In this document: positions 1 through 64,000 of the stretch, piece after piece
How the letters are laid out: the number at the start of each line of letters is the position of its first letter
How positions within the stretch are numbered: the stretch's first letter is position 1
Source: Candidatus Omnitrophota bacterium
GTDB taxonomy: Bacteria > Omnitrophota > Omnitrophia > Omnitrophales > Aquincolibacteriaceae
NCBI GenBank assembly: GCA_023247055.1
Contig: JAHFHF010000003.1
Coordinates: forward strand, 36,367 to 100,366
Length of the DNA stretch: 64,000 nucleotides
Direction of reading: 5' to 3'
Program-made: the position numbers and the translations under genes
Notes under the pieces: model-generated
Databases searched by the model: none
What the model was told of the DNA's origin: nothing
What the model saw: the letters and a program-made list of their open reading frames with translations, nothing else

Positions 1-323
1 AAAATACAGTGATCGGTGTTTTTAATTGCTATACCGCCGAGGCGCATGAATTCAGCGAGGAAGAGATCCAGGTGCTTGGCGCAGTCGCCAATCAAGCGGC
101 GATGGCCATTGAAAATACGCAGCTGCTGGCGGATAAAATCGCAGCCGTCGAAGCCCTGGAGGCGCGCAAGCGGGTAGAGAAGGCCAAAGGCATTTTAATG
201 AAACGTCATCATATTAGTGAACCCGAGGCTTACCGGCTGCTTCAAAAACAAAGCATGGATAAGCGGCGTTCCCTGGGTGAAGTGGCAGAGGCAATTGTCG
301 TTTCGGCGGAAATCGCGCCCTGA
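1..323 (+). CDS. 3' end of a GAF + ANTAR (AmiR/NasR-type RNA-binding antiterminator) regulator; the gene continues upstream of the window
   Basis: The reading frame is open from position 3. The C-terminal motif KAKGILMKRHHISEPEAYRLLQKQSMDKRRSLGEVAEAIV is a typical ANTAR helix bundle. The upstream AIENTQLLADK resembles the end of a GAF domain. It lies just upstream of the nitrate-assimilation operon. Confidence 0.6.
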   Translation, partial: NTVIGVFNCYTAEAHEFSEEEIQVLGAVANQAAMAIENTQLLADKIAAVEALEARKRVEKAKGILMKRHHISEPEAYRLLQKQSMDKRRSLGEVAEAIVVSAEIAP

Positions 324-432
324 CCGAGTGCTAAAATCCGGCAAACCACGAGGGTTTTCCGAGGTTGCAAATAACGCCGCAAAGAAGCCATTGCGGCATA
401 CCGCTTGAGCAAAGGCGTTCAAATTGTTGGGC

Positions 433-470
433 AAAGGCGCTCATAATCCATGGACGCCTTTTTTGTTGGC
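433..470 (+). terminator. Candidate intrinsic terminator/attenuator in the leader between the ANTAR gene and the nas operon
   Basis: Stem aaaggcg / cgccttt (433-439 pairs with 455-461) with a 15-nt loop, followed by a T-run at 459-464. The stem is weak. A second 7-bp hairpin gccgcaa...ttgcggc lies at about 375-396. Confidence 0.3.
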
Positions 471-495
471 GCAAAACGTTTGAGAGGAACTTGAT

Positions 496-1914
496 ATGAA
501 TCGAAGAATGAACCCGTTTAACCGTATTTTTGGAGTGACGTTGATGACAACGCAGCTTTTGGCGTTGTTGATACAGCCCAACGCAGGCTGGGCGGCGCAG
601 CAGCCGGAAATTTTAAACAAGCTGGACCGCAAGATCGACCAGACGTTCCGGCCGCGCACGTTTTTTAATTACCGGATTAAAGCCAAAGTCGGCGGCCAAT
701 CGCGTTACCGGTTTGAATACCGTGACACCCTCAACCTGAATGATAGAACCTATGAAGACGACGCCATGAACCTTTTACGCAACCGCCTGAACCTTGATGT
801 GGGGTATTTGTCCGACAGCGGCGCCATACCCGCGCGTTTTTTTATTGAAGGCCAGGAAGCCCACGCGTTTACGGAAAGTGATGTTAACCAGACGAATGTG
901 TTTGTCAACGAAGTTGATTTGCGCCAGCTTTTCGTGGAATTGAAAAGCCCCTGGAAGAAAGCCCCGGTGACGGCCAAAGTCGGCCGCCAGGTTCTATCTT
1001 ATGGCGATGAGCGCTTTGTCGGCGGATTGGAATGGACCAATACGGCGCGAGTTTTTGACGCCATTAAATTGGTGTACACCCCGAATCCGCAGATCCAGTT
1101 GGATGCTTTTGCCTCGAACGTGGTCAAAATCGAAAAAGAAAAATGGGACCAGGCCACCAACAGCGACGATTTTTACGGCTTGTATCTCAGCACCAAGCCG
1201 TTTAAAAAATCGATGGACCAGGTGCTGGACAGCTTTCTTTTCATCCGTCACAACGATGACCGGACGCTTGCGGGCGAAAACAGCAAGCGCGGAGAGCTCA
1301 AAGAGTACACCTTCGGCAACCGTTTCAAAGGCAAAAAACTGGACTGGGATTACGGCACGGAGTATGCGGTCCAGCTCGGCAGCCGTTCCCACGATGAAAT
1401 CCAGGCCTGGGCCTTTCACCAGGAATTGGGCTATACGATTTCTAAACTGCCGTGGACTCCAAGAATCTACGGTGAATACAACCACGCGTCGGGTGACCGC
1501 AATCCTACGGACGGAAAATTCCAGACCTTTGACAATCTTTTTCCGACGAACCATAACAAATACGGGTACATCGATTTGATCTCGCTGAAAAATATCAACG
1601 ATTACATGATCGGGGCCAGCGTGAAGCCCCATACGCGCCTATTTTTTTCCGCGGACTTCCACTGGTTTGTACTCGATGCCAAAGAATCCGCTTGGTTTAA
1701 TGTCGCGGGCGCGGGGGGAACGGTGCGCGCCGCCAACGCCAATGCCGACGAGCATCTTGGCAATGAAATTGATTTGCTGGCCACGTATCAACTGACCGCG
1801 CGTGTGGGACTTTTAGCGGGCTACTCGCATTTTTTTGCCGGCCCTTTTGCCAAAGACACGGGAGCGCACGACGATGCCAACCTTCTCTATCTTCAAACCA
1901 CTGTTAATTTTTAA
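496..1914 (+). CDS. Outer-membrane beta-barrel porin (alginate-export/AlgE-like family)
   Basis: N-terminal signal peptide (MNRRMNPFNRIFGVTLMTTQLLALLIQPNAGWAA). Alternating amphipathic beta-strand pattern throughout. Aromatic C-terminal residue (…LQTTVNF), typical of outer-membrane proteins. First gene of the nitrate transport cluster. Confidence 0.5.
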   Translation: MNRRMNPFNRIFGVTLMTTQLLALLIQPNAGWAAQQPEILNKLDRKIDQTFRPRTFFNYRIKAKVGGQSRYRFEYRDTLNLNDRTYEDDAMNLLRNRLNLDVGYLSDSGAIPARFFIEGQEAHAFTESDVNQTNVFVNEVDLRQLFVELKSPWKKAPVTAKVGRQVLSYGDERFVGGLEWTNTARVFDAIKLVYTPNPQIQLDAFASNVVKIEKEKWDQATNSDDFYGLYLSTKPFKKSMDQVLDSFLFIRHNDDRTLAGENSKRGELKEYTFGNRFKGKKLDWDYGTEYAVQLGSRSHDEIQAWAFHQELGYTISKLPWTPRIYGEYNHASGDRNPTDGKFQTFDNLFPTNHNKYGYIDLISLKNINDYMIGASVKPHTRLFFSADFHWFVLDAKESAWFNVAGAGGTVRAANANADEHLGNEIDLLATYQLTARVGLLAGYSHFFAGPFAKDTGAHDDANLLYLQTTVNF

Positions 1915-2086
1915 CTTATGCATCGCGGCCCTGATTTTTTTGACGCTTCATCCGCAGCAGCCGGTCGGCAGGCAAGAGCCGGTCAAAAAAGTCAAACCAA
2001 TCACTGTTTTTAAAATTACCGGGCTCGTTTGAGCCGGAAAGAAAGAGGATAACTTATGAAAATATTTTTTGAGAAAATAAAGAGCT

Positions 2087-2183
2087 TTTGTCATTGCGAG
2101 TCCCGCGGGCATTTGAAGGGCGAAGCAATCTCGTTTTTGAAAGCGGGATTGCTTCGCTCCCTTCGGTCGCTCGCAATGACGGG
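2087..2183. repeat. MITE-like inverted-repeat element (GTCATTGCGAG … CGAAGCAATCTC family) overlapping the nrtA start
   Basis: Terminal inverted repeats ttgtcattgcgag (2087) and ctcgcaatgac (2171-2181). Internal inverted pair gggcgaagcaatctcg / gggattgcttcgctccc. The same words recur at more than 10 sites in the window. Confidence 0.7.
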
Positions 2184-3474
2184 CTTTGCTATTTTGATAT
2201 CTACGGCTGTTTTTGCCGCCGAACTGGAAAAAGAAGAGCTTACGCTGGGCATCATCAAGCTGACCGACTGCGCCCCGATCGTCATCGCCAAGGAAAAAGG
2301 CTTTTTTGAAGACGAAGGTCTGTCCGTCAAAGTCGAAGCCCAGGCCAATTGGAAAGTCCTCATGGACCGCGTCATCGACGGCCAGCTAGACGGTTCGCAC
2401 ATGCTGGCAGCCGCGCCGCTAGGGCACACGGACGGTCTTCTGACCAAAGCGCACATTGTTGTTCCGTATGTCATGGCGGAAAACGGCGCCGGAATCTCAG
2501 TCTCGAATGAAGTTTGGGAGCACATGAAACAGAATATTCCTCTGCAGCCTGATGGAAAGCCGGTCCACCCGATCAGCGCAAGCGCGATGAAACCGATGGT
2601 TGAAGAGTTTAAAAATGAAGGCAAACCCTTTAAATTGGCCATGACCTACCCAGTTGGAACGCATAATTACTCCTTTCGCTACTGGCTTGCGGCGGGAGGA
2701 ATTCACCCCGGCTATTATACAGCCACCGACACCAATGGTTTCACCGACGGCGATGTCCAACTTTCAGTGACGCCGCCGCCTCAGATGCCCGCGGTGCTGC
2801 AGTCGGGCACCGTACAAGGCGTCTGCGTCAACGAGCCCTGGCATACGCAGATTTCCACCCGTGGCATCGGCATGCCGGTGACCTCCAGCTATTGGTATCA
2901 CCGTGGGCTTCCCGATAAGGTCTTCGGTGTCACAAAAGAATGGGCGGACAAAAATCCCAACACGCTCAAAGCCGTTGTGCGCGCCCTGATGCGCGCCGGT
3001 AAATGGCTTGATGAAAGCAAAAAGAACCGGCGCGAAGCCAGCATTATTCTTTCCCAGCCGCAGTATGTGGGCGCGGACCCCGAAATTATTGCCCGCATGC
3101 TGATGGGATCGTTCGGCTACGGTGAAGACGATATCCGTGAAGAACCGGATTGGGACGTGTTTAACCGTGATTTTTCAACTTATCCGTATTATTCCGGCGC
3201 CATTTGGTGGCTCACGCAAGTCCGCCGCTGGGGCCAGCTCGAATCAAAGCCCGATGAATGGTACATCGAACTCGCTAAGAAAGTTTACCGCCCCGATCTT
3301 TGGGAAGCGGCTGCCAAAGAATTGGTTGCGGAAGGCAAGATGACCGAAGCCGAAATCCCACAGACCGATGGCTTTAAAGCACTGCCGGCCGAGAATTTTA
3401 TCGACGGCATTGCTTTTGACGGCAAACAGCCAAATGCCTATCTGAAAAAATTTGCGATCGGAAAGAAGGACTAG
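2176..3474 (+). CDS. nrtA: Nitrate/nitrite ABC transporter periplasmic substrate-binding protein (NrtA/CmpA family)
   Basis: LTLGIIKLTDCAPIVIAKEKGFFEDEGL and the overall NrtA architecture. Start chosen at ATG 2176 (MTGFAILISTAVFAA signal/anchor). The listed ORF start 2056 lies inside a repeat element. Confidence 0.8.
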   Translation: MTGFAILISTAVFAAELEKEELTLGIIKLTDCAPIVIAKEKGFFEDEGLSVKVEAQANWKVLMDRVIDGQLDGSHMLAAAPLGHTDGLLTKAHIVVPYVMAENGAGISVSNEVWEHMKQNIPLQPDGKPVHPISASAMKPMVEEFKNEGKPFKLAMTYPVGTHNYSFRYWLAAGGIHPGYYTATDTNGFTDGDVQLSVTPPPQMPAVLQSGTVQGVCVNEPWHTQISTRGIGMPVTSSYWYHRGLPDKVFGVTKEWADKNPNTLKAVVRALMRAGKWLDESKKNRREASIILSQPQYVGADPEIIARMLMGSFGYGEDDIREEPDWDVFNRDFSTYPYYSGAIWWLTQVRRWGQLESKPDEWYIELAKKVYRPDLWEAAAKELVAEGKMTEAEIPQTDGFKALPAENFIDGIAFDGKQPNAYLKKFAIGKKD

Positions 3475-3477
3475 AAC

Positions 3478-3903
3478 ATGTCATTCTCGCATTTGCGCGG
3501 AGGCAAATACGATCATGCATGTGATTGTTGATCCCATGTCATTCTCGTCATTGTCCCAACGCCGATGCGTTGAGACTATAAACGACTTGAAATTTGAGTT
3601 TTCCCATCATTGCGGGCATAAAGGTTAAAAAGTGTTGCTGTTTTTTAGCGAATGCTGAAGTAATCTCAGATCAAAAACGAGATTGCTTCGCCCTTAAACA
3701 TCACCGGCTCGCAACGACAAAAATAAGTGCAATGGCAGGCCCTATTCGAATCGAATCTATTATTCGAGAAAAGATCATAACGGACGTCACCTTTATTTTG
3801 TCATTGCGGGCAGTGTTCAATTTGAGGCCGAAGCAATCTCGGTTGCTCTTGAGATTGCTCCGCCGCACGCTAAAAAGCAGCACACGCCCGCAATGTCGAG
3901 ACA
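3478..3903. repeat. Cluster of at least 4 copies or fragments of the GTCATT(G/C)(C/T)GAG / GAAGCAATCTC inverted-repeat family filling the nrtA-nrtB intergenic region
   Basis: tcattctcgc (3481), gtcattctcgtcattgtcc (3538), tcattgcgggc…gagattgcttcgccc (3609-3695), ttgtcattgcgggc…cgaagcaatctc…gagattgctcc…gcccgcaatg (3797-3897). The listed ORF 3594..3923 consists entirely of these repeats. Confidence 0.7.
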
Positions 3904-3933
3904 GTGGACAAACATACAACTGAGGAAAATTCT

Positions 3934-4956
3934 ATGACAGAAAAAATAATTGGCGTGATGAGAATAGCCGGTTTTAACGTGTTTGTGCCGGTCATCCGGC
4001 TGATTCAGGGCGAGAACCGCGATGAACAACTGAAACTTTTGTGGCGGACTATCGGCATCCAGGGCGTGACGCTTGGGGTTTTCCTTGGGCTCTGGGCGCT
4101 CATCGCACCGCAGATTAAAACCAACCTGGGCCAGGTGCCAGGCCCGGCCCAGGTTTGGGAGCAGATTCAAAGTCTGAGCCTGGAGTATCGGATGGAAACC
4201 AAAAACCGCAAGGCGTTTGCGGTCACGGAAAAAGCGCGCGTGGAGCAAAAACGCGCGGAAAATCCGGGCCTGGAAGTCAAGATGCGCCGCTACAGCGGCC
4301 GGCCCACGTTCTTGGACCAAATCTTTACCAGTCTGGTCACGGTTTTTACCGGTTTCCTGCTGGCTTCGCTGGTGGCGATTCCGCTCGGCGTGCTTTGCGG
4401 TCTGAACCGGACCCTGATGAGCGCGCTCAATCCGCTGATCCAAGTATTCAAACCGGTCTCACCCGTAGCCTGGCTGCCGATCGTGACCATGGTGGTCAGC
4501 GCCGTTTACACCGTGCCGCAGCCCTGGCTGGAAAAAGCGTTTATCATTTCCGCCATCACCGTTTCGCTTTGCGCGATCTGGCCGAGCCTGATTAATACGG
4601 CGCTGGGCGTGGCGTCTATTGATAAAGACTACATCAATGTCGCGCGGGTTTTAAAACTGAAATTTTCGACCAAGATTTTCAAGATCGTGCTGCCGGCCGC
4701 GCTCCCGTACATTTTTACGGGCTTGCGGATTTCCTTAGGGGTAGGCTGGATGGTACTGATTGCGGCGGAACTTCTTTCGCAAAATCCTGGACTCGGAAAA
4801 TTTGTCTGGGACGAATTTCAAAACGGCAGCAGCCAATCCTTGGCGCGCATCATGGTCGCGATTTTTACCATCGGTCTGATCGGGTTCATTCTCGACCGCA
4901 TCATGGTGACTTTGCACAAATGGGTTAGTTTCGGCCACGGCACTGCCGGGGCTTAA
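3934..4956 (+). CDS. nrtB: Nitrate ABC transporter permease (NrtB family)
   Basis: Polytopic membrane protein with the ABC-permease signature region (…[12 protein letters not shown]…). RBS GAGGAA lies upstream of ATG 3934. Downstream of nrtA. Confidence 0.75.
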
Positions 4957-5082
4957 ATCTCGGACATGTCATCCTCGCCTCTGCGTGGAAGCAGAGACTA
5001 GGATGCGCATCTCTGTTGGAGCTGTGTCATCCTCGAATGCTTTTATCGAGGATCTAAAGCATTAGATTCCCGCTAGAAGCAT

Positions 5083-5210
5083 GCGGGAATGACACAACGC
5101 CAACAGCGTTGCGCATGACCGTCTCGGTCTCCGCACAGAGGCGGGAATGACACAACGCCAACAGCGTTGCGCATGACCGTCTCGGTCTCCGCACAGAGGC
5201 GGGAATGACA
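5083..5210. repeat. 58-bp tandem direct repeat, 2.2 copies
   Basis: The unit gcgggaatgacacaacgccaacagcgttgcgcatgaccgtctcggtctccgcacagag begins at 5083 and 5141, and a partial copy begins at 5199. Each unit contains the hairpin caacgc-caaca-gcgttg and the reverse-oriented GTCATTCCCGC word. Confidence 0.85.
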
Positions 5211-5233
5211 AAATACGACAAGGAGAAGGTTTC

Positions 5234-6079
5234 GTGGCATTTCTTGAACTGAAAAATGTTTCAAAGGGGTTCGGCGAAGGCGCGAAGCGCGTATCCGTGC
5301 TCAAAGATATTGATCTTTGTGTGGAAGAAGGCGAGTTTGTGGTCATCCTGGGTTTTTCGGGCACGGGCAAAACGACGCTGATTTCTTTGATCGCCGGACT
5401 GCTTGCGGCCGATCAAGGCGAGATTCTGTTGAAGGGAAAACCGATTGTCGAACCCGGGCCGGACCGGGGCGTGATTTTTCAAAATTATGCACTGCTGCCG
5501 TGGCTGACGGTTTACGGCAACGTCGCGCTGGCGGTCAACTATCTCTTCCGCGATTGGCCGGAAGAAAAACGCCGGCAGCATATCGAAAAATACATTGAGA
5601 TGGTCCATTTGACGCCCGCAACCCTGAAACGCCCTGCTGAACTCTCCGGCGGCATGCGCCAGCGTGTTTCCGTGGCGCGCACGCTCGCCATGAATCCTGA
5701 GATTCTGCTCATGGATGAACCCTTGAGCGCGCTCGATGCGCTGACGCGCGGCACGCTGCAGGGCGAAATCGAAAAAATCTGGGAAGAAAACCGCAAAACG
5801 GTTGTTTTGATCACCAATGATATCGATGAGGCCATTCTTTTGGCCGACCGCATTATTCCGCTCAAGCCGGAAGCCGAAGGCGCTTCGCTGGGCCCGGCCT
5901 TTGACGTGCGCCTGCCGCGGCCCCGTGACAAAGACAATTTCAATCACGATGCAGAATACCGCCGCCTGCGCACTGAAATCACACGTTATTTTTTAGAGTT
6001 GCAGTCTTTGAGGCGCGTCGAACAGACGGCGGAAACGATCGTGCTTCCCGAACTCAAACCCGTTTCATTGGCAGGCTGA
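5234..6079 (+). CDS. nrtC: Nitrate ABC transporter ATP-binding protein (short NrtD-like)
   Basis: Walker [13 protein letters not shown] signature LSGGMRQR, Walker B ILLMDEP. GTG start preceded by AGGAGAAGG. Confidence 0.8.
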
Positions 6080-6080
6080 C

Positions 6081-6920
6081 ATGATCGAAAAACCTTATCT
6101 GCATTTCAGCGGCATTTCAAAAATATTCACCGATCCCAAAGGCGAACCCTATCCGGCGGTGGAGGGCTTTGAGCTGCGTGTGGCCAAAGGAGAATTCGTT
6201 TCGATCATCGGGCATTCCGGCTGCGGGAAATCGACCGTGCTGATGATGACGGCGGGTTTAAGCGAAGTCGTGATCGGCGGCATTTTCTTAGACGACAAAC
6301 TCATCGACGAAGCCGGGCCTGACCGGGCGGTGGTGTTTCAATCTCCGAGCCTGCTGCCATGGCTTTCGGCCTTGGACAATGTGCTTTTAGGCGTCAACCG
6401 GGTTTATCCGCATGCCGCCAAAGAAACGCGGCTGGATCTCTGCAAATATTATTTAAACAAAGTCGGGTTGGGAAAAGACATCCATAAAAAGGCAGCGGAC
6501 CTTTCCAACGGCATGAAACAAAGGGTGGGGATCGCGCGTGCCTTTGCTTTGAAACCCAAACTTCTTCTCTTGGATGAACCTTTCGGCATGCTCGATTCGC
6601 TGACGCGGGCCGACCTGCAGGAAGTCCTTCTCGAGGTCTGGAACACAGAAAAGATTACGGCCCTCATGGTGACACATGATGTCGACGAGGCGATTTTTCT
6701 TTCCGACCGCGTGGTTATGATGACCAGCGGCCCGAGCGCCTGCGTGGGCGATATTCTCCCCATTTCTTTTGCAAGGCCGCGGCATAAGGCCCAAGTCATG
6801 GAACAGACCAGCTATTACCAGTATCGCGAACATTTGATCCGATTTCTCGAAGACGGCAAAGACAAAAAAGCTGCACACGGGATGGTGTCAAGCATTGGGG
6901 ATGGTGCCAGTCACTTTTGA
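6081..6920 (+). CDS. nrtD: Nitrate ABC transporter ATP-binding protein
   Basis: Walker A GHSGCGKST, signature LSNGMKQR, Walker B LLLLDEP. Confidence 0.8.
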   Translation: MIEKPYLHFSGISKIFTDPKGEPYPAVEGFELRVAKGEFVSIIGHSGCGKSTVLMMTAGLSEVVIGGIFLDDKLIDEAGPDRAVVFQSPSLLPWLSALDNVLLGVNRVYPHAAKETRLDLCKYYLNKVGLGKDIHKKAADLSNGMKQRVGIARAFALKPKLLLLDEPFGMLDSLTRADLQEVLLEVWNTEKITALMVTHDVDEAIFLSDRVVMMTSGPSACVGDILPISFARPRHKAQVMEQTSYYQYREHLIRFLEDGKDKKAAHGMVSSIGDGASHF

Positions 6921-6954
6921 AGCGGTGCCTGGCACCATCAACAGGAGCATCACG

Positions 6955-7635
6955 ATGAATCCTTTAAGCACCTGGGTTTACTTTTTCTGCGGGCCGTCAT
7001 CCGCAGACCTTTCGCACCAGCTTGAAGCCTGGAGAGGAATCCAGGATCATTACGAGGTTTTAGACGTTGTTCCCGTGTGCGGCGCAACCGCCGCGCCCTT
7101 GAAAATTCAAAGCCCGGTTTTGCGGCTTGAGACGCCTATTGTGCAGCCGCTGTTTTCCGCCGAAGCGCAATGGCTGGGAAATGTGCGCCATTTGCACTAT
7201 ACGCCGTCCGCCGTCCGCGCCGAACTGCAAAAACGGTCCGCTGTGCCGTACCCGCCGTCCGAGAACACAGTGGCGGTTTTGATTCCTATCCGCAAATCCG
7301 CCGGCTGGTGGAACCTGGCGCACGATGAGCGGCAAAAGTATTTTGAAAAAAAACCTGAAAGGCGGAACCATACGGCCATCGGTTATGACTATGCCAGAAA
7401 GATTTACCGTAAACTTTACCACGCGCGTTATTTGGATAAGGCGGCAGCGCCGGATTATGATTTTTTGACGTATTTTGAATTTCAAGCTGAAGACCGGCCG
7501 GTGTTTCAAAAACTGCTGCATGAACTGCGAGACTTGTCCTTAAATCCGGAATGGCAGTTTGTGGATTATGAATTAGAAATCTGGCTGAAGAAAACAGCCG
7601 TCTCAAGCCCCCTCCTTACCGCGAAAACCGCCTAG
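6955..7635 (+). CDS. Chlorite dismutase (Cld)/HemQ-family heme protein, short form
   Basis: The C-terminal half matches the family pattern V.VL.P.rK…WW.L…ER…H…GY…YDFLTYFEF…FQKLLHELRD…EW. Start at ATG 6955 with an AGGAG RBS. The listed start 6895 overlaps nrtD. Confidence 0.5.
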   Translation: MNPLSTWVYFFCGPSSADLSHQLEAWRGIQDHYEVLDVVPVCGATAAPLKIQSPVLRLETPIVQPLFSAEAQWLGNVRHLHYTPSAVRAELQKRSAVPYPPSENTVAVLIPIRKSAGWWNLAHDERQKYFEKKPERRNHTAIGYDYARKIYRKLYHARYLDKAAAPDYDFLTYFEFQAEDRPVFQKLLHELRDLSLNPEWQFVDYELEIWLKKTAVSSPLLTAKTA

Positions 7636-7698
7636 CAATTTCCGCTGTTCTGAAGAATCGCGATAACTGGCATGCTTCCTGCTTTACTAGCGCGGAAG

Positions 7699-7750
7699 CT
7701 TTTATTTTTATTACAAAATTGTATTTTTATTACAAAATTCTTTGAAGGAT
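7699..7750. promoter_or_regulatory. Tandem 18-bp repeat containing the palindrome TTGTA-N7-TACAA, about 35-85 bp upstream of nirB
   Basis: tatttttattacaaaatt occurs twice (7703-7720 and 7722-7739). The second copy forms ttgtatttttattacaa, a candidate CRP/FNR/NtcA-class operator. Confidence 0.35.
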
Positions 7751-7783
7751 TAAAAAAAATTAAGCTTTCCGGAGGTCTTTGGC

Positions 7784-10225
7784 ATGGAACAAAAGCATTT
7801 AGTCGTGGTGGGGGATGGCATGGCCGGCATGTCGTGTGTCGACCAAATTCTTAAACGAAAGCCGAATTTTAAAATTACGGTCTTAAGCGAAGAAACCTAT
7901 TACAACTACAACCGCATCTTGCTTTCCTGCGTGCTCGCGGGCGAAAAGACCGTCGATGAAATTTATATCAATACCAAAGCATGGTATGACGAACATGGCA
8001 TTGAACTTCTTTTAGGCGTCAAAGCCGTTGACGTGGATGCCAAAAACAAAATTGTTTTTACCGCCGATAACCGTCAGATTTCCTACGACCTGCTGCTCTT
8101 AGCCACGGGCAGTAACCCCTTTATTCCGCCGATTGCCGGTATCCAAAAAGATGGTGTGGTTACCTATCGCAATATGGCCGACACCGAAGAGATTATCAAA
8201 CGCTGTGAAACCGCCAAGCATGCGGTGGTGATCGGCGGCGGGCTTTTGGGACTGGAGGCCGCGCGCGGCACCTCCAGCCGGGGCGTGCATACGACGGTGG
8301 TGCACATCATGGACCGTTTGATGGACATGCAGCTTGATGAAGTCGGCGGCCAGTTTTTGAAACGTGAAATCGAGAAACTCGGCATCACCGTGCTTTTGAA
8401 TGCGAACACCGCCGAAATCATGGGCGATTCCAAGGTCGAAGGCGTCAGCTTCAAAGACGGCAATGCCGTGAAAGCGGACATGGTCGTGGTGGCCTGCGGC
8501 ATCCGTCCCAATGTCGAACTCGGTAAAAAAGCGGGTTTGAAAATTAACCGCGGCATTGTGGTCAACGATCACATGGAAACCAGCGACCCTTCCATTTTTG
8601 CGGTGGGCGAATGCGTTGAGCATCGCGAAAAAATTTACGGGTTGGTTGCGCCGCTCTATGACCAAGGCAAAGTGTTGGCTGCCACCATCACGGGAGATAA
8701 AGGGCCCGTGTACGAAGGTTCGGTCTTGGCGACCAAACTCAAAGTCATGGGCATTGAACTTTTTTCAGCCGGCGATTTTAAGGCGCTCGACTCCGACAAA
8801 GAAGTGGTCTCGTATCAAGACCATGCTTTTGGCGTTTACAAAAAAGTCGTGGTGTATGCTAACTGGGTCGTGGGCACGATTTTGATCGGGGATACCTCGG
8901 ATGCCAATCGTTTGCTGGAAATGATCCGCAAGCAGGAGAAAGTTACGGACAACCGGCAGCATTTGCTTTTTCAAAAACCGCCGGCTGTGGCCGGCTCGCC
9001 TTCCGATGTTATGTCCCGTCCGGACACGGACACCATCTGCGGCTGCATCGGCGTCAGCAAGGGGCAAATTCTTTCCGCCATCAAAGAGCAAAGCTGCAAA
9101 ACCGTTTCGCAAGTCAAAGCCTGCACCAAAGCATCTTCGGGCTGCGGCACTTGCGCCGGGCTTGTTCAGGATATTTTAGTCGCGGCATTGGGTTCTGAAT
9201 TCCAGGAAGAAAAAAAAGACACCCTGTGCGCCTGCGTGCCTTTTCCTAAAGAAAAACTCCGCACCATGATTCAAACCCAGAAATTAAAATCCGTGCAGGA
9301 TGTTTTGGACATTTACGGCAACGGCGCAGGCTGTTCGTATTGCAAACCGGCGTTGAGTTTTATTGTCGACGAAGTGCATTGCGGCGATCACAAAGAAGAC
9401 CGCTCGGCGCGGTTTATCAATGACCGCGTGCACGCCAACATTCAACGCGACGGCACTTTTTCTGTGATTCCGCGCATGCACGGCGGTGTGACCAGCCCGC
9501 AGCAGCTCCGCAAAATTGCGGATGTGGCGGAAAAATACAACGTGCCCATGGTCAAGGTCACGGGCAGCCAGCGCATTGACCTTCTGGGCATCAAAAAAGA
9601 AGACCTGCCCAAAGTTTGGGCCGACCTGGATATGAAATCCGGCCATGCTTATGCCAAAGCCGTGCGCATGGTCAAATCCTGCGTGGGTACGGACTTTTGC
9701 CGTTACGGCACGCAAAACTCGATTGCGACGGGCATCCAGCTCGAAACGCTTTTGGAAGGTCTTTACACCCCGGGCAAAGTCAAGATGGGCGTTGTCGGCT
9801 GTCCGCGCAACTGCGCAGAGGCCACGGTTAAAGACATCGGTCTTGTCGGCATCGAAGGCGGCTGGCAAGTCGTGATCGGCGGCGCTGCCGGTAAAGTCGT
9901 CCGCGCCGCAGATATTTTAACCACGGTCAAGACCACCGAAGAAGCTTTGGAAGCGGCACTGCTCTTTTTTCAGTATTACCGGGAAAACGGGGAGTATCTG
10001 GAACGCACTTATGATTTTGTCGAACGCGCGGGACTTGAAAAAATCCGCCGCGAAACCATTCTTGCTTCCGAAGAAACCAAAAAAGGCCTGCTCGAGCGCT
10101 TGAACAAAGCCAGGGCTAAAGCGGTCGATCCGTGGAAGGAAGCCTCCAAGCCCGTTCATCCCATGCAGTTCAAAGATTTTGTGCTGCCCAAAGACGCGGA
10201 AGCTTTGATCGGAGGCCTGTCATGA
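7784..10225 (+). CDS. nirB: Assimilatory nitrite reductase [NAD(P)H] large subunit
   Basis: N-terminal FAD/NAD-binding VVVGDGMAGMS. BFD-like [2Fe-2S] DTICGCIGVSKGQILSAI. C-terminal siroheme/4Fe-4S nitrite-sulfite reductase domain. 813 aa. Confidence 0.9.
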   Translation: MEQKHLVVVGDGMAGMSCVDQILKRKPNFKITVLSEETYYNYNRILLSCVLAGEKTVDEIYINTKAWYDEHGIELLLGVKAVDVDAKNKIVFTADNRQISYDLLLLATGSNPFIPPIAGIQKDGVVTYRNMADTEEIIKRCETAKHAVVIGGGLLGLEAARGTSSRGVHTTVVHIMDRLMDMQLDEVGGQFLKREIEKLGITVLLNANTAEIMGDSKVEGVSFKDGNAVKADMVVVACGIRPNVELGKKAGLKINRGIVVNDHMETSDPSIFAVGECVEHREKIYGLVAPLYDQGKVLAATITGDKGPVYEGSVLATKLKVMGIELFSAGDFKALDSDKEVVSYQDHAFGVYKKVVVYANWVVGTILIGDTSDANRLLEMIRKQEKVTDNRQHLLFQKPPAVAGSPSDVMSRPDTDTICGCIGVSKGQILSAIKEQSCKTVSQVKACTKASSGCGTCAGLVQDILVAALGSEFQEEKKDTLCACVPFPKEKLRTMIQTQKLKSVQDVLDIYGNGAGCSYCKPALSFIVDEVHCGDHKEDRSARFINDRVHANIQRDGTFSVIPRMHGGVTSPQQLRKIADVAEKYNVPMVKVTGSQRIDLLGIKKEDLPKVWADLDMKSGHAYAKAVRMVKSCVGTDFCRYGTQNSIATGIQLETLLEGLYTPGKVKMGVVGCPRNCAEATVKDIGLVGIEGGWQVVIGGAAGKVVRAADILTTVKTTEEALEAALLFFQYYRENGEYLERTYDFVERAGLEKIRRETILASEETKKGLLERLNKARAKAVDPWKEASKPVHPMQFKDFVLPKDAEALIGGLS

Positions 10226-10617
10226 GCGCTGACGCGTCCATGAAATGGTTCCGGGTTGCTTCTACCCGCGATATTCCTGAAAGGGAAGGCCGGCGCGTGG
10301 AATACGGTCCGCATATTGCCGCGCTTTTTAATTTAGGCACGGAGTATTTGGCCGTGGAGAACCAATGCCCGCATAAGAGCGGGCCTCTGGCCGACGGAAT
10401 TGTGGCCGGAAAAAATGTTTTTTGCCCGCTGCATAACTGGAAAATCAATTTGCAAAACGGCTGCGCCTTGAGCGGCGGAACCGGACAGGTCAAAACATTT
10501 CCGGTCAAAGTGTCGGGCAGTGAGATCTATCTTGCTTTTGAATCCGCGGCCTACCAAGCCTGTGATCTTTCGGCGCAAGCCCAAGAGTCTCAAACTTCCA
10601 ATCCGGTGGAAGGATGA
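10222..10617 (+). CDS. nirD: Nitrite reductase small subunit (Rieske-like)
   Basis: CPHKSGPL…CPLHNWKI. The ATG overlaps the nirB stop (ATGA). Confidence 0.8.
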   Translation: MSADASMKWFRVASTRDIPEREGRRVEYGPHIAALFNLGTEYLAVENQCPHKSGPLADGIVAGKNVFCPLHNWKINLQNGCALSGGTGQVKTFPVKVSGSEIYLAFESAAYQACDLSAQAQESQTSNPVEG

Positions 10618-10626
10618 GATCAGACC

Positions 10627-12318
10627 ATGGACGAATTTAATCTGATCGATTTGCTCGACTCGAGCGGCCTTCCGCTCAAAAATCGGATCAGCAAAGAAGG
10701 CTATTACAACCCCCGCCCGGAGAAGGCCATAGCGCCGGCCGCTGACGTTCTCATTCCTACAGCCCCCCTCGAACAAGGCGAACAATACCGTTTCCATTTT
10801 GACATGTCCTTGTGCATCGGCTGCCAATGCTGCGTTGTTGCCTGCAACGAACAGAACAACAATCCTGCCGAGGTGAATTGGCGGCGGGTCGGCGAAATCG
10901 AAGGCGGTATTTATCCTGACACTAAACGCTACCATCTTTCGATGGCCTGTAATCATTGTTTGGATCCGTCCTGCCTGGAGGGTTGTCCGACAGACGCTTA
11001 CATCAAACTTGAAAACGGGATTGTTCAACACCAGGCCGATGAATGCATCGGCTGCGGCTACTGCACCTGGAACTGTCCCTACGGTGTTCCGCAATACAAT
11101 ACGGAACGCAACATCGTGACCAAATGCGATATGTGTCACAGCCGTCTTAAAGAAGGGCAGCTGCCGGCCTGTGTGGCCGCCTGCCCGGAAGGCGCGATCA
11201 AAATTGAAAAAGTCAATGTGGCCGAGTGGCGCGAAAACCATGCGCAAGCGAACGCTCCTTATGTGCCCGATTCCGGCATGACGCTTTCCACCACGCGGAT
11301 CACATTGCCTGAAAATGTGCCCGACGATTTGCTGCGTGCCAACCGGCACCGGATTGAACCCGAAAAGCCGCACACTTCGCTCATCTTGATGACGGTTTTG
11401 ACCCAGCTGGCCGCCGGCGGCTTCATGACGCTCTGGCTGCTGGAGTTTTTTGCCCGCTGGGTTAATTTTTTGAAACCGCTGCAGGGTTTTCTTCCTTATG
11501 GCGCGGCCGGTATGCTTGCGATGACGGGCCTGGCGCTTGTCACGGCAGTTTTCCACCTGGGCCGTCCATTGCATGCCTACAAAGCCCTGCGGATGTGGAA
11601 GCGTTCCTGGCTTTCGCGCGAAGTGCTCTTCTTTGCGCTTTTTTCCAAGGCCGGCGCCGCTTATGCCGGGCTGGAACTGGCCCGGCATTTTTTAGGATGG
11701 AATATTCCGGACAACGCCATGACGCTGCTAGGAGCGGCCGTGGTGCTCACGGGGTTGGCGGGCGTGTATGCGAGCGCAAAAATCTACATGGTACCGGCAC
11801 GGCCGGCTTGGAACACGATCCGCACGCCGCTGCGCTTTTTTTTGACGGGCTTTATTTTGGGGCCTTTGTTTGCCCTCGTAGTTTACAGCCTGTATGGGGT
11901 TCTTCAAATCCATGAGCCGCTCAGTGCCGCGATCAAAGGCCCGGTGTTTGTTTTTCTTGCGGTTTCGGCGATTGCTGGTTTTTTTCAGATGGCCGTGCTT
12001 CTATCGAGACTCTTTTCCATGCCCTGGGAAGAGTTCAATGAACTGCATGCCTCGAGTTTTCTCTTGCTGCACCGTTTCAAAAATCTTTTTGTCCTGCGGC
12101 TGGCGGCCCTTGTTCTCGGTTCTTTTATCTGTCCCTTTGCCCTGTTTGCGGCATTGCAGCCGGATGCTTTGCAGGGGGGAATCTTTTTGGGCCTGGGTTC
12201 CGTGTGTTTTCTTTTTTCGCTGGCCGGTGAATTTTTAGGCCGGTATTTGTTTTTCGTCACCGTGGTTCCTAAAAATATGCCGGGCTCGTTTTTTGCGGCC
12301 CAAGGCGGCAGCCATTGA
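10627..12318 (+). CDS. Fusion protein: DmsB/NrfC-type 4x[4Fe-4S] ferredoxin domain + NrfD/PsrC-like polytopic membrane (quinol-interacting) domain
   Basis: Four Cys clusters (CIGCQCCVVAC, CNHCLDPSCLEGCP, CIGCGYCTWNCP, CDMCHSRL…CVAACP) followed by about 280 aa with 8 or more hydrophobic helices. Lies immediately upstream of nasA and is translationally coupled to it. Confidence 0.65.
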   Translation: MDEFNLIDLLDSSGLPLKNRISKEGYYNPRPEKAIAPAADVLIPTAPLEQGEQYRFHFDMSLCIGCQCCVVACNEQNNNPAEVNWRRVGEIEGGIYPDTKRYHLSMACNHCLDPSCLEGCPTDAYIKLENGIVQHQADECIGCGYCTWNCPYGVPQYNTERNIVTKCDMCHSRLKEGQLPACVAACPEGAIKIEKVNVAEWRENHAQANAPYVPDSGMTLSTTRITLPENVPDDLLRANRHRIEPEKPHTSLILMTVLTQLAAGGFMTLWLLEFFARWVNFLKPLQGFLPYGAAGMLAMTGLALVTAVFHLGRPLHAYKALRMWKRSWLSREVLFFALFSKAGAAYAGLELARHFLGWNIPDNAMTLLGAAVVLTGLAGVYASAKIYMVPARPAWNTIRTPLRFFLTGFILGPLFALVVYSLYGVLQIHEPLSAAIKGPVFVFLAVSAIAGFFQMAVLLSRLFSMPWEEFNELHASSFLLLHRFKNLFVLRLAALVLGSFICPFALFAALQPDALQGGIFLGLGSVCFLFSLAGEFLGRYLFFVTVVPKNMPGSFFAAQGGSH

Positions 12319-14522
12319 AAAATTTTTTAAAACCCATCAAGAAACGCCTCGGCCTGGACATTCAAAAGGACAAATATGCCTACGGTCTGGATGAGCAGTT
12401 CGGCTATTTGTCCAAGGCGAAAATTCCGGACCGCTGGGTCGCTACGACTTGCGGCTACTGTTCGGTCGGGTGCGGGATGCTGATCGGAGTAAAGGCCGGC
12501 AAGCCGGTCAGCGTGCGCGGCCATGCAGATCATCCCGTGAATGAAGGCATGCTTTGCCCCAAAGGATTGGCTGAACATTATGCCATTACCGCGCCGAACC
12601 GCGCGCAATGGCCGCTCTTGAAAGACACCAAGGGCCGTTTTCAAAGAGTGACGTGGGATGCGGCCATCCAAACGCTTGTGGCGAAATTCCGCGCCATTCA
12701 AAATCAATACGGACCGGAGGCTTTGGGGGTCATCAGTACGGGCCAGCTTGTGACCGAAGAGTTTTACACCCTTGGAAAATTGGTCCAGCTTGGGTTCGGC
12801 ACAAAAAATTATGACGGCAATACGACGCTTTGCATGTCGAGCGCCGTGGCGGGGTACAAACGCTCGTTTGGCAGCGACGGGCCGCCGGGGAATTACGAAG
12901 ACCTGGAAAAAGCGGACTTGGTTTTTCTGATCGGCGCCAATATTGCGGACAATCATCCCATCTTGTGCTACCGTCTTGAAAAAAACCTGAAAAAAACCGT
13001 CATCGTTGCGGACCCGCGCGTGACGAAAACCGCCATGATGGCCGATCTTTTTCTGCCCGTGAAACCGCGCAGCGATATTGCGCTGCTCAACGGCATCATG
13101 CATTGGATCATCAAGGCCGGCAAGGCGAACCAGGATTATATTCAGAAACATACGCAGGGTTTTGCGGAATTGCGCGCGCATCTTGAGAAATATACGCTCG
13201 ATTACGTCAGCGGCGTCACAGGCCTGCCGGTCCAGCAAATCCAAAAAACGGCGCAGCTTTATGCGGAAGCCAAAGCGCCTTTTATCGGCTGGACCATGGG
13301 CGTCAATCACAGCACGCAGGGCACGGAAACCGTGAACACGATCTGCAACCTGGCTTTGATCACCGGCAATATCGGCCGGATCGGCGCGGCGCCGTTTTCC
13401 ATCACCGGCCAATGCAATGCCATGGGCACGCGCGAATCGGGATTTGCGTCAAGCCTGCCCGGCTACCGCAAATTTGAAGAGGCGGGCCACCGGGCCGAAC
13501 TGGCCCAATTGTGGAATGTGGATGAAGAAATCATTCCCAAGGCCCGCGGCCTGGCCTATCCCGATATTATCGAGGCCGTGCTGAGCGGAAAAATTAAAGG
13601 GCTGTGGATCATTGCCACCAACCCGCTGGTGTCGTTTCCCAACCAAAATTATCTCAAAGAAGTTTTGAGCCGGCTGGATTTTCTCGTGGTTCAGGACGGC
13701 TATCACCCCATTCCCACTTCAGAGATCGCGCATCTGGTTTTGCCGGCGGCCGTGTGGGGTGAGAAAGAAGGCACGTATACGAATTCCGAGCGCCGTGTGA
13801 GCAAAGTGAATAAAGCGGTCGAGCCTCCGGGGCAGGCCAAATCGGATTTTGATATTTTTCTTGCCATCGCCGAAGCGCTGGGCGTGTCCGGAAAACTTTT
13901 TCCCGGCTGGACCAAGCCGGAAGATGCTTTCGAAGAATGGAAAAAAGTCTCGCGCAGCCGGCTTTGTGATTATTCAGGTATGACGTATGAATTACTCGAG
14001 CAAATTGGCGGGATTCAATGGCCCTACTCGCTGGATCAGCCGCGGGATGCCGCGCAAACTTATCCGCTGTATCAAGACGGCGTTTTTCAAACCGCGGACG
14101 GCCGCGCCAAACTTTGGGTGGTCGAAAATGAAGCGCCGCCGGAAGTCCCGAATACCGAGTATCCCTTTTGGCTCAACACCGGCAGGACCGTCGAGCATTG
14201 GCATACGCGCACCAAGACCGGGCAGATCCCGCTATTGAACCGTCTGTCGCCGGAAGCCTGGGTTGAGATGAATACGCGCGATGCGCTGAAACTCAAAATT
14301 AAACACGGCGATTACGTTCGCGTGGACTCCCGCCGAGGCGCGATCGACCGCATCGTCGTGCGTGTGACGGAAACCGTGGCGCCCGGGCAAGTGTTCATTC
14401 CGTTTCATTTTGCGGAAGCCAATGCCAACAATTTGACCGTCAATAGCTGCGATCCCTATTCGCGCGAACCGAACTACAAGCAGGCTGCCGTCCAAATCCG
14501 CAAAGCGGATTCGAAACTTTAA
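12315..14522 (+). CDS. nasA: Assimilatory nitrate reductase catalytic subunit (molybdopterin oxidoreductase, NasA/NarB type)
   Basis: N-terminal [4Fe-4S] motif CGYCSVGCGM…GMLCPKG. 735 aa. No twin-arginine signal. TTG start overlaps the upstream stop. Confidence 0.8.
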   Translation: MKNFLKPIKKRLGLDIQKDKYAYGLDEQFGYLSKAKIPDRWVATTCGYCSVGCGMLIGVKAGKPVSVRGHADHPVNEGMLCPKGLAEHYAITAPNRAQWPLLKDTKGRFQRVTWDAAIQTLVAKFRAIQNQYGPEALGVISTGQLVTEEFYTLGKLVQLGFGTKNYDGNTTLCMSSAVAGYKRSFGSDGPPGNYEDLEKADLVFLIGANIADNHPILCYRLEKNLKKTVIVADPRVTKTAMMADLFLPVKPRSDIALLNGIMHWIIKAGKANQDYIQKHTQGFAELRAHLEKYTLDYVSGVTGLPVQQIQKTAQLYAEAKAPFIGWTMGVNHSTQGTETVNTICNLALITGNIGRIGAAPFSITGQCNAMGTRESGFASSLPGYRKFEEAGHRAELAQLWNVDEEIIPKARGLAYPDIIEAVLSGKIKGLWIIATNPLVSFPNQNYLKEVLSRLDFLVVQDGYHPIPTSEIAHLVLPAAVWGEKEGTYTNSERRVSKVNKAVEPPGQAKSDFDIFLAIAEALGVSGKLFPGWTKPEDAFEEWKKVSRSRLCDYSGMTYELLEQIGGIQWPYSLDQPRDAAQTYPLYQDGVFQTADGRAKLWVVENEAPPEVPNTEYPFWLNTGRTVEHWHTRTKTGQIPLLNRLSPEAWVEMNTRDALKLKIKHGDYVRVDSRRGAIDRIVVRVTETVAPGQVFIPFHFAEANANNLTVNSCDPYSREPNYKQAAVQIRKADSKL

Positions 14523-14524
14523 CG

Positions 14525-14620
14525 GCTCGTCATGCTGAGTTCGAGATGTGTTTTTGTCATCCTGAGTCGCTTGAGTACTCTCAAGACGGCGAAGGATCTC
14601 AGAGCCGAGGCTCAAAAGGA
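14525..14620. repeat. GTCAT(C/G)CTGAG-family repeat copies between nasA and narK
   Basis: cgtcatgctgagttcgag, ttgtcatcctgagtcgc…ggcgaaggatctcagagc. Confidence 0.6.
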
Positions 14621-14628
14621 ATTAAAAC

Positions 14629-15897
14629 ATGAAAGTGAAAGATTTTCTTAAAAGCGGACATCCGCCGACGCTCTTTGCGGCATTTCTTTATTTTGACACG
14701 AGTTTCATGATCTGGGTCCTGATGGGCGTCCTGGGCGTTTTTATTTCCGATGACTTCGGACTGACGGCCGCTCAAAAAGGTTTTCTTGCGGCTGTGCCTA
14801 TTTTAGGCGGGGCTTTAGTGCGTATTCCCTTGGGCCTTCTCGTGGACCACATCGGGCCTAAAAAGACAGGCCTTTTGGGACAGGTGATTGTGCTTATCCC
14901 GCTTTTGGGCGTCTGGCTTTTCGGCAGTGATTTAAATGCGGTGTTTGCTTTTGGGCTGCTCCTCGGGATTGCCGGCGGAAGTTTTGCAGTGGCCCTGCCG
15001 CTGGCCAGCCGCTGGTATCCGGCGCAATACCAAGGCATGGCGCTGGGCATTGCCGGGGCGGGCAACAGCGGCACGGTTCTGGCGGCGCTTTTTGCTCCGA
15101 GCCTGGCTGAGATCATGGGCTGGCGCAATGTTTTTGGAATCGCTCTTGTACCGGTTCTGCTGACGCTCGCCGCTTTTTATTTTTTGGCTAAGGAAAGCCC
15201 GGCGCAGCCCAAACCCAAAAAATTTTCGGATTACTTTTCTGTTTTTAAAGAAGCAGACACCTTTTGGTTTTGTTTTTTCTACGGCATCACTTTTGGCGGC
15301 TTCGTGGGACTAGCCAGTTTCCTGGGGATTTTCTTTCATGACCAATACGGCCTTTCCAAAGTCATGGCCGGAAACATTACGGCCCTGTGTGTCTGCGCCG
15401 GCAGTTTCTTCCGGCCGGTAGGAGGCTATTTGGCCGACCGGTTCGGGGGCGTCAAAATGCTCAGCCTTCTTTTTGGGGCCGTGGCTTTATTCGTTTCGGG
15501 AGTTGCCACTCTGCCTTCCTTTATCCTTGCCGTGACGTTTATTTTTTTGGCCATGGCTGGCCTTGGCATGGGCAACGGGGCCGTGTTTCAACTGGTGCCT
15601 TTGCGGTTCAAAAATGAAATTGGCGTGATGACGGGTGTTGTCGGCGCGGCCGGCGGCCTTGGCGGTTTTTTTCTGCCGACAATTCTTGGTTTTTTTAAAC
15701 AAACGGCTGGTTCCTACGGTTTTGGCTTTTTGGCCTTTGCGTTTTTTAGCTTCGCGGCCCTGGTGACTTTGCAAATCGTGCAAAAAGGCTGGAGTTTTTC
15801 CCAGCGGCAGCCTGAATTTCAGCCTGATTTTTCAACGGCGGCTTCTTTACATCCAAACCTTATTCTGCAGCCGGAAGCGGCCGCTAACCGGGAGTGA
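14629..15897 (+). CDS. narK: Nitrate/nitrite transporter, MFS NNP family (NarK/NrtP-like)
   Basis: 12-TM MFS with GxxxNxG-type motifs (GIAGAGNSG, GMGNGAVFQL). Confidence 0.8.
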   Translation: MKVKDFLKSGHPPTLFAAFLYFDTSFMIWVLMGVLGVFISDDFGLTAAQKGFLAAVPILGGALVRIPLGLLVDHIGPKKTGLLGQVIVLIPLLGVWLFGSDLNAVFAFGLLLGIAGGSFAVALPLASRWYPAQYQGMALGIAGAGNSGTVLAALFAPSLAEIMGWRNVFGIALVPVLLTLAAFYFLAKESPAQPKPKKFSDYFSVFKEADTFWFCFFYGITFGGFVGLASFLGIFFHDQYGLSKVMAGNITALCVCAGSFFRPVGGYLADRFGGVKMLSLLFGAVALFVSGVATLPSFILAVTFIFLAMAGLGMGNGAVFQLVPLRFKNEIGVMTGVVGAAGGLGGFFLPTILGFFKQTAGSYGFGFLAFAFFSFAALVTLQIVQKGWSFSQRQPEFQPDFSTAASLHPNLILQPEAAANRE

Positions 15898-15902
15898 GTT
15901 CC

Positions 15903-17396
15903 ATGGCGAATTTGCTTATTTCTAATCCCCAAAAACAAAAATCCGCAAAGAGGCCATGGCCGGCGCGGCGCACAAAAATCGTGGCCACGGTGGGACCCGC
16001 TTGCGAACAACCGCGCATTCTCAAAGAATTGATCCGCCAAGGCGCGGACATTTTGCGGATTAATACTTCGCATACGTCCGTGGAAGGGCTGCAGGAATGG
16101 ATCCGTTTAATCCGCAGCGCCGGCGCTGAAATTAAAAAAGAAATCCCTATTTTGGTTGATCTTCAAGGCCCGCGCATCCGCACCGGGTCTCTTAAAGATA
16201 AAAAGCCGGTGATGCTCCGCAAAGGCCAGTTGGTCGCGATCGTGCCGGGTAAAACCGGAGAGGACAACGGCGTTTATCAAATCAGCACGCCCTGCCTGCA
16301 ATTTCCGGCAATGGTTAAAAAAGGCGATCCCATTTTGATCGATAACGGGCTGATCGATCTTGAAGTGCTAAGCGTGGAGAAAAAAGAAATTAAATGCCGT
16401 GTGGCCTCCACGGGTATTTTAGGCGAGAACAAAGGCATCAACCTTCCCCATGCACCGACGACCCTGCCGGCTTTGTCGGATAAAGACATTGAAATTGTGC
16501 GCATGGCTGCCGCGCTGGAGGTCGATTTTATTGCACTTTCGTTTGTCCGGACCCCGGGCGACATTCTTTCAGTTCAAAAAATGCTCGACCGCTGCGAAAA
16601 ATCGATTCCCATCATTGCCAAGATTGAAAAGCCGATGGCGGTGGAGCAGATTGACGCGATCATCGCCGTCAGCCATGGAATCATGGTGGCGCGCGGAGAT
16701 TTAGGTATCGAGTTGGGCGTGGAAAAAGTTCCCGTTATTCAAAAGCAGCTTATCGAAAAAGCCAATCAAAGCAGCCTTCCCGTGATTACGGCCACTCAAA
16801 TGCTCGAGTCGATGATGGAGCATTCGCGGCCCACGCGAGCGGAAGCCTCCGATGTGGCCAATGCCGTCTTTGACGGGACGGATGCCGTCATGCTCTCGGG
16901 TGAAACTTCGATCGGAAAGTATCCGCTTGAAACCGTGCGCATGATGAGCGAAATCATTTGTGAGGCTGAAGAGCACATGCGCGGCCAGGCCCGGACGGTC
17001 CGCCCTATCTCGAGCCGCAAGGACCATCCGCTGTGCGCAATTTCGTATGCCGCGCAAAATGCGGCCGCTCACATTGACGCGAAGGCCATCGTGGCCTTCA
17101 CGCTCAGCGGCAAGACGGCCAGAATGGTTTCGAAGTTCGAGCGTCATTTGCCGATTTTGGCGTTTACACCTTCCGCGGCCGTAAGCCGGCGCTTGATGCT
17201 GTGCCGCGGCGTTATTCCGCTCCAAATTGAAAATTGCCATAGCACCGATGAAATGCTGGAACGGGGCGAACGTGTTTTGAGCCAATCCAAATTGTTGAAA
17301 AAGGGCGATGCCGTCGTGGTGCTCTCCAGCGCCCATGCGTTTCACGGCGCGAATTACATGGTCCTCATTCATTGGATCGGAGGAATGCCCCGGTGA
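15903..17396 (+). CDS. pyk: Pyruvate kinase
   Basis: TKIVATVGPA, INTSHTS, IIAKIEKPMAVEQID, MVARGDLGIE, plus the C-terminal regulatory domain. Start ATG 15903. GTG 15894 is an alternative. Confidence 0.85.
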   Translation: MANLLISNPQKQKSAKRPWPARRTKIVATVGPACEQPRILKELIRQGADILRINTSHTSVEGLQEWIRLIRSAGAEIKKEIPILVDLQGPRIRTGSLKDKKPVMLRKGQLVAIVPGKTGEDNGVYQISTPCLQFPAMVKKGDPILIDNGLIDLEVLSVEKKEIKCRVASTGILGENKGINLPHAPTTLPALSDKDIEIVRMAAALEVDFIALSFVRTPGDILSVQKMLDRCEKSIPIIAKIEKPMAVEQIDAIIAVSHGIMVARGDLGIELGVEKVPVIQKQLIEKANQSSLPVITATQMLESMMEHSRPTRAEASDVANAVFDGTDAVMLSGETSIGKYPLETVRMMSEIICEAEEHMRGQARTVRPISSRKDHPLCAISYAAQNAAAHIDAKAIVAFTLSGKTARMVSKFERHLPILAFTPSAAVSRRLMLCRGVIPLQIENCHSTDEMLERGERVLSQSKLLKKGDAVVVLSSAHAFHGANYMVLIHWIGGMPR

Positions 17397-18373
17397 AAGA
17401 TCAGTTCGGAAGGACTTTAGAGTATCTGCGCATTTCCGTGGTCGACCGCTGCAATTTACGCTGCGTTTACTGCATGCCGGCTTCGGGCGCGGGTTTTGAC
17501 CCCTGGGCCGAACTTTTGACTTATGATGAAATTGTCACGCTGACGGGTTATTTTGCGGAAATGGGTATCCGCAAGGTCCGGCTGACCGGAGGCGAACCGC
17601 TGGTACGGCCCGGCATGGCCGGCCTGATCACGCGGCTTAAAAAAATTCCGGGCATCGAAGAACTGGCCTTGTCGACCAACGGCGTCTTACTGAAAGACCA
17701 GGCGCGCCAGCTGCGTGACGCGGGCCTGGACCGGATCAATGTCAGCCTCGATACGCTGCGCCGTGACCGTTTCAAAGAAATTGCCAAAATGGACCGTCTG
17801 CATGACGTGCTTGAGGGCATTGAAGAAGCCCTGCGCGTTGGACTGCGGCCCGTCAAAATGAATACGGTTTTGATGAAAGGCGTCAACGAAGATGAAATTC
17901 TGGATTTGGTGCGGTTTGCGGTCGAACGCTCGATCGAAGTCCGTTTCATTGAATTGATGCAGACGCATCAGAATGTGCCGCTGGACCCGCTGAAAACTTT
18001 TTTGAGCGTAGAAGAAGCCCGGGCCATCATCGAAAAAGAATTCCGCTTAGTCCCGTTTGACACGTACTTTTCCTCGCCGGCTAAAGTTTTTTTGATTGCA
18101 GGCACAAACGCGCGGGTGGGACTCATCAGTCCGCTGTCCTGCTTTTTTTGCACGCGCTGCAACCGCCTGCGCCTTAAAGCCAACGGATTCCTTAAAACCT
18201 GCCTGCACGGCAAAGAAGATTTAGATTTGAAAACGCTTGTGCGCGCCGGTGTTCCTAAAGAAGAAATCCAGCAGCGCATCGCCGGAGTAGTTTTTACGCG
18301 CCCGGAGCAGCATTTTTTAAATGAAAAAGATGTTCCGCACAAAGATTTCCAAATGTCGCATGTGGGAGGCTGA
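17372..18373 (+). CDS. moaA: GTP 3',8-cyclase (radical SAM)
   Basis: CNLRCVYCMP radical-SAM motif. C-terminal CTRCNRLRL second cluster. Confidence 0.9.
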   Translation: MDRRNAPVKDQFGRTLEYLRISVVDRCNLRCVYCMPASGAGFDPWAELLTYDEIVTLTGYFAEMGIRKVRLTGGEPLVRPGMAGLITRLKKIPGIEELALSTNGVLLKDQARQLRDAGLDRINVSLDTLRRDRFKEIAKMDRLHDVLEGIEEALRVGLRPVKMNTVLMKGVNEDEILDLVRFAVERSIEVRFIELMQTHQNVPLDPLKTFLSVEEARAIIEKEFRLVPFDTYFSSPAKVFLIAGTNARVGLISPLSCFFCTRCNRLRLKANGFLKTCLHGKEDLDLKTLVRAGVPKEEIQQRIAGVVFTRPEQHFLNEKDVPHKDFQMSHVGG

Positions 18374-18378
18374 AGCGG

Positions 18379-18624
18379 GTGAAAGTGAAACTGCTTTTTT
18401 TTGCGCAGCTTAAGGATTTCATTCAGGCGCCGGAACTGGTTTTGGAACTCGCGGGCCCGCTCTCGTGCCGCGAGGCCTCGGACACTCTCGGAAGGCAATA
18501 CCCCGGAGCCGGCTCGATTTTAGATCAATGCGCGGTTGCGCGAAATGGTCTCTTAGTTCCGGAAAACGCCATGCTGGAAGACGGAGACGAACTCGCCCTG
18601 CTGCCGCCCGTGAGCGGAGGATAA
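18379..18624 (+). CDS. moaD: Molybdopterin synthase sulfur-carrier subunit
   Basis: 81 aa ending in Gly-Gly (…LPPVSGG). Confidence 0.8.
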   Translation: MKVKLLFFAQLKDFIQAPELVLELAGPLSCREASDTLGRQYPGAGSILDQCAVARNGLLVPENAMLEDGDELALLPPVSGG

Positions 18625-18632
18625 TTTTAAAG

Positions 18633-19169
18633 GTGCCGACATCAAATTGTCTGACCTATGAAACGATCGACGCCCGGACGTTTATAACCACGGGTGAAGC
18701 TGCGGGTACGGCAGGAGGCACCGTTCTTTTTTTTGGAATAGTCCGCAATCAAGCGCTGCAGCGACAGGTCACGCATTTAGTCTATGAGGCCTACGAGCCG
18801 CTGGCCGAACGGATGATCGATGAACTTATTTCAAAAGCCATGCGCATTTGGCCTCTTTTGCGCATTCAGGTTTTGCACCGGCTTGGACGCGTTGAGGCGG
18901 GTGAAATCGCTGTTGCGATTGAAGTCATCAGCAAACACCGCGATGAAGCTTACAAAGCCTCGCGCTTTTTAATCGACCAGATTAAGACCGATGTGCCTGT
19001 GTGGAAAAAAGAATATTTTGAAGACGGGTCTTACCGCTGGGGCCAGTGCGAGCACAAAACCGTAGCGGCCGGTCGCGACCGGCCACTACTTGACGGTACG
19101 CGTCATTGCGAGTCCACGGAAGCTGTTATGGCGGACGAAGCAATCTCAGGGCATGACATAGGGACGTGA
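18633..19169 (+). CDS. moaE: Molybdopterin synthase catalytic subunit
   Basis: MoaE fold motifs (…FFGIVRN…HLVYEAYEP…KHRDEAY…PVWKKE). GTG start 18633 follows the moaD stop. The last ~15 codons are encoded by a GTCATTGCGAG repeat. Confidence 0.7.
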   Translation: MPTSNCLTYETIDARTFITTGEAAGTAGGTVLFFGIVRNQALQRQVTHLVYEAYEPLAERMIDELISKAMRIWPLLRIQVLHRLGRVEAGEIAVAIEVISKHRDEAYKASRFLIDQIKTDVPVWKKEYFEDGSYRWGQCEHKTVAAGRDRPLLDGTRHCESTEAVMADEAISGHDIGT

Positions 19170-20518
19170 GAAATATGCTGGAACATCAAGAGGCGCTTGA
19201 AAAAATTTTTAAATTCTCAAAAACACTCCCCATCTCTCAAGTCCCCTTAGAAATGGCGTTGGGGCAGGTCTTGAGCAAAGACCTCCGCGCCTCCTTCCCA
19301 TTGCCTTCTTTCGATAATTCGGCGGTGGATGGTTATGCGCTGCGTTTCCCGGTTTGTCATTCTGAGCCCGGCAAGATTGGAGGGGCGAAGAATCTCAGAA
19401 CGAGATCCTTCGCTTCGCTTCCGCCACTAAAGCGTCGGCGGGCAAGCATGATGACAAATAATTTTACGCTCAAGGTCGCCGGAGAAATTGCGGCGGGTGC
19501 AAAAAATCCGCCCAAATTAATTCCCGGAACGGCCGCCCAGATTTTTACCGGTGCACCGGTCCCTGCCGGAACGGAAGCGGTGGTCATGCAGGAAAAGTGT
19601 GCTCGTGAAAATGGCCGTGTCCAATTTTCCGGCGCGCCCGTTCCGCTTGAAAATATCCGGTTCAAGGGCGAGGACATCCAAAAAGGGGAACTCCTTTTAA
19701 ACAAGGGAACAGTGTTAGGGGCGGCCCAGATTGGGCTTTTGGCCGCGGCCGGCTATGCGAAAGTTCCGGTCATTCGCAAACCGCAAGTGACAGTCCTGGC
19801 CACAGGCAATGAACTCAAAAAACCCGGAGAAAAAATAAAATCCGGTCAGATTTTTGATTCCAATACGCCGCTCTTGCGGGCACTTCTTGAGGAAAACGCA
19901 TGCGCCGTCTCTGCGCTGCCATCCGGCCGCGATTCTCGCGCCGCACTCCAAAGAAAAATCCGTCAAGGTCTCAAAGCCGATGTGTTTTTAATTGCCGGAG
20001 GCGTTTCCGTGGGGAAATACGACCTGGTCAAAGAGCTTTTGCGCGAAGCCGGGGTGCGCGAAATTTTTTGGAAGGTCAACATCAAGCCCGGCAAACCACT
20101 TTTTTTCGGCCGCAAAGGGAAAACGCTGGTCTTTGGCCTGCCGGGCAATCCAGTTTCCGTTTTTGTGACTTTTTCCGAGTATGTCAAACCCTGCCTTCAA
20201 AAGCTTCAAGGAAAAGCAGCGCACGCGGTTTTTGAAAAAGCAAAAATGGCTGCGGATTTTAAAAATGGCCCGCGCCGGCATTTTGTCCGCTGCGTGGTTG
20301 AGCAGGGGACTGCGGCGCCTCTCGCCGGGCAGGGGTCACACATGATTCGTTCGCTGGCGCAAGCCAATGCAATTTTGGAAGTTCCACCGAATGAATTCTT
20401 GCCTAAAAACCGGGAAGTGACTGTGAAATTGTTCGGTGAGCCTTTGCCAAGAAGTCTGTCGCATTCCGTAGTGGCAATTCATGAATTGCCACTACAAAAG
20501 GCAGTTCAAAAGCATTAA
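19166..20518 (+). CDS. moeA: Molybdopterin molybdotransferase carrying an in-frame ~105-bp repeat-element insertion
   Basis: DNSAVDGYALRF…IFTGAPVPAGTEAVVMQE…LPGNPVS. The insertion PVCHSEPGKIGGAKNLRTRSFASLPPLKRRRASMMTNN coincides with the repeat at 19353-19458. The C-terminal codons are supplied by a 28-bp palindrome. Confidence 0.8.
   Translation: MRNMLEHQEALEKIFKFSKTLPISQVPLEMALGQVLSKDLRASFPLPSFDNSAVDGYALRFPVCHSEPGKIGGAKNLRTRSFASLPPLKRRRASMMTNNFTLKVAGEIAAGAKNPPKLIPGTAAQIFTGAPVPAGTEAVVMQEKCARENGRVQFSGAPVPLENIRFKGEDIQKGELLLNKGTVLGAAQIGLLAAAGYAKVPVIRKPQVTVLATGNELKKPGEKIKSGQIFDSNTPLLRALLEENACAVSALPSGRDSRAALQRKIRQGLKADVFLIAGGVSVGKYDLVKELLREAGVREIFWKVNIKPGKPLFFGRKGKTLVFGLPGNPVSVFVTFSEYVKPCLQKLQGKAAHAVFEKAKMAADFKNGPRRHFVRCVVEQGTAAPLAGQGSHMIRSLAQANAILEVPPNEFLPKNREVTVKLFGEPLPRSLSHSVVAIHELPLQKAVQKH
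19353..19458. mobile_element. MITE-like element (TTGTCATTCTGAGC…GAAGAATCTC…GATCCTTCGCTTCGC…ATGACAAA) inserted in-frame inside moeA
   Basis: It shares termini and internal words with the intergenic copy at 56231-56313. It lies in a loop that is only ~10 aa long in ordinary MoeA proteins. Confidence 0.65.
20468..20495. repeat. 28-bp perfect palindrome GTAGTGGCAATTCATGAATTGCCACTAC (copy 1)
   Basis: Exact 14+14 bp inverted repeat. An identical copy is at 25690-25717. Confidence 0.9.
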
Positions 20519-20553
20519 GGATGACGCCTCAAAAAAATCCAGGAGATGATGCT

Positions 20554-21093
20554 ATGAAAACGTTTGCAGTTGTAGGCCGTAAAGGCGCCGGCCGGTCCGA
20601 ATCTCTGCTGGCGCTCGTGGCTGAATTGAAAAAACGCGGCCACCGCGTGGGCGTGGTGCGCCATTTACAGCGCGATGACCTGGAAATCGATCAGCCCGGC
20701 AAAGATACGTACAACTACCGGATGCAGGGTGCGGAGAAAGTCATTCTCTCGGGCCGCAAACGCTGCGCTGTTTTTGAAAACCGCAGCGAAGAATATTCGG
20801 CGGCCGAACTTTTGGAAGCTTTTCAGGGCTATGATTTCATCTTTTTTGAAGAATATTATTTAGCGGACATGCCTACGATTAAGATTCCCCATTCCATGGG
20901 GAAAAACCCGCAAGCGTTGGCGGGTTTCGTGGAGCAGTTTCCCCCCTCTAACTCCCCCCGAAGAGCACGGGGGGAGAAAAATGCTGCTCATTCTTTATTT
21001 CATCGCCGTGTTGTTGAGGAAGAGAAAAAAAGAAAATCAATTCTGGTTTCCTCCCCCGCGCTTTTCGGGGGAGGATCAAGGAGGGGGAAATGA
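20554..21093 (+). CDS. mobB: Molybdopterin-guanine dinucleotide biosynthesis adapter protein
   Basis: MKTFAVVGRKGAGRSESL P-loop. RBS AGGAG before ATG 20554. The C-terminal ~50 aa are a translation of the G/C-rich repeat element. Confidence 0.7.
   Translation: MKTFAVVGRKGAGRSESLLALVAELKKRGHRVGVVRHLQRDDLEIDQPGKDTYNYRMQGAEKVILSGRKRCAVFENRSEEYSAAELLEAFQGYDFIFFEEYYLADMPTIKIPHSMGKNPQALAGFVEQFPPSNSPRRARGEKNAAHSLFHRRVVEEEKKRKSILVSSPALFGGGSRRGK
20938..21089. repeat. G/C-hairpin-rich ~150-bp inverted-repeat element (family 2), copy 1
   Basis: tcccccctctaactccccccgaagagcacggggggagaaa … cctcccccgcgcttttcgggggaggatcaaggaggggga. The termini are mutually complementary, and there are two internal perfect hairpins. 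Confidence 0.7.
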
Positions 21094-21689
21094 GCGGCAT
21101 GGGCGCGATTATTCTCGCCGGCGGTGAAAGCCGCCGCATGGGTTTCGATAAAGCCTTGTTGCCGTATGCCGGTAAAACGTTATTGGAAGAGATCGTTCAG
21201 AGGGGCCGGCCTTTTTTTGAAGAGATTTATGTCGTTGTCGACCAGGCCAAAAAAACAAAGCGTCTTGACCTCTCAGGCGCCAAAGTTTTTGAAGACGTGG
21301 TTCCTAAAGCCGGTCCGCTGGCCGGGCTTTACACCGGCCTTTGTCACTCGGCATATCCGCTAAATATGGTTTTTACCGTCGATATGCCGTTTGTCGACGG
21401 AGCCTGTATTTTAGAACTCAAACACGCTGCGACGGAAAATCAATCCGACGTTTTTTGTTTTGAAACCAGCGATGGAAACGTGCAGCCTTTTCCCGGAATT
21501 TATGCCAAAGAATGCCTGCGCTGGATGCAGCTTTTGATGGATCAGAACACGCGATCCATGAAGCGGCTTTTTCAGATCGTTGACTGGCGCGCAATCCCTG
21601 CGGCCTCTGAAAAAGAACGAGTCTTTAAAAATTTAAATCAATGCGAAGATTACTGGAACACGCTGGATTTGCAGGGGAAGGCCCCATGA
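21090..21689 (+). CDS. mobA: Molybdenum cofactor guanylyltransferase
   Basis: GAIILAGGESRRMG…DKALLPY N-terminal MobA motif. Confidence 0.8.
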   Translation: MSGMGAIILAGGESRRMGFDKALLPYAGKTLLEEIVQRGRPFFEEIYVVVDQAKKTKRLDLSGAKVFEDVVPKAGPLAGLYTGLCHSAYPLNMVFTVDMPFVDGACILELKHAATENQSDVFCFETSDGNVQPFPGIYAKECLRWMQLLMDQNTRSMKRLFQIVDWRAIPAASEKERVFKNLNQCEDYWNTLDLQGKAP

Positions 21690-22162
21690 AAAAATCTTTT
21701 TTATCGCATCTTGATCGCGGCGGCCAAGCGCGCATGGTGGACGTGGGCGCCAAAAAAATAACGGCGCGTTATGCCAAAGCCGCCGGCGTTGTAAAAATGA
21801 AGCCTGCGACTTTGAAACTGCTGCGCAGCGGAAAAATCAAAAAAGGCGACGCTTTTACCGTGGCCAAAACCGCCGGCATTTTGGCGGTCAAAAAAACACC
21901 CGAGCTCGTTCCTCTCTGCCATCCGCTGCCGCTCGACCAAATCCAAATTGATTTTTCAGACTTACCGGCGCGGGATGGGGTAGAAATACAGGTGCAGGTC
22001 AAAACAGTTTCTAAAACCGGAGTTGAAATTGAAGCGTTGAACGGGGTTTTGATCACGGCGCTGACTCTCTATGACATGGCCAAATCGTATGATCCCGGGA
22101 TGACCATTACGGATGTGAAGCTGATTCAAAAAACAGGGGGCAAAAGTGACTATGCGCTTTAA
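21686..22162 (+). CDS. moaC: Cyclic pyranopterin monophosphate synthase
   Basis: MVDVGAKKIT…GVEIEALNGVLITALTLYDMAK. The ATG overlaps the mobA stop. Confidence 0.85.
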   Translation: MKKSFLSHLDRGGQARMVDVGAKKITARYAKAAGVVKMKPATLKLLRSGKIKKGDAFTVAKTAGILAVKKTPELVPLCHPLPLDQIQIDFSDLPARDGVEIQVQVKTVSKTGVEIEALNGVLITALTLYDMAKSYDPGMTITDVKLIQKTGGKSDYAL

Positions 22163-22670
22163 AGCCGGCGTTCTTACGGCCAGTGACCGTTCTTTCCGCG
22201 GCGAGCGCGAAGATCAAAGCGGCACAATTCTGCGAGATTTACTGCTTGAATTGTCTTGCGACGTGGCCGTTTACCAAATCGTTCCCGATGACCGTACGCT
22301 TTTAGCGGCGGCTTTAAAAGATTGGACTGATCGTTTACACTGTGACCTGATTCTGACTACGGGCGGCACCGGCCTGGCACCCCGCGACCAAACGCCGGAT
22401 GCGACCCGCGATGTGATTGAAAAAGAAGTGCCCGGAATCATCCAGGCCATTCGCGAAGCAAGTCTTAAGAAAACGCCCATGGCCATGCTCTCGCGCGCTG
22501 TTGCGGGAGTCCGCGGACAAACGCTGATCATCAATTTACCCGGCAGTCCCAAGGGGGTGCGTGAAGCTTTTGAAACGATTCGTCCTGTTCTTCAGCATGC
22601 TGTTGAACTCATCCGAAATGAAGTGACCGATTGCCAGACTTTATCCTCCTTGCCGCACTCACATGCCTAG
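22152..22670 (+). CDS. mog: Molybdopterin adenylyltransferase (MogA/MoaB family)
   Basis: LTASDRSFRGEREDQSG…LILTTGGTGLAPRD…INLPGSPKG. Confidence 0.8.
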   Translation: MRFKAGVLTASDRSFRGEREDQSGTILRDLLLELSCDVAVYQIVPDDRTLLAAALKDWTDRLHCDLILTTGGTGLAPRDQTPDATRDVIEKEVPGIIQAIREASLKKTPMAMLSRAVAGVRGQTLIINLPGSPKGVREAFETIRPVLQHAVELIRNEVTDCQTLSSLPHSHA

Positions 22671-23431
22671 TTGCATTTATTTATTCGTCAGTCGGGCATG
22701 GCGGTGCCTCGGGTTATCTCGCGGTACTTTCTTTTTTTGCCGTTCCGCGCGACCCAATGGCTTCCAGCGCCTTGTGCCTGAATCTTCTGGTGGCGGGCCT
22801 TGCGTTTTATTCTTTCTATAAGGAGGGCTATTTTTCCTGGAAACTCACTTGGCCGTTTGTGCTCACTTCAGTTCCCGCGGCCTTTCTGGGCGGCCTGATT
22901 AAAATTCCGCCGGCTTTTTATGACAAGCTTCTGGCCGGCGCCCTTATCTTTGCGGGCTTTCGCCTGATGTTGGATGTCGAGAAAAAAAATAGCGGTTCTT
23001 ACAGCCTTTCTTTGTGCGGAGACAAAGACAGTCATGTACGCAGCGCTGTTGGCGCTGAGTCATTCCCGCCGCCTTTAACGGTTTCTCTTCCCACAGGCGC
23101 TGCGCTTGGTTTTCTTTCGGGGATGGTCGGTGTGGGCGGCGGAATTTTTTTAAGCCCGCTTTTGATCCTTTTCCGCTGGGCCGATCCGAAGACCGTGGCC
23201 GCGACGTCCGCTTTTTTTATTTGGGTCAATTCTTCTTCCGGGCTTTGGGGACGGTCTATGCGCGGAGGTTTTCAAATGCCGCCGCATCTTGTGCTGCTGC
23301 TCGCAGCGGCTTTTTTCGGAGGCATCGCGGGTTCACGGATCGGCGCCCGCCATTTTTCAGGCCTCTGGCTGAAGCGCATACTGGCCGTCGTGCTCTGGAT
23401 GGCCGTTATTAAACTGCTCAAACACGCCTAA
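22631..23431 (+). CDS. TauE/SafE (DUF81) family membrane permease
   Basis: Two-repeat polytopic membrane protein with VGHGGASGYL… and …MVGVGGGIFLSPLL motifs. TTG start is uncertain. Confidence 0.55.
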   Translation: MPDFILLAALTCLVAFIYSSVGHGGASGYLAVLSFFAVPRDPMASSALCLNLLVAGLAFYSFYKEGYFSWKLTWPFVLTSVPAAFLGGLIKIPPAFYDKLLAGALIFAGFRLMLDVEKKNSGSYSLSLCGDKDSHVRSAVGAESFPPPLTVSLPTGAALGFLSGMVGVGGGIFLSPLLILFRWADPKTVAATSAFFIWVNSSSGLWGRSMRGGFQMPPHLVLLLAAAFFGGIAGSRIGARHFSGLWLKRILAVVLWMAVIKLLKHA

Positions 23432-23646
23432 TCTTGCCTAAGGATCATGACCGTACCCTGCGGTCGATACGATTTCCCCTTCGAAATATGCGAAATTTAT
23501 TAACGACATCAAATCTCCAACCTCCGGCTGGAGAAATATCGTGGTCGTATATTAAAAAAAATCTCGCACCGCTGGTGCGAGAAATAAACGGATGTTTTTC
23601 TGAAATATAGGTGTCAATGGTTCCAGGTCTGGTCGGTTGAACCTGC

Positions 23647-23740
23647 ATTTGGGCAACAACTTGTTGCCCAAATCCCATGGGACCACAACCTTGTCATCAT
23701 TAACGGTGCCGGGGTGGTGCCTGGCACCACCCCGGCACCG
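23647..23740. terminator. Two consecutive strong hairpins between the convergent TauE and higA genes
   Basis: tttgggcaacaa-c-ttgttgcccaaa (23647-23671) and the perfect 18-bp-arm palindrome cggtgccggggtggtgcc|tggcaccaccccggcaccg (23704-23740). Confidence 0.45.
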
Positions 23741-23802
23741 TTCTATGACAATAGAGCCCGCGGTGCTCCGCACCGGCCCAGCACCAAAATACCGGAATTT
23801 TT

Positions 23803-24111
23803 TCAGGCAGCTTTTTTTGAGGGGCGGATATGAATTTCAATTTCGCCGCTAAGGGCATCGACGATCTTAACGAGTGTTTCCAGGCTTAAATTGGAAGCTT
23901 CGTCATTTTCAATCTTGGCAATAAACGGCTGTGTCGCGCCTATGCGCCGGGCTAATTCCGCCTGAGTTATTCCTAACATCTCACGCAATTCGATAATCTG
24001 ACTAATGACTTTTAGACGCTGGACTCCGGCTTCTATTTTTTGCCGAAAACGCTTATTTTTCAGCAAAGGCTTCATCAACTCAGCGTGTGAAGGAATTCTC
24101 ATGGGTTTCAT
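23803..24111 (-). CDS. higA: HTH XRE-family antitoxin (HigA-like), copy 1
   Basis: LREMLGITQAELARRIGATQPFIAKIENDE helix-turn-helix. Lies downstream of the toxin and overlaps it by 4 bp. Confidence 0.7.
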   Translation of the reverse strand: MKPMRIPSHAELMKPLLKNKRFRQKIEAGVQRLKVISQIIELREMLGITQAELARRIGATQPFIAKIENDEASNLSLETLVKIVDALSGEIEIHIRPSKKAA

Positions 24112-24476
24112 TTTTCAACCTCACCGGTATAAAACAGGCCTTTATCCCACCTGCCGATAAAATCGTTCATGTTAGCTAAAGCTATGCTTATTTCTTGCTG
24201 CGGAACAGCATCTGTTTTCTTTCGAAATGCATGGACTAGCACGACATAATCTTTCAGCGTAAAAAAATAAAGGATACGTGACTGTTTAGGCCGCAGTTCA
24301 TAAAGCTTATTCCCCAAATAATCTCCGATGGGCCTCCTGACTTGCTCACCGACATCCGCAAGATAGGTGATGTACTCCAGGCATTTATGTTTTTCAGAAG
24401 GCGCTAATCCTTGAATGAACGTCCAGACTGGATTACGGCCTTTTTGATCAATGTAATACAGAACATGTTTACGCAT
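24108..24476 (-). CDS. higB: RelE/ParE-superfamily toxin (HigB / phage Gp49-like addiction-module killer), copy 1
   Basis: …KLYELRPKQSRILYFFTLKDYVVLVHAFRKKT… In the HigBA-type order the toxin gene comes first. Confidence 0.65.
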   Translation of the reverse strand: MRKHVLYYIDQKGRNPVWTFIQGLAPSEKHKCLEYITYLADVGEQVRRPIGDYLGNKLYELRPKQSRILYFFTLKDYVVLVHAFRKKTDAVPQQEISIALANMNDFIGRWDKGLFYTGEVEK

Positions 24477-24480
24477 AAAA

Positions 24481-24498
24481 TTATATAACCTTAAAGTT
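24481..24498. promoter_or_regulatory. Near-palindromic operator TATAACCTTAAAGTTATA upstream of the higB copy-1 start
   Basis: Within an AT-rich promoter region. The paralogous locus has ATAACTTTAAAGTTAT at 51196-51211. Confidence 0.45.
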
Positions 24499-24843
24499 AT
24501 AAAGTCAAATTTATAAAAATTATAATAATAAATAATTATATTAATTTAAAATTAAATAACAAGATTAAACGGCTGATTCGCAGGTATAAAATCGAAAAAC
24601 TAAAAATCGCTAGCAATTGCTAGACGGATAGAGGGAGATTGCCGGGTGTCGGGGGTAGACGTTATACTACGCTTTCACCCAAGAAAAACGATGCTAAACC
24701 AGCGCTTTTTGTTGAGTCCGGCACCTGCACAGTACCGAGAAGTTCACTGACACTTGAAAAACTTCGCCATCCGCACGGCTCGGTACCGGGCCTTTGCTGG
24801 CTGAACCACTCTATCTGACCAAATACATTGAGCGGAGTAACTG

Positions 24844-24875
24844 TAACCGGACGCCGTCCGGCGGGAGACGTTAGC
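24844..24875 (+). other. Conserved ~32-nt non-coding motif TAACCGGACGCCGTCC-N-CGGGGAGACGTTAGC (copy A2). A related copy A1 is at 24641-24667
   Basis: The same motif recurs at 50791-50816 and 50920-50951. It contains the 15-bp palindrome CCGGACGcCGTCCGG. Confidence 0.5.
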
Positions 24876-24907
24876 TGCGTCTGAGTATTTAAGGTGATTA
24901 GGAAAAA

Positions 24908-25054
24908 ATGAGAATGAAGCATAAGACTCTTTCCGCGGCACTGCTTACTTTATCGCTTATTATATTTTCTGTGGCTATACCTAATAGTGCAGAGATCCTG
25001 GTGACAGACACTCAGAAAGGGACAGTCATACAAATTCCGTGGGCAAGTTCCTGA
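24908..25054 (+). CDS. Small (48 aa) secreted/hydrophobic peptide. Not in the ORF track because it is under 60 aa
   Basis: ATGAGAATGAAGCATAAG… encodes MRMKHKTLSAALLTLSLIIFSVAIPNSAEILVTDTQKGTVIQIPWASS. RBS AGGTGATTAGG upstream. Directly follows motif copy A2. Confidence 0.3.
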   Translation: MRMKHKTLSAALLTLSLIIFSVAIPNSAEILVTDTQKGTVIQIPWASS

Positions 25055-25073
25055 TTTTATGGAGAAAATTCCA

Positions 25074-25661
25074 ATGACGTCTTCGCGCTTTAATGCGGCT
25101 ATCCAAAAAATAGACCAGGCTAACGCGCAGGATCCGAACCGCGAAAGTTTTCATGGAAAAGACTACCCTAAAGAACTTCTCTACAGCATTCGCATGAGCG
25201 CTTGGCTGGATAAGCTGCGGCCCGAGGCCCCGGATTTTTTGAAGCTTGCGGCGCGCGCCCAGCATCTCCGGCGCTGGGAAGTCCCGCGTTCTTCATATCC
25301 GATGGACCGCGCCGGCTATTTGAAATGGCGGACGTTTCTTTATGTATACCATGCCGACAAAGCCGTGGAGATTTTGCGCGAAACCGGCTATGACGAGGAG
25401 ACAATCCAAAAAGTCCGCACGTTGTTGCTCAAGCAGAATATCAAGACCAATCCGGACATGCAGTTCTTAGAAGACGTGATCTGCCTGGTATTTCTCGAAA
25501 ATTACTTCGCGGATTTTTCCAAACAGCATGATGAAGAAAAAATGATTCTGATTGTCCAAAAAACCTGGAAAAAAATGTCCGAAGAGGGCCACCGCGCTGC
25601 CTTTCAAATTTCCATGAGTCCCGCCGCTGCAGCCCTTGTCCAAAAAGCCCTTAAATCGTAA
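25074..25661 (+). CDS. Conserved hypothetical protein
   Basis: 196-aa ORF with a GGAG RBS before ATG 25074. No confident family assignment by eye. Confidence 0.4.
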   Translation: MTSSRFNAAIQKIDQANAQDPNRESFHGKDYPKELLYSIRMSAWLDKLRPEAPDFLKLAARAQHLRRWEVPRSSYPMDRAGYLKWRTFLYVYHADKAVEILRETGYDEETIQKVRTLLLKQNIKTNPDMQFLEDVICLVFLENYFADFSKQHDEEKMILIVQKTWKKMSEEGHRAAFQISMSPAAAALVQKALKS

Positions 25662-25689
25662 AAAGCAGCCTGTTTCCTTTTTCTCATTT

Positions 25690-25717
25690 GTAGTGGCAAT
25701 TCATGAATTGCCACTAC
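25690..25717. repeat. 28-bp perfect palindrome GTAGTGGCAATTCATGAATTGCCACTAC (copy 2, extended to 38 bp at 25685-25722)
   Basis: Identical to 20468-20495. Confidence 0.9.
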
Positions 25718-25801
25718 AAATGAAGAAATAATTTTTTGACGGCCAAAAATGTTTGAATGCACTGCAAATTTTTGAATTAGAATGTTTCAGGGGTTAAATC
25801 C

Positions 25802-26536
25802 ATGCAGCGAAAAGGCCCATCATCAAAAAATCTGATACGCACGCTCTCGAAGCTCGGACTGTGTTCGCGTACGCAGGCGCTGGTGCATGTGCAGGCTGGA
25901 CGCGTCACGGTCAACGGCCGTTGTGTGACCGATCCCGGTTATGTTGTGCGGCCGCAGGACAAAATCAAATTGGATGGAACCGCCGCGAGGGTCCAGCCCA
26001 AACGCTATTTTCTTTTCCATAAACCCGCCGGCTGCGTGACTACCCGCCAGGATGAAAAAGGCCGCAAGACCGTCTACGATTATTTGGGTGAAATCGGCAG
26101 CTGGGTTTTTCCCGTAGGCCGTTTGGATCAGGATTCGGAAGGGTTGTTGATTCTGACGAACGACACGGCGTTCGGCCATCAGCTCACTGAACCGCGTTTT
26201 CAAGTGCCGCGAATTTATGAAATTTGGGTGCAGGGCCTGCTCACGCCGGAAGATCAAAAACAAATCAGCCGCGGCATCGAGATCGGCCGGGGAGAGATCG
26301 CGCGCGGAGCACGCCTAAAAATTTTAAAAGCCGGTCGTGAAGTATCGCATGCCGAGATCCGGCTGACGGAGGGAAAAAACCGCGAAGTCCGGCGCCTATT
26401 TGAAACGTTAGGCAAGCCCGTCACGCGGCTTTTACGCACGCATTTCGGCCCTTATCAACTTGGCAATCTGCCGCCCGGCACTTGGAAAGAAATTTTAAAT
26501 CCATCCGGGTTAAAATTGAACCCGGATCAATTTTAA
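25802..26536 (+). CDS. rRNA pseudouridine synthase (RsuA/RluB family) with an S4 domain
   Basis: S4-like N-terminus. Catalytic VGRLDQDSEGLLILTND. Confidence 0.8.
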   Translation: MQRKGPSSKNLIRTLSKLGLCSRTQALVHVQAGRVTVNGRCVTDPGYVVRPQDKIKLDGTAARVQPKRYFLFHKPAGCVTTRQDEKGRKTVYDYLGEIGSWVFPVGRLDQDSEGLLILTNDTAFGHQLTEPRFQVPRIYEIWVQGLLTPEDQKQISRGIEIGRGEIARGARLKILKAGREVSHAEIRLTEGKNREVRRLFETLGKPVTRLLRTHFGPYQLGNLPPGTWKEILNPSGLKLNPDQF

Positions 26537-26696
26537 CCCGGACGAGAAGAGCGGCTCTTTAAGTGCTTACCCCTTAAGGATTTCCGTAAACCGGCCATTG
26601 TCTTTTAGGCCTGCCGGGAGTATAATTCACGTCTATGCCATTCGCATACAGGGATTAACGTGGTCTCTGATGCGATGGCAATAAAATAAAGATTTT

Positions 26697-27173
26697 ATGA
26701 CAAAACCGAGCGTTGAAACCCTTCTTAAAGAAAAGAAAATCTACCAGGTCATCAATCCCAAATGCGTGACCACGCATCCGGATGTTTCCATCAAGCAGGC
26801 CATTAACGTCATGCAGGAAAATAAATCCGGCTATATCGTTGTGGCGGAACACAATCAATGCGTGGGTATGTTTACTGAGACCGATGTCGTCCGGAAAATT
26901 CTGGGCAAAGACGTCAGTTGGAATGCGCCGATCCGCGATTTTATGACCAAAAATCCCTCTGTCTTAAGTCCGAATGATCCCGTGGGCAAAGCCATTGAAC
27001 TCATGGGGGACAACCGTTTTTATCATGTGCCGCTTGTCGATGCGAATGGCAATCTCTCAGGCGTGCTTTCCGTAAGAACCTTGATCCGGTTTCTTGCGGA
27101 GTTTTATCCGACCGAGGTCTTCAACCTGCCGCCCGACCCCAACCAGGTGATGACTCAGCCGGAAGGGGGCTGA
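26697..27173 (+). CDS. CBS-domain pair protein
   Basis: Two CBS repeats (…VITTHPDVSIKQAINVMQENKSGYIVV… / …HVPLVDANGNLSGVLS…). Confidence 0.65.
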   Translation: MTKPSVETLLKEKKIYQVINPKCVTTHPDVSIKQAINVMQENKSGYIVVAEHNQCVGMFTETDVVRKILGKDVSWNAPIRDFMTKNPSVLSPNDPVGKAIELMGDNRFYHVPLVDANGNLSGVLSVRTLIRFLAEFYPTEVFNLPPDPNQVMTQPEGG

Positions 27174-27179
27174 GTTTTT

Positions 27180-29060
27180 ATGACCGATATTCAAGAGAAA
27201 AATCCGCCGCAAGCGCAGGCCCATCCGAAGGAACGCAAAGAAATCAGCGCGATCACCGTGCGTTTTGCCGGCGATTCGGGCGACGGCATGCAGCTCGCGG
27301 GCGACCAGTTCACCGATACCACGGCCATCATGGGCAATGATTTTTCAACCCTGCCGGATTATCCCGCTGAAATCCGCGCCCCGGTCGGTACACTGCCCGG
27401 TGTCAGCAGTTTTCAAATTCAATTTTCTGATTCCGTGATCTTTACGCCCGGCGATGTAGCCGACGTGCTGGTGTCCATGAACCCCGCCGCGCTTAAAGTC
27501 AACATTCCCTTTGTCAAAAAGGGCGGGCTTATCATTGTCAACGAATCCGTCTTTAATGAAATCAACCTGCGCAAAGCCAACTGGAAATCCAATCCGCTGC
27601 TGGATGAAACGCTCAAAGATTTTTCGTTAATTAAGATTCCGCTTTCCGAACTGACTAAAAATGCGCTCAAAGATCTCCCGATCAAAATGACCGAAGTCGA
27701 GCGCTGCAAAAACTTTTTTGCGCTCGGGCTGATGTTCTGGCTTTATTCGCGCAGCCTTGAACATACCGTGGATTGGATTCAGAAAAAATTTGCCAAACGT
27801 CCGGAGATGGTCAATGCGAACATCACGGCGCTCAAAGCAGGTTACAACTTTGCGGACATTGCCGAGGTTTTCCCTTCGCAATATTACGTCAAACAATCCG
27901 ACCTGGAACCGGGCACTTACCGCAAAATTATGGGCAACGAAGCTGCCGCTATTGGTTTTATCACGGCCGCGCGTCTGGCCAAGAAAACATTGTTTTACGG
28001 GAGTTATCCCATTACGCCGGCCAGCGATATTTTGCACCAGCTGGCCCGTTTTAAAAATTACGACGTCAAAACTTTTCAAGCTGAGGATGAAATTGCGGCT
28101 GTGGGGTCTGCGATCGGCGCTTCGTTCGGCGGCGAAATCGGCATGACGGGAACGAGCGGTCCGGGCATGTGCCTGAAAGCCGAAGCCATGAATTTGGCGG
28201 TCATGGCCGAGCTGCCTTTGATCGTGATCAACGTCCAGCGCGGCGGACCCAGCACCGGAATGCCGACCAAAACCGAACAGGCCGACCTTTTGCAGGCCAT
28301 GTACGGCCGCAACGGGGAGTCGCCGGTCGCGATTGTGGCGCCCAAGACGCCGGCCGACTGTTTCGACATGGCCATTGAAACTACGCGGCTGGCGCTAAAA
28401 TACATGACGCCGGTTATTTTTCTTTCCGAGGGTTACATTGCCAACGGATCCGAGCCGTGGAAATTGCCGGATATTGAAAAATTACCAAAGATCGAAGTGG
28501 TCCATGCCGCGGCGCCCAATGCCGGCACCGAATTCTGGCCGTACAAACGCGATCCGAAAACGCTGGCGCGCCCCTGGGCCAAACCCGGCACACCGGGCCT
28601 TGAGCACCGCATCGGCGGCTTAGCCAAGGCGGAGAACACGGGTAATGTCAGTTATGATCCGGACAACAACCAAAAGATGATGACCTTGCGGGCTGAAAAA
28701 ATCGCGGGCATTGCCAACGACATCCCGAATCTCGAAGTCTACGGGCCCGCAAAAGGCAAAGTCCTGGTTTTGGGGTGGGGCGGCTCTTTTGGCGCGATTT
28801 TCCAGGCCGTCAAACAGCTTGAACTGGAAGGCAAAAAAGTCAGCCGTGCGCATCTGCAATATTTGAATCCCTTTCCGAAAAACACCGGCGAAGTGCTGCG
28901 GCAGTTTGAAGTGGTTTTGATCCCGGAACTGAATTTCGGGCATTTGCTCAACCTTGTGCGTTTCCGTTTCCCCGGGGTGAATGCAACCGGGCTGCATAAA
29001 GTTCAGGGCCAGCCCTTCAAAGTTTTTGAAGTCGCCGAAAAAATAAAGGAACTTTTATGA
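27180..29060 (+). CDS. korA: 2-oxoacid:ferredoxin oxidoreductase alpha subunit (KorA/PorA-type, with fused gamma domain)
   Basis: 626 aa. …GNEAAAIGFITAARLA…GSYPITPASDILHQLA…LPLIVINVQRGGPSTG…. Confidence 0.75.
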   Translation: MTDIQEKNPPQAQAHPKERKEISAITVRFAGDSGDGMQLAGDQFTDTTAIMGNDFSTLPDYPAEIRAPVGTLPGVSSFQIQFSDSVIFTPGDVADVLVSMNPAALKVNIPFVKKGGLIIVNESVFNEINLRKANWKSNPLLDETLKDFSLIKIPLSELTKNALKDLPIKMTEVERCKNFFALGLMFWLYSRSLEHTVDWIQKKFAKRPEMVNANITALKAGYNFADIAEVFPSQYYVKQSDLEPGTYRKIMGNEAAAIGFITAARLAKKTLFYGSYPITPASDILHQLARFKNYDVKTFQAEDEIAAVGSAIGASFGGEIGMTGTSGPGMCLKAEAMNLAVMAELPLIVINVQRGGPSTGMPTKTEQADLLQAMYGRNGESPVAIVAPKTPADCFDMAIETTRLALKYMTPVIFLSEGYIANGSEPWKLPDIEKLPKIEVVHAAAPNAGTEFWPYKRDPKTLARPWAKPGTPGLEHRIGGLAKAENTGNVSYDPDNNQKMMTLRAEKIAGIANDIPNLEVYGPAKGKVLVLGWGGSFGAIFQAVKQLELEGKKVSRAHLQYLNPFPKNTGEVLRQFEVVLIPELNFGHLLNLVRFRFPGVNATGLHKVQGQPFKVFEVAEKIKELL

Positions 29061-30085
29061 GTACGGGCTTTAAAGAAATGGATTTGTCCTACACCAAGGA
29101 TGATTTTGTCAGCAATCAGGACGTGCGTTGGTGCCCGGGCTGCGGTGATTATGCGATTTTAGCGACTGCACAGCGGACGCTGGCCAAATTTAAAACTCCG
29201 CGCGAAAATTACGTCTTTATTTCAGGCATCGGCTGCTCGAGCCGGTTCCCGTATTACATGAATACTTACGGCTTTCACACGATCCACGGCCGGGCGCCCA
29301 CGATTGCCACGGGCTTGCGCTGCGTGAACCCGGACCTTTCGATCTGGCTGATCACCGGTGACGGCGATGGCCTTAGCATCGGCGGCAACCACTTGATTCA
29401 TTGCATGCGCCGCAATGTGAACATCAATATTTTGCTAGTGAACAACCAGATTTACGGCCTGACAAAAGGGCAATACTCGCCGACGTCCACGCAGGGGAAA
29501 GTCACCAAGTCTTCACCCTATGGTTCCATTGATTATCCCATCAATGCCTTGCGCATTGCGATTGCGTCAGAAGCGACATTCATTGCCCGCACGCTGGATG
29601 CGGATCCCAACCACATGGGCATGATCATGACCCGCGCGGCGCAGCACAAGGGCGTTTCATTTATCGAGATTTATCAGAACTGCATTATTTTCAATGACAA
29701 AACTTTCGCGCCTGTCGTCGGCCGTGAAGTGCGCGATGACCGCATGATTTACCTGGAAGAAGGCAAACCCCTCATTTATGGCAAACAGCGCAATAAAGCG
29801 ATCAAACTTCAGGGGCTGCATCCCGAGATTGTAGACCTCGAAGGCGACGGCGCCGGCCAGGACTTGCTGATCCACAAAGAGCAAAGTCCGGATGCCAGCT
29901 ATGCCTATCTTTTGAGCCAGATGTCTTATCCTGAAATGCCTGTGCCGTTCGGCGTTTTTCGTGCGATCGAACGTCCGACGTATGATGACATGATGAACGA
30001 CCAAGTCGAGGCCATGAAAAAAGAAAAAGGCCCAGGCGACCTTAAAAAACTGATTTATGGTTCCAGCACCTGGACGGTAAAGTGA
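29057..30085 (+). CDS. korB: 2-oxoacid:ferredoxin oxidoreductase beta subunit (TPP-binding)
   Basis: WCPGCGDY…GIGCSSR…GDGDGLSIGGNHLIH. Translationally coupled to korA. Confidence 0.8.
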   Translation: MSTGFKEMDLSYTKDDFVSNQDVRWCPGCGDYAILATAQRTLAKFKTPRENYVFISGIGCSSRFPYYMNTYGFHTIHGRAPTIATGLRCVNPDLSIWLITGDGDGLSIGGNHLIHCMRRNVNINILLVNNQIYGLTKGQYSPTSTQGKVTKSSPYGSIDYPINALRIAIASEATFIARTLDADPNHMGMIMTRAAQHKGVSFIEIYQNCIIFNDKTFAPVVGREVRDDRMIYLEEGKPLIYGKQRNKAIKLQGLHPEIVDLEGDGAGQDLLIHKEQSPDASYAYLLSQMSYPEMPVPFGVFRAIERPTYDDMMNDQVEAMKKEKGPGDLKKLIYGSSTWTVK

Positions 30086-30137
30086 CGCGTAGCGTCATCC
30101 CCGAATGTCTTTGTCGGGGATCAGGAGAGAGAGTTAT

Positions 30138-30668
30138 ATGAAAATAAAGTGCCCCTCATGCGGGACTGAAAATATCGAAGGCCTGGACCGCTGCGAGCAG
30201 TGCCTGCATTCGCTCATCACGCGCGATTTACCCAAGCCGAGCAAGGATGACCTCTACCAAAATGCCCTGATGACGGCGCCGGTCTCCGCGCTGGTCACCG
30301 GCAAAGACTTGCTGGTGGCCGACACGGCCGATTCGATCGCGAAGGTCATCGAAATTTTCCAGAAAAAATCAAAAAACTGCGTCCTGGTTTATCAGAAGAA
30401 AAAACTTGTAGGCATTATCAGCAACCGCGATTTGATCCGGCGTGTCGCCGGCATCCATGCGGACCTTTCCAAGGTCAAAGCTCAGGATGTCATGACGCCA
30501 AACCCGGAATCCGTCAAACTGCAGGACCCCATTTCATTTGTCGTCAATAAAATGGCCATGGGTGGCTTCCGCCACGTGCCTGTGCTGGCGCAGGACGGTG
30601 CGCCCATCAGCATCGTCAATATTCACGACGTCATGCACTTCCTCTCAAGCCATCAAAAGAAAGATTAA
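30138..30668 (+). CDS. Zinc-ribbon + CBS-domain pair protein
   Basis: CPSCGTENIEGLDRCEQC zinc ribbon followed by two CBS domains. RBS AGGAGAG before ATG 30138. Confidence 0.6.
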   Translation: MKIKCPSCGTENIEGLDRCEQCLHSLITRDLPKPSKDDLYQNALMTAPVSALVTGKDLLVADTADSIAKVIEIFQKKSKNCVLVYQKKKLVGIISNRDLIRRVAGIHADLSKVKAQDVMTPNPESVKLQDPISFVVNKMAMGGFRHVPVLAQDGAPISIVNIHDVMHFLSSHQKKD

Positions 30669-30672
30669 CCCC

Positions 30673-31287
30673 ATGACCTTTCGCCGTTTTTTTTCTTGGA
30701 GTGTTCTTTTTTTTGCCATGGCGGTTTTTTCTGCAGGATGCGGTAAAAACGCTGCAGATAACGCTAAAAAAGAAGCGACAACGCCTGCTGCGCCTGCTGC
30801 GCCTGCTGCGCAGGCCATGCAGGCCAAAGCCGGGCAAGAAACTTTTAACTTCCGCGAAATTTTGGCGCGTGCCCGGGAAGAAGAACGGTTCTTCAGCGGC
30901 CTTTGCCGCCTGCTTTTGACGCGCTCGGTTTTATTCGCTCTGGATACCCAGGAAACCAAACCGGAAGTTGACGATAAAGGCAACCCGACCAAGTTTTCCA
31001 TTAAAGTGCTGAAACCTGCCGAAGACAAAGGGCCTGGCGCGGCGCTTATTTTCAGCAGCAAAGAGTCGCTGGCTGCTGCGGGCGATAAGTTCAGCTGGGC
31101 TAAGAATGAAAAAGGCATGTATAGTTTTGCGTCTGTGAACGGCCAGGCCGCTTTCCGCATTCTGAAGGATAATGGATACAGTCAGGTGATTCTCGACTCG
31201 GCAAGTCCTACGCCCCTGATGCTGAATCCGGCGGAAATCCAGTCTCTCGCAGACGGGAAAATTCCTCCTTTTCATAAAGCTTCCTGA
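30673..31287 (+). CDS. Lipoprotein (SseB-like C-terminal domain?) with a PAAPAAPAA linker
   Basis: Lipobox FSAGCGK. 9-bp x3 tandem repeat gcgcctgct at 30781-30810. Confidence 0.45.
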   Translation: MTFRRFFSWSVLFFAMAVFSAGCGKNAADNAKKEATTPAAPAAPAAQAMQAKAGQETFNFREILARAREEERFFSGLCRLLLTRSVLFALDTQETKPEVDDKGNPTKFSIKVLKPAEDKGPGAALIFSSKESLAAAGDKFSWAKNEKGMYSFASVNGQAAFRILKDNGYSQVILDSASPTPLMLNPAEIQSLADGKIPPFHKAS

Positions 31288-31316
31288 TTTTTCAATAACG
31301 GTCTTTTTTGGATTGC

Positions 31317-31874
31317 ATGATTAAAACCGGTTTTTTGGCTGCGTTCTTACTGGCTCTTTCCTGGCCCGCAAACGGCTGTCTTTTTGCCGAAGAAATTCTC
31401 TATGTCATTGACGGCGATACGGTTGTTCTCGCCAATGCGCATGAAGAACACGTGCGTTTGATCGGTATCGATGCGCCGGAGATCGATCATCCGGATTACG
31501 GGCGTAAGGGGGAACCTTACGGTACAGAATCGGCAGATTATTTGCGCAGTTTGGTGGGCGGCAAAACGGTCCGGCTTGAAGGCGGCAGCGAATCTAAAGA
31601 CAAATACGGCCGGACGCTGGCCTATCTCTACCTGCCGGACGGATTGTTTGTCAACCGGCAGATGGTCGAAAGCGGTTATGCCGAAACTTTCCGGCGTTTT
31701 GATTTTACGTATAAACAAGAATTTTTGGATCTTGAAAAAAAAGCGCGCGCAGAAAAACGCGGCATGTGGCGCGAGCGCCCCAATGACTGGAAAGAACAAT
31801 TTCAACACTGGCTTTCGGCAAGAACTCCACAGCGTAAACAGGTTAGTCATGAGTCGTCAGTCTTGAGTCGTTAA
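31317..31874 (+). CDS. Secreted thermonuclease (SNase/micrococcal-nuclease family)
   Basis: VIDGDTV…VRLIGIDAPE…GRTLAYLY…. Confidence 0.75.
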   Translation: MIKTGFLAAFLLALSWPANGCLFAEEILYVIDGDTVVLANAHEEHVRLIGIDAPEIDHPDYGRKGEPYGTESADYLRSLVGGKTVRLEGGSESKDKYGRTLAYLYLPDGLFVNRQMVESGYAETFRRFDFTYKQEFLDLEKKARAEKRGMWRERPNDWKEQFQHWLSARTPQRKQVSHESSVLSR

Positions 31875-31986
31875 AAAAAAGAGCGCCTTGTGACTCCGAT
31901 CACCGTAGGTCATTTGTCAGAATGACAAACGCAAATTTTTCTAAGCCAAGATTTTTAGGTTTAGGCATTAACGCCTCGTGTGAGTT

Positions 31987-32097
31987 TTCCCCCCTCTTAA
32001 TCTCCCCCCGGAGAGCGCGGGGGGAGAAATAAAAGCGGTTTTACTATTTCCTCCCCCGTGCTTTTCGGGGGAGGATTAAGGTGGGGGGAAGTAGCAT
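31987..32097. repeat. G/C-hairpin-rich inverted-repeat element (family 2), copy 2
   Basis: tttcccccctcttaatctccccccggagagcgcggggggagaaa…cctcccccgtgcttttcgggggaggattaaggtgggggga. Same family as 20938-21089 but ~45 bp shorter. Confidence 0.7.
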
Positions 32098-32156
32098 AAA
32101 CCTGCACAAGGCGTTAGGCATTAAGCCAGGTTCTTTTTAACCGATAAAATAACACC

Positions 32157-32842
32157 ATGCTTTGTTGTTCAAAAAAAACCTCGATCACCAAAAAAGCCGT
32201 CATGGCCGTGACCGGCCTGCTTCTGCTGGGATTTGTGATCGCACATTTGCTCGGCAATCTCTGCGTTTTCGGCGGCCCGGATCTTTTGAATTCTTATGCC
32301 TATCACCTGGAAGGACTGGGCCCTCTTTTATGGGCTGCCCGCCTGGGACTTCTCATCCTTGTTTTGCTGCATATCACCACAGCCGTCCAGCTTGTCCTTG
32401 AAAATCGCAAGGCCCGTCCGGTGCCCTATCAGCGTTATAAACCCGTGGAGACTACGTATGCGGCGCGGACGATGGCTGCATCCGGTGTCATCGTATTGGC
32501 TTTCATTGTGTACCATCTGCTGCACTTTACATTCCGCGTCACCCATCCGGATATTTCGCACGGCCTCGATCCGCACGGCCACCGGGATGTGTACCGCATG
32601 GTGGTCTTGAGTTTCGGCGACCCGCGGGTTGCGGGAGGATACGTTTTTGCCATGGCGCTCCTTTGCCTGCATCTTAGCCACGGTTTCAAGAGCCTATTTC
32701 AATCCATGGGCTGGAATAGCATACGGCTCGAACCCAAACTGGCGGGCATCAGCCGCCTGCTGGCGCTTTTAATTTTTATCGGATACAGTTCCATTCCGCT
32801 GGCCGTGCTGCTGGGCTTTGTCAAACCTGCGGGAGCGCTGTC

Positions 32843-32846
<4 letters not shown>
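32157..32846 (+). CDS. sdhC: Succinate dehydrogenase/fumarate reductase cytochrome b membrane subunit (single-subunit anchor, Wolinella FrdC type)
   Basis: Five hydrophobic helices with conserved His residues. First gene of the C-A-B arrangement. Confidence 0.65.
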
Positions 32847-34752
<1,906 letters not shown>

Positions 34753-34756
<4 letters not shown>

Positions 34757-35502
34757 ACCTTGTTCTGCATGTCTGGCGCCAAAAAAACAATTCTGAAAAA
34801 GGCAAAATGGTCCGCTATGAGGCCCAAGATATCAATCCGCACATGTCTTTTCTGGAAATGCTGGATGTGGTCAACGAAAGGCTGATTCAAAAAGGCGAGG
34901 ATCCGGTTGCGTTTGACCATGACTGCCGCGAGGGAATCTGCGGCGCCTGTTCATTGACGATCAACGGCCGGCCGCATGGGCCAGAACGCGGCACGACCGT
35001 CTGCCAGCTGCACATGCGTCATTTCAAGGACGGTGAAGAAATTTATATCGAGCCTTGGCGCGCCAAAGCGTTTCCCGTGATTAAAGACTTGGTTGTGGCC
35101 CGCCAGGCTTTTGACCGCATTATCCAAAGCGGTGGTTTTGTATCTGTCAAAACCGGCAGCGCCCAGGATGCGAACACCATTTTAATCGGCAAGGACACTG
35201 CCGACAAAGCCATGGATGCTGCGGCCTGTATCGGCTGCGGCGCCTGTGTGGCGGCTTGTCCAAATGCGTCAGCCATGTTGTTCGTAGCCGCCAAGGTATC
35301 GCATCTGGCTTTGATGCCGCAGGGACAAGTCGAGAAACAAAAGCGTGTTTTGAACATGGTCCGTACCATGGACAACGAAAACTTCGGCAATTGCACCAAC
35401 CACTACGAATGCGAAGCCGCCTGCCCCAAAGAAATTTCCGTGGATTTCATCGCCCAGATGAATCGGGAATATTTACACGCAAGCATCAATGAGAAGCGCT
35501 GA
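34753..35502 (+). CDS. sdhB: Succinate dehydrogenase/fumarate reductase iron-sulfur subunit
   Basis: [2Fe-2S] CREGICGAC, [4Fe-4S] [12 protein letters not shown], [3Fe-4S] CEAACP. Confidence 0.9.
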
Positions 35503-35523
35503 TAGTCATCGAAAGGAGATTTT

Positions 35524-36117
35524 ATGAAAAAAAGTCTTTTCGTCTTAACCTTGGCTGCGCTGCTGGCCTGTCCTATCTCCAGTGCCGGCGCGGCGACCTA
35601 CGACATTGATTTGGATCACAGCACGGTGGGTTTCAAAATCCGGCATCTGCTTTCAAACGTGCGCGGAACTTTTGACCGGTTTTCAGGCACGTTGACCTTT
35701 GAACCCGGTAAGCCTGAACTGTGGAAAGTTGAAGCCGTAATCCAATCCGAAAGCATCAATACGAACGTAGCAGAACGTGACAAGCATTTAAGAAGCGCGG
35801 ACTTCTTTGATGCTGAAAAATACCCTGCGATTACGTTTAAAAGCACGAACGTAACGCTTGTGGATGAGCAGCATGCCAAGGTCGAAGGTCTTTTTTCAAT
35901 GCACGGAGTTGAGAAACTCGTCACGCTGGATGTGGAAATTCATGGCGTGGCCAAAGACCCGTGGGGCAATGTGCGCGCCGCTTTTACGGCTACCACCATG
36001 CTCAACCGCAAAGATTTTGGGATTGTCTATAATCAGACGCTGGAAACCGGCGGCGTGCTGATCGGCGAAGACGTCCAGGTCACGATCGAAATCGAAGGGC
36101 TTCAAAAAGAAGCCTGA
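35524..36117 (+). CDS. yceI: YceI-family periplasmic protein
   Basis: Signal peptide and the YceI-like pattern (…YDIDLDHSTVGFKIRHL…VRGTFDRFSG…). Confidence 0.7.
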   Translation: MKKSLFVLTLAALLACPISSAGAATYDIDLDHSTVGFKIRHLLSNVRGTFDRFSGTLTFEPGKPELWKVEAVIQSESINTNVAERDKHLRSADFFDAEKYPAITFKSTNVTLVDEQHAKVEGLFSMHGVEKLVTLDVEIHGVAKDPWGNVRAAFTATTMLNRKDFGIVYNQTLETGGVLIGEDVQVTIEIEGLQKEA

Positions 36118-36151
36118 TTTAAGCAAGCAATACCAACCCAGGAGAAAACGT

Positions 36152-36424
36152 ATGAAGAAATCGAAAAAAAATGCATTGCTAGCCGCGTCTGTTTCGGGGC
36201 TTTTAGCCGTGGCAGGTTTTGCTGCGGGTGTTAATACGGTTTATGCAGCGGATGAAATCGCCTGTTCGGGCATTAATGGCTGCAAGGGGCAGGGCGCTTG
36301 CGGCGGCAAGGGCCATTCATGCGCCGGAAAAAATGCCTGCAAAGGGCAGGGCTGGCTCAAAGTTGCTTCGGCCGATGCCTGCACCTCGCAGGGCGGAGCC
36401 GTCGTTCCCGGCATGGCCATGTAA
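36152..36424 (+). CDS. bufA: DUF2282-type Cys-rich secreted RiPP precursor (bufferin-like BufA)
   Basis: Sec signal MKKSKKNALLAASVSGLLAVAGFAAGVNTVYA, then a 58-aa core with 6 Cys in a Gly/Lys-rich context (CSGINGCKGQGACGGKGHSCAGKNACKGQGW…C). HSCAGKNACKGQGW matches the DUF2282 signature. RBS AGGAGAAAACGT. Confidence 0.7.
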   Translation: MKKSKKNALLAASVSGLLAVAGFAAGVNTVYAADEIACSGINGCKGQGACGGKGHSCAGKNACKGQGWLKVASADACTSQGGAVVPGMAM

Positions 36425-38136
36425 TGAGTCAAGATGGGATAACGGGGCTTTTTGCGCCAAAATGGCCCCGGTTAGGGTGCGGAGTCGGGCTGCGGCCGAA
36501 ACACTACCCGGTCATTACAAGCGAGTGGCCGAAAGTCGATTGGTTTGAAGCCATTACTGAAAACTACATGGACTCCGGTGGCCGGCCTGCGGCCGTTTTA
36601 GAACAAATTCGCTCCCGTTATCCCATCGCCCTGCATGGCGTCGCGCTTTCCATCGGCTCCATGGATCCTTTGAATGAACAGTACCTCACCCGCCTGCAAA
36701 ATCTTGCCGAACGTATCCAGCCGGCGATCGTATCCGACCATTTGTGCTGGTCCGGCGCCGGCGGCGAACAGCTTCACGATTTGTTGCCGCTGCCCTTCAC
36801 GGAAGAAGCCATCCGCCACGTGGTTTCACGCGTCCAGCACGTCCAGGATAGGCTCAAAAGACCGATTCTGCTTGAAAATGTCTCGACGTATGTGACTTTC
36901 CGGCATGCTCAAATGCCTGAATGGGTCTTTCTTGCGGAAATTGCGCGGCGTTCCGGCTGCGGCATTTTGCTAGACCTCAACAACATCTATGTTAACGCGT
37001 GTAACCATGGTTTTGACGCAGCGGCTTATATTGATGCCGTGCCGGTTTCAAAAATCGGGCAATTTCATTTGGCGGGCCATACGGACATGGGCAAATTTCT
37101 TTTTGACACGCACAGTGCGCCCGTGATTGCGCCGGTTTGGGATTTGTACCGCAGAGCCCTTCAGCGCTGCGGTCCGGCCGCCACGCTGCTGGAATGGGAC
37201 GAAAATATTCCGGATTGGCCCCGCCTTGAAGAGGAATGCCGCCGTGCCCTAGAAATTTATGCGGAATTTGAGCATACGGAACCGGCCGCAGAGATCGAGA
37301 CTTCCATGGCTTCCCATCCGCCGACGGCGCAAAATCCGGGAAAGCCATTGCGTGAAATTCAAGGGATGATCAAATCTTACATCCAGCCTGCAGCCCGCAA
37401 GCCTAAAGATAAAATTTTTAATGCCCAGGGCGGCGAGCCGGGAGAAGCGAGAATGGCGGTTTATGCCGGCGGCTATCTTGCGCGCATCCATGAGAGTTTG
37501 TGCGAAGTCTACGAAACGGTGCGGAAAATTTTAGGCGCCGATGATTTTATGCAGCTGGCGGAAGCCTATGCTGTGCAATACCCTTCGCGGGATTATAACT
37601 TGACCCATGCCGGCCGGCATCTGCCCAAACTGCTGCGGGAATCCAAAGCCCCCGCAATCCTGAAACGCCCATACTTGACGGAGTTAGCACGCTTGGAATG
37701 GCTTCTCTCTGAAGCGTTCCATGCGTTCGACGAGACTGCTTTTGATCATGCGCAGATGGCCCGGATCGCGCCGGAAGCCTGGGAAGAGACGCGGATTTTT
37801 TTTCAGCCGTCAGTCCGGCTTTTTGAATCGGATTGGCCTGTTCTGACGTTATGGCAGGAGCGCGGCATTGAAACAATTCAAGAGTTTCAGGTCGCGGCAC
37901 CGCAGCAGGTATTAATCGGACGGCGTGGAACGCAAGTGCGCTGCGAAATTTTGGCCCCGTTTCAATACGCGCTCATAGAGGGTCTTCTGTCCGGTCAAAC
38001 CCTGGGAAAAGTCTGCGAGAGACTCGCCGAGGAATCCGCCGAAGCGGATCTTCCCGTTACGGAATGGTTTGCGCGCTGGGTGCAGGATGGCCTCATTGCC
38101 CGCTGCGAAGCCCCCAAACTTAAATCAGTGCCTTAG
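36424..38136 (+). CDS. bufBC: Fused MNIO (DUF692, multinuclear non-heme iron oxidative enzyme, MbnB/BufB-like) + DUF2063 (BufC/MbnC-like partner) protein
   Basis: The ATG at 36424 overlaps the bufA stop (TAATG). The N-terminal ~290 aa are DUF692 (GVGLRPKHY…DWFEAITENYMD…HGVALSIGS…). The C-terminal ~270 aa are DUF2063 (…MAVYAGGYLARIHESLCEVYETVRKILGADDFMQLAEAYAVQYPSRDYNLTHAGRHLPKLL…). It is one continuous 570-aa frame. Confidence 0.7.
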   Translation: MSQDGITGLFAPKWPRLGCGVGLRPKHYPVITSEWPKVDWFEAITENYMDSGGRPAAVLEQIRSRYPIALHGVALSIGSMDPLNEQYLTRLQNLAERIQPAIVSDHLCWSGAGGEQLHDLLPLPFTEEAIRHVVSRVQHVQDRLKRPILLENVSTYVTFRHAQMPEWVFLAEIARRSGCGILLDLNNIYVNACNHGFDAAAYIDAVPVSKIGQFHLAGHTDMGKFLFDTHSAPVIAPVWDLYRRALQRCGPAATLLEWDENIPDWPRLEEECRRALEIYAEFEHTEPAAEIETSMASHPPTAQNPGKPLREIQGMIKSYIQPAARKPKDKIFNAQGGEPGEARMAVYAGGYLARIHESLCEVYETVRKILGADDFMQLAEAYAVQYPSRDYNLTHAGRHLPKLLRESKAPAILKRPYLTELARLEWLLSEAFHAFDETAFDHAQMARIAPEAWEETRIFFQPSVRLFESDWPVLTLWQERGIETIQEFQVAAPQQVLIGRRGTQVRCEILAPFQYALIEGLLSGQTLGKVCERLAEESAEADLPVTEWFARWVQDGLIARCEAPKLKSVP

Positions 38137-38395
38137 CGGCTTCCCAGATATTTTCCGAAAAATATTTTACGCCTTTTACGAGCGCATTGTCTTCTTGGGT
38201 GCTATGCCAATAGCCCGCATTCTGCGTGAGGTAGGAAGACCGCCGCTCCTGTTTATAAAACTCATACCATTTTTTGGAGTTTGCGCCGGCAGGCCGGACG
38301 TAGGGATTGTCTTTGGCGGGGTTATATTGCGCCAAGGCGGAGAAGGAAAAGAGGCAGCAGACTGCAAAAATGAACAGGCCGAATTTAAATTTCAT
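38120..38395 (-). CDS. Small secreted hypothetical protein (91 aa)
   Basis: Signal peptide MKFKFGLFIFAVCCLFSFSALA. Start at the internal Met. Convergent with bufBC and overlaps it by 17 bp. Confidence 0.4.
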   Translation of the reverse strand: MKFKFGLFIFAVCCLFSFSALAQYNPAKDNPYVRPAGANSKKWYEFYKQERRSSYLTQNAGYWHSTQEDNALVKGVKYFSENIWEAAKALI

Positions 38396-38400
38396 GATAC

Positions 38401-40134
38401 TTAATGTTTCGGCGGATTTAGATTTTTCCCCACATAAATCCAGAGCAGGGCGGCCAAAACGCAAAGGCTGATGCCCGAAGTGGGCCGGCCCAGCAGCCAC
38501 TGCAGGGGCCCGATCGTGGTGGCGAAAAGGGCGGTGGTGGCTATGGCCCAAAGCTTCAGGCTCGCAAGCCATTCACGGCGGTTTTCACGAAGCTGCTTTT
38601 TGCCGATCCGGCAGCGCACAGCTGAAGGCCTCCAAAACCCCGGCGGCGTCACGCGGCGATAAAAATCATCCAGGGTTTGGGGATCGACAGGTTTTGTCAA
38701 GAGCGTGACGGGCAGCCAGACCAGCGCACTGCCGCAAATCATGAAAAGCAGGCCCAGCGGTGAGTTGACCGGAAGGCCGAATGCGGCAAAGACATACGGG
38801 CGGACTAAAATCACCGGCAGGCTGACGGCCAGGGCCGCAATTTCACTCCAGGGGTTGATGCGATGCCAAAACCAGCGCAATAGAAATACCGGCCCGACGG
38901 CCGCGGTGAGGTTCAGCACAAACGTAAACATGCCGCTGATGGATTCGGTAAAAAAAGCCACGCCCATGGCTCCGGCTGAAAGAACAAGGGGCGTAAGGCG
39001 GGCCGCAAGCACGTAATGCGATTCGGTTTTTCCCTTGGCTATGAAACGTTTATAAAAATCGCTGACAAAATACGACGAACCCCAATTGAGCTGGGTACTC
39101 ATGGTCGACATGAACGCCGCAAAAAAAGAGGCGACCATGACGCCTTTCCAGCCTGCCGGCAAGAGCGACATGGCCAGGCGGGGATAGGCGCGTTCATGAT
39201 CCGTCAAATCCGGCAGCAGCACCAGCGAGGCCAGCGCAGTCAAAATCCACGGCCAGGCGCGCAGGGCGTTTTGCGCGATATTGAACCAGAGCACGGCCAG
39301 CGCTGCCTGCTTTTCATCCTTACACGAATTCATGCGTTGGACAATGACGCCGCCGCCGTCGGTGTTTTTCCAGGCCCACCACTGAATCAAAATGATGCCG
39401 AGAAACCAGCCGAAGGGCGAGGCCAGAAACTCGCTGGGTGTTCCGCCGGAGACCGGCGGAAAAATATCCAGCTTGCCGGTGTGCTGCAAGGCTGTCGTGA
39501 TATGCGCCAGTCCACCTGCGGCGTTGACGGCATAAACAGCGAGTACAATCGCGCCGATCATGGCGATGATAAATTGAAAAAAGTCCGTGAGAATGACGCC
39601 CCAGTAGCCGGAGAGCGAGCAGTAAATTGTCGTTAGGCCCATGGCAAAAAAAATCGACCCGGGTTTGCTCCAGTGGGTTGTCTCCTGCATGATTTTGACC
39701 AGCCCGGTCATGGGCCAGGCGCCCATGATAAACACATTATAAAAAACGCCCCAATAAAGCGCTTTGAAGCCGCGCAGAAAAGCCGCAGGTCTGCCGCTGT
39801 AACGGCGCTCCACAAACTCCACTTCGGTCATGACCCCGGCGCGTTTCCACAGCCTGGAAAAAAAGAACACGGCCAGCATGGTGCTCATGGCCAGGCCCCA
39901 GACCTCCCAATTGCCCCAGATGCCTTTTTGGCGCACGATGCCGGTGATCAAAAGCGGCGTGTCGGAGGAAAAAGACGTGGCGGCCATGGACGTGCCCGCC
40001 AGCCACCAGCCCAGTTTGCGGTTGGAAGTAAAATACGACTCCAGGCCCTCGGAAGCTTTCTTGGTCAGAAGCAGGCCCAGAAAAAGACTCAGCCCGCAGA
40101 AAATAAAAACAATGGCCCAATCAATTGTCTGCAT
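38401..40134 (-). CDS. Sodium:solute symporter (SSF family)
   Basis: 13 or more TM helices and the SSF-type N-terminus. 577 aa. Confidence 0.75.
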   Translation of the reverse strand: MQTIDWAIVFIFCGLSLFLGLLLTKKASEGLESYFTSNRKLGWWLAGTSMAATSFSSDTPLLITGIVRQKGIWGNWEVWGLAMSTMLAVFFFSRLWKRAGVMTEVEFVERRYSGRPAAFLRGFKALYWGVFYNVFIMGAWPMTGLVKIMQETTHWSKPGSIFFAMGLTTIYCSLSGYWGVILTDFFQFIIAMIGAIVLAVYAVNAAGGLAHITTALQHTGKLDIFPPVSGGTPSEFLASPFGWFLGIILIQWWAWKNTDGGGVIVQRMNSCKDEKQAALAVLWFNIAQNALRAWPWILTALASLVLLPDLTDHERAYPRLAMSLLPAGWKGVMVASFFAAFMSTMSTQLNWGSSYFVSDFYKRFIAKGKTESHYVLAARLTPLVLSAGAMGVAFFTESISGMFTFVLNLTAAVGPVFLLRWFWHRINPWSEIAALAVSLPVILVRPYVFAAFGLPVNSPLGLLFMICGSALVWLPVTLLTKPVDPQTLDDFYRRVTPPGFWRPSAVRCRIGKKQLRENRREWLASLKLWAIATTALFATTIGPLQWLLGRPTSGISLCVLAALLWIYVGKNLNPPKH

Positions 40135-40175
40135 GAAACTATTCTCCGTCTTTGCAGCTTAGGCTTAGTGAGTAC

Positions 40176-40268
40176 TCCCTCTCCCTTTGGGAGAGGGTTG
40201 GGGTGAGGGAGTGAATATCTGTTGGATTTCCCCTCATCCTAACCTTCTCCCCAGAGGGGAGAAGGAAT
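40176..40268. repeat. Structured GC-hairpin repeat element (family 3: GGGATGAGGG-loop-CCCTCATCC + CCTTCTCCC-NNN-GGGAGAAGG), copy 1
   Basis: ccctctccctttgggagaggg; gggttggggtgaggga…tcccctcatcctaacc; ccttctccccagaggggagaagg. A second copy is at 41471-41530. Confidence 0.65.
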
Positions 40269-40319
40269 AAAACAAAACGTGCATACAACGTTAAGGGTTT
40301 CAGTTTACGCAAGGAAGTC

Positions 40320-41429
40320 TTACCTTACTGGGTTTTCAGGAATGATTTTTCCAAGAATACAAGCGCGGCGCGCGCCTGTCGTTTCCGGCAGATGATTGAC
40401 TTGGCCTTGAATCGCACGCAGGGCAAAAAAAGCAAAGGCGAGGGGTTCCTTGGCCTGGGCCGGCAGTCCCAGCGATTCCGCAGACAAAACTTTGGCAGGC
40501 TGGAGTAAGTCTTTGAGATGGGCCATCAAAACCGGGTTGAGCGCGCCGCCGCCGCTGACAATGACTTCCCGAATTTTATAGGGGGCAAAGCGCCAATAAC
40601 TGTCGGCAATGCTCCAGGCGGTAAACAGGGTTAGCGTTGCCAGAATGTCCTCAGGTCCGAATTTCCAAAACGCGGCCGGGATCATTTCTTCGCAGAACAA
40701 TTCTTTGCCTGTGGATTTAGGCGGCCTGCGTTTAAAGTAAGGCTGGCGCTGAAGTTTGCTGAACAAATCCGGCAGGATTTTTCCGCGGCGCGCTAGCGCG
40801 CCATTTTTGTCAAAGGCTTTGCGCCCCTTCGTAAAATGCCGCACGGCCGCATCCATCAGCGCATTGCCCGGCCCGTTGTCAAAAGCCAGGGGCGGCAGGC
40901 CCTTTTTGACAAAAGTGACATTGGCAATGCCGCCGATATTCTGCAGGGCGCGCCCGTATTTTTCAGAAAAAAAGTATTGATCAAAAAAAGGCATCAGCGG
41001 CGCCCCTTCGCCGCCCGCAGCGATATCGCGCGGCCGGAAATCAGCCACAACCGGAATACCGGTTTTTTCTGCAATACAAGAAGGCTCGCCGATCTGCAGC
41101 GTATTTGCCGGAGAATCGTCCGGCCCGTGATAGACCGTCTGGCCGTGCGAACCGATCACGGTGACTTTTTTGGAAGACGTGCCGGTTTTTTTAAGAAAAG
41201 CCCCGGCCTGGTCTGCGAAAAAATGGCCGAGTTCAAAGTTGAGACGGGAAAGTTCTGAGGTTTTCAGGCTGAGGGCGCCTGTTATTTTTGCAGTCAAAGC
41301 CGCCGGATAGGGAATAGTGCGGTAAGCCCGTAGTTTGAATGTCTGCGGCGTGAATTCTCCAAGAGCCAGCGAAAGGCCATCCGCGGAAGTGCCGGACATC
41401 ATACCAAGAGCCAGGAGGGGAGGACGCAT
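40320..41429 (-). CDS. anmK: Anhydro-N-acetylmuramic acid kinase
   Basis: LALGMMSGTSADGLSLAL… N-terminal AnmK signature. Confidence 0.85.
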   Translation of the reverse strand: MRPPLLALGMMSGTSADGLSLALGEFTPQTFKLRAYRTIPYPAALTAKITGALSLKTSELSRLNFELGHFFADQAGAFLKKTGTSSKKVTVIGSHGQTVYHGPDDSPANTLQIGEPSCIAEKTGIPVVADFRPRDIAAGGEGAPLMPFFDQYFFSEKYGRALQNIGGIANVTFVKKGLPPLAFDNGPGNALMDAAVRHFTKGRKAFDKNGALARRGKILPDLFSKLQRQPYFKRRPPKSTGKELFCEEMIPAAFWKFGPEDILATLTLFTAWSIADSYWRFAPYKIREVIVSGGGALNPVLMAHLKDLLQPAKVLSAESLGLPAQAKEPLAFAFFALRAIQGQVNHLPETTGARRACILGKIIPENPVR

Positions 41430-41470
41430 TTAATTAAGCCGCGATTTCTCCTCTGTCTCCGTGCAGAGGT

Positions 41471-41530
41471 CGGGATGAGGGAAGAACATGTTTCCCCTCA
41501 TCCTAGCCTTCTCCCGGAGGGAGAAGGAAT
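41471..41530. repeat. Family-3 GC-hairpin repeat element, copy 2
   Basis: gggatgagggaagaacatgtttcccctcatcc + ccttctcccggagggagaagg, in the murQ-anmK spacer. Confidence 0.65.
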
Positions 41531-42427
41531 ATTCTGTAAAGCTTTTGCTAAAAAACCAGCAGCGGCGGCTAATTTTTTTTGAGCAGCACTTACATTCAAA
41601 CCGGTGCGCGCCATCAGAATGGCGGTTTTGGCATTACATCCGGACTGAGCCAGCAGGGTTTTGGCTTTTTTTTCCGGCACGCCGCCCAAATGAGCGACAA
41701 GCCGCAGCGCCCGCGCTTCGAGTTTTTTGGATTTAGGCTGCAAGTCGATCATCCAGTTCTGATAGACCTTGCCCAGCTGCACCATGGAGAGAACAGTCAG
41801 CCGGTTCAGGATCAACTTCGTGGCCGTGCCTGCCTTCAGGCGGGTTGAACCTGAAATCACCTCAGGTCCTGTAACGGCGGCAATAACGCATTCGGCCGGT
41901 ACGTTTGACGGAATTTTTTTATTGCAGCTCACCAGGATGGTGCGGACTTTTCTCTTTTGCGCGGCTTCGAGCGCGCCGTAAACAAAAGGCGTGACACCGC
42001 TGGCGGCAATGCCGACCACCACATCCTTAGACGTTAATTTTTTTAAAAAAATACGGTAACCGTCGGTGCGGTCATCCTCAGCGCCTTCTTTTGAGCGGAA
42101 AACGGCGGATTTGCCGCCGGCCATAATGCCCTGAACGAGGGAAGGCGACGTACTGAAAGTCGGCGGGCATTCGGCGGCTTCAATCACGCCCAGCCGTCCG
42201 CTGGTGCCTGCGCCGGCAAAAAAAAGCCGGCCGCCGCCGCGTAGCGCGGCCGTGATGATCCGCACGGCCCGGGTCACCTGCTTTTTTTCACGGTAAACCG
42301 CCCGGGCTACTGAGGCGTCTTCGCGGTGCATGAGATCGAAAGCTTTTTCGATCGAAATGCGGTCGATTTTGCGGGTGCGCGGGTTGGCTTGTTCGGTGCT
42401 GAGCCTGCCGTAAGAAATGCCTGCCAT
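41498..42427 (-). CDS. murQ: N-acetylmuramic acid 6-phosphate etherase (SIS domain)
   Basis: …FFAGAGTSGRLGVIEAAECPPTF… SIS-domain and MurQ pattern. Confidence 0.85.
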   Translation of the reverse strand: MAGISYGRLSTEQANPRTRKIDRISIEKAFDLMHREDASVARAVYREKKQVTRAVRIITAALRGGGRLFFAGAGTSGRLGVIEAAECPPTFSTSPSLVQGIMAGGKSAVFRSKEGAEDDRTDGYRIFLKKLTSKDVVVGIAASGVTPFVYGALEAAQKRKVRTILVSCNKKIPSNVPAECVIAAVTGPEVISGSTRLKAGTATKLILNRLTVLSMVQLGKVYQNWMIDLQPKSKKLEARALRLVAHLGGVPEKKAKTLLAQSGCNAKTAILMARTGLNVSAAQKKLAAAAGFLAKALQNIPSPSGRRLG

Positions 42428-42623
42428 GCAAGGCAGAATAGCACGCTCTATTCTGGGGACACAATACTTAATTCAGGTTTACTACCCCATCCGACTCCAT
42501 ATTAAAAGAGTGTGAGCCGGAAATGACGGTCGAGAAACTGCTTGGACTTGCAGGCTATTCGCAGCCCCGGCTAGAAGGAACCGGCTGAAGGCTGTGTGAT
42601 TTAGGGAGAGGCCTGGGCAGCGG

Positions 42624-43487
42624 CTAACAGAGCGTCTTTTTTTTATCTGAAATGAATGGACAGGCCCGGATAAAGTTTTCCGGATGGTGTATGGCAATAA
42701 AAGCGGCTCGCGCAGCTTTTGCCAGATCGGCGCTTGTGATCTGCGTCATCATGGCAGGGGCCGCTTCGCAGCCGTTGGAATGCAAATAGTCAAAAAACTT
42801 GACATCATCTCCAATGGGATTGTTGCTGATTTTGATCCAGACCGCCGGAATGCCATAGGCATGCGCTGCAATCAAGGCATGCAGTGAACTCGTTGCGATG
42901 ATTTCGCACTTATTGATTTCATGGCAAAATCCGTACAGATCGTGCGTGGCAGTGTTAATGACTTTGACTGCGGGATCCTGGACCGTCTGGATAAGACCAA
43001 AGTCGCGCCAATGCAGCACAACGCCCAACCGCCGCCGTTTTGGCACTTGGTGCATAGGATAAACATCTTTGACAGAAATCCCCGCATCTCCGTAAATTTC
43101 GGGACACTCGCCCCCGCCTTTGAGAATATTTTTTCGCGTATAAGGCCCGCGGACGGCATAATAGACGGTCCTCGGATTGGGAATAGCGGCCTTTCGAATA
43201 ATCCCTGCGCCCCAAACATTCGAATTTTCATTATTCGTATGACCTAAAAAAGAACCGATGACGACGTAATGTCTCTTGGAGATTTCCGTAAAAAAAACAG
43301 GTTTTTCTGATAAAAATTCAGTGACCAAAGGCCCAAACGAATCACCCCAGTTGGTCATCCGCGGCCAGTGCAGGGGTACTCCGTAAGATGCCGCACTGAC
43401 CGCCTGCGAAGAAACCTTGGCAAAACGCCGGCGCAGATGGCGATGCCGCCACATCCGAAAAGCCATTTTAAAGGGATTTATCCTCAA
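42624..43487 (-). CDS. Polysaccharide pyruvyl transferase family protein
   Basis: HWPRMTNWGDSFGP…, typical of the CsaB/WcaK-type family. Flanked by duplicated murQ 5' fragments. Confidence 0.5.
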   Translation of the reverse strand: MRINPFKMAFRMWRHRHLRRRFAKVSSQAVSAASYGVPLHWPRMTNWGDSFGPLVTEFLSEKPVFFTEISKRHYVVIGSFLGHTNNENSNVWGAGIIRKAAIPNPRTVYYAVRGPYTRKNILKGGGECPEIYGDAGISVKDVYPMHQVPKRRRLGVVLHWRDFGLIQTVQDPAVKVINTATHDLYGFCHEINKCEIIATSSLHALIAAHAYGIPAVWIKISNNPIGDDVKFFDYLHSNGCEAAPAMMTQITSADLAKAARAAFIAIHHPENFIRACPFISDKKKTLC

Positions 43488-43540
43488 AGCACCTATTTTT
43501 GATGAGGTCTATCATAAAGAAGCGGCCGCTCAGACGCAAT

Positions 43541-43684
43541 AAGCAGCCTGTGTTGCCGGCGCATCTTCACGGTGCATCAGATCAAAGGCCTGTTCAATCG
43601 AAAGCCGGTCAATTTTGCGGGTGCGCGGGTTGGCTTGTTCGGTGCTGAGCCGGCCGTAAGAAATGCCTGCCATACAGGGCAGAA
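43541..43684 (-). pseudogene. murQ: Truncated duplicate of the murQ 5' end (first ~35 codons plus upstream region)
   Basis: The reverse complement encodes MAGISYGRLSTEQANPRTRKIDRLSIEQAFDLMHREDA… then diverges and stops. It is ~85% identical at the DNA level to 42306-42495, including a perfect 40-bp core. Confidence 0.75.
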
Positions 43685-43910
43685 TAGCAGGGCCTATTTG
43701 GAGGATACAATATTAATCTCATCCATGCCAGTTGCCTCATATTAAAACCTTACCGTAGCTTGAATGGCCAGTGACTCGATGCAGAGTCCTGCATAAACTC
43801 CCCAGTCAGTTTTGCCGATATAAACATATCCGTTTTCCATAGAATCTTTTTGGCCGTAAGGAGTTACGTCAATTTTTATCAGCCGTTTCACACATGGAAT
43901 CAGCTCGATC

Positions 43911-45458
43911 GTGCTTGCGGTATTCATGCATGCAGGCATTGCGTCTGCCGCTGATATGGGCAGAACTTATCGGACTGTTCGTAATGAGATTCTTAAAGAG
44001 GAAATCAGCGGCCTTGAAGATAAACTGGCAGAGATGAATCTTTTTGAAACCAATCCGCTTTCAGCGGAGGAATGGCACTTGTCGCTTGAAGAGTACACCC
44101 AGCTTGTCCTGAGACAGAATATCAACATCCAAGTCTCTTATTTAGACCTTGATACGTCCAGGCGGGATATCGATAAGAAAAAGGCTGTTTTTGATCCCGC
44201 GACGGCGTTGAGTTCCGGATATGCCCATGAACGGAGCCCGGTCGATGCAGGGACATCCGGTATCGTGACAGATACGATGACGAATCGTCTTTCGGTGCAA
44301 AAGGAGTTTTTTACAGGAGGGACCGTGGCTGTGGGCGGAACCGTCGAACGCAGCGGCGATTCAGATCATACGCATGCTTCTGATTTTAGGGTAAGCGTTT
44401 CACAGCCGGTGCTTAAAAATTTTTTGGTCGATCGCAAACGGATAAAAATTTCCGTCGCAAACTATAAGATCGGGATCGAGACGCTGAGAGATCAAATCAT
44501 CGACCGCATTGCAGAGGCTCAGATTGCCTATTGGGAGCTTGTTCTTGCCCGTGAGGTTCTGGCCGCGCGCACGACGGCTTACCGGCAGGCCCTGGAAATT
44601 CTGCATGTCGCCAAAAAAGGATTGAGGATCGGCAACAGGACGAAAACCGATGTGCTGCAGGCGCAGGCCAGTGCCGCAAGCCGCAAGGAAGATATTTTGC
44701 AGGCCCGTAAAAATTTGCAGGATCGCGAGGACATCCTGAAAAAAATTATGGCCGGTCCATCCTTGTCCGGCTGGGATGAGCGTAAGATCGCAACCGACGA
44801 GGTTAAGCCCGATTTTAAACTTGAGGACGCCAATCCCCAGGCCAATCTCCGGCAGGCCCTGCAGAATCGTCCGGATTACCGGCAAGCCCTGCATCAGCTC
44901 GAAACGGATCAGTTGGATCTGTCTATTGCCAAAAACGGATTATTGCCGAGCGTTTCCGTCGATTACGGTTTTAATCTCAACGGGACGGGCGATACGGGCC
45001 GCGATACATTCAATAGTGCCTTTGGCGGACGGTTTCCTGGCAATACTGTTGGGCTGACATTCAGCATGCCCTGGTTTGACCGCGAGGAATTTGCTGAATA
45101 CCACCAGAAAAAAAATGATTTTCAAGGCCAGAAGCTGCGGATCAAGGATCTGGCTCTGACGATTGTCAGGGAAGTCCGCGAAAGAGTCCGGCAAGTGCGC
45201 ACGACCATCGAGCGGGTGCGGGTCGCTAAAAGAGCCTATGAACTTCAGGAGCAAAAATTGGAAGCTGAACAAAAACGTTATGAAATCGGTGTGGCCACAA
45301 GCTTTGAGGTGCTGACCTTCCAGCAGGATGTGGCCAATGCGCGCGTGGCGCGGATCCGTGCTATCGTGGATTATTATGAAGCGCTTATTCAACTGTGGCA
45401 GACCTTGGGTGTGACGCTTGAGAAAAACGGGATTATTTTTGAAGAAATCTCCGCATGA
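43911..45458 (+). CDS. TolC-like outer-membrane efflux protein (OEP family)
   Basis: 515 aa with two OEP repeats and coiled-coil rich regions. GTG start. Confidence 0.7.
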   Translation: MLAVFMHAGIASAADMGRTYRTVRNEILKEEISGLEDKLAEMNLFETNPLSAEEWHLSLEEYTQLVLRQNINIQVSYLDLDTSRRDIDKKKAVFDPATALSSGYAHERSPVDAGTSGIVTDTMTNRLSVQKEFFTGGTVAVGGTVERSGDSDHTHASDFRVSVSQPVLKNFLVDRKRIKISVANYKIGIETLRDQIIDRIAEAQIAYWELVLAREVLAARTTAYRQALEILHVAKKGLRIGNRTKTDVLQAQASAASRKEDILQARKNLQDREDILKKIMAGPSLSGWDERKIATDEVKPDFKLEDANPQANLRQALQNRPDYRQALHQLETDQLDLSIAKNGLLPSVSVDYGFNLNGTGDTGRDTFNSAFGGRFPGNTVGLTFSMPWFDREEFAEYHQKKNDFQGQKLRIKDLALTIVREVRERVRQVRTTIERVRVAKRAYELQEQKLEAEQKRYEIGVATSFEVLTFQQDVANARVARIRAIVDYYEALIQLWQTLGVTLEKNGIIFEEISA

Positions 45459-46117
45459 TCGAACTTCAGGACGTCAGCAGGATCTACAGGGTAGGTGGTC
45501 AAGAAGTCAAAGCCGTGGCCGGCATCTCACTGAAGATTGAACGGGGTGATTTTGTTGCCCTGCGGGGGCCTTCGGGATCAGGCAAATCTTCGATCATGAA
45601 CATCCTCGGCTGCTTGGACAAGCCCACGGCCGGGCATTATTTTCTGGACGGGCAGAATGTGAGTTTTTTAAATGACCGCGAGTTGGCCGCAGTCCGTAAC
45701 CGGAAAATCGGGTTTGTGCATCAAAACTTCAACTTGCTGCCGCGGCTCAATGCCATGGAAAACGTCGAACTTCCGATGACTTATGCAGGCGTAGTCCGGC
45801 AGGAGCGGATAGAGCGCGCCCGCGAGGCCCTGCAGACGGTCGGGCTCGCGCACCGTCTGGATCACCACCCCGTGCAGCTGTCCGGGGGCGAACAGCAGCG
45901 CGTGGCTATTGCCCGGGCGCTAGTGAATGCGGCGCCTTTAATTCTGGCGGATGAACCGACGGGTAACTTAGACTCGAAATCCAGTGTCGAAATCATGACT
46001 ATTCTGCAGTCCTTGAATGAGAGGGGTTCGACCATTGTTTTGGTTACCCATGAAGCGGATGTGGCGGAGTGGGCGCGGCATTCGGTTTATTTCAAAGACG
46101 GCAAACTGGCCCATTAA
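45455..46117 (+). CDS. ABC transporter ATP-binding protein (MacB/LolD-type)
   Basis: [35 protein letters not shown]. Confidence 0.85.
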
Positions 46118-46130
46118 AGGGGGAAACACG

Positions 46131-64000: not shown

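Follow-up and report, generated by a model that had tools for sequence, protein, structure and literature searches.

About 19 units of one repeat superfamily lie within the 64-kb window (the whole stretch of DNA analyzed here), in and between genes that include nrtA, nrtB, nrtD, an ABC ATPase gene, moaE, moeA, nagZ, a YopX ORF and pckA. The first, inside nrtA, is a tag-outward dimer with an ATTGC foot (2089..2181) that folds at -56.6 kcal/mol (z -7.9). In the nrtA-nrtB spacer are two TGTCATTCTCG-headed units 58 nt apart (3479..3600, + strand), of which the first (3479-3537) is homologous to a 58-nt family and the second is degenerate, followed by a degenerate dimer, CATCATTGCGGG..GAAGTAATCTC / GAGATTGCTTCG..CTCGCAACGAC (3605..3719), and by a dimer of the ATTGC type with GGG replacing GAG (3799..3898, z -4.5), which stops 36 nt short of the nrtB start at 3934. 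Farther along come a unit of the 58-nt family with a TGTC tag, a ATCCTCGC arm and an inner hairpin CTCTGC/GCAGAG (4967..5025, + strand), a heterodimer of two units with 8-bp feet (ATCCTCGA/TCGAGGAT and ATTCCCGC/GCGGGAAT) and 9-nt loops (5025..5094, z -6.9), and a tandem array of 2.2 copies of the 58-nt family, 100% identical (5083..5210, - strand), whose end lies 24 nt ahead of the ABC ATPase start (5234). This 58-nt relative (3479-3537, 4967-5025, 5083-5210) has only the tag and the 5' arm in common with the main family.

The remaining copies are scattered. An orphan tag and arm (CGTCATGCTGAG) precedes a single unit with an ATCCT foot (14555-14600; together 14528..14600, + strand, z -4.1), with a Shine-Dalgarno sequence (SD) and ATG at 14629 directly after it; a single ATTGC-foot unit lies in the tail of the moaE ORF (19101..19147, + strand); and a heterodimer joining an ATTCT foot to a decayed ATCCT foot lies inside moeA (19355..19456). 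A single unit with an 8-bp foot, CGTC ATCCCCGA ATGTCTTTG TCGGGGAT CAG (30093..30124, + strand), again has an SD and ATG directly after it, at 30138, and a weak, short remnant, GGTCATT-TG-TCAGAATGACA (31908..31927), keeps both termini with the interior lost. Near nagZ, an orphan tag and arm (TGTCATCCTGAATC) is followed by an ATTCT-foot dimer (53547-53652; together 53526..53652, z -5.3) whose left unit has a short canonical loop. A single ATTGC-foot unit occupies 54173..54214 (- strand), and a heterodimer with an ATTCT foot and an ATCCT foot, the latter with a canonical GAGCGAAGCGA loop, lies between pckA and the next ORF (56231..56310, z -3.05). Possible relatives are a perfect palindrome of 20+20 nt set within TGTCAT…ATGACA (23692..23750) and two CCCTCATCC… units with a CCTC tag variant, their tags facing each other (41452..41524), which align weakly. 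The window also holds separate GTAG-N20-CTAC palindromes, at 19062-19089, 20468-20495 and 25690-25717.

The preliminary description of this DNA proposed a pervasive inverted-repeat family, and the family is real, with word and detector counts far above those of shuffled sequence. Counted with at most one mismatch, GTCATTGCGAG is found six times in the window against 1.45 expected, a count reached in none of 100 shuffles, and CGAAGCAATCTC occurs seven times against 0.44; the degenerate terminal block GTCAT[TC][GC][CT].. is found 28 times (3.75±2.0 expected), the internal block 17 times (5.8±2.3 expected), and a detector combining tag and foot helix returns 33 matches (6.3±2.7 in shuffles, with a shuffle maximum of 15). 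Every place originally listed holds copies or fragments, and chance low-complexity similarity is refuted because the copies can be aligned to a consensus whose termini they share. Rfam gave no covariance-model match at gathering score in the window, and below threshold only generic long-hairpin (plant miRNA precursor) models matched, none of them real by E-value either. The translated elements had no match in Pfam, nor did the 12 compared with NCBIfam at E up to 10 (the presence of an RPE model in that library being unchecked), and literature searches with the raw repeat words and translated peptides returned only primers and unrelated text.

In each unit an unpaired Y-GTC tag is followed by a foot helix, a conserved internal loop (GAG/CGA(A)), an inner hairpin and a tail, and the palindromic termini and internal inverted pair first described are correct. 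The foot is 5 bp long and starts with AT (ATTGC, ATTCT or ATCCT, the matching partner always present), the inner hairpin is freely variable (3-30 nt, with 11-30 nt between the foot arms in the main family), and the 3-nt tail is C(T/C)(C/A), observed in the window as CTC, CTA, CCC or CAG. Tags of the 19 window units are TGTC in 13, CGTC in five and a degenerate CATC in one. Most units belong to inverted, tag-outward dimers of 80-106 nt, seven of which occur in the window beside several singles, with spacers of 5-33 nt between units. In the alignment of copies (A2), all but one of the 16 distinct rows have A-U at pair 5/20, and every one has U-A at pair 6/19; the foot is 98.8% paired, with compensatory changes in three of its five pairs (19 cells), a level that none of 500 shuffles attained. 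Dimers fold with z = -2.6 to -7.9, and the heterodimers (56231-56310, 19355-19456, 5025-5094) pair perfectly within units and never perfectly between them. Since heterodimers and single units exist and foot pairs covary within halves, the real unit is the half and not the whole palindrome, and each unit is an autonomous stem-loop; the long palindrome formed by B1:B4 and B2:B3 pairing is ruled out as the functional unit by the same heterodimers and singles. Only the tag, foot and internal-loop blocks are conserved across copies, orthologues and phyla, and interiors are unrelated between copies.

Among the three functions offered at the outset (REP-like hairpins, MITEs or a protein-binding site), REP-like hairpins fit best, through their match to the CGTC-tagged REPs, families CGTC-1 to CGTC-4, of Di Nocera, De Gregorio and Rocco (2013, BMC Genomics 14:522, PMC3733652). 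By their account, these REPs have a tag that reads CGTC or, as variants, TGTC and CCTC, a stem that starts with AT (8-9 bp, with a 4-5 nt loop; Table 1) and an unpaired 3-nt tail of approximately CCA, and occur predominantly as HH dimers with 20-100 bp spacers, as well as singletons and intragenic copies, with no transposase; the superfamily includes Neisseria dRS3, a CGTC-1 member, and Rickettsia RPE-4 and RPE-6, which are CGTC-4 and CGTC-1 of R. conorii. The window units resemble them in the unpaired (C/T)GTC tag, the stem beginning and ending with AT, the 3-nt tail, the prevalence of inverted dimers, the unidirectional or convergent ORF contexts, the in-frame intragenic copies and the lack of a linked transposase. 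They differ in that the main family has a 5-bp Watson-Crick foot, a GAG/CGA(A) loop and an inner hairpin in place of the 8-9 bp stem and 4-5 nt loop of Table 1, 8-bp stems being found only at 5025-5094 and 30093-30124, where the loops are 9 nt; these units look like a sister type, CGTC-1-like, with an 8-bp foot and 9-nt loop. Some window spacers (5-33 nt) also fall below the published 20-100, and the translated peptides HCEE, SLRG, VIAS and LAMT are missing from the paper's list of intragenic REPs. Setting Figure 2 of that paper aside, the shorter bulged stem and large loops appear to be distinct from the four CGTC families it describes; its authors themselves note that their search could have missed members with a bulge or a short stem (PMC3733652).

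Other known repeats share some of these features. Rickettsia RPE-4 and RPE-6 are likewise short palindromes lying in frame in unrelated housekeeping genes, to which they add 8-30 residues, but have stems of 8-9 bp and of the VIPAKAGI and VIPRLDRGI types, and another host lineage. GTAG REPs and REPINs, which RAYT (Y1 HUH) transposases mobilize, have the same arrangement of tag, hairpin and tail, the inverted doublets forming long hairpins, the lack of target-site duplications and the operon-internal location; the window tag is, however, YGTC and not GTAG, and no unit-flanked RAYT gene was found here. We know of no RAYT gene flanked by YGTC-tagged units. Br-REP2 of Bradyrhizobium, located in 3'-UTRs and transcribed, with Bradyrhizobium and Rhodopseudomonas as its only described hosts (Hahn et al., 2016, PMC5082802), has a consensus that we read as TCATTCCGGGG…CCCGGAATC enclosing a loop that forms a hairpin of its own, a precedent for nested hairpins, although its foot sequence differs from that of the window units.

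In nrtA the dimer at 2089..2181 comprises 93 nt, or 31 codons (CHCESRGHLKGEAISFLKAGLLRSLRSLAMT), in frame, and separates the n-region MKIFFEKIKSF from the h-region GFAILISTAVFAA of the signal peptide; the start at 2056 is supported by the SD AAGAGGA and by the sequence MK(I/L)FFE(K/E), conserved in the orthologue P0122. In moeA the heterodimer at 19355..19456 comprises 102 nt, or 34 codons (C64-T97), likewise in frame; the insert is missing in E. coli MoeA and in the nearest MoeA homologue, and the AlphaFold2 model of MoeA has pLDDT <50 exactly over insert residues 65-97 and is confident elsewhere. These in-frame insertions, in a MoeA surface loop and in the NrtA signal peptide, are probably translated. 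In orthologues, the same positions of nrtA and moeA are occupied by other units, and two NrtA alleles, P0243 and P0242, compared at the protein level, share 98% identity across 435 aa, with a 68-aa repeat-coded insert as their difference. The nrtA-nrtB and nrtB-nrtD gaps, repeat-filled and 459 and 277 nt long in the window, shrink to 2 and 9 nt in the relative L125, and in L124 the moaE and moeA orthologues stand 15 nt apart with no unit between them. Copies are gained and lost among orthologous sites, and no target-site duplications accompany them; recent activity is suggested by the recurrence of different units at the same orthologous positions and by the insert that sets the 98%-identical NrtA alleles apart. 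Between the window and L125, all 42 block nucleotides at the shared nrtA site are identical and the loops are unrelated, while only 39% of four-fold-type third codon positions of nrtA agree; selection for a host function could account for the identical blocks equally well.

Flanks of the copies match directly in one of 57 cases at k=1 and in none of 57 at k=2 (inverted matches at k=1 number 48 of 57), so that target-site duplications are absent, and no parent IS was found. This weighs against classical MITEs, that is, deletion derivatives of DDE-transposase insertion sequences moved by cut-and-paste through terminal inverted repeats, a reading that we regard as highly improbable. It would be in keeping with the terminal inverted repeats GTCATTGCGAG/CTCGCAATGAC, the length of 73-117 nt, the dispersal and the conserved interiors of some dimers (those of L205), and bacterial MITEs such as Correia/NEMIS, ERIC and QMITE of Coxiella are also small, bounded by terminal inverted repeats, co-transcribed and occasionally fused in frame to an ORF. 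MITEs have, however, target-site duplications and whole-length similarity, and the window elements have neither, with short conserved blocks only and otherwise unrelated interiors; single units are common, each of them a hairpin, and no IS or transposase adjoins them.

Most copies, as first described, sit at gene boundaries, between co-directional cistrons and often directly before the next SD and ATG, but the picture of boundaries only missed the in-frame copy inside moeA. Copies survive where insertion is tolerated, namely between cistrons, at gene ends, and in frame in the MoeA loop and the NrtA signal peptide. Such placement might also reflect host- or phage-selected RNA elements, hairpins that punctuate operons and are kept by selection rather than selfish copying, and that would stabilize the cistrons up- or downstream, mark processing sites or tune translational coupling. 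We think this unlikely, even though nearly every copy lies between co-directional cistrons, in phage structural operons as in the window, unidirectional and convergent contexts outnumber divergent ones by 86 to 8 at genome loci, the hairpins are stable, the blocks at an orthologous site are identical despite saturated synonymous divergence, and the REPs of E. coli are an established case of REP-dependent mRNA stabilization (cited in PMC5082802 and PMC3733652). Against it, units occur in both orientations to transcription (48 sense vs 30 antisense) and in frame inside MoeA and the NrtA signal peptide, are gained or lost between 98%-identical alleles, and leave tight, element-free gene junctions in close relatives; sequence-specific conservation of unpaired blocks points to recognition by a protein, and the dimers are not terminator-like. 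A role as intrinsic terminators was considered and rejected: the stretch 1900-5400 has 8 terminator-like sites where 5.4±2.3 are expected, none coincides with a dimer hairpin, and no T run follows the dimers. Selected RNA elements and selfish REPs are compatible explanations.

The 20-nt signature is shared by at least 11 phyla, compared with the five of PMC3733652, and by no fewer than 120 stretches of IMG/VR viral contigs whose neighboring ORFs encode phage structural proteins, where units are co-oriented within contigs at 27:4. Its carriers include Bradyrhizobium, Pedobacter, Mucilaginibacter, Sphingomonas, Sporomusa and Helicobacter rodentium, and with these and the phage contigs the repeats are not special to uncultivated lineages, in some of which the preliminary description called similar word sets abundant. 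In 170 genome units the tag base is C in 105 (62%), T in 57 (34%) and another base in 8; the commonest tail is CCA(G) (CCA, for example, at L127 6505-6533), GCAAT followed by C+CAG being found in 63 of the 170 units across phyla, with CTC-type tails next. The genome loci include 31 exact dimers. Copies are nearly absent from the phage genomes deposited in INPHARED (3 records, Helicobacter canis prophage), and E. coli has none. In Neisseria, dRS3 is reportedly used by filamentous prophages, and IS110-family elements, like Nf prophages, are said to target REP or dRS3 repeats (cf. the title of Tobes and Pareja, 2006). The units might then be sites that a site-specific recombinase or an IS110-type element recognizes or attaches to, targets and not movers, for which the membership of dRS3 in CGTC-1 and the recurrence of different unit types at the same nrtA and moeA positions could speak; yet there is no integrase, IS110 gene or prophage junction beside the units in the window or in 240 loci, and the multiplication of the sites themselves is left unexplained, and we give this reading very little credence.

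We consider it likely that the elements are CGTC/TGTC-tagged REP units, mostly arranged as tag-outward inverted dimers (REPIN-like nested hairpins), and that they are selfish and copied in trans. By analogy with the RAYT and IS200-type HUH transposases that act on GTAG REPs, such non-autonomous selfish DNA would be copied through a single-stranded DNA hairpin intermediate by an enzyme that reads the tag and the hairpin foot. Since the units are co-transcribed with operons, their stable RNA hairpins probably have the further, secondary effect of altering how stable the mRNA is or how it is translated. No Y1/HUH or other transposase is present among the called genes on ~43 kb of the source contig (the calls begin ~8 kb upstream of the window and reach window position ~39,000, the stretch from ~39,000 to 51,000 having no precomputed calls). 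Nor does any protein family recur beside the units in 240 loci; the 120 genome loci have no recurrent neighbor, and at viral loci only phage structural proteins recur. An association with GIY-YIG nuclease genes was considered and not borne out, as no family recurs beside units in the 120 genome loci. Di Nocera et al. likewise report no transposase (PMC3733652), and because no enzyme was identified the copying mechanism is drawn by analogy only. A bolder and rather doubtful version of the selfish-REP explanation would make the ATTGC-foot CGTC unit a still-active, pan-bacterial, phage-borne hairpin replicator, copied without a dedicated linked transposase and repeatedly entering the same permissive codons, which would be those of the NrtA signal-peptide n/h junction and the MoeA loop. 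Its copier might be a ubiquitous host activity in single-stranded DNA processing or replication-repair, or a phage-encoded enzyme, and its 20-nt recognition blocks are identical in at least 11 phyla; if this were true the unit would generate in-frame insertions in proteins generally, far outside Rickettsia.

The existence of these repeats is not new, because the superfamily has been known since 2013. The variant in the window comes from a probable Omnitrophota-like metagenome-assembled genome, named homologues at 41-65% identity pointing to Candidatus Omnitrophica/Omnitrophota. Beyond the 2013 paper go this variant with a short foot, a bulge and a large loop, the occurrence of its signature in far more phyla and in IMG/VR viral contigs, the clean in-frame and probably translated insertions in a MoeA surface loop and a signal peptide, and the recognition blocks that stay identical amid saturated change. 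The polymorphic NrtA and MoeA sites, with the phage copies, are concrete places in which to seek the mobilizer of CGTC REPs. In the annotation of metagenome-assembled genomes, such repeats give rise to ORFs that are spurious, to start codons that are false and to N- or C-terminal tails that are artificial. The translated tails pointed out in the preliminary description are confirmed, with read-through into the nrtA, moaE, nagZ and YopX ORFs: the moaE ORF tail (…RHCESTEAVMADEAIS…) reads through the single unit at 19101..19147, nagZ continues through 53526..53652 to a stop at 53669, and the tag end GCAATGAC of the unit at 54173..54214 provides the ATG at 54209 that is called as the YopX start.

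The repeats constitute a real and well-defined family. With at most one mismatch allowed, GTCATTGCGAG occurs six times in the window against 1.45 expected and CGAAGCAATCTC seven times against 0.44, and no shuffle was as high for either word; degenerate forms that cover the variants gave 28 occurrences (3.75 ± 2.0 expected) for the terminal block, including its ATTCT and ATCCT versions, and 17 (5.8 ± 2.3 expected) for the internal one. A detector seeking a GTCAT where the 5-9 nt that follow its GTC recur, reverse-complemented, no more than 45 nt downstream returned 33 sites in the window versus 6.3 ± 2.7 (maximum 15) in Markov shuffles. Inspection of these sites left about 19 real units, present at each place where the preliminary description, made from sequence alone, had put its more than 12 copies, and an alignment of the window units shows shared termini.

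Each unit is built of a tag (a pyrimidine plus GTC), a 5-bp foot (ATTGC, ATTCT or ATCCT), GAG, a variable inner hairpin and CGA(A), the complementary foot (GCAAT, AGAAT or AGGAT), and a tail, C(T/C)(C/A). The functional unit is this half-element with a hairpin of its own, because foot pairing covaries, and because both heterodimers and single units exist. The feet are paired in 98.8% of cells, compared with 22-55% in slid controls, with two-sided changes in three of the five foot pairs (19 cells), a result reached by none of 500 shuffles. Dimers of 80-106 nt, made of two units with their tags outward, contain the majority of units and fold as long hairpins (folding z from -2.6 to -7.9), in agreement with the palindromic termini and internal inverted pair recognized earlier. 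Halves with unlike feet are combined at 56231-56310, 19355-19456 (in moeA) and 5025-5094, and units stand singly at 14555-14600, 19101-19147, 30093-30124 and 54173-54214.

No Rfam model matched the window at its gathering score, the sub-threshold matches being generic long-hairpin models only, and the translated repeat peptides matched nothing in Pfam or NCBIfam. Published work does describe such repeats, as the CGTC-tagged REPs defined in 2013 (Di Nocera, De Gregorio and Rocco; PMC3733652), which have a 3-nt tail approximating CCA, form mainly inverted “HH” dimers with spacers of 20-100 bp, lie between unidirectional or convergent ORFs but also in frame within genes, lack an associated transposase, and include RPE-4 and RPE-6 of R. 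conorii and dRS3 of Neisseria. The window units agree with these in tag, A-T foot, tail, dimers and want of a transposase, in keeping with the REP-like hairpins entertained in the preliminary description, but their stems and loops fall outside the sizes stated there (8-9 bp and 4-5 nt, respectively). The authors allow that their detection may have missed members with a short stem or a bulge, and the present family is therefore provisionally filed as a short-foot, large-loop variant within the known CGTC superfamily, set apart by those sizes and by the intragenic-REP table of the same paper, which lists the CGTC-1 peptides VIPAKAGI and SFPRKRES but not HCEE, SLRG, VIAS or LAMT of the window family.

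Every copy in the window lies within a string of co-directional genes, namely the nitrate uptake/assimilation cluster, the molybdenum-cofactor operon or the nagZ-NYN-YopX-pckA string, usually after a stop codon and before the next Shine-Dalgarno sequence (SD), in line with the reported concentration at gene boundaries. In a relative (L125), the nrtA-nrtB and nrtB-nrtD junctions are free of repeats and measure 2 and 9 nt, and the moaE-moeA junction of another (L124), also without repeats, 15 nt; the corresponding nrt gaps in the window are repeat-filled and span 459 nt (stop 3474 to called start 3934) and 277 nt. Placement between cistrons supports the main rival to copying in trans, namely that the repeats punctuate operons as RNA and are kept by selection; the two may well coexist. 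As a sole explanation, however, this rival has to contend with the occurrence of both orientations (48 sense and 30 antisense in the genome loci, by crude ORF calls), with intragenic copies, and with recent gain or loss. The read-through tails noted previously are confirmed: the moaE and nagZ ORFs run through units up to their own stops. Two dimers, in moeA (19355-19456) and nrtA (2089-2181), are intragenic and in frame. The called start of the YopX-domain ORF (54191-54643; a phage-type family, alone between an NYN/YacP gene and pckA) is an ATG within the tag end GCAATGAC, and because this ATG belongs to the repeat the true start is uncertain.

The moeA insert (102 nt) encodes MoeA codons C64-T97. 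Residues 72-73 are contiguous in the E. coli MoeA structure sequence where the window protein goes from 67 to 101, the 158 positions of Pfam MoeA_N are spread over 190 window residues, and the nearest homologue (P0002, 65% identical) has no insert. AlphaFold2 gives residues 65-97, between two confident strands, a pLDDT below 50, the only other low stretches being 281-284 and the C-terminal tail. Four further homologues (P0004, P0029, P0039 and P0082) carry superfamily units of their own, which in three cases occupy this loop.

The nrtA insert, of 93 nt or 31 codons, splits the NrtA signal peptide between MKIFFEKIKSF and the hydrophobic core, GFAILISTAVFAA; a good SD precedes the upstream start at 2056, and MK(I/L)FFE(K/E) is kept in an orthologue (P0122) 83% identical. 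At this junction of n- and h-regions P0122 has a decayed half, P0241 (encoded in L125) a full ATTGC dimer, P0125 a CGTC-1 unit (WIPAFAGMT) and P0243 a 68-aa cluster. Over 435 aa P0243 is 98% identical to P0242 and differs solely by the 68-aa insert, after MKSFM.N; units have thus been gained or lost at orthologous sites. At least four different superfamily inserts occur here in related lineages (P0121, P0122, P0125, P0241 and P0243 versus P0242; L123 1494-1570 and L125 3001-3140 at the DNA level), a recurrence that may reflect target preference or tolerance. Mature NrtA of the window and that of L125 share 88.5% identity, as against 50% at nrtA third codon positions and 39% at four-fold-type ones; at the shared insertion site the four element blocks (42 nt) are identical and the loops and centre unrelated, conservation being confined to the blocks. 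Strong constraint on the blocks or homogenization of the copies could possibly produce this pattern, but independent insertion of different family members at a hot spot is favoured because the unit types at the junction vary. The source MAG offers instructive in-frame insertions together with evidence of recent turnover.

The pattern GTCATTGCGAG-N4-30-GAAGCAATC was found in at least 120 stretches of species-representative genomes. Among the matches listed, 80 titled loci come from Alpha- and Gammaproteobacteria, Desulfobacterota, Bacteroidota, Chloroflexota, Cyanobacteria and Melainabacteria, Patescibacteria, Zixibacteria, Planctomycetota, Latescibacterota, Bacillota (Sporomusa) and Campylobacterota (Helicobacter rodentium); the most frequent form is (C)GTC-ATTGC-GAG-CGNAGC-GAA-GCAAT-CCAG, the commonest spacer is 6 nt (58 of 170 units), with 12 nt in second place, and the 31 exact dimers measure 73-117 nt and have unrelated centres. 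The inner GCGNAGC of this form resembles the d(GCGNAGC) DNA mini-hairpins, known for their high stability, and the likeness would suit folding as single-stranded DNA. No copies were found in E. coli and almost none in deposited phage genomes. The same pattern is present in at least 120 IMG/VR stretches, where adjacent ORFs cluster into families read from their sequences as putative phage structural proteins (portal, capsid, scaffold). Among the matches listed, viral-contig units lie between cistrons, frequently right before SD and ATG, and single units on one contig are co-oriented (27:4, p = 3e-5), which is compatible with a strand-specific process but also with a transcription-related role. 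Three of these contigs (L131, L143 and L164) each have 3-6 co-oriented single units between adjacent phage genes, often with SD and ATG next, antisense in L143 and sense in the other two. Tandem clustering of single units has been described as rare in CGTC REPs; another viral contig (L174, IMG/VR 3300002446_000392) has a 33-nt ATTGC unit, CGTCATTGCGAGCCTGCGAAGCAATCTGGT, in four head-to-tail copies at 2695-2818.

Target-site duplications, among the features to be checked according to the preliminary description, were not found, direct flank identity being 1/57 at k=1 and 0/57 at k=2; the inverted flank identity (48/57) is the tag base. No linked gene emerged: no protein family recurs beside the units in the genome loci, the putative phage structural proteins alone do so in the viral loci, and the genes called on about 43 kb of the source contig include no transposase. 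No promoter or terminator signature was detected at the repeats. For GTAG REPs and their RAYTs, single-stranded REP DNA is reported to be cut at its tag (as summarized in PMC3733652), and by analogy a trans-acting enzyme might recognize tag, foot and internal loop on single-stranded DNA. The polymorphic sites and phage copies are places at which the long-standing question of what mobilizes CGTC REPs could be addressed.

Two sister types have their tag in common with the main family: one with an 8-bp foot and 9-nt loop (5025-5094 and 30093-30124, with two further units on the same contigs just beyond the window), and a 58-nt family (3479, 4967 and 5083-5210). At the last of these sites 2.2 copies stand in tandem with a 58-bp period, and their 100% identity suggests very recent duplication. 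A perfect 20+20 nt palindrome between convergent ORFs (23692-23750; AACGGTGCCGGGGTGGTGCC/GGCACCACCCCGGCACCGTT, flanked by TGTCAT…ATGACA) may be a further member with another interior, and the inverted pair of CCCTCATCC… units at 41452-41524, tags face to face, may be the CCTC tag variant of Di Nocera et al. Three near-perfect 28-bp palindromes of the form GTAG-N20-CTAC look like GTAG-tagged REPs beside the CGTC type: one at 19062-19089, within the moaE tail, and two identical to each other (GTAGTGGCAATTCATGAATTGCCACTAC) at 25690-25717 and 20468-20495, the latter coding the low-confidence C-terminal tail VVAIHELPLQ of the MoeA ORF. Overlapping inverted repeats at the end of a pseudouridine synthase ORF (26494-26542; TCCGGGTTAAAATTGAACC/GGATCAATTTTAACCCGGA) are unrelated to the CGTC family.

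Positions 1-23500, together with the contigs L127 and L128, make up a large nitrate-assimilation and molybdenum-cofactor region, in which a GAF-ANTAR regulator and an alginate-export-like porin are followed by nrtA, a permease, two ATPases, a chlorite-dismutase-like ORF, a NirB-like nitrite reductase (7784-10225), Rieske and Fer4/DmsC proteins, a molybdopterin oxidoreductase (12315-14522) and, in order, moaA, moaD, moaE, moeA, mobB, mobA, moaC and mog. Toxin-antitoxin-like small gene pairs of Gp49/HTH_37 type lie at 23803-24476 and 51214-51887, and one of PhdYeFM/ParE type just upstream of the window (L127 6623-7227).

Follow-up and report, generated by a model that had tools for sequence, protein, structure and literature searches.

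A widespread gene pair couples a NasA-type nitrate reductase to a fused DmsBC-like subunit and predicts a quinol-dependent, cytoplasm-facing enzyme

Soluble assimilatory nitrate reductases of the NarB, NasA and NasC types receive electrons from ferredoxin, flavodoxin or an NADH-dependent flavoprotein. In a 64,000-nucleotide stretch of an Omnitrophota genome (hereafter, the window), the genomic partner of such a catalytic subunit is instead a fused electron-transfer and anchor subunit, here called BC. From where does this nitrate reductase take its electrons, and on which side of the membrane does it work? A first-pass annotation had proposed a membrane-associated, cytoplasm-facing and quinol-driven enzyme embedded in an otherwise assimilatory operon.

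Both open reading frames were found where that annotation had placed them, on the forward strand like the other features whose coordinates are given below: BC at 10627..12318 (563 aa, ATG start) and nasA, encoding the Mo-bisPGD nitrate reductase catalytic subunit, at 12315..14522 (735 aa, TTG start). On their 5´ side lie a porin gene, an ABC nitrate transporter block (2056..6920; Pfam NMT1_2, BPD_transp_1 and ABC_tran) consisting of an nrtA-like binding protein (2056-3474), the permease nrtB (3904-4956) and two ABC ATPases (5234-6079 and 6081-6920), and then nirB and nirD, encoding the large and small subunits of NAD(P)H nitrite reductase. NirB (7784..10225, 813 aa) scores 895 bits with TIGR02374 (cut-off 578) and NirD (10222..10617) 76.3 bits with TIGR02378 (cut-off 74.65). 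On the 3´ side follow a NarK-type MFS nitrate/nitrite transporter (14629..15897; Pfam MFS_1, with 288.6 bits for TIGR00886, below its cut-off of 311.7) and molybdenum cofactor genes (moaA, moaE, moeA, mobB, mobA, moaC and a Mog/MoaB-like gene, 17372..22670). The surroundings thus agree with those described earlier. Among the Pfam-annotated genes of the operon there are no cytochromes and no NarJ-like or NapD-like chaperones, and nap partner genes are absent from the genes inspected (496 to 23431). A quinone-linked SdhCAB-like enzyme is encoded in the same window. As a separate observation, missed in the first-pass annotation, NirD keeps its Rieske ligands (CPH at aa 49, CPLH at aa 68).

BC is a collinear fusion of DmsB and DmsC, by profile alignment as well as by fold. 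From the N-terminus, an extension (aa 1-50) is followed by a four-cluster DmsB-type domain (aa ~53-197) and, after a linker (aa 198-249), by a DmsC/NrfD-type domain of eight helices (aa 250-544). The protein aligns end to end with DmsB and then DmsC, the DmsB part with an E value of 5e-50. Pfam Fer4_11 matches aa 102-193 (E 8e-21); the best NCBIfam match is DmsB (TIGR02951, E 5e-47, under the model cut-off), and a PDB profile search returned ArrB, PcrB, FdnH and PsrB. The four-cluster ferredoxin domain (10783..11217) holds 16 cysteines between aa 63 and 186 in four ferredoxin-type groups (63/66/69/73, 108/111/116/120, 140/143/146/150 and 167/170/182/186), a number sufficient for four [4Fe-4S] clusters and characteristic of the four-cluster protein of complex iron-sulfur molybdoenzymes. 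All 16 are invariant in an alignment of 78 homologues. In a set of 118 more distant members, reaching down to 30% identity, 15 of the 16 are still invariant and Cys66 is kept in 117, being replaced by Ala in one. In the Dms, Psr and Ttr types of these enzymes, B and C are separate and A and B are Tat-exported; here B and C share one open reading frame and a twin-arginine signal is absent.

The anchor domain, predicted to bind quinol, spans 11374..12258. PF04976 (DmsC) matches aa 249-543 over profile positions 7-273 of 275, and its score of 63.6 bits lies above the cut-off (22.3). Hydropathy gives eight transmembrane helices and the AlphaFold2 model the same number (250-276, 284-311, 328-356, 362-387, 399-427, 434-463, 485-509 and 517-544), arranged in two four-helix bundles as in the PsrC/ActC fold and as expected of a DmsC/NrfD-like anchor. 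The four-cluster domain and the NrfD/PsrC-type anchor of about eight helices, both claimed in the first-pass annotation, are borne out by these results; an anchor of just one or two helices, which would have spoken against the proposal, is not what is seen. Alignment to DmsC yields a putative quinol site: His310 (nt 11554), Ser327, Ser330 and Glu332 (nt 11620), also on the forward strand, correspond to DmsC His65, Ser82, Ser85 and Glu87, and are invariant in 118 of 118 BC sequences. In DmsC, mutations have shown that the oxidation or binding of quinol depends on His65 and Glu87 (PMC8076601). The placement of the iron-sulfur domain relative to the putative quinol site is judged from homology. 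The idea of a quinol-driven enzyme gains from the conservation of these residues, from which quinol is predicted to be the donor.

The catalytic subunit carries the Pfam domains Molybdop_Fe4S4, Molybdopterin and Molydop_binding. Its TTG start at 12315, preceded by AAGGCGG, is the sole possible in-frame start 5´ of the Cys46/49/53 cluster motif; it overlaps the TGA stop of BC (ATTGA, with a start/stop overlap of 4 nt), and an independent public gene call gives the identical 735-aa product. Cys46, 49, 53 and 81 are the ligands of an N-terminal [4Fe-4S] cluster (FS0), which together with Mo-bisPGD is typical of complex iron-sulfur molybdoenzymes. Mo is coordinated by Cys173 (nt 12831-12833), which lies in LCMSSAV, the Cys-Met motif of nitrate reductases; this ligand and the missing signal peptide are traits of assimilatory nitrate reductases. 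Among 17 BC-linked Mo subunits, 15 read LCM[AS][ST]A[VA] and two, both from Planctomycetes, QCMA[ST]AV, the Cys-Met pair being kept in all 17, whereas in reference formate dehydrogenases the residue after the Cys is His or Gln. Sequence identity to assimilatory nitrate reductases is 36-42% (36-40% for annotated plasmid genes), and the annotated plasmid genes for FdhF and NapA are less similar (30-33% and 29-31%). In a neighbour-joining tree, a simple one built with few references, the subunit falls inside the Nas+Nap clade (99.5% bootstrap). The BC-linked Mo subunits, which share a conserved N-terminal extension of about 40 aa, group there as a clade of their own (100% bootstrap). Both motif and tree bear out the nitrate-reductase assignment of the first-pass annotation; the grouping with formate dehydrogenases that it had named as refuting is not seen. 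The best solved relative is the monomeric NapA (2jim). Identity as NapA was considered and rejected: the Tat signal is missing, as are NapB, NapC and NapGH partner genes among those inspected, and the NapA models of NCBIfam reach 437-452 against cut-offs of 904-931.

Is the association of BC with nasA peculiar to this genome? The exact 563-aa BC protein is already on record (P0001), and a nasA orthologue lies directly 3´ of BC in all 74 related loci with enough downstream sequence; the pairing is therefore not due to chance. These 74 loci come from Omnitrophota, Planctomycetota, Acidobacteriota, Nitrospirota, Actinomycetota, Leptospiraceae (Turneriella), Burkholderiales and Dormiibacterota, and the pair occurs in at least 551 reference genomes. 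Usual companions are nirBD plus narK or nrt genes. Of the 74 loci, 55 have nirBD next to the pair; the pair also occurs with no nirBD within 6 kb (for example L011, L017, L028 and L070). A second BC clade, 30-36% identical, is found in the cultured Planctomycetes Gimesia alba and Symmachiella dynata, with the gene order kept and with Mo subunits forming the sister group of the window's clade (100% bootstrap, neighbour-joining). BC and the Mo subunit co-diversify. A search of other genomes, as the first-pass annotation had advised, shows that the pair is common and conserved: the architecture it described is real, only it is no peculiarity of the window but a very widespread conserved module.

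Orientation was judged from export signals and loop charges. A twin-arginine motif with a hydrophobic stretch is absent from BC and NasA of the window and from NasA orthologues. Loops of the anchor carry on average 10.3 Lys and Arg residues on the iron-sulfur side versus 2.0 on the far side (78 sequences), whereas the periplasm-facing DmsC of E. coli has 2 and 4, respectively. With positive charges accumulated on the iron-sulfur side, the entire enzyme would face the cytoplasm, the reverse of DmsABC. Missing Tat signals and the positive-inside bias, a statistical rule, together support a predicted cytoplasmic facing, in agreement with what had been claimed earlier. By contrast, termini and B-subunit side of DmsC/NrfD-like anchors are expected in the periplasm, an arrangement from which BC appears to depart; this periplasmic placement holds for all listed NrfD-type members except SoeC (PMC8076601).

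We consider it probable that BC and NasA constitute one quinol-oxidising and assimilatory enzyme, bound to the inner membrane on its cytoplasmic face. Quinol, probably menaquinol, would be oxidised where helix 2 of the anchor ends and helix 3 begins, at a site formed with His310, Ser327 and Glu332. Electrons would then run through the N-terminal domain of BC with its four [4Fe-4S] clusters to the [4Fe-4S] cluster of NasA and on to Mo-bisPGD at Cys173, where nitrate would be reduced to nitrite; NirBD would convert nitrite to ammonium with NAD(P)H. Since both quinol oxidation and nitrate reduction would take place on the cytoplasmic side, the step is expected to be electroneutral, without a redox loop of the NarGHI type. 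Energy conservation, if any, might come from quinone-reducing dehydrogenases or from the still-debated proton path in NrfD-type subunits.

Several other readings of the locus have to be weighed against this one. It is hardly conceivable that the molybdoenzyme is a formate dehydrogenase, making the whole a formate:quinone oxidoreductase. The top NCBIfam score does belong to the broad Fdh-alpha model TIGR01591, and some BC homologues have been named 'formate dehydrogenase iron-sulfur subunit' by JGI. However, that score (600) lies under the cut-off of 666, the active site has Cys-Met in place of Cys/Sec-His, the tree sets the subunit apart from formate dehydrogenases and nitrate or nitrite genes surround essentially every locus. 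The nitrate-reductase models of NCBIfam likewise stay below their cut-offs (NasC NF047855, 533 versus 1100; NasA_Halo, 505 versus 1000). Very improbable, too, is a complex with the periplasmic orientation of DmsABC or Nap, which would have to be exported in a way not yet recognised. Its closest characterised relatives in sequence and architecture, DmsBC and PsrBC, do face the periplasm, but BC and NasA lack Tat as well as Sec signals here and in orthologues, the iron-sulfur domain is fused ahead of helix 1 with the strongly positive loops on the same side, narK and nrt bring nitrate in, and NirBD is cytoplasmic.

Two further alternatives concern the donor and the physiological role. In Paracoccus, electrons pass from NADH to NasC through a Rieske-type subunit (NasB-NasG-NasC). 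The Rieske ligands of NirD open a comparable path here, from NADH through NirB and NirD to NasA, with BC left as a tether or as a secondary, conditional donor. Both ligand motifs and the adjacency of nirBD in 55 of 74 loci speak for it; we nevertheless regard it as improbable, given the loci without nirBD within 6 kb, the separate clade of BC-linked Mo subunits co-diversifying with BC, and the retention in BC of the cluster ligands (one substitution among 118 sequences) and quinol-site residues, neither of which a mere tether would need. Less easily set aside, if still unlikely, is a dissimilatory role for the same enzyme and path, as a quinol-oxidising electron sink or a respiratory nitrate reductase at low oxygen. 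NirBD would then detoxify nitrite (nitrate ammonification), and the NrfD-type domain might couple the large potential drop from quinol to nitrate to proton movement. Omnitrophota, like many carriers, stem from groundwater and other habitats poor in oxygen, the arrangement in Lacipirellula was placed by its authors under anaerobic respiration (PMC6995999), and ion translocation has been proposed for NrfD-like subunits (PMC8076601). Yet the operon encodes high-affinity nitrate uptake by an ABC transporter as well as Moco synthesis, and no respiratory partners, aerobic heterotrophs such as Gimesia are among the carriers, proton half-channels are poorly conserved in DmsC- and SoeC-type anchors (PMC8076601), and with both half-reactions on the cytoplasmic side no redox loop would arise.

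The proposed quinol-oxidising, assimilatory enzyme combines traits of several known systems. With DmsABC, the DMSO reductase of E. coli, it shares a Mo-bisPGD subunit with FS0, a four-cluster protein, an eight-helix haem-free anchor and the conserved quinol-site residues His65, Ser82 and Glu87. It differs from DmsABC in having B and C on one polypeptide, no Tat signal, an inverted loop charge bias and a catalytic subunit of the Nas/Nap clade (Cys ligand) rather than of the DmsA clade. SoeABC is the sole NrfD-type complex listed in a 2021 review for which cytoplasmic A and B and an inverted eight-helix anchor were proposed; SoeC also has His65 and Glu87 (PMC8076601). Compared by description, the predicted enzyme would resemble SoeABC in both respects of topology, but SoeABC works in the opposite direction, oxidising sulfite and reducing quinone, and has three separate subunits, the catalytic one from a different Mo-enzyme family.

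NarGHI is likewise membrane-bound, cytoplasm-facing and quinol-oxidising, as predicted here, and has a four-cluster subunit. Its NarI is a di-haem cytochrome b, and quinol is oxidised at the outer face, which creates a proton-motive redox loop. In our case a haem subunit is absent, the predicted quinol site is at the inner face and the catalytic subunit is only distantly related to the NarG family, described as Asp-coordinating (PMC10100899). The catalytic subunit is closest in kind to soluble NarB, NasA and NasC, which are cytoplasmic, combine FS0 with Mo-bisPGD, have the Cys ligand in a Cys-Met motif and share their operons with genes for nitrate transport and nitrite reductase. Their clade as a whole has neither a four-cluster protein nor a membrane anchor (PMC7331816), in contrast to the partnership with BC.

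In the literature we found one passing mention of this pair, which is not listed in reviews covering NrfD-like complexes or molybdoenzymes. The genome description of Lacipirellula parvula PX69 (2020) notes a 'NapA' together with a protein in which the iron-sulfur and NrfD-like membrane subunits are fused, adjoining narK and NAD(P)H nitrite reductase; it does so in a single descriptive passage that offers no experiment and does not analyse orientation, quinol site, phylogeny or distribution (PMC6995999). Biochemically, the pair seems never to have been studied. BC-NasA is a widespread, uncharacterised variant of a known architecture. On balance, we lean slightly towards seeing in it a third, membrane-bound and quinol-dependent class of bacterial assimilatory nitrate reductase, by which Acidobacteriota, Planctomycetota, Omnitrophota and others would normally assimilate nitrate and which could double as a low-oxygen electron sink. 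If this is true, nitrate assimilation would draw on the respiratory quinone pool, and not directly on ferredoxin or NADH.

The molybdoenzyme gene of the pair, nasA, stands in the ORF list at 12315-14522 (+ strand, 735 aa, TTG start), directly after the gene for BC, the fused iron-sulfur and membrane-anchor protein. The TTG at 12315 is the only workable start, since the first in-frame Met falls past the Cys46/49/53 cluster motif. It is preceded by AAGGCGG and overlaps the TGA stop of BC as ATTGA, and a public gene call on an ENA contig gives an identical product. NasA carries the three domains of a Mo-bisPGD enzyme. It stays below the cut-off of every NCBIfam model, and its top score is with the broad Fdh-alpha model. 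For this reason, grouping with formate dehydrogenases, the outcome that the first-pass annotation had named as speaking against its proposed nitrate reductase, was tested directly.

Among solved structures, NasA is matched best by the monomeric Desulfovibrio desulfuricans NapA, whose GNPRLCMASAV aligns to GNTTLCMSSAV of NasA; a formate dehydrogenase with a score equal to that of NapA has CHGPS at NasA's molybdenum-site position. Cys-Met is found in all 15 BC-linked enzymes compared and in two added Planctomycete ones, whereas in the formate dehydrogenase references His or Gln comes after the Cys. Among annotated plasmid genes, identity to NasA is highest for assimilatory nitrate reductases (36-40%), followed by FdhF (30-33%) and NapA (29-31%). 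In a simple neighbour-joining tree (200 bootstraps), the BC-linked enzymes form one clade (100% bootstrap) within a clade of Nas and Nap (99.5%), away from formate dehydrogenases. Motif, tree and genomic context bear out the assignment of the molybdoenzyme to the nitrate reductase group, and the same three lines rule out a formate dehydrogenase identity. The nearest reference nitrate reductase that is not BC-linked, about 40-42% identical, lies on a Deinococcus taeanensis plasmid (locus L081, NZ_CP083456.1, 5917-8376). Its molybdenum site reads Cys-Thr, not Cys-Met. Nothing like BC adjoins it; downstream there are just two small hypothetical genes.

BC itself (ORF list, 10627-12318, + strand, 563 aa, ATG start) contains 16 cysteines in four ferredoxin groups, together with eight hydrophobic segments. 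It matches Pfam Fer4_11 at aa 102-193 (E 8e-21), NCBIfam DmsB at aa 53-197 (E 5e-47, under the model cut-off) and PF04976 DmsC at aa 249-543, the last over 267 of 275 profile positions with 63.6 bits against a cut-off of 22.3. Along a profile of 78 BC homologues, E. coli DmsB (aa 3-172, E 5e-50) and DmsC (aa 8-275, E 2e-18) align one after the other, end to end. Neighbouring dmsB and dmsC genes, likewise collinear with BC, are its best matches in the plasmid collection, where no fused gene was found, adjacent dmsB and dmsC only. These collinear alignments and matches indicate that BC is, in its architecture, a DmsB-DmsC fusion.

The confident AlphaFold2 model of BC (pLDDT 81, pTM 0.83; block-mean pLDDT of the membrane domain mostly >90) contains eight long helices. 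A sequence-profile search of the membrane domain against the PDB gave no match even at E <= 1 and did not find PsrC; the relationship to PsrC/ActC is seen by fold comparison only. BC residues His310, Ser327, Ser330 and Glu332 align to DmsC His65, Ser82, Ser85 and Glu87 and are invariant in 118 BC-family sequences (identity down to 30%). In the same set, 15 of the 16 cysteines are invariant, Cys66 being replaced in one sequence. The DmsC quinol site includes His65 and Glu87, and a review of NrfD-like subunits cites mutants in which exchanging these residues blocks the oxidation or binding of quinol (PMC8076601).

Both proteins begin with an extension. That of BC (aa 1-50, 10627-10776), a low-confidence part of the model, carries the motif F.L.D..D...LPLKNR...GYY.P in Omnitrophota and Planctomycetia; shorter homologues (~500-520 aa) lack it. 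NasA orthologues have LGLD..EKYAY..D..FGY.S.AKIPDRWV ahead of the cluster motif (aa 1-42 in the window, 12315-12440). These conserved extensions may be docking elements.

No twin-arginine signal was found in BC or NasA. The RR stretches of some orthologues are either RRLGLD with polar residues after it, hence no Tat signal, or out-of-frame read-through into the upstream BC gene. Anchor loops on the iron-sulfur side carry a mean of 10.3 Lys+Arg versus 2.0 on the other side (78 sequences); periplasm-facing E. coli DmsC, with helix boundaries drawn as for BC, has 2 and 4. By the positive-inside rule applied to these charges, the iron-sulfur domain, the adjoining predicted quinol site and NasA would all lie on the cytoplasmic side. 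A periplasmic orientation of the complex is rejected on the missing export signals and the charge bias. Among the NrfD-type complexes listed in a 2021 review, SoeABC (sulfite:quinone oxidoreductase) is the sole one thought to be oriented this way, and none is a nitrate reductase (PMC8076601).

A scan of one genome per GTDB species with two short peptide patterns located a BC locus in at least 551 species genomes. The best 80 of these loci come from Omnitrophota, Planctomycetia, Chlamydiae, Nitrospira, Actinomycetes, Acidimicrobiia, Turneriella, many Acidobacteriota, Burkholderiales and Dormiibacterota; the module is especially frequent in Acidobacteriota, a dominant soil phylum. Within the best 80, 74 loci have at least 1.2 kb downstream, and in every one of the 74 a nasA orthologue (62-81% identical) directly follows BC, the two genes overlapping by an estimated ~15 nt (median). 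Of these 74 loci, 55 also have nirB and 20 have narK.

Searching 1.84 billion cluster representatives with BC gave 779 50%-identity clusters at E <= 1e-30. Most full-length representatives belong to a second group, 30-36% identical to the window's BC and found in cultured Planctomycetes. Gimesia alba and Symmachiella dynata share the order narK, nirB(D), BC and a Mo subunit of 735-740 aa, which keeps Cys-Met and is sister to the window's clade (100% bootstrap). Because the Mo subunits of the second BC group form a sister clade in the same gene order, BC and the Mo subunit have diversified together, as an obligate partnership predicts. Named close BC homologues come almost all from Candidatus Omnitrophota metagenome-assembled genomes; cultured carriers include the Planctomycetes Gimesia, Symmachiella and Lacipirellula. 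The nitrite reductase of the two Planctomycete loci differs from that of the window: Gimesia alba (L092, CP036269.1) has a separate FAD_binding_6/NAD_binding_1 reductase (8224-8994) after a NirB-NirD fusion of 992 aa, and in Symmachiella dynata (L093, CP036276.1) a sulfite-reductase-type protein carries fused Rieske and FAD/NAD domains (6155-8989).

Domain matches around the pair agree with the nitrate transport, nirBD and Moco genes described in the first-pass annotation. Upstream of BC lie, in order, an AlgE-like porin, nrtA, a permease, two ABC ATPases, nirB and nirD; downstream of nasA follow narK and then moaA, moaE, moeA, mobB, mobA, moaC and a Mog-like gene. Operon boundaries are drawn from gene overlaps alone. 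Between 5001 and 25000, promoter-like sites number 14 against 14.3 expected from shuffles, and terminator-like sites 47 against 36.3 (sd 5.7), about 1.9 sd above.

Several neighbours deserve separate mention. The AlgE-like outer-membrane beta-barrel (PF13372, 496-1914, +), for which no solved relative was found by sequence, also stands beside nrtABC or nasA in distant phyla (loci L001, L002, L048, L055, L056, L061 and L072 of other genomes) and is a candidate channel for nitrate/nitrite in the outer membrane. A short clade-2-type chlorite dismutase homologue (6895-7635, +; weak Pfam match; best PDB matches 7ati and 5k8z, E 2e-24, and 3qpi, 9e-19) is encoded between nirB and the second nrt ATPase gene. 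It was not found in the best 80 of the at least 551 related loci, and it might remove chlorite that the nitrate reductase makes from chlorate. A full-length pyruvate kinase gene (15894-17396, +), likewise not seen in these best 80, overlaps the narK stop by 4 nt and the moaA start by 25 nt. Further downstream, DUF2063 and a peptide-modifying domain of the MbnB/TglH/ChrH type (E 2e-109) are fused in a 612-aa protein (36298-38136, +).

We infer that BC and NasA form a complex to which quinol donates electrons. The evidence best fits a cytoplasm-facing quinol:nitrate oxidoreductase, which would hand nitrite to NirBD. Its quinol-to-nitrate step would be electroneutral, unlike that of NarGHI, because both half-reactions would take place on the inner face. 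A two-subunit 2-oxoacid:ferredoxin oxidoreductase and an SdhCAB-like succinate dehydrogenase or fumarate reductase are encoded downstream (27180-30085 and 32157-35502, +), which suggests that reduced ferredoxin and a quinone pool are both available to the organism; the SdhCAB-like quinone enzyme fits the latter. It is also possible that electrons pass from NADH through NirB and NirD to NasA, like in Paracoccus, where NasBGC provides an NADH route to nitrate reductase. In NirD (10222-10617, +) the two Rieske [2Fe-2S] ligand motifs are preserved (CPH at aa 49, CPLH at aa 68), so that it may be a genuine ferredoxin, as Paracoccus NasG is. The physiological role is probably assimilatory, and the same enzyme may have a dissimilatory or electron-sink role.

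The standard description of bacterial assimilatory nitrate reductases is of soluble enzymes fed by ferredoxin, flavodoxin or NADH. In two wide-ranging surveys of molybdoenzymes, NasA and NasC are taken to be soluble enzymes with a strictly assimilatory function (PMC7331816, PMC10100899). According to one of them, the Nas/Nap/Aio/Fdh clade makes no use of the canonical four-cluster and anchor subunits (PMC7331816), a statement that the BC-nasA module contradicts. In the openly accessible literature we found one passing mention of the fused-subunit arrangement and no characterisation: in Lacipirellula parvula, a NapA subunit and an iron-sulfur subunit fused to an NrfD-like membrane subunit adjoin narK and nitrite reductase (PMC6995999). 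All the modules are already known; their combination and orientation are not described as a system in that literature.

If quinol-driven, BC-NasA would be the second cytoplasm-facing NrfD-type complex after SoeABC. The module is common, and its cultured Planctomycete carriers make it directly testable. A quinol-driven enzyme would alter how much energy nitrate assimilation is reckoned to cost and how far it is reckoned to depend on oxygen, and would blur the split between assimilatory and dissimilatory reduction that is applied to nasA, narG and napA counts in metagenomes.

Follow-up and report, generated by a model that had tools for sequence, protein, structure and literature searches.

In-frame insertion of an inverted REP-like palindromic repeat in the moeA gene of a Candidatus Omnitrophota bacterium

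The DNA analysed here, 64,000 nucleotides of a Candidatus Omnitrophota genome (GCA_023247055.1, JAHFHF010000003.1:36367-100366; hereafter the window), contains a Moco operon with the gene order moaA-moaD-moaE-moeA-mobB-mobA-moaC-moaB, whose ORFs are open and carry the expected Pfam domains. Directly upstream of the operon, a NasC/Fdh-alpha-type molybdopterin oxidoreductase, NirB and an Fe-S subunit are encoded by open ORFs, and these molybdoenzyme-type genes would, from their sequence, be clients of the Moco pathway. Nitrate transporter genes are also found upstream, judged from reading translations only. The moeA ORF (19166-20518, plus strand) runs uninterrupted over 450 codons from a GTG at 19166; with an alternative start, ATG at 19175, the product is the 447-aa form present in databases, and the 447-aa protein P0001 is 100% identical to the window MoeA. 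Pfam matches to MoeA_N (1.3e-41), MoCF_biosynth (3.9e-28) and MoeA_C (8.6e-15) were all above cut-offs, and the predicted fold matches the structures of MoeA, Cnx1E and GephE. The MoeA_N match covers 190 residues of the window protein for 158 model positions, so that about 32 residues are extra. A sequence-only reading of this stretch had placed a repeat in frame within moeA, between the conserved motifs DGYA(L/V)R and (F)TLKVAGEIAAG, and this was borne out: the MoeA gene is genuine, the repeat falls in its variable loop past the DGYA motif, the ORF of 450 aa is intact and the insertion adds 34 aa.

The inserted element extends over 19355-19456 on the plus strand, from the tag TGTC (19355-19358) to the tag GACA (19453-19456), and its 102 nt correspond to codons C64 to T97. 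Among 192 units of the same repeat family, conservation ends at the (T/C)GTC tag, with flanks that show neither conserved sequence nor a target duplication, and the element proper is therefore taken from tag to tag; the 106 bp given earlier for this repeat include two flanking bases on each side, so that the repeat itself stands but not its exact size. The inserted peptide, CHSEPGKIGGAKNLRTRSFASLPPLKRRRASMMT, is 34 aa long and strongly basic (8 K/R, 1 D/E, net charge +7), and the P, V, N and N residues on its flanks may have belonged to the loop before the insertion.

Two REP-like units, one of ATTCT and one of ATCCT type, make up the element as an inverted heterodimer and are separated by a 5-nt spacer, AGAAC (19397-19401, plus strand), that was read from the sequence. 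The left unit (19355-19396, plus strand) has the organisation TGTC / ATTCT GAGC / 18-nt loop / CGA AGAAT / CTC, and in its stem ATTCTGAGC pairs with GCGAAGAAT, a tandem G.A mismatch included. We used a covariance model, R1, trained solely on units from other phyla or unrelated genomes, and it recognised the left unit at 19353-19398 with a score of 40.8 bits (E=4e-9). The right unit (19402-19456, minus strand) is of the ATCCT/AGGAT type, as defined by R1 and by alignment with relatives, and carries one stem mismatch, its outer strand reading ATCAT where ATCCT is expected; R1 gave it only 13.2 bits (19400-19458, minus strand, E=0.22), which indicates that this unit is decayed. Within the right unit lies a private segment of 27 nt or nine codons, TCCGCCACTAAAGCGTCGGCGGGCAAG (19420-19446, plus strand), that is absent from all six aligned relatives. 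The 102 nt of the element are thus 75 canonical and 27 private nucleotides, both multiples of three. A search of the window for a second copy of the private segment found none, and the idea that it is a nested mobile hairpin was considered and dropped on account of this single occurrence. A similar piece, TCCGCCAC...GGCGG, is present at the equivalent position in L004/P0029.

Three other sites of the window repeat the termini of the element, TTGTCATTCTGAGC...GATGACAA, and its core, GAAGAATCTC...GAGATCCTTCGCTTCGC. The terminal motif occurs nine times in the window against 0.85 expected from shuffles, and the moeA element is 85-91% identical to the other window copies over 33-34 nt. An intergenic dimer of 80 nt downstream of pckA (56231-56310, plus strand), identified from sequence and R1, does share termini and core with the repeat at 19353-19458, as had been proposed; R1 matched it at 56281-56312 on the minus strand (E=1.4e-11) and at 56229-56279 on the plus strand (E=1.7e-4). 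A PckA search gave hits of just 55-56%, named Omnitrophica, Terriglobales or Verrucomicrobiota, which makes for a weak taxonomic placement. A long dimer, likewise identified from sequence and R1 (53547-53652, plus strand), to which the left unit in moeA is most closely related, overlaps the 3' tail of an ORF at 52005-53669, and a single intergenic unit (14555-14597, plus strand; R1 36 bits, E=9e-8) lies upstream of an MFS transporter gene. The moeA ORF bears a second repeat at its 3' end, a GTAG-type REP (GTAGTGGCAATTCATGAATTGCCACTAC, 20468-20498, plus strand) with an identical copy at 25690-25720, which encodes a non-homologous C-terminal MoeA tail of 23 aa with pLDDT below 50. Many gene ends in the window are shaped by repeats. 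The MoaE tail includes a GTAG REP (19062-19089) and a CGTC unit (19101-19144), and that of MobB overlaps repeats at 20938-21095. TauE (22757-23431) is a second internal in-frame case, in which about 21 extra residues of a central loop coincide with a repeat at 23010-23070.

The general unit of the family consists of a (T/C)GTC tag, a stem AxyCTGAGC / loop / GCGAAGy'x'T and a CTC tail. Loop length varies between 3 nt and more than 40 nt and is 18 nt in the left unit of the moeA element; the minimal loop is GAA, as in canonical copies such as 56286-56310, and it gives GCGAAGC, the sequence of a well-known and very stable DNA mini-hairpin. Scanning one genome per species with the pattern GTCATTCTGAGC-N(8-38)-CGAAGAATCTC returned at least 120 loci, and the matches listed belong, by their record titles, to MAGs that represent more than 15 phylum- or class-level groups. 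In 207 of the 208 units at these listed matches in other genomes, the outer xy and the inner y'x' of a unit are complementary, with the variants TT/AA, TC/GA, CC/GG, TG/CA and CT/AG; when the TT/AA variant, which the search pattern demands, is excluded, about 49 of about 50 listed units are complementary. The tags of 67 partner units were TGTC in 53 and CGTC in 14, and the tail was CTC in all 29 of these 67 whose inner anchor was correctly placed. Since the loose expression used for partner units was at times misplaced onto internal CGA repeats, 31 well-anchored cases were kept for comparison with the mate, and the partner differs from its mate in 22 of them. The two units of one element thus often differ, which argues that the pairing constraint acts within units and not between the ends of the element. 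In an alignment of 62 units, 97.5% of the cells were paired, a value reached in none of 500 shuffles, with the xy pairs being pre-filtered; the unfiltered pair 15-29 showed nine double changes.

The presence of the element in moeA is due to insertion. The nearest orthologue, P0002 (65% identity), does not share the segment and has a loop of 17 aa, ICFQPKDLKKGALALEF, versus 44 aa in the window protein, and the loops of uninserted homologues measure 8-19 aa; the orthologous operons are without the element. A second assembly (L001, ENA) is 99.976% identical over 8361 nt and carries the insert with one SNP inside, and the insert is hence not an assembly artefact. The two assemblies differ at two positions in these 8361 nt, both nonsynonymous in moeA, P87Q within the insert and F411Y, for which we estimate a rough p of ~0.015; this could hint at relaxed constraint. 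No match was obtained when metagenomes were scanned with degenerate FDNSAVDGYALRFP for close strains, insert-bearing or empty, and a metagenome scan for unit-bearing MoeA loops gave, apart from the P0039 contig already known, no more than two intergenic matches due to chance.

We compared the element with the known classes of small palindromic repeats, the closest of which is the superfamily of CGTC-tagged REPs (Di Nocera, De Gregorio and Rocco 2013, PMC3733652), whose members include Neisseria dRS3 and Rickettsia RPE-4 and RPE-6. According to that survey, these repeats have the tag CGTC or sometimes TGTC, a stem of 8-9 bp starting with A-T and T-A, a loop of 4-5 nt and an unpaired 3-nt tail with the consensus CCA; they form mainly inverted dimers, often heterodimers, were reported from five phyla, occur within ORFs as in-frame copies that encode 20-30 aa and have no known dedicated transposase. 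The moeA element is alike in its tag, in the start and length of its stem, in the length of its tail, in being an inverted heterodimer and in its intragenic, in-frame position. Set against the text description of the superfamily, the family described here differs in its tail, CTC and not CCA, in the tandem G.A/A.G mismatch of its stem, in the GCGAAGC mini-hairpin that the minimal loop makes, in the wide variation of its loop length, 3 to more than 40 nt, and in its spread, the listed matches to our motif representing more than 15 phylum- or class-level groups versus the five phyla of that description. Judged by sequence, the moeA element fits the published description of the CGTC family.

Other classes resemble the element less closely. 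The Rickettsia palindromic elements are, in the account of a review, selfish palindromes found in frame in unrelated housekeeping genes (Ogata et al. 2000, via PMC10969869), translated as extra peptide segments that are thought compatible with fold and function; RPE-1, of ~150 bp, is Rickettsia-specific and belongs to a different sequence family. The moeA case shares with them the in-frame insertion, the open frame and a host fold that is predicted to be retained, whereas here the host is an uncultivated bacterium and the element a 102-nt REP dimer. REPINs consist of two inverted REP hairpins with a short spacer and a GTAG tag, are mobilised by RAYT, are tied to a single-copy RAYT gene and are described as extragenic (Bertels and Rainey 2011, PMC3116915). 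As in REPINs, the moeA element is an inverted pair of hairpins with a short spacer that could form one long hairpin, is non-autonomous and is without target duplication, but it has a TGTC tag and is intragenic. A search for transposase matches in Pfam and NCBIfam among 20 ORFs and five concatenated ORF sets found none, the other ORFs of the window being read by eye; with no GTAG tag and no RAYT seen in the window, the element is not a strict REPIN. Classical MITEs (Correia/NEMIS, ERIC and Coxiella QMITE1), for which the same review text notes occasional in-frame fusion with host ORFs (PMC10969869), are similarly small with terminal inverted repeats, in our case TTGTCAT...ATGACAA, but here there is no conserved target and the covariation lies inside each half, not between the termini. 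No target duplication was found at the junctions of the moeA element or of those in L003, L126 and L127, and with no parent IS found either, the element is not a classical MITE. The earlier label of MITE-like holds for the terminal inverted repeats but not for the class; a dimer of inverted, TGTC/CGTC-tagged hairpin units of REP-like type is the better description. The element adds one more case to a phenomenon already known, that of intragenic REP-like or RPE-like elements.

Insertion at this loop is not confined to the window. Inserts of at least 8 aa at exactly the same alignment position are present in 12 of 120 MoeA homologues, and the other internal sites of MoeA show scattered single cases or one clade-wide difference. 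R1 found both family units in the moeA loops of L003 (P0004), L127 (P0026) and L126 (P0039), and no unit in those of L002, L005, L128 and L129. When the window, L003, L127 and L126 are compared, the insert starts 6 to 17 nt past the conserved Arg-Phe codons and is read in different frames; in P0039 the tags are CGTC and the order of the units is reversed. In a neighbour-joining tree the insert-bearing MoeAs are scattered among uninserted ones. P0004, P0026 and P0029 share a GACATG 3' junction and possibly go back to a single event, so that, on sequence grounds, we count at least three independent insertions of the same family, in the window, in the P0004/P0026/P0029 group and in P0039/P0042. 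One ancestral insertion for all was rejected for the window and P0039, as junctions, frames or unit order differ. The frame is open in both insert-bearing sister pairs, P0004/P0075 and P0039/P0042. In addition, L128 (P0031) and L129 (P0065), 94% identical, provide a clean pair of filled and empty sites with an insert of 105 nt or 35 codons in the same loop, made of two other hairpins that represent a different repeat.

Alignment with E. coli MoeA places the insert between R66 and P73, in subdomain II. The residues D55, T128, R165, D170, E216 and D256 of the window protein correspond to E. coli D59, T100, R137, D142, E188 and D228, and D286, K303, K307, R375 and S391 to D259, K275, K279, R350 and S371. 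Nine of these (D59, T100, R137, D142, E188, D228, K279, R350 and S371) are residues mutated in E. coli MoeA PDB entries, and D259 and K275 are further positions probed in the MoeA mutagenesis literature; all probed residues are conserved in the window MoeA, as read from the alignments. The AlphaFold model has a mean pLDDT of 89, with values above 90 outside the insert and of 48-61 inside, which suggests that the inserted 34-residue loop is probably disordered. Identities to three outgroups are 48.1, 47.1 and 44.5% for the window MoeA versus 48.0, 46.2 and 42.1% for its uninserted sister, and the window MoeA is not faster-evolving than this sister. Four of the six frames of the canonical dimer are open, so about one in five random insertions would preserve the frame.

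Taken together, we consider it likely, on the evidence of sequences and structure prediction, that this is a tolerated, selection-filtered in-frame insertion and that MoeA keeps its molybdenum-insertase function. A non-autonomous palindromic repeat, the inverted REP-like heterodimer, would have inserted between the DGYALR and KVAGE strands of subdomain II, and its reading through in one of its open frames would lead to translation of the 34-residue basic loop. With its 102 nt and an open frame, the element leaves moeA in frame. The copy would have survived because the loop is the MoeA site that best tolerates extra residues, and insertions that break the frame or strike structured parts would be removed by selection. 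Because there is no target duplication, we infer that movement was probably as single-stranded hairpin DNA by means of an enzyme acting in trans.

It is unlikely, in our estimation, that the insertion inactivates or cripples MoeA, in which case the gene would be an early pseudogene or its function would come from another moeA elsewhere in the genome. The position of the insert speaks for this: its start follows the catalytic Asp55 (E. coli D59) by nine residues, and it lies in mobile subdomain II at the active site; this subdomain lines one side of the active-site cleft and shifts in the course of catalysis (PMC9458074), and a basic loop of 34 residues there might interfere with catalysis. The two SNPs between the assemblies, the only ones over 8.4 kb and both nonsynonymous in moeA, point in the same direction, as does the repeat-derived C-terminal tail borne by the same ORF, and as 64 kb of genome are in view a second intact moeA could lie elsewhere. 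Such a loss of function is nevertheless at odds with 450 codons free of stops and frameshifts, with the conservation of the probed catalytic residues, with a rate that shows no acceleration over the sister lineage and with the remaining Moco operon and the client molybdoenzyme gene, which are open ORFs; moreover, the 12 of 120 homologues with inserts at the same loop are otherwise intact, and two sister pairs among them keep the frame. If the insertion is recent, the intact frame and the unaccelerated rate say little.

Tolerance of the insertion is also to be distinguished from exaptation, in which the basic peptide would have gained a function, as an interaction surface or in substrate access, and would be held by positive selection. 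The +7 net charge of the peptide, a low-confidence AlphaFold hint of a short helix at LKRRRAS, the recurrence of inserts at the loop and the one amino-acid polymorphism inside the insert would be compatible with this, but we find it quite improbable. The inserts found at this loop in other lineages share neither peptide sequence nor frame nor orientation, a pattern that fits tolerance and not a selected function, and the insert is of low pLDDT (48-61) and missing from the nearest relative. The sequence-only reading had offered tolerated exaptation or inactivation as the two outcomes; tolerance is much better supported than inactivation, and the exaptation half of that proposal is unsupported.

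A role at the RNA or DNA level, with the hairpin acting as a processing, stability or pausing signal in the transcript and its translation being incidental, appears highly improbable. The element does fold stably as RNA (-42.8 kcal/mol, z = -3.7), several operon genes end in repeats, and REPs have been proposed as RNA elements, which the 2013 survey places usually just downstream of ORFs (PMC3733652). Here, however, the hairpin lies 190 nt into a coding sequence, an unlikely spot for a selected processing site, a terminator/promoter scan predicted no plus-strand terminator in the element, Rfam, applied at gathering thresholds over the whole window, gave no match, and the orthologous operons do without it. 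The remaining explanation, that there was no insertion at all and that an ancestral long loop resembles the repeat by chance or the assembly is chimeric, can appeal to the natural variation of loop length among homologues but is effectively refuted by the R1 match (E=4e-9), the 85-91% identity to other window copies, the absence from the nearest orthologue and the second assembly, which has the insert with one SNP.

Beyond the tolerated insertion that we favour, two wider ideas may be put forward together, although we consider them decidedly unlikely: that the subdomain-II loop may be a preferred landing site for several families of hairpin repeats across lineages, or that the basic peptide was co-opted for substrate access or partner binding, and, separately, that the cross-phylum, covarying TGTC unit with its GCGAAGC may point to a widely conserved single-strand DNA enzyme that moves the 'orphan' CGTC-type REPs.

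The moeA element provides a well-bounded case, outside Rickettsia and proteobacteria, of selfish palindromic DNA that would be translated in an enzyme of an essential pathway. It also carries a warning for the annotation of repeat-rich uncultivated genomes, which hold many repeat-derived ORF extensions and internal segments that are not functional novelties. That the same MoeA loop took up insertions repeatedly across lineages shows where the molybdenum insertase fold is permissive, which can help both protein engineering and the annotation of loop 'inserts' in metagenome-assembled genomes. Finally, a unit that is found across phyla and covaries internally offers a sequence handle on what mobilises the CGTC-type REPs, the question left by the 2013 survey.

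Two homologous moeA genes, at loci L128 (L128:1501-2811) and L129 (L129:1501-2745), are 94% identical and differ in a clean insert of 105 nt (35 codons), with GT flanking it at either side. This insert is a two-hairpin repeat unlike the REP-like inverted dimer of the window moeA, located in the same MoeA loop, and the two genes are a recent filled/empty site pair. The MoeA homologue P0082 carries an inserted MITE-like peptide (PVILRVPA...GKSEESRKGSFACLPARQASLRVT) at alignment position 187-190, a site different from the subdomain-II loop and flanked by the N-terminal region and domain III of MoeA. Single inserts were found at other MoeA positions in P0120, P0117 and P0065.

Comparison of the window with L001, the second assembly carrying the moeA insert, revealed only two differences over 8361 nt (19425 and 20397), both of them in moeA and both nonsynonymous, which change MoeA by P87Q, within the insert, and by F411Y. 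Two nonsynonymous changes confined to moeA are unexpected under uniform neutral change, and n = 2 is too small to interpret.

Repeats also form the ends of genes in the Moco operon. The final ~35 codons of MoaE consist of a GTAG-type REP (19062-19089), within the 3' end of the moaE ORF (19062-19169), followed by a CGTC-tagged unit (19101-19144), and the ORF is thereby lengthened to overlap the moeA start. The 23-residue non-homologous C-terminal tail of MoeA is encoded by a 31-nt GTAG REP (GTAGTGGCAATTCATGAATTGCCACTACAAA) at 20468-20498, an identical copy of which is found at 25687-25720. The C-terminal tail of MobB is in turn made up of paired hairpin repeats at 20938-21095, C-rich with G-rich (TTTCCCCCC...GGGGGGAG), which also overlap the mobA start and have related copies at 31985-32095, 40227-40251 and 41491-41515.

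Compared with its orthologue at L005, the TauE ORF (22757-23431) has ~21 extra residues (GSYSLSLCGDKDSHVRSAVGAESF) in its central loop, and these coincide with a repeat at 23010-23070 whose other copies are the tandem 58-mers at 5083-5198; TauE is a second case in the window of an in-frame repeat insertion internal to an ORF. Two paralogous toxin-antitoxin pairs, Gp49 (HigB-like) with HTH, are present at 23803-24476 and 51214-51887. A 36-nt inverted repeat has its two arms, 24478-24513 and 51178-51213, next to these pairs, one arm to each. A direct repeat of 182 nt (42294-42475 and 43540-43721) has 81% identity and a spacing of 1246 nt.

Units of sibling families (TGTCATCCTCGA...TCGAGGATCTA, TGTCATTCCCGC...GCGGGAATCTA and CGTCATCCCCGA...TCGGGGATCAG) occur in the window at 5025-5094 and 30093-30121, and the ATTCCCGC...GCGGGAAT form among them presumably resembles Neisseria dRS3. 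Outside the window, the matches listed to the unit GTCATTCTGAGC...CGAAGAATCTC (L006-L125) include, by record titles, MAGs of >15 phylum- or class-level groups, and among these matches dinucleotide covariation inside single units is near perfect, with the two units of one dimer often unlike. In Pedobacter nototheniae (L018:3513-3842), a compound element is present in three tandem copies with a period of ~135 nt, every copy having two GTCATTCTGAG heads.

Follow-up and report, generated by a model that had tools for sequence, protein, structure and literature searches.

A natural MNIO-DUF2063 fusion in a probable bufferin 2 module with YceI from an Omnitrophota bacterium

What is made by a 90-aa cysteine-rich precursor whose gene runs directly into a single 570-aa open reading frame (ORF), and does the yceI gene in front of it belong to the same system? 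We addressed this question in a 64-kb window (the whole stretch of 64,000 nucleotides that was analysed) and consider it very probable that three genes, yceI-bufA2-bufBC, form a module for a periplasmic metallophore of the bufferin 2 type. All features given below with coordinates lie on the plus strand. The bufferin-type RiPP locus proposed in the initial annotation is borne out by matches to the BufA2 and MNIO_BufB models, and the two ORFs, the shorter with its six Cys, lie where it had placed them. The precursor is encoded beside the MNIO and DUF2063 domains through the TAATG overlap described there, in which the bufA2 stop codon TAA (36422-36424) and the ATG of the MNIO-DUF2063 ORF (36424) share one base.

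The gene bufA2 (36152..36424) encodes a 90-aa bufferin 2 precursor (Buf_6/12Cys, 'Cys-Lys' captophorin) and is preceded by a Shine-Dalgarno-like AGGAG (36140..36144), read from the sequence 7 nt 5' of the ATG. Residues 1-32 (36152-36247) are predicted by inspection to be a signal peptide, with an n-region MKKSKKN, a hydrophobic h-region and a site VYA/AD that fits the -3/-1 rule, and this predicted feature is conserved across an alignment of 20 precursors. The 58-aa core (36248-36421) holds Cys38, 44, 50, 57, 63 and 77. The first five of them are invariant columns in the alignment, and the sixth Cys is found in all 20 precursors with an alignment jitter that leaves no single invariant column there. 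The precursor has two C-K-G motifs, and Lys follows just two of the four central Cys. Against the NCBIfam BufA2 model NF050166 it scores 60.4 bits (E 1.4e-16), a marginal match at a cut-off of 60, while all 20 precursors tested from the clade also hit NF050166, with a best E-value of 3e-21. By these model matches the precursor is a BufA2/Buf_6-12Cys bufferin, just at the NCBIfam cut-off.

The initial annotation had taken the precursor for a DUF2282 protein and its six Cys for a departure from the usual four, and neither reading holds. The BufA1/DUF2282 identity was rejected because Pfam gave no PF10048 (DUF2282) match in the precursor at E<=0.01 or even at E<=10, with NF050166 matched instead; six is the defining number, and hence the norm, of the published Buf2 (Buf_6/12Cys) family (PMC11626156). 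Some precursors of the same clade (loci L010 and L014) have precomputed PF10048 matches, and the Caulobacter BufA2 was named a DUF2282 protein by older Pfam. The bufferin 1 clusters (DUF2282 BufA1-BufB1-BufC1-DoxX) share with our locus the enzyme pair, the logic and a related precursor fold, but they usually include DoxX and their BufA1 carries four Cys, whereas we found six Cys, no DoxX and no PF10048 match.

With the buf2 cluster of Caulobacter vibrioides (bufA2-bufB2-bufC2) the locus shares a precursor with a Sec signal (here predicted by inspection), a core of ~60 aa, six conserved Cys, C-K-G motifs, a BufB-type MNIO, a DUF2063+RRE-type partner and the lack of DoxX. The chemistry, export and Cu binding of the Caulobacter Buf1 and Buf2 are established (PMC11626156). 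Unlike the Caulobacter cluster, our locus has BufB and BufC in one polypeptide, a conserved yceI upstream, no SigF/NrsF-type regulator in view and an uncultured host. The absence of DoxX had been pointed out before and stands: precomputed Pfam annotation has none within +/-10 kb of the locus, and tblastn with one query over the 64-kb window gave nothing (best E 3.8). DoxX is optional in these systems, being absent from the founding Caulobacter buf2 cluster and dispensable for Buf1 (PMC11626156).

The gene bufBC (36424..38136) is a single 570-aa ORF consisting of an MNIO (BufB) and a PME-type-1 partner (BufC), and the assembled sequence has no stop codon or frameshift between the MNIO and DUF2063 domains. 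The MNIO (DUF692) TIM-barrel domain of the BufB type covers residues 19-278 (36478..37257) and matches PF05114 with E 1.4e-109 and 365.8 bits (Pfam cut-off 25). Foldseek places the N-terminal half close to TglH (8hi7_B, E 5.5e-17), 3bww (TM 0.86 over the target) and the MbnB structures 7tcr, 7fc0 and 7dz9 (TM 0.76-0.81). Ten residues do not vary among 40 fused homologues and line up with conserved H/D/E/N positions of MbnB: H71, H106, E151, D184, N187, H215, D228, H230, E257 and D259. The assignment of individual residues to the irons follows MbnB. On this alignment the iron-ligand set and the catalytic Asp (D259) are conserved in bufBC. The next position, 260, is acidic (E in 33/40 homologues), and the matching site in MNIOs of the Cys-Lys type is Asp (PMC13097082).

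Among the NCBIfam equivalogs, bufBC passes only the MNIO_BufB cut-off (376.6 bits versus 310), and it stays below those of MbnB (TIGR04159, 51.7 versus 325) and HvfB (259.8 versus 360). Membership in the oxazolin system (HvfABC) fails on this HvfB score, on an HvfC score of 39.4 against 142 (RiPP_RRE_HvfC, residues 341-542) and on the absence of EGKCG repeats from the bufA2 precursor sequence. Methanobactin membership fails on the TIGR04159 score and on a precursor of the BufA2 rather than the MbnA type. The MbnBC and TglHI heterodimers have in common with bufBC the multi-iron TIM-barrel fold, the conserved ligand set and the dependence on a partner protein, but they consist of separate subunits with other precursors and chemistry, and the MbnB score of bufBC is weak.

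The two halves of bufBC are joined by an inter-domain linker, FEHTEPAAEIETSMASHPPTAQNPGKP, at residues ~282-308 (37267..37347), which is unconserved in homologues and has low pLDDT in the AlphaFold2 model (residues 291-310, block means 56 and 76). The BufC-like half (PME type 1) follows at residues 309-570 (37348..38133), as supported by PF09836, Foldseek and AlphaFold2 secondary structure. It contains the DUF2063 helical domain at residues 330-403 (37411-37632; PF09836, E 3e-13, 50.3 bits, Pfam gathering score 27.2) and, from the secondary structure of the model, a beta-sheet/helix domain of the RRE type at about residues 440-566 (37741-38121). The C-terminal half resembles the two-domain NGO1945 structure 3dee (Foldseek, TM 0.72 over the target), and the model thus indicates a C-terminal RRE-type domain in bufBC. 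The full-length model has a pLDDT of 89.8 and a pTM of 0.88. The two Pfam matches in one ORF agree with the single MNIO-DUF2063 polypeptide that had been proposed, so that PF05114 and PF09836 were found as anticipated and only PF10048 was not.

An ORF of this kind could also be an artefact of assembly or sequencing, in which ordinary adjacent bufB and bufC genes were merged by a 1-nt indel or by the loss of a stop codon. The split junctions of close relatives do lie in the same linker, and in some of them (L016, L021, L024/25 and L027) the two genes are in the same frame with one stop between them, so a single error could yield an apparent fusion. We nevertheless find an artefact scarcely credible and rejected it. 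Three contigs, drawn from separate assembly collections (NCBI, ENA and Logan), encode the identical protein; fusion is seen in every one of the best 120 homologues (537-629 aa, both domains, 48-71% identity) and in 118 of the 150 top representatives of clusters at 50% identity; in a neighbour-joining (NJ) tree the fused loci group together as a coherent subclade; the linker varies in length as real linkers do, from 26 to 78 aa without conservation in 40 fused homologues; and both halves are packed in the model at the pTM given above. Judged from these sequences, the MNIO-DUF2063 fusion is genuine and not rare.

The statement in the initial annotation that the two domains are separate proteins in described systems is correct for the characterised ones, but sequence databases contain the fused form in large numbers. 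At least 118 fused clusters (50% identity) exist, with precursors of four or six Cys and with DoxX present or absent. The only mention of a natural MNIO-partner fusion that we found in the literature is a one-line note of the DUF692-DUF2063 fusion from as early as 2009 (PMC2954202). The nearest named relatives of our maturase are Omnitrophota MAGs.

The fusion most likely originated by loss of the bufB stop codon. In a sister subclade bufB and bufC are separate genes that meet, as ATGA or TGA-ATG, where the linker lies here, and in the split relatives the end of bufB and the start of bufC (M-x-EPSLRE-x-QRWMK) fall exactly at the linker, often with an ATGA overlap. Fusion and fission recur, because sister lineages carry translationally coupled split genes, as judged from the NJ tree, which was built quickly from distances and carries no support values. 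We considered whether the in-frame stops in L016, L021, L024/25 and L027 are read through or encode selenocysteine and rejected this, since the ATG of a normal BufC N-terminus follows 0-48 nt on. Scanning a genome collection with the single bufBC protein gave seven loci, all of which are split with bufB and bufC in different frames by ORF inspection; the 'full-length' tblastn matches are therefore misleading.

Stand-alone BufC partners are separate chains in a heterodimer with the MNIO and have a narrow size range of 250-260 residues (PMC12452194), whereas here BufC is covalently fused to the MNIO. The fusion may act as a fixed 1:1 tether with a flexible linker of ~27 aa, in place of the non-covalent, translationally coupled BufB/BufC heterodimer. 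A man-made counterpart is the engineered HvfB-HvfC fusion of the Haemophilus influenzae oxazolin maturase, which has the same B-then-C order in one chain, is functional in vivo and shows higher activity in vitro than HvfB and HvfC expressed together (bioRxiv 10.64898/2026.07.17.739211). It was built with no linker, whereas bufBC is natural, has a linker of variable length and belongs to the BufB and not the HvfB subfamily.

By analogy with characterised relatives, the order of events and the chemistry may be proposed as follows. The single-chain maturase would bind the 90-aa BufA2 in the cytoplasm, with its C-terminal DUF2063+RRE-like half (BufC) presenting the substrate, and the BufB half, as a multinuclear non-haem iron oxidase, would use O2 to convert Cys44, 50, 57 and 63 into 5-thiooxazoles with a change of -4 Da each. 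The modified precursor would then be exported by Sec and cleaved after Ala32, and a disulfide would form between Cys38 and Cys77. The small folded product would chelate Cu(I)/Cu(II) in the periplasm. Up to three heterocycles had been suggested initially, but in the Caulobacter Buf2 each of the four central Cys carries a -4.03 Da change and the first and last Cys are likely joined in a disulfide (PMC11626156), so that four heterocycles and one disulfide are expected here. Four central thiooxazoles plus an outer disulfide would be a further feature shared with the Caulobacter cluster (PMC11626156, PMC12452194, PMC13097082).

The maturase might instead install oxazolone-thioamide pairs of the methanobactin type, or modify a different set of Cys than in the Caulobacter Buf2. 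Oxazolone-thioamide and 5-thiooxazole are equal in mass and closely related MNIOs have been assigned either product (bioRxiv 10.64898/2025.12.15.693703, 10.64898/2026.06.05.730506), and the Lys after only half of the central Cys would suit a different Cys set. However, the same recent work favours 5-thiooxazoles as the bufferin product and now counts oxazolin among the thiooxazoles, and the model scores of bufBC, above the BufB cut-off, far under that of MbnB and under that of HvfB, argue against methanobactin-type chemistry. We regard such a deviation as very unlikely and keep the four predicted thiooxazoles.

The yceI gene (35524..36117) encodes a 197-aa periplasmic lipocalin of the polyisoprenoid/quinone-binding YceI type with an N-terminal signal sequence. 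The product matches PF04264 with E 8.9e-48 (162.9 bits, cut-off 23.7), and phmmer against PDB gives 1wub (TT1927b, 2.5e-37) and the E. coli YceI 1y0g (4.8e-36). It is a canonical YceI, and we saw no unusual Cys/Met/His metal motif in the YceI proteins of the clade. YceI/BcnA lipocalins are usually paired with cytochrome b561, but here the canonical domain with its signal sequence is paired with bufA-bufBC, and in none of the six loci with gene tables does yceI have an annotated cytochrome b561 beside it. A YceI and cytochrome b pair is mentioned in passing for one Legionella bufferin cluster (supplement, PMC12452194).

The initial annotation had listed YceI, succinate dehydrogenase and an SSF symporter as neighbours. 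All three are confirmed (sdhCAB upstream, the SSF symporter downstream on the minus strand), but YceI is not a mere neighbour. It lies directly upstream of bufA on the same strand in 20 of the 22 assessable loci of the clade and in 5 of 35 elsewhere, while the other flanking genes vary among the six loci with gene tables. In the window yceI starts 21 bp past sdhB; a promoter/terminator scan of the locus resolved none, and an Rfam scan of the window gave no matches. A linkage of YceI specifically to the fusion was rejected, since the split sister subclade has YceI too, and YceI therefore tracks the clade and not the fusion. Judging by this synteny YceI is a conserved member of the clade's module and is inherited together with it. 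The linkage is specific to the clade, and common descent rather than a shared function could account for it. By analogy YceI is probably an envelope-stress companion, like DoxX in other bufferin clusters.

We take copper to be the target by extension from the proteobacterial models, since we found no copper-resistance genes and no SigF/NrsF regulator near the locus. The peptide could be bufferin-like without buffering copper, serving another metal or, in partnership with the quinone/isoprenoid-binding YceI, countering oxidative or lipid-peroxide stress in the periplasm. Such a role would fit the lack of copper-homeostasis genes and copper-responsive regulators nearby and the known biology of YceI lipocalins, which bind ubiquinone-8 and polyprenyls and, as BcnA with cytochrome b561, detoxify lipid peroxyl radicals (PMC9113575). 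A Cu/Zn superoxide dismutase adjoins yceI at one related locus (L011), and the authors of the MNIO landscape propose functions beyond copper, citing MerC fusions and gig operons (PMC12452194). But all bufferin-type or thiooxazole peptides tested to date bind copper (PMC11626156; PMC13097082), and the core motif of our precursor is conserved with them. We consider a non-copper role distinctly improbable and favour a copper-binding bufferin.

We also speculate, as an idea that is more probably wrong than right, that yceI-bufA2-bufB(C) is a distinct three-component system. YceI would work with the mature bufferin, perhaps in the place of DoxX, and connect that peptide, in its copper-loaded or disulfide-bonded state, with the quinone pool or with the detoxification of lipid radicals. 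In uncultured lineages with small genomes, the fusion would serve as an adaptation to ensure a 1:1 ratio of BufB to BufC.

No other group of MNIO-made RiPPs is at present as large as the bufferins/captophorins, which have recently been recognised as a bacterial means of handling copper. As the known pathway logic is unchanged, our finding extends the existing picture and does not open a new one. The fused form is common in uncultured bacteria and has itself not yet been studied. MNIO-partner complexes are weak and sub-stoichiometric, which hampers work on these enzymes, and the HvfB-HvfC fusion was engineered to obtain an active and spectroscopically tractable enzyme (bioRxiv 10.64898/2026.07.17.739211); the natural fusions offer single-chain, 1:1 BufB-BufC maturases ready for studies of structure and mechanism. 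Sister lineages of both kinds, fused and split, provide a route to studying how a heterodimer becomes one chain, and the YceI linkage is a testable hint of what else a bufferin may need in the periplasm.

The fusion of the two maturase domains in one polypeptide is real. The precursor gene bufA (36152-36424, + strand, 90 aa, with AGGAG 7 nt 5' of its start) is followed by bufBC (36424-38136, + strand), an ORF of 570 aa, both lying where the initial annotation had placed them and overlapping as TAATG, since the bufBC ATG at 36424 has one base in common with the bufA TAA. No stop or frameshift was found in the sequence between the two halves of this ORF. Three contigs, drawn from NCBI, ENA and Logan assemblies, encode the identical 570-aa protein, and both domains are found in all 120 of its best homologues (537-629 aa, 48-71% identity).

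The domains named initially, DUF692 and DUF2063, were both recovered by Pfam: PF05114 (MNIO) covers residues 19-278 with an E-value of 1.4e-109, and PF09836 (DUF2063) covers residues 330-403 with an E-value of 3e-13 and 50.3 bits (gathering score 27.2). The N half scores 376.6 bits against the NCBIfam BufB equivalog model (cut-off 310) and falls under the cut-offs of the HvfB, ApyH, MbnB and ChrH models. Residues H71, H106, E151, D184, N187, H215, D228, H230 and E257 correspond in alignment to the conserved H/D/E/N that bind metal in MbnB, and D259 to the proposed catalytic base; all ten are invariant among 40 fused homologues. Position 260 is acidic, being Glu in 33 of the 40; the matching site is Asp in Cys-Lys-type MNIOs, where it is proposed to contact the Lys of the substrate (PMC13097082). 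Confidence in the AlphaFold2 model, for which 40 homologues were used, is high along the full chain (pLDDT 89.8, pTM 0.88), with residues 291-310 as the only weak internal segment. Using Foldseek, the N half matches TglH, 3bww and MbnB. The match of the C half is NGO1945, a DUF2063 protein with two domains (TM 0.72 over the target), so the C half is a complete PME-type-1 partner with DUF2063 and an RRE-type domain.

The initial annotation stated that these are two separate proteins in described systems. This holds as the rule in the literature, where a July 2026 preprint names no natural exceptions other than MovX and ChrH (bioRxiv 10.64898/2026.07.17.739211), but not for the databases, where the fused form is abundant. 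Fusions were called by a two-HMM test in a search of 1.84 billion representatives of clusters at 50% identity. BufB and BufC are on one chain in 118 of the best 150 representatives, down to ~32% identity, a lower bound on diversity rather than a frequency because a fused query ranks fused matches higher. Judged by such matches, the fused architecture is widespread. One distant fused homologue is found with a classical 4-Cys DUF2282 precursor and no YceI seen (L095 356-2465), and another with a 6-Cys precursor and then DoxX (L096 4709-7134), and therefore the fusion is not confined to a single kind of precursor or cluster arrangement. In the searchable literature natural MNIO-partner fusions are not described, save in a one-line 2009 remark on one Pfam entry with DUF692 N-terminal to DUF2063 (PMC2954202). 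The MNIO landscape paper reports MNIO-Nitroreductase and precursor fusions and not this one (PMC12452194). An engineered HvfB-HvfC fusion is active in vivo, and in vitro it is more active than the co-expressed proteins (bioRxiv 10.64898/2026.07.17.739211).

Fused and split forms are both present in the window's own clade, as found in 80 metagenome loci analysed with HMMs built for this work. The split junction coincides exactly with the window's linker, and the BufC N-terminus of the split relatives, M-x-EPSLRE-x-QRWMK, corresponds to window residues 308-320. The split genes are translationally coupled, through an ATGA overlap in L031, L033, L034, L037 and L044 and TGA-ATG in L021. At several junctions (L016 3491-3496, L021 3862-3867, L024 632-643, L025 3850-3861 and L027 580-633) a single in-frame stop is followed by the bufC ATG 0-48 nt on; with the two genes in the same frame and only one stop between them, a single substitution would be enough to join them. 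A quick NJ tree was built from 241 BufB-domain sequences; parsimony requires 29 fused/split changes on it, and the window falls in a fused subclade, sister to a split one. The linker is 26-78 aa long and unconserved in the 40 fused homologues.

A Sec signal peptide of 32 aa is predicted for BufA by inspection, from its basic n-region, hydrophobic h-region and VYA/AD site; the remaining 58 aa would form the core, in which Cys occupies positions 38, 44, 50, 57, 63 and 77. BufA had been proposed as a DUF2282 protein but is not one by current Pfam, which gave no match even at E<=10. The NCBIfam BufA2 model NF050166 matches it with 60.4 bits, barely over the cut-off of 60, and matches 20/20 precursors gathered from related loci. 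Their alignment follows C-x-G-(I/V)-N-x-C-K-G-x-G-x-C-G-G-K-G-H-S-C-A-G-K-N-A-C-K-G-Q-G-W...C, with five Cys as invariant columns and a sixth Cys in every sequence but not aligned as one column. By these matches we assign the precursor to the published Buf2 (Buf_6/12Cys) family. DUF2282 was a reasonable guess all the same because the BufA1/DUF2282 and BufA2 families are related. Caulobacter BufA2 was labelled DUF2282 in older Pfam, and precomputed Pfam puts PF10048 (BufA1/DUF2282) on some six-Cys precursors of the clade (L010 7704-7967, L014 5720-5989, L012 5684-5953), with no such match for the window orthologue. These three and the window precursor all match the BufA2 model, and by their hits the two models overlap at the edges. 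A 2026 paper assigns Buf2 peptides to the 'Cys-Lys' group of 'captophorins' (PMC13097082).

Six Cys had been taken as a departure from the usual four, and DoxX had been noted as absent. Indeed DoxX was found neither within 10 kb of the locus nor, by tblastn with one DoxX query, in the whole window. Six Cys are present in 90% of Buf2 members (PMC12452194), and the founding Caulobacter cluster is bufA2-B2-C2 without DoxX (PMC11626156), so that both features are the norm in this family. In the Caulobacter product each of the four central Cys shows -4.03 Da and the outer two are likely in a disulfide (PMC11626156). By this precedent the product here would carry four thiooxazoles and one disulfide, rather than the up to three heterocycles first suggested.

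The neighbours are as first described: upstream lie YceI and succinate dehydrogenase, and downstream an SSF symporter on the opposite strand. The genes sdhA and sdhB (32843-35502, +), with a putative sdhC upstream, are separated from yceI by 21 bp (35503-35523) in which no promoter or terminator was recognisable, and in this genome transcription of the succinate dehydrogenase operon might run on into the bufferin module; the linkage is not seen in related loci. The symporter, AnmK (anhydro-MurNAc kinase) and a SIS-domain MurQ-like protein (38401-42427, -) look like a cell-wall sugar recycling set with no relation to the module. An apparent nitrate/nitrite assimilation cluster (2056-15897, +) encodes an NMT1-like binding protein, a nitrite reductase of NirB type (813 aa), a 735-aa molybdopterin oxidoreductase, an MFS transporter and, in one ORF of 563 aa, a 4Fe-4S dicluster domain together with a DmsC-like membrane anchor.

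The YceI-family lipocalin gene (35524-36117, +) immediately precedes bufA in the same orientation, and yceI is also found at L010 7056-7661, L011 7047-7634, L012 4926-5549, L013 5021-5632, L014 5019-5666 and in other related loci. Precomputed gene tables, available for six loci, show no conserved neighbours other than YceI, the small precursor and the fused maturase, which keep this order on one strand; the rest differs. YceI is present in 20/22 loci of the window's clade, whether fused or split, versus 5/35 outside, counts that include only loci with enough upstream DNA and are approximate as some contigs are duplicates. The window YceI is a canonical, signal-bearing lipocalin (1wub, 2.5e-37; 1y0g, 4.8e-36), and no extra metal motif was found in it. 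YceI proteins bind ubiquinone-8 or polyprenyls, and BcnA acts with cytochrome b561 in the detoxification of lipid peroxyl radicals (PMC9113575); some extracytoplasmic redox proteins serving copper enzymes contain YceI-like domains as well (PMC8981238). We speculate that YceI is an envelope-stress companion analogous to DoxX. A Cu/Zn superoxide dismutase adjoins yceI, or DsbD/thioredoxin-like (DsbH) genes are nearby, at L011 6448-6975, L012 8214-11553 and L014 1-1269; these possibly hint at a periplasmic redox or copper context, inconsistently across loci.

In the best-supported account, BufA2 would be bound in the cytoplasm by the single-chain BufBC, which with O2 would oxidise Cys44, 50, 57 and 63 to 5-thiooxazoles; after Sec export and cleavage behind Ala32 a Cys38-Cys77 disulfide would form, and the product would buffer periplasmic copper. 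This account builds on the anatomy, family assignments, fold, ligand conservation, fusion and synteny observed here, and takes its chemistry, order of events and target metal from characterised relatives. No copper genes or SigF/NrsF-type regulators were found near the locus, and hence the module could possibly answer to a stress other than copper.

The locus thus belongs to a known RiPP family and has a variant architecture, abundant in databases but uncharacterised. Its main value is practical: it offers natural 1:1 maturases for study, and fused and split sister lineages for comparison. The YceI linkage was previously unremarked, the searchable literature placing YceI in a bufferin context only in a figure legend on one Legionella cluster (PMC12452194 supplement), and it provides one testable lead.
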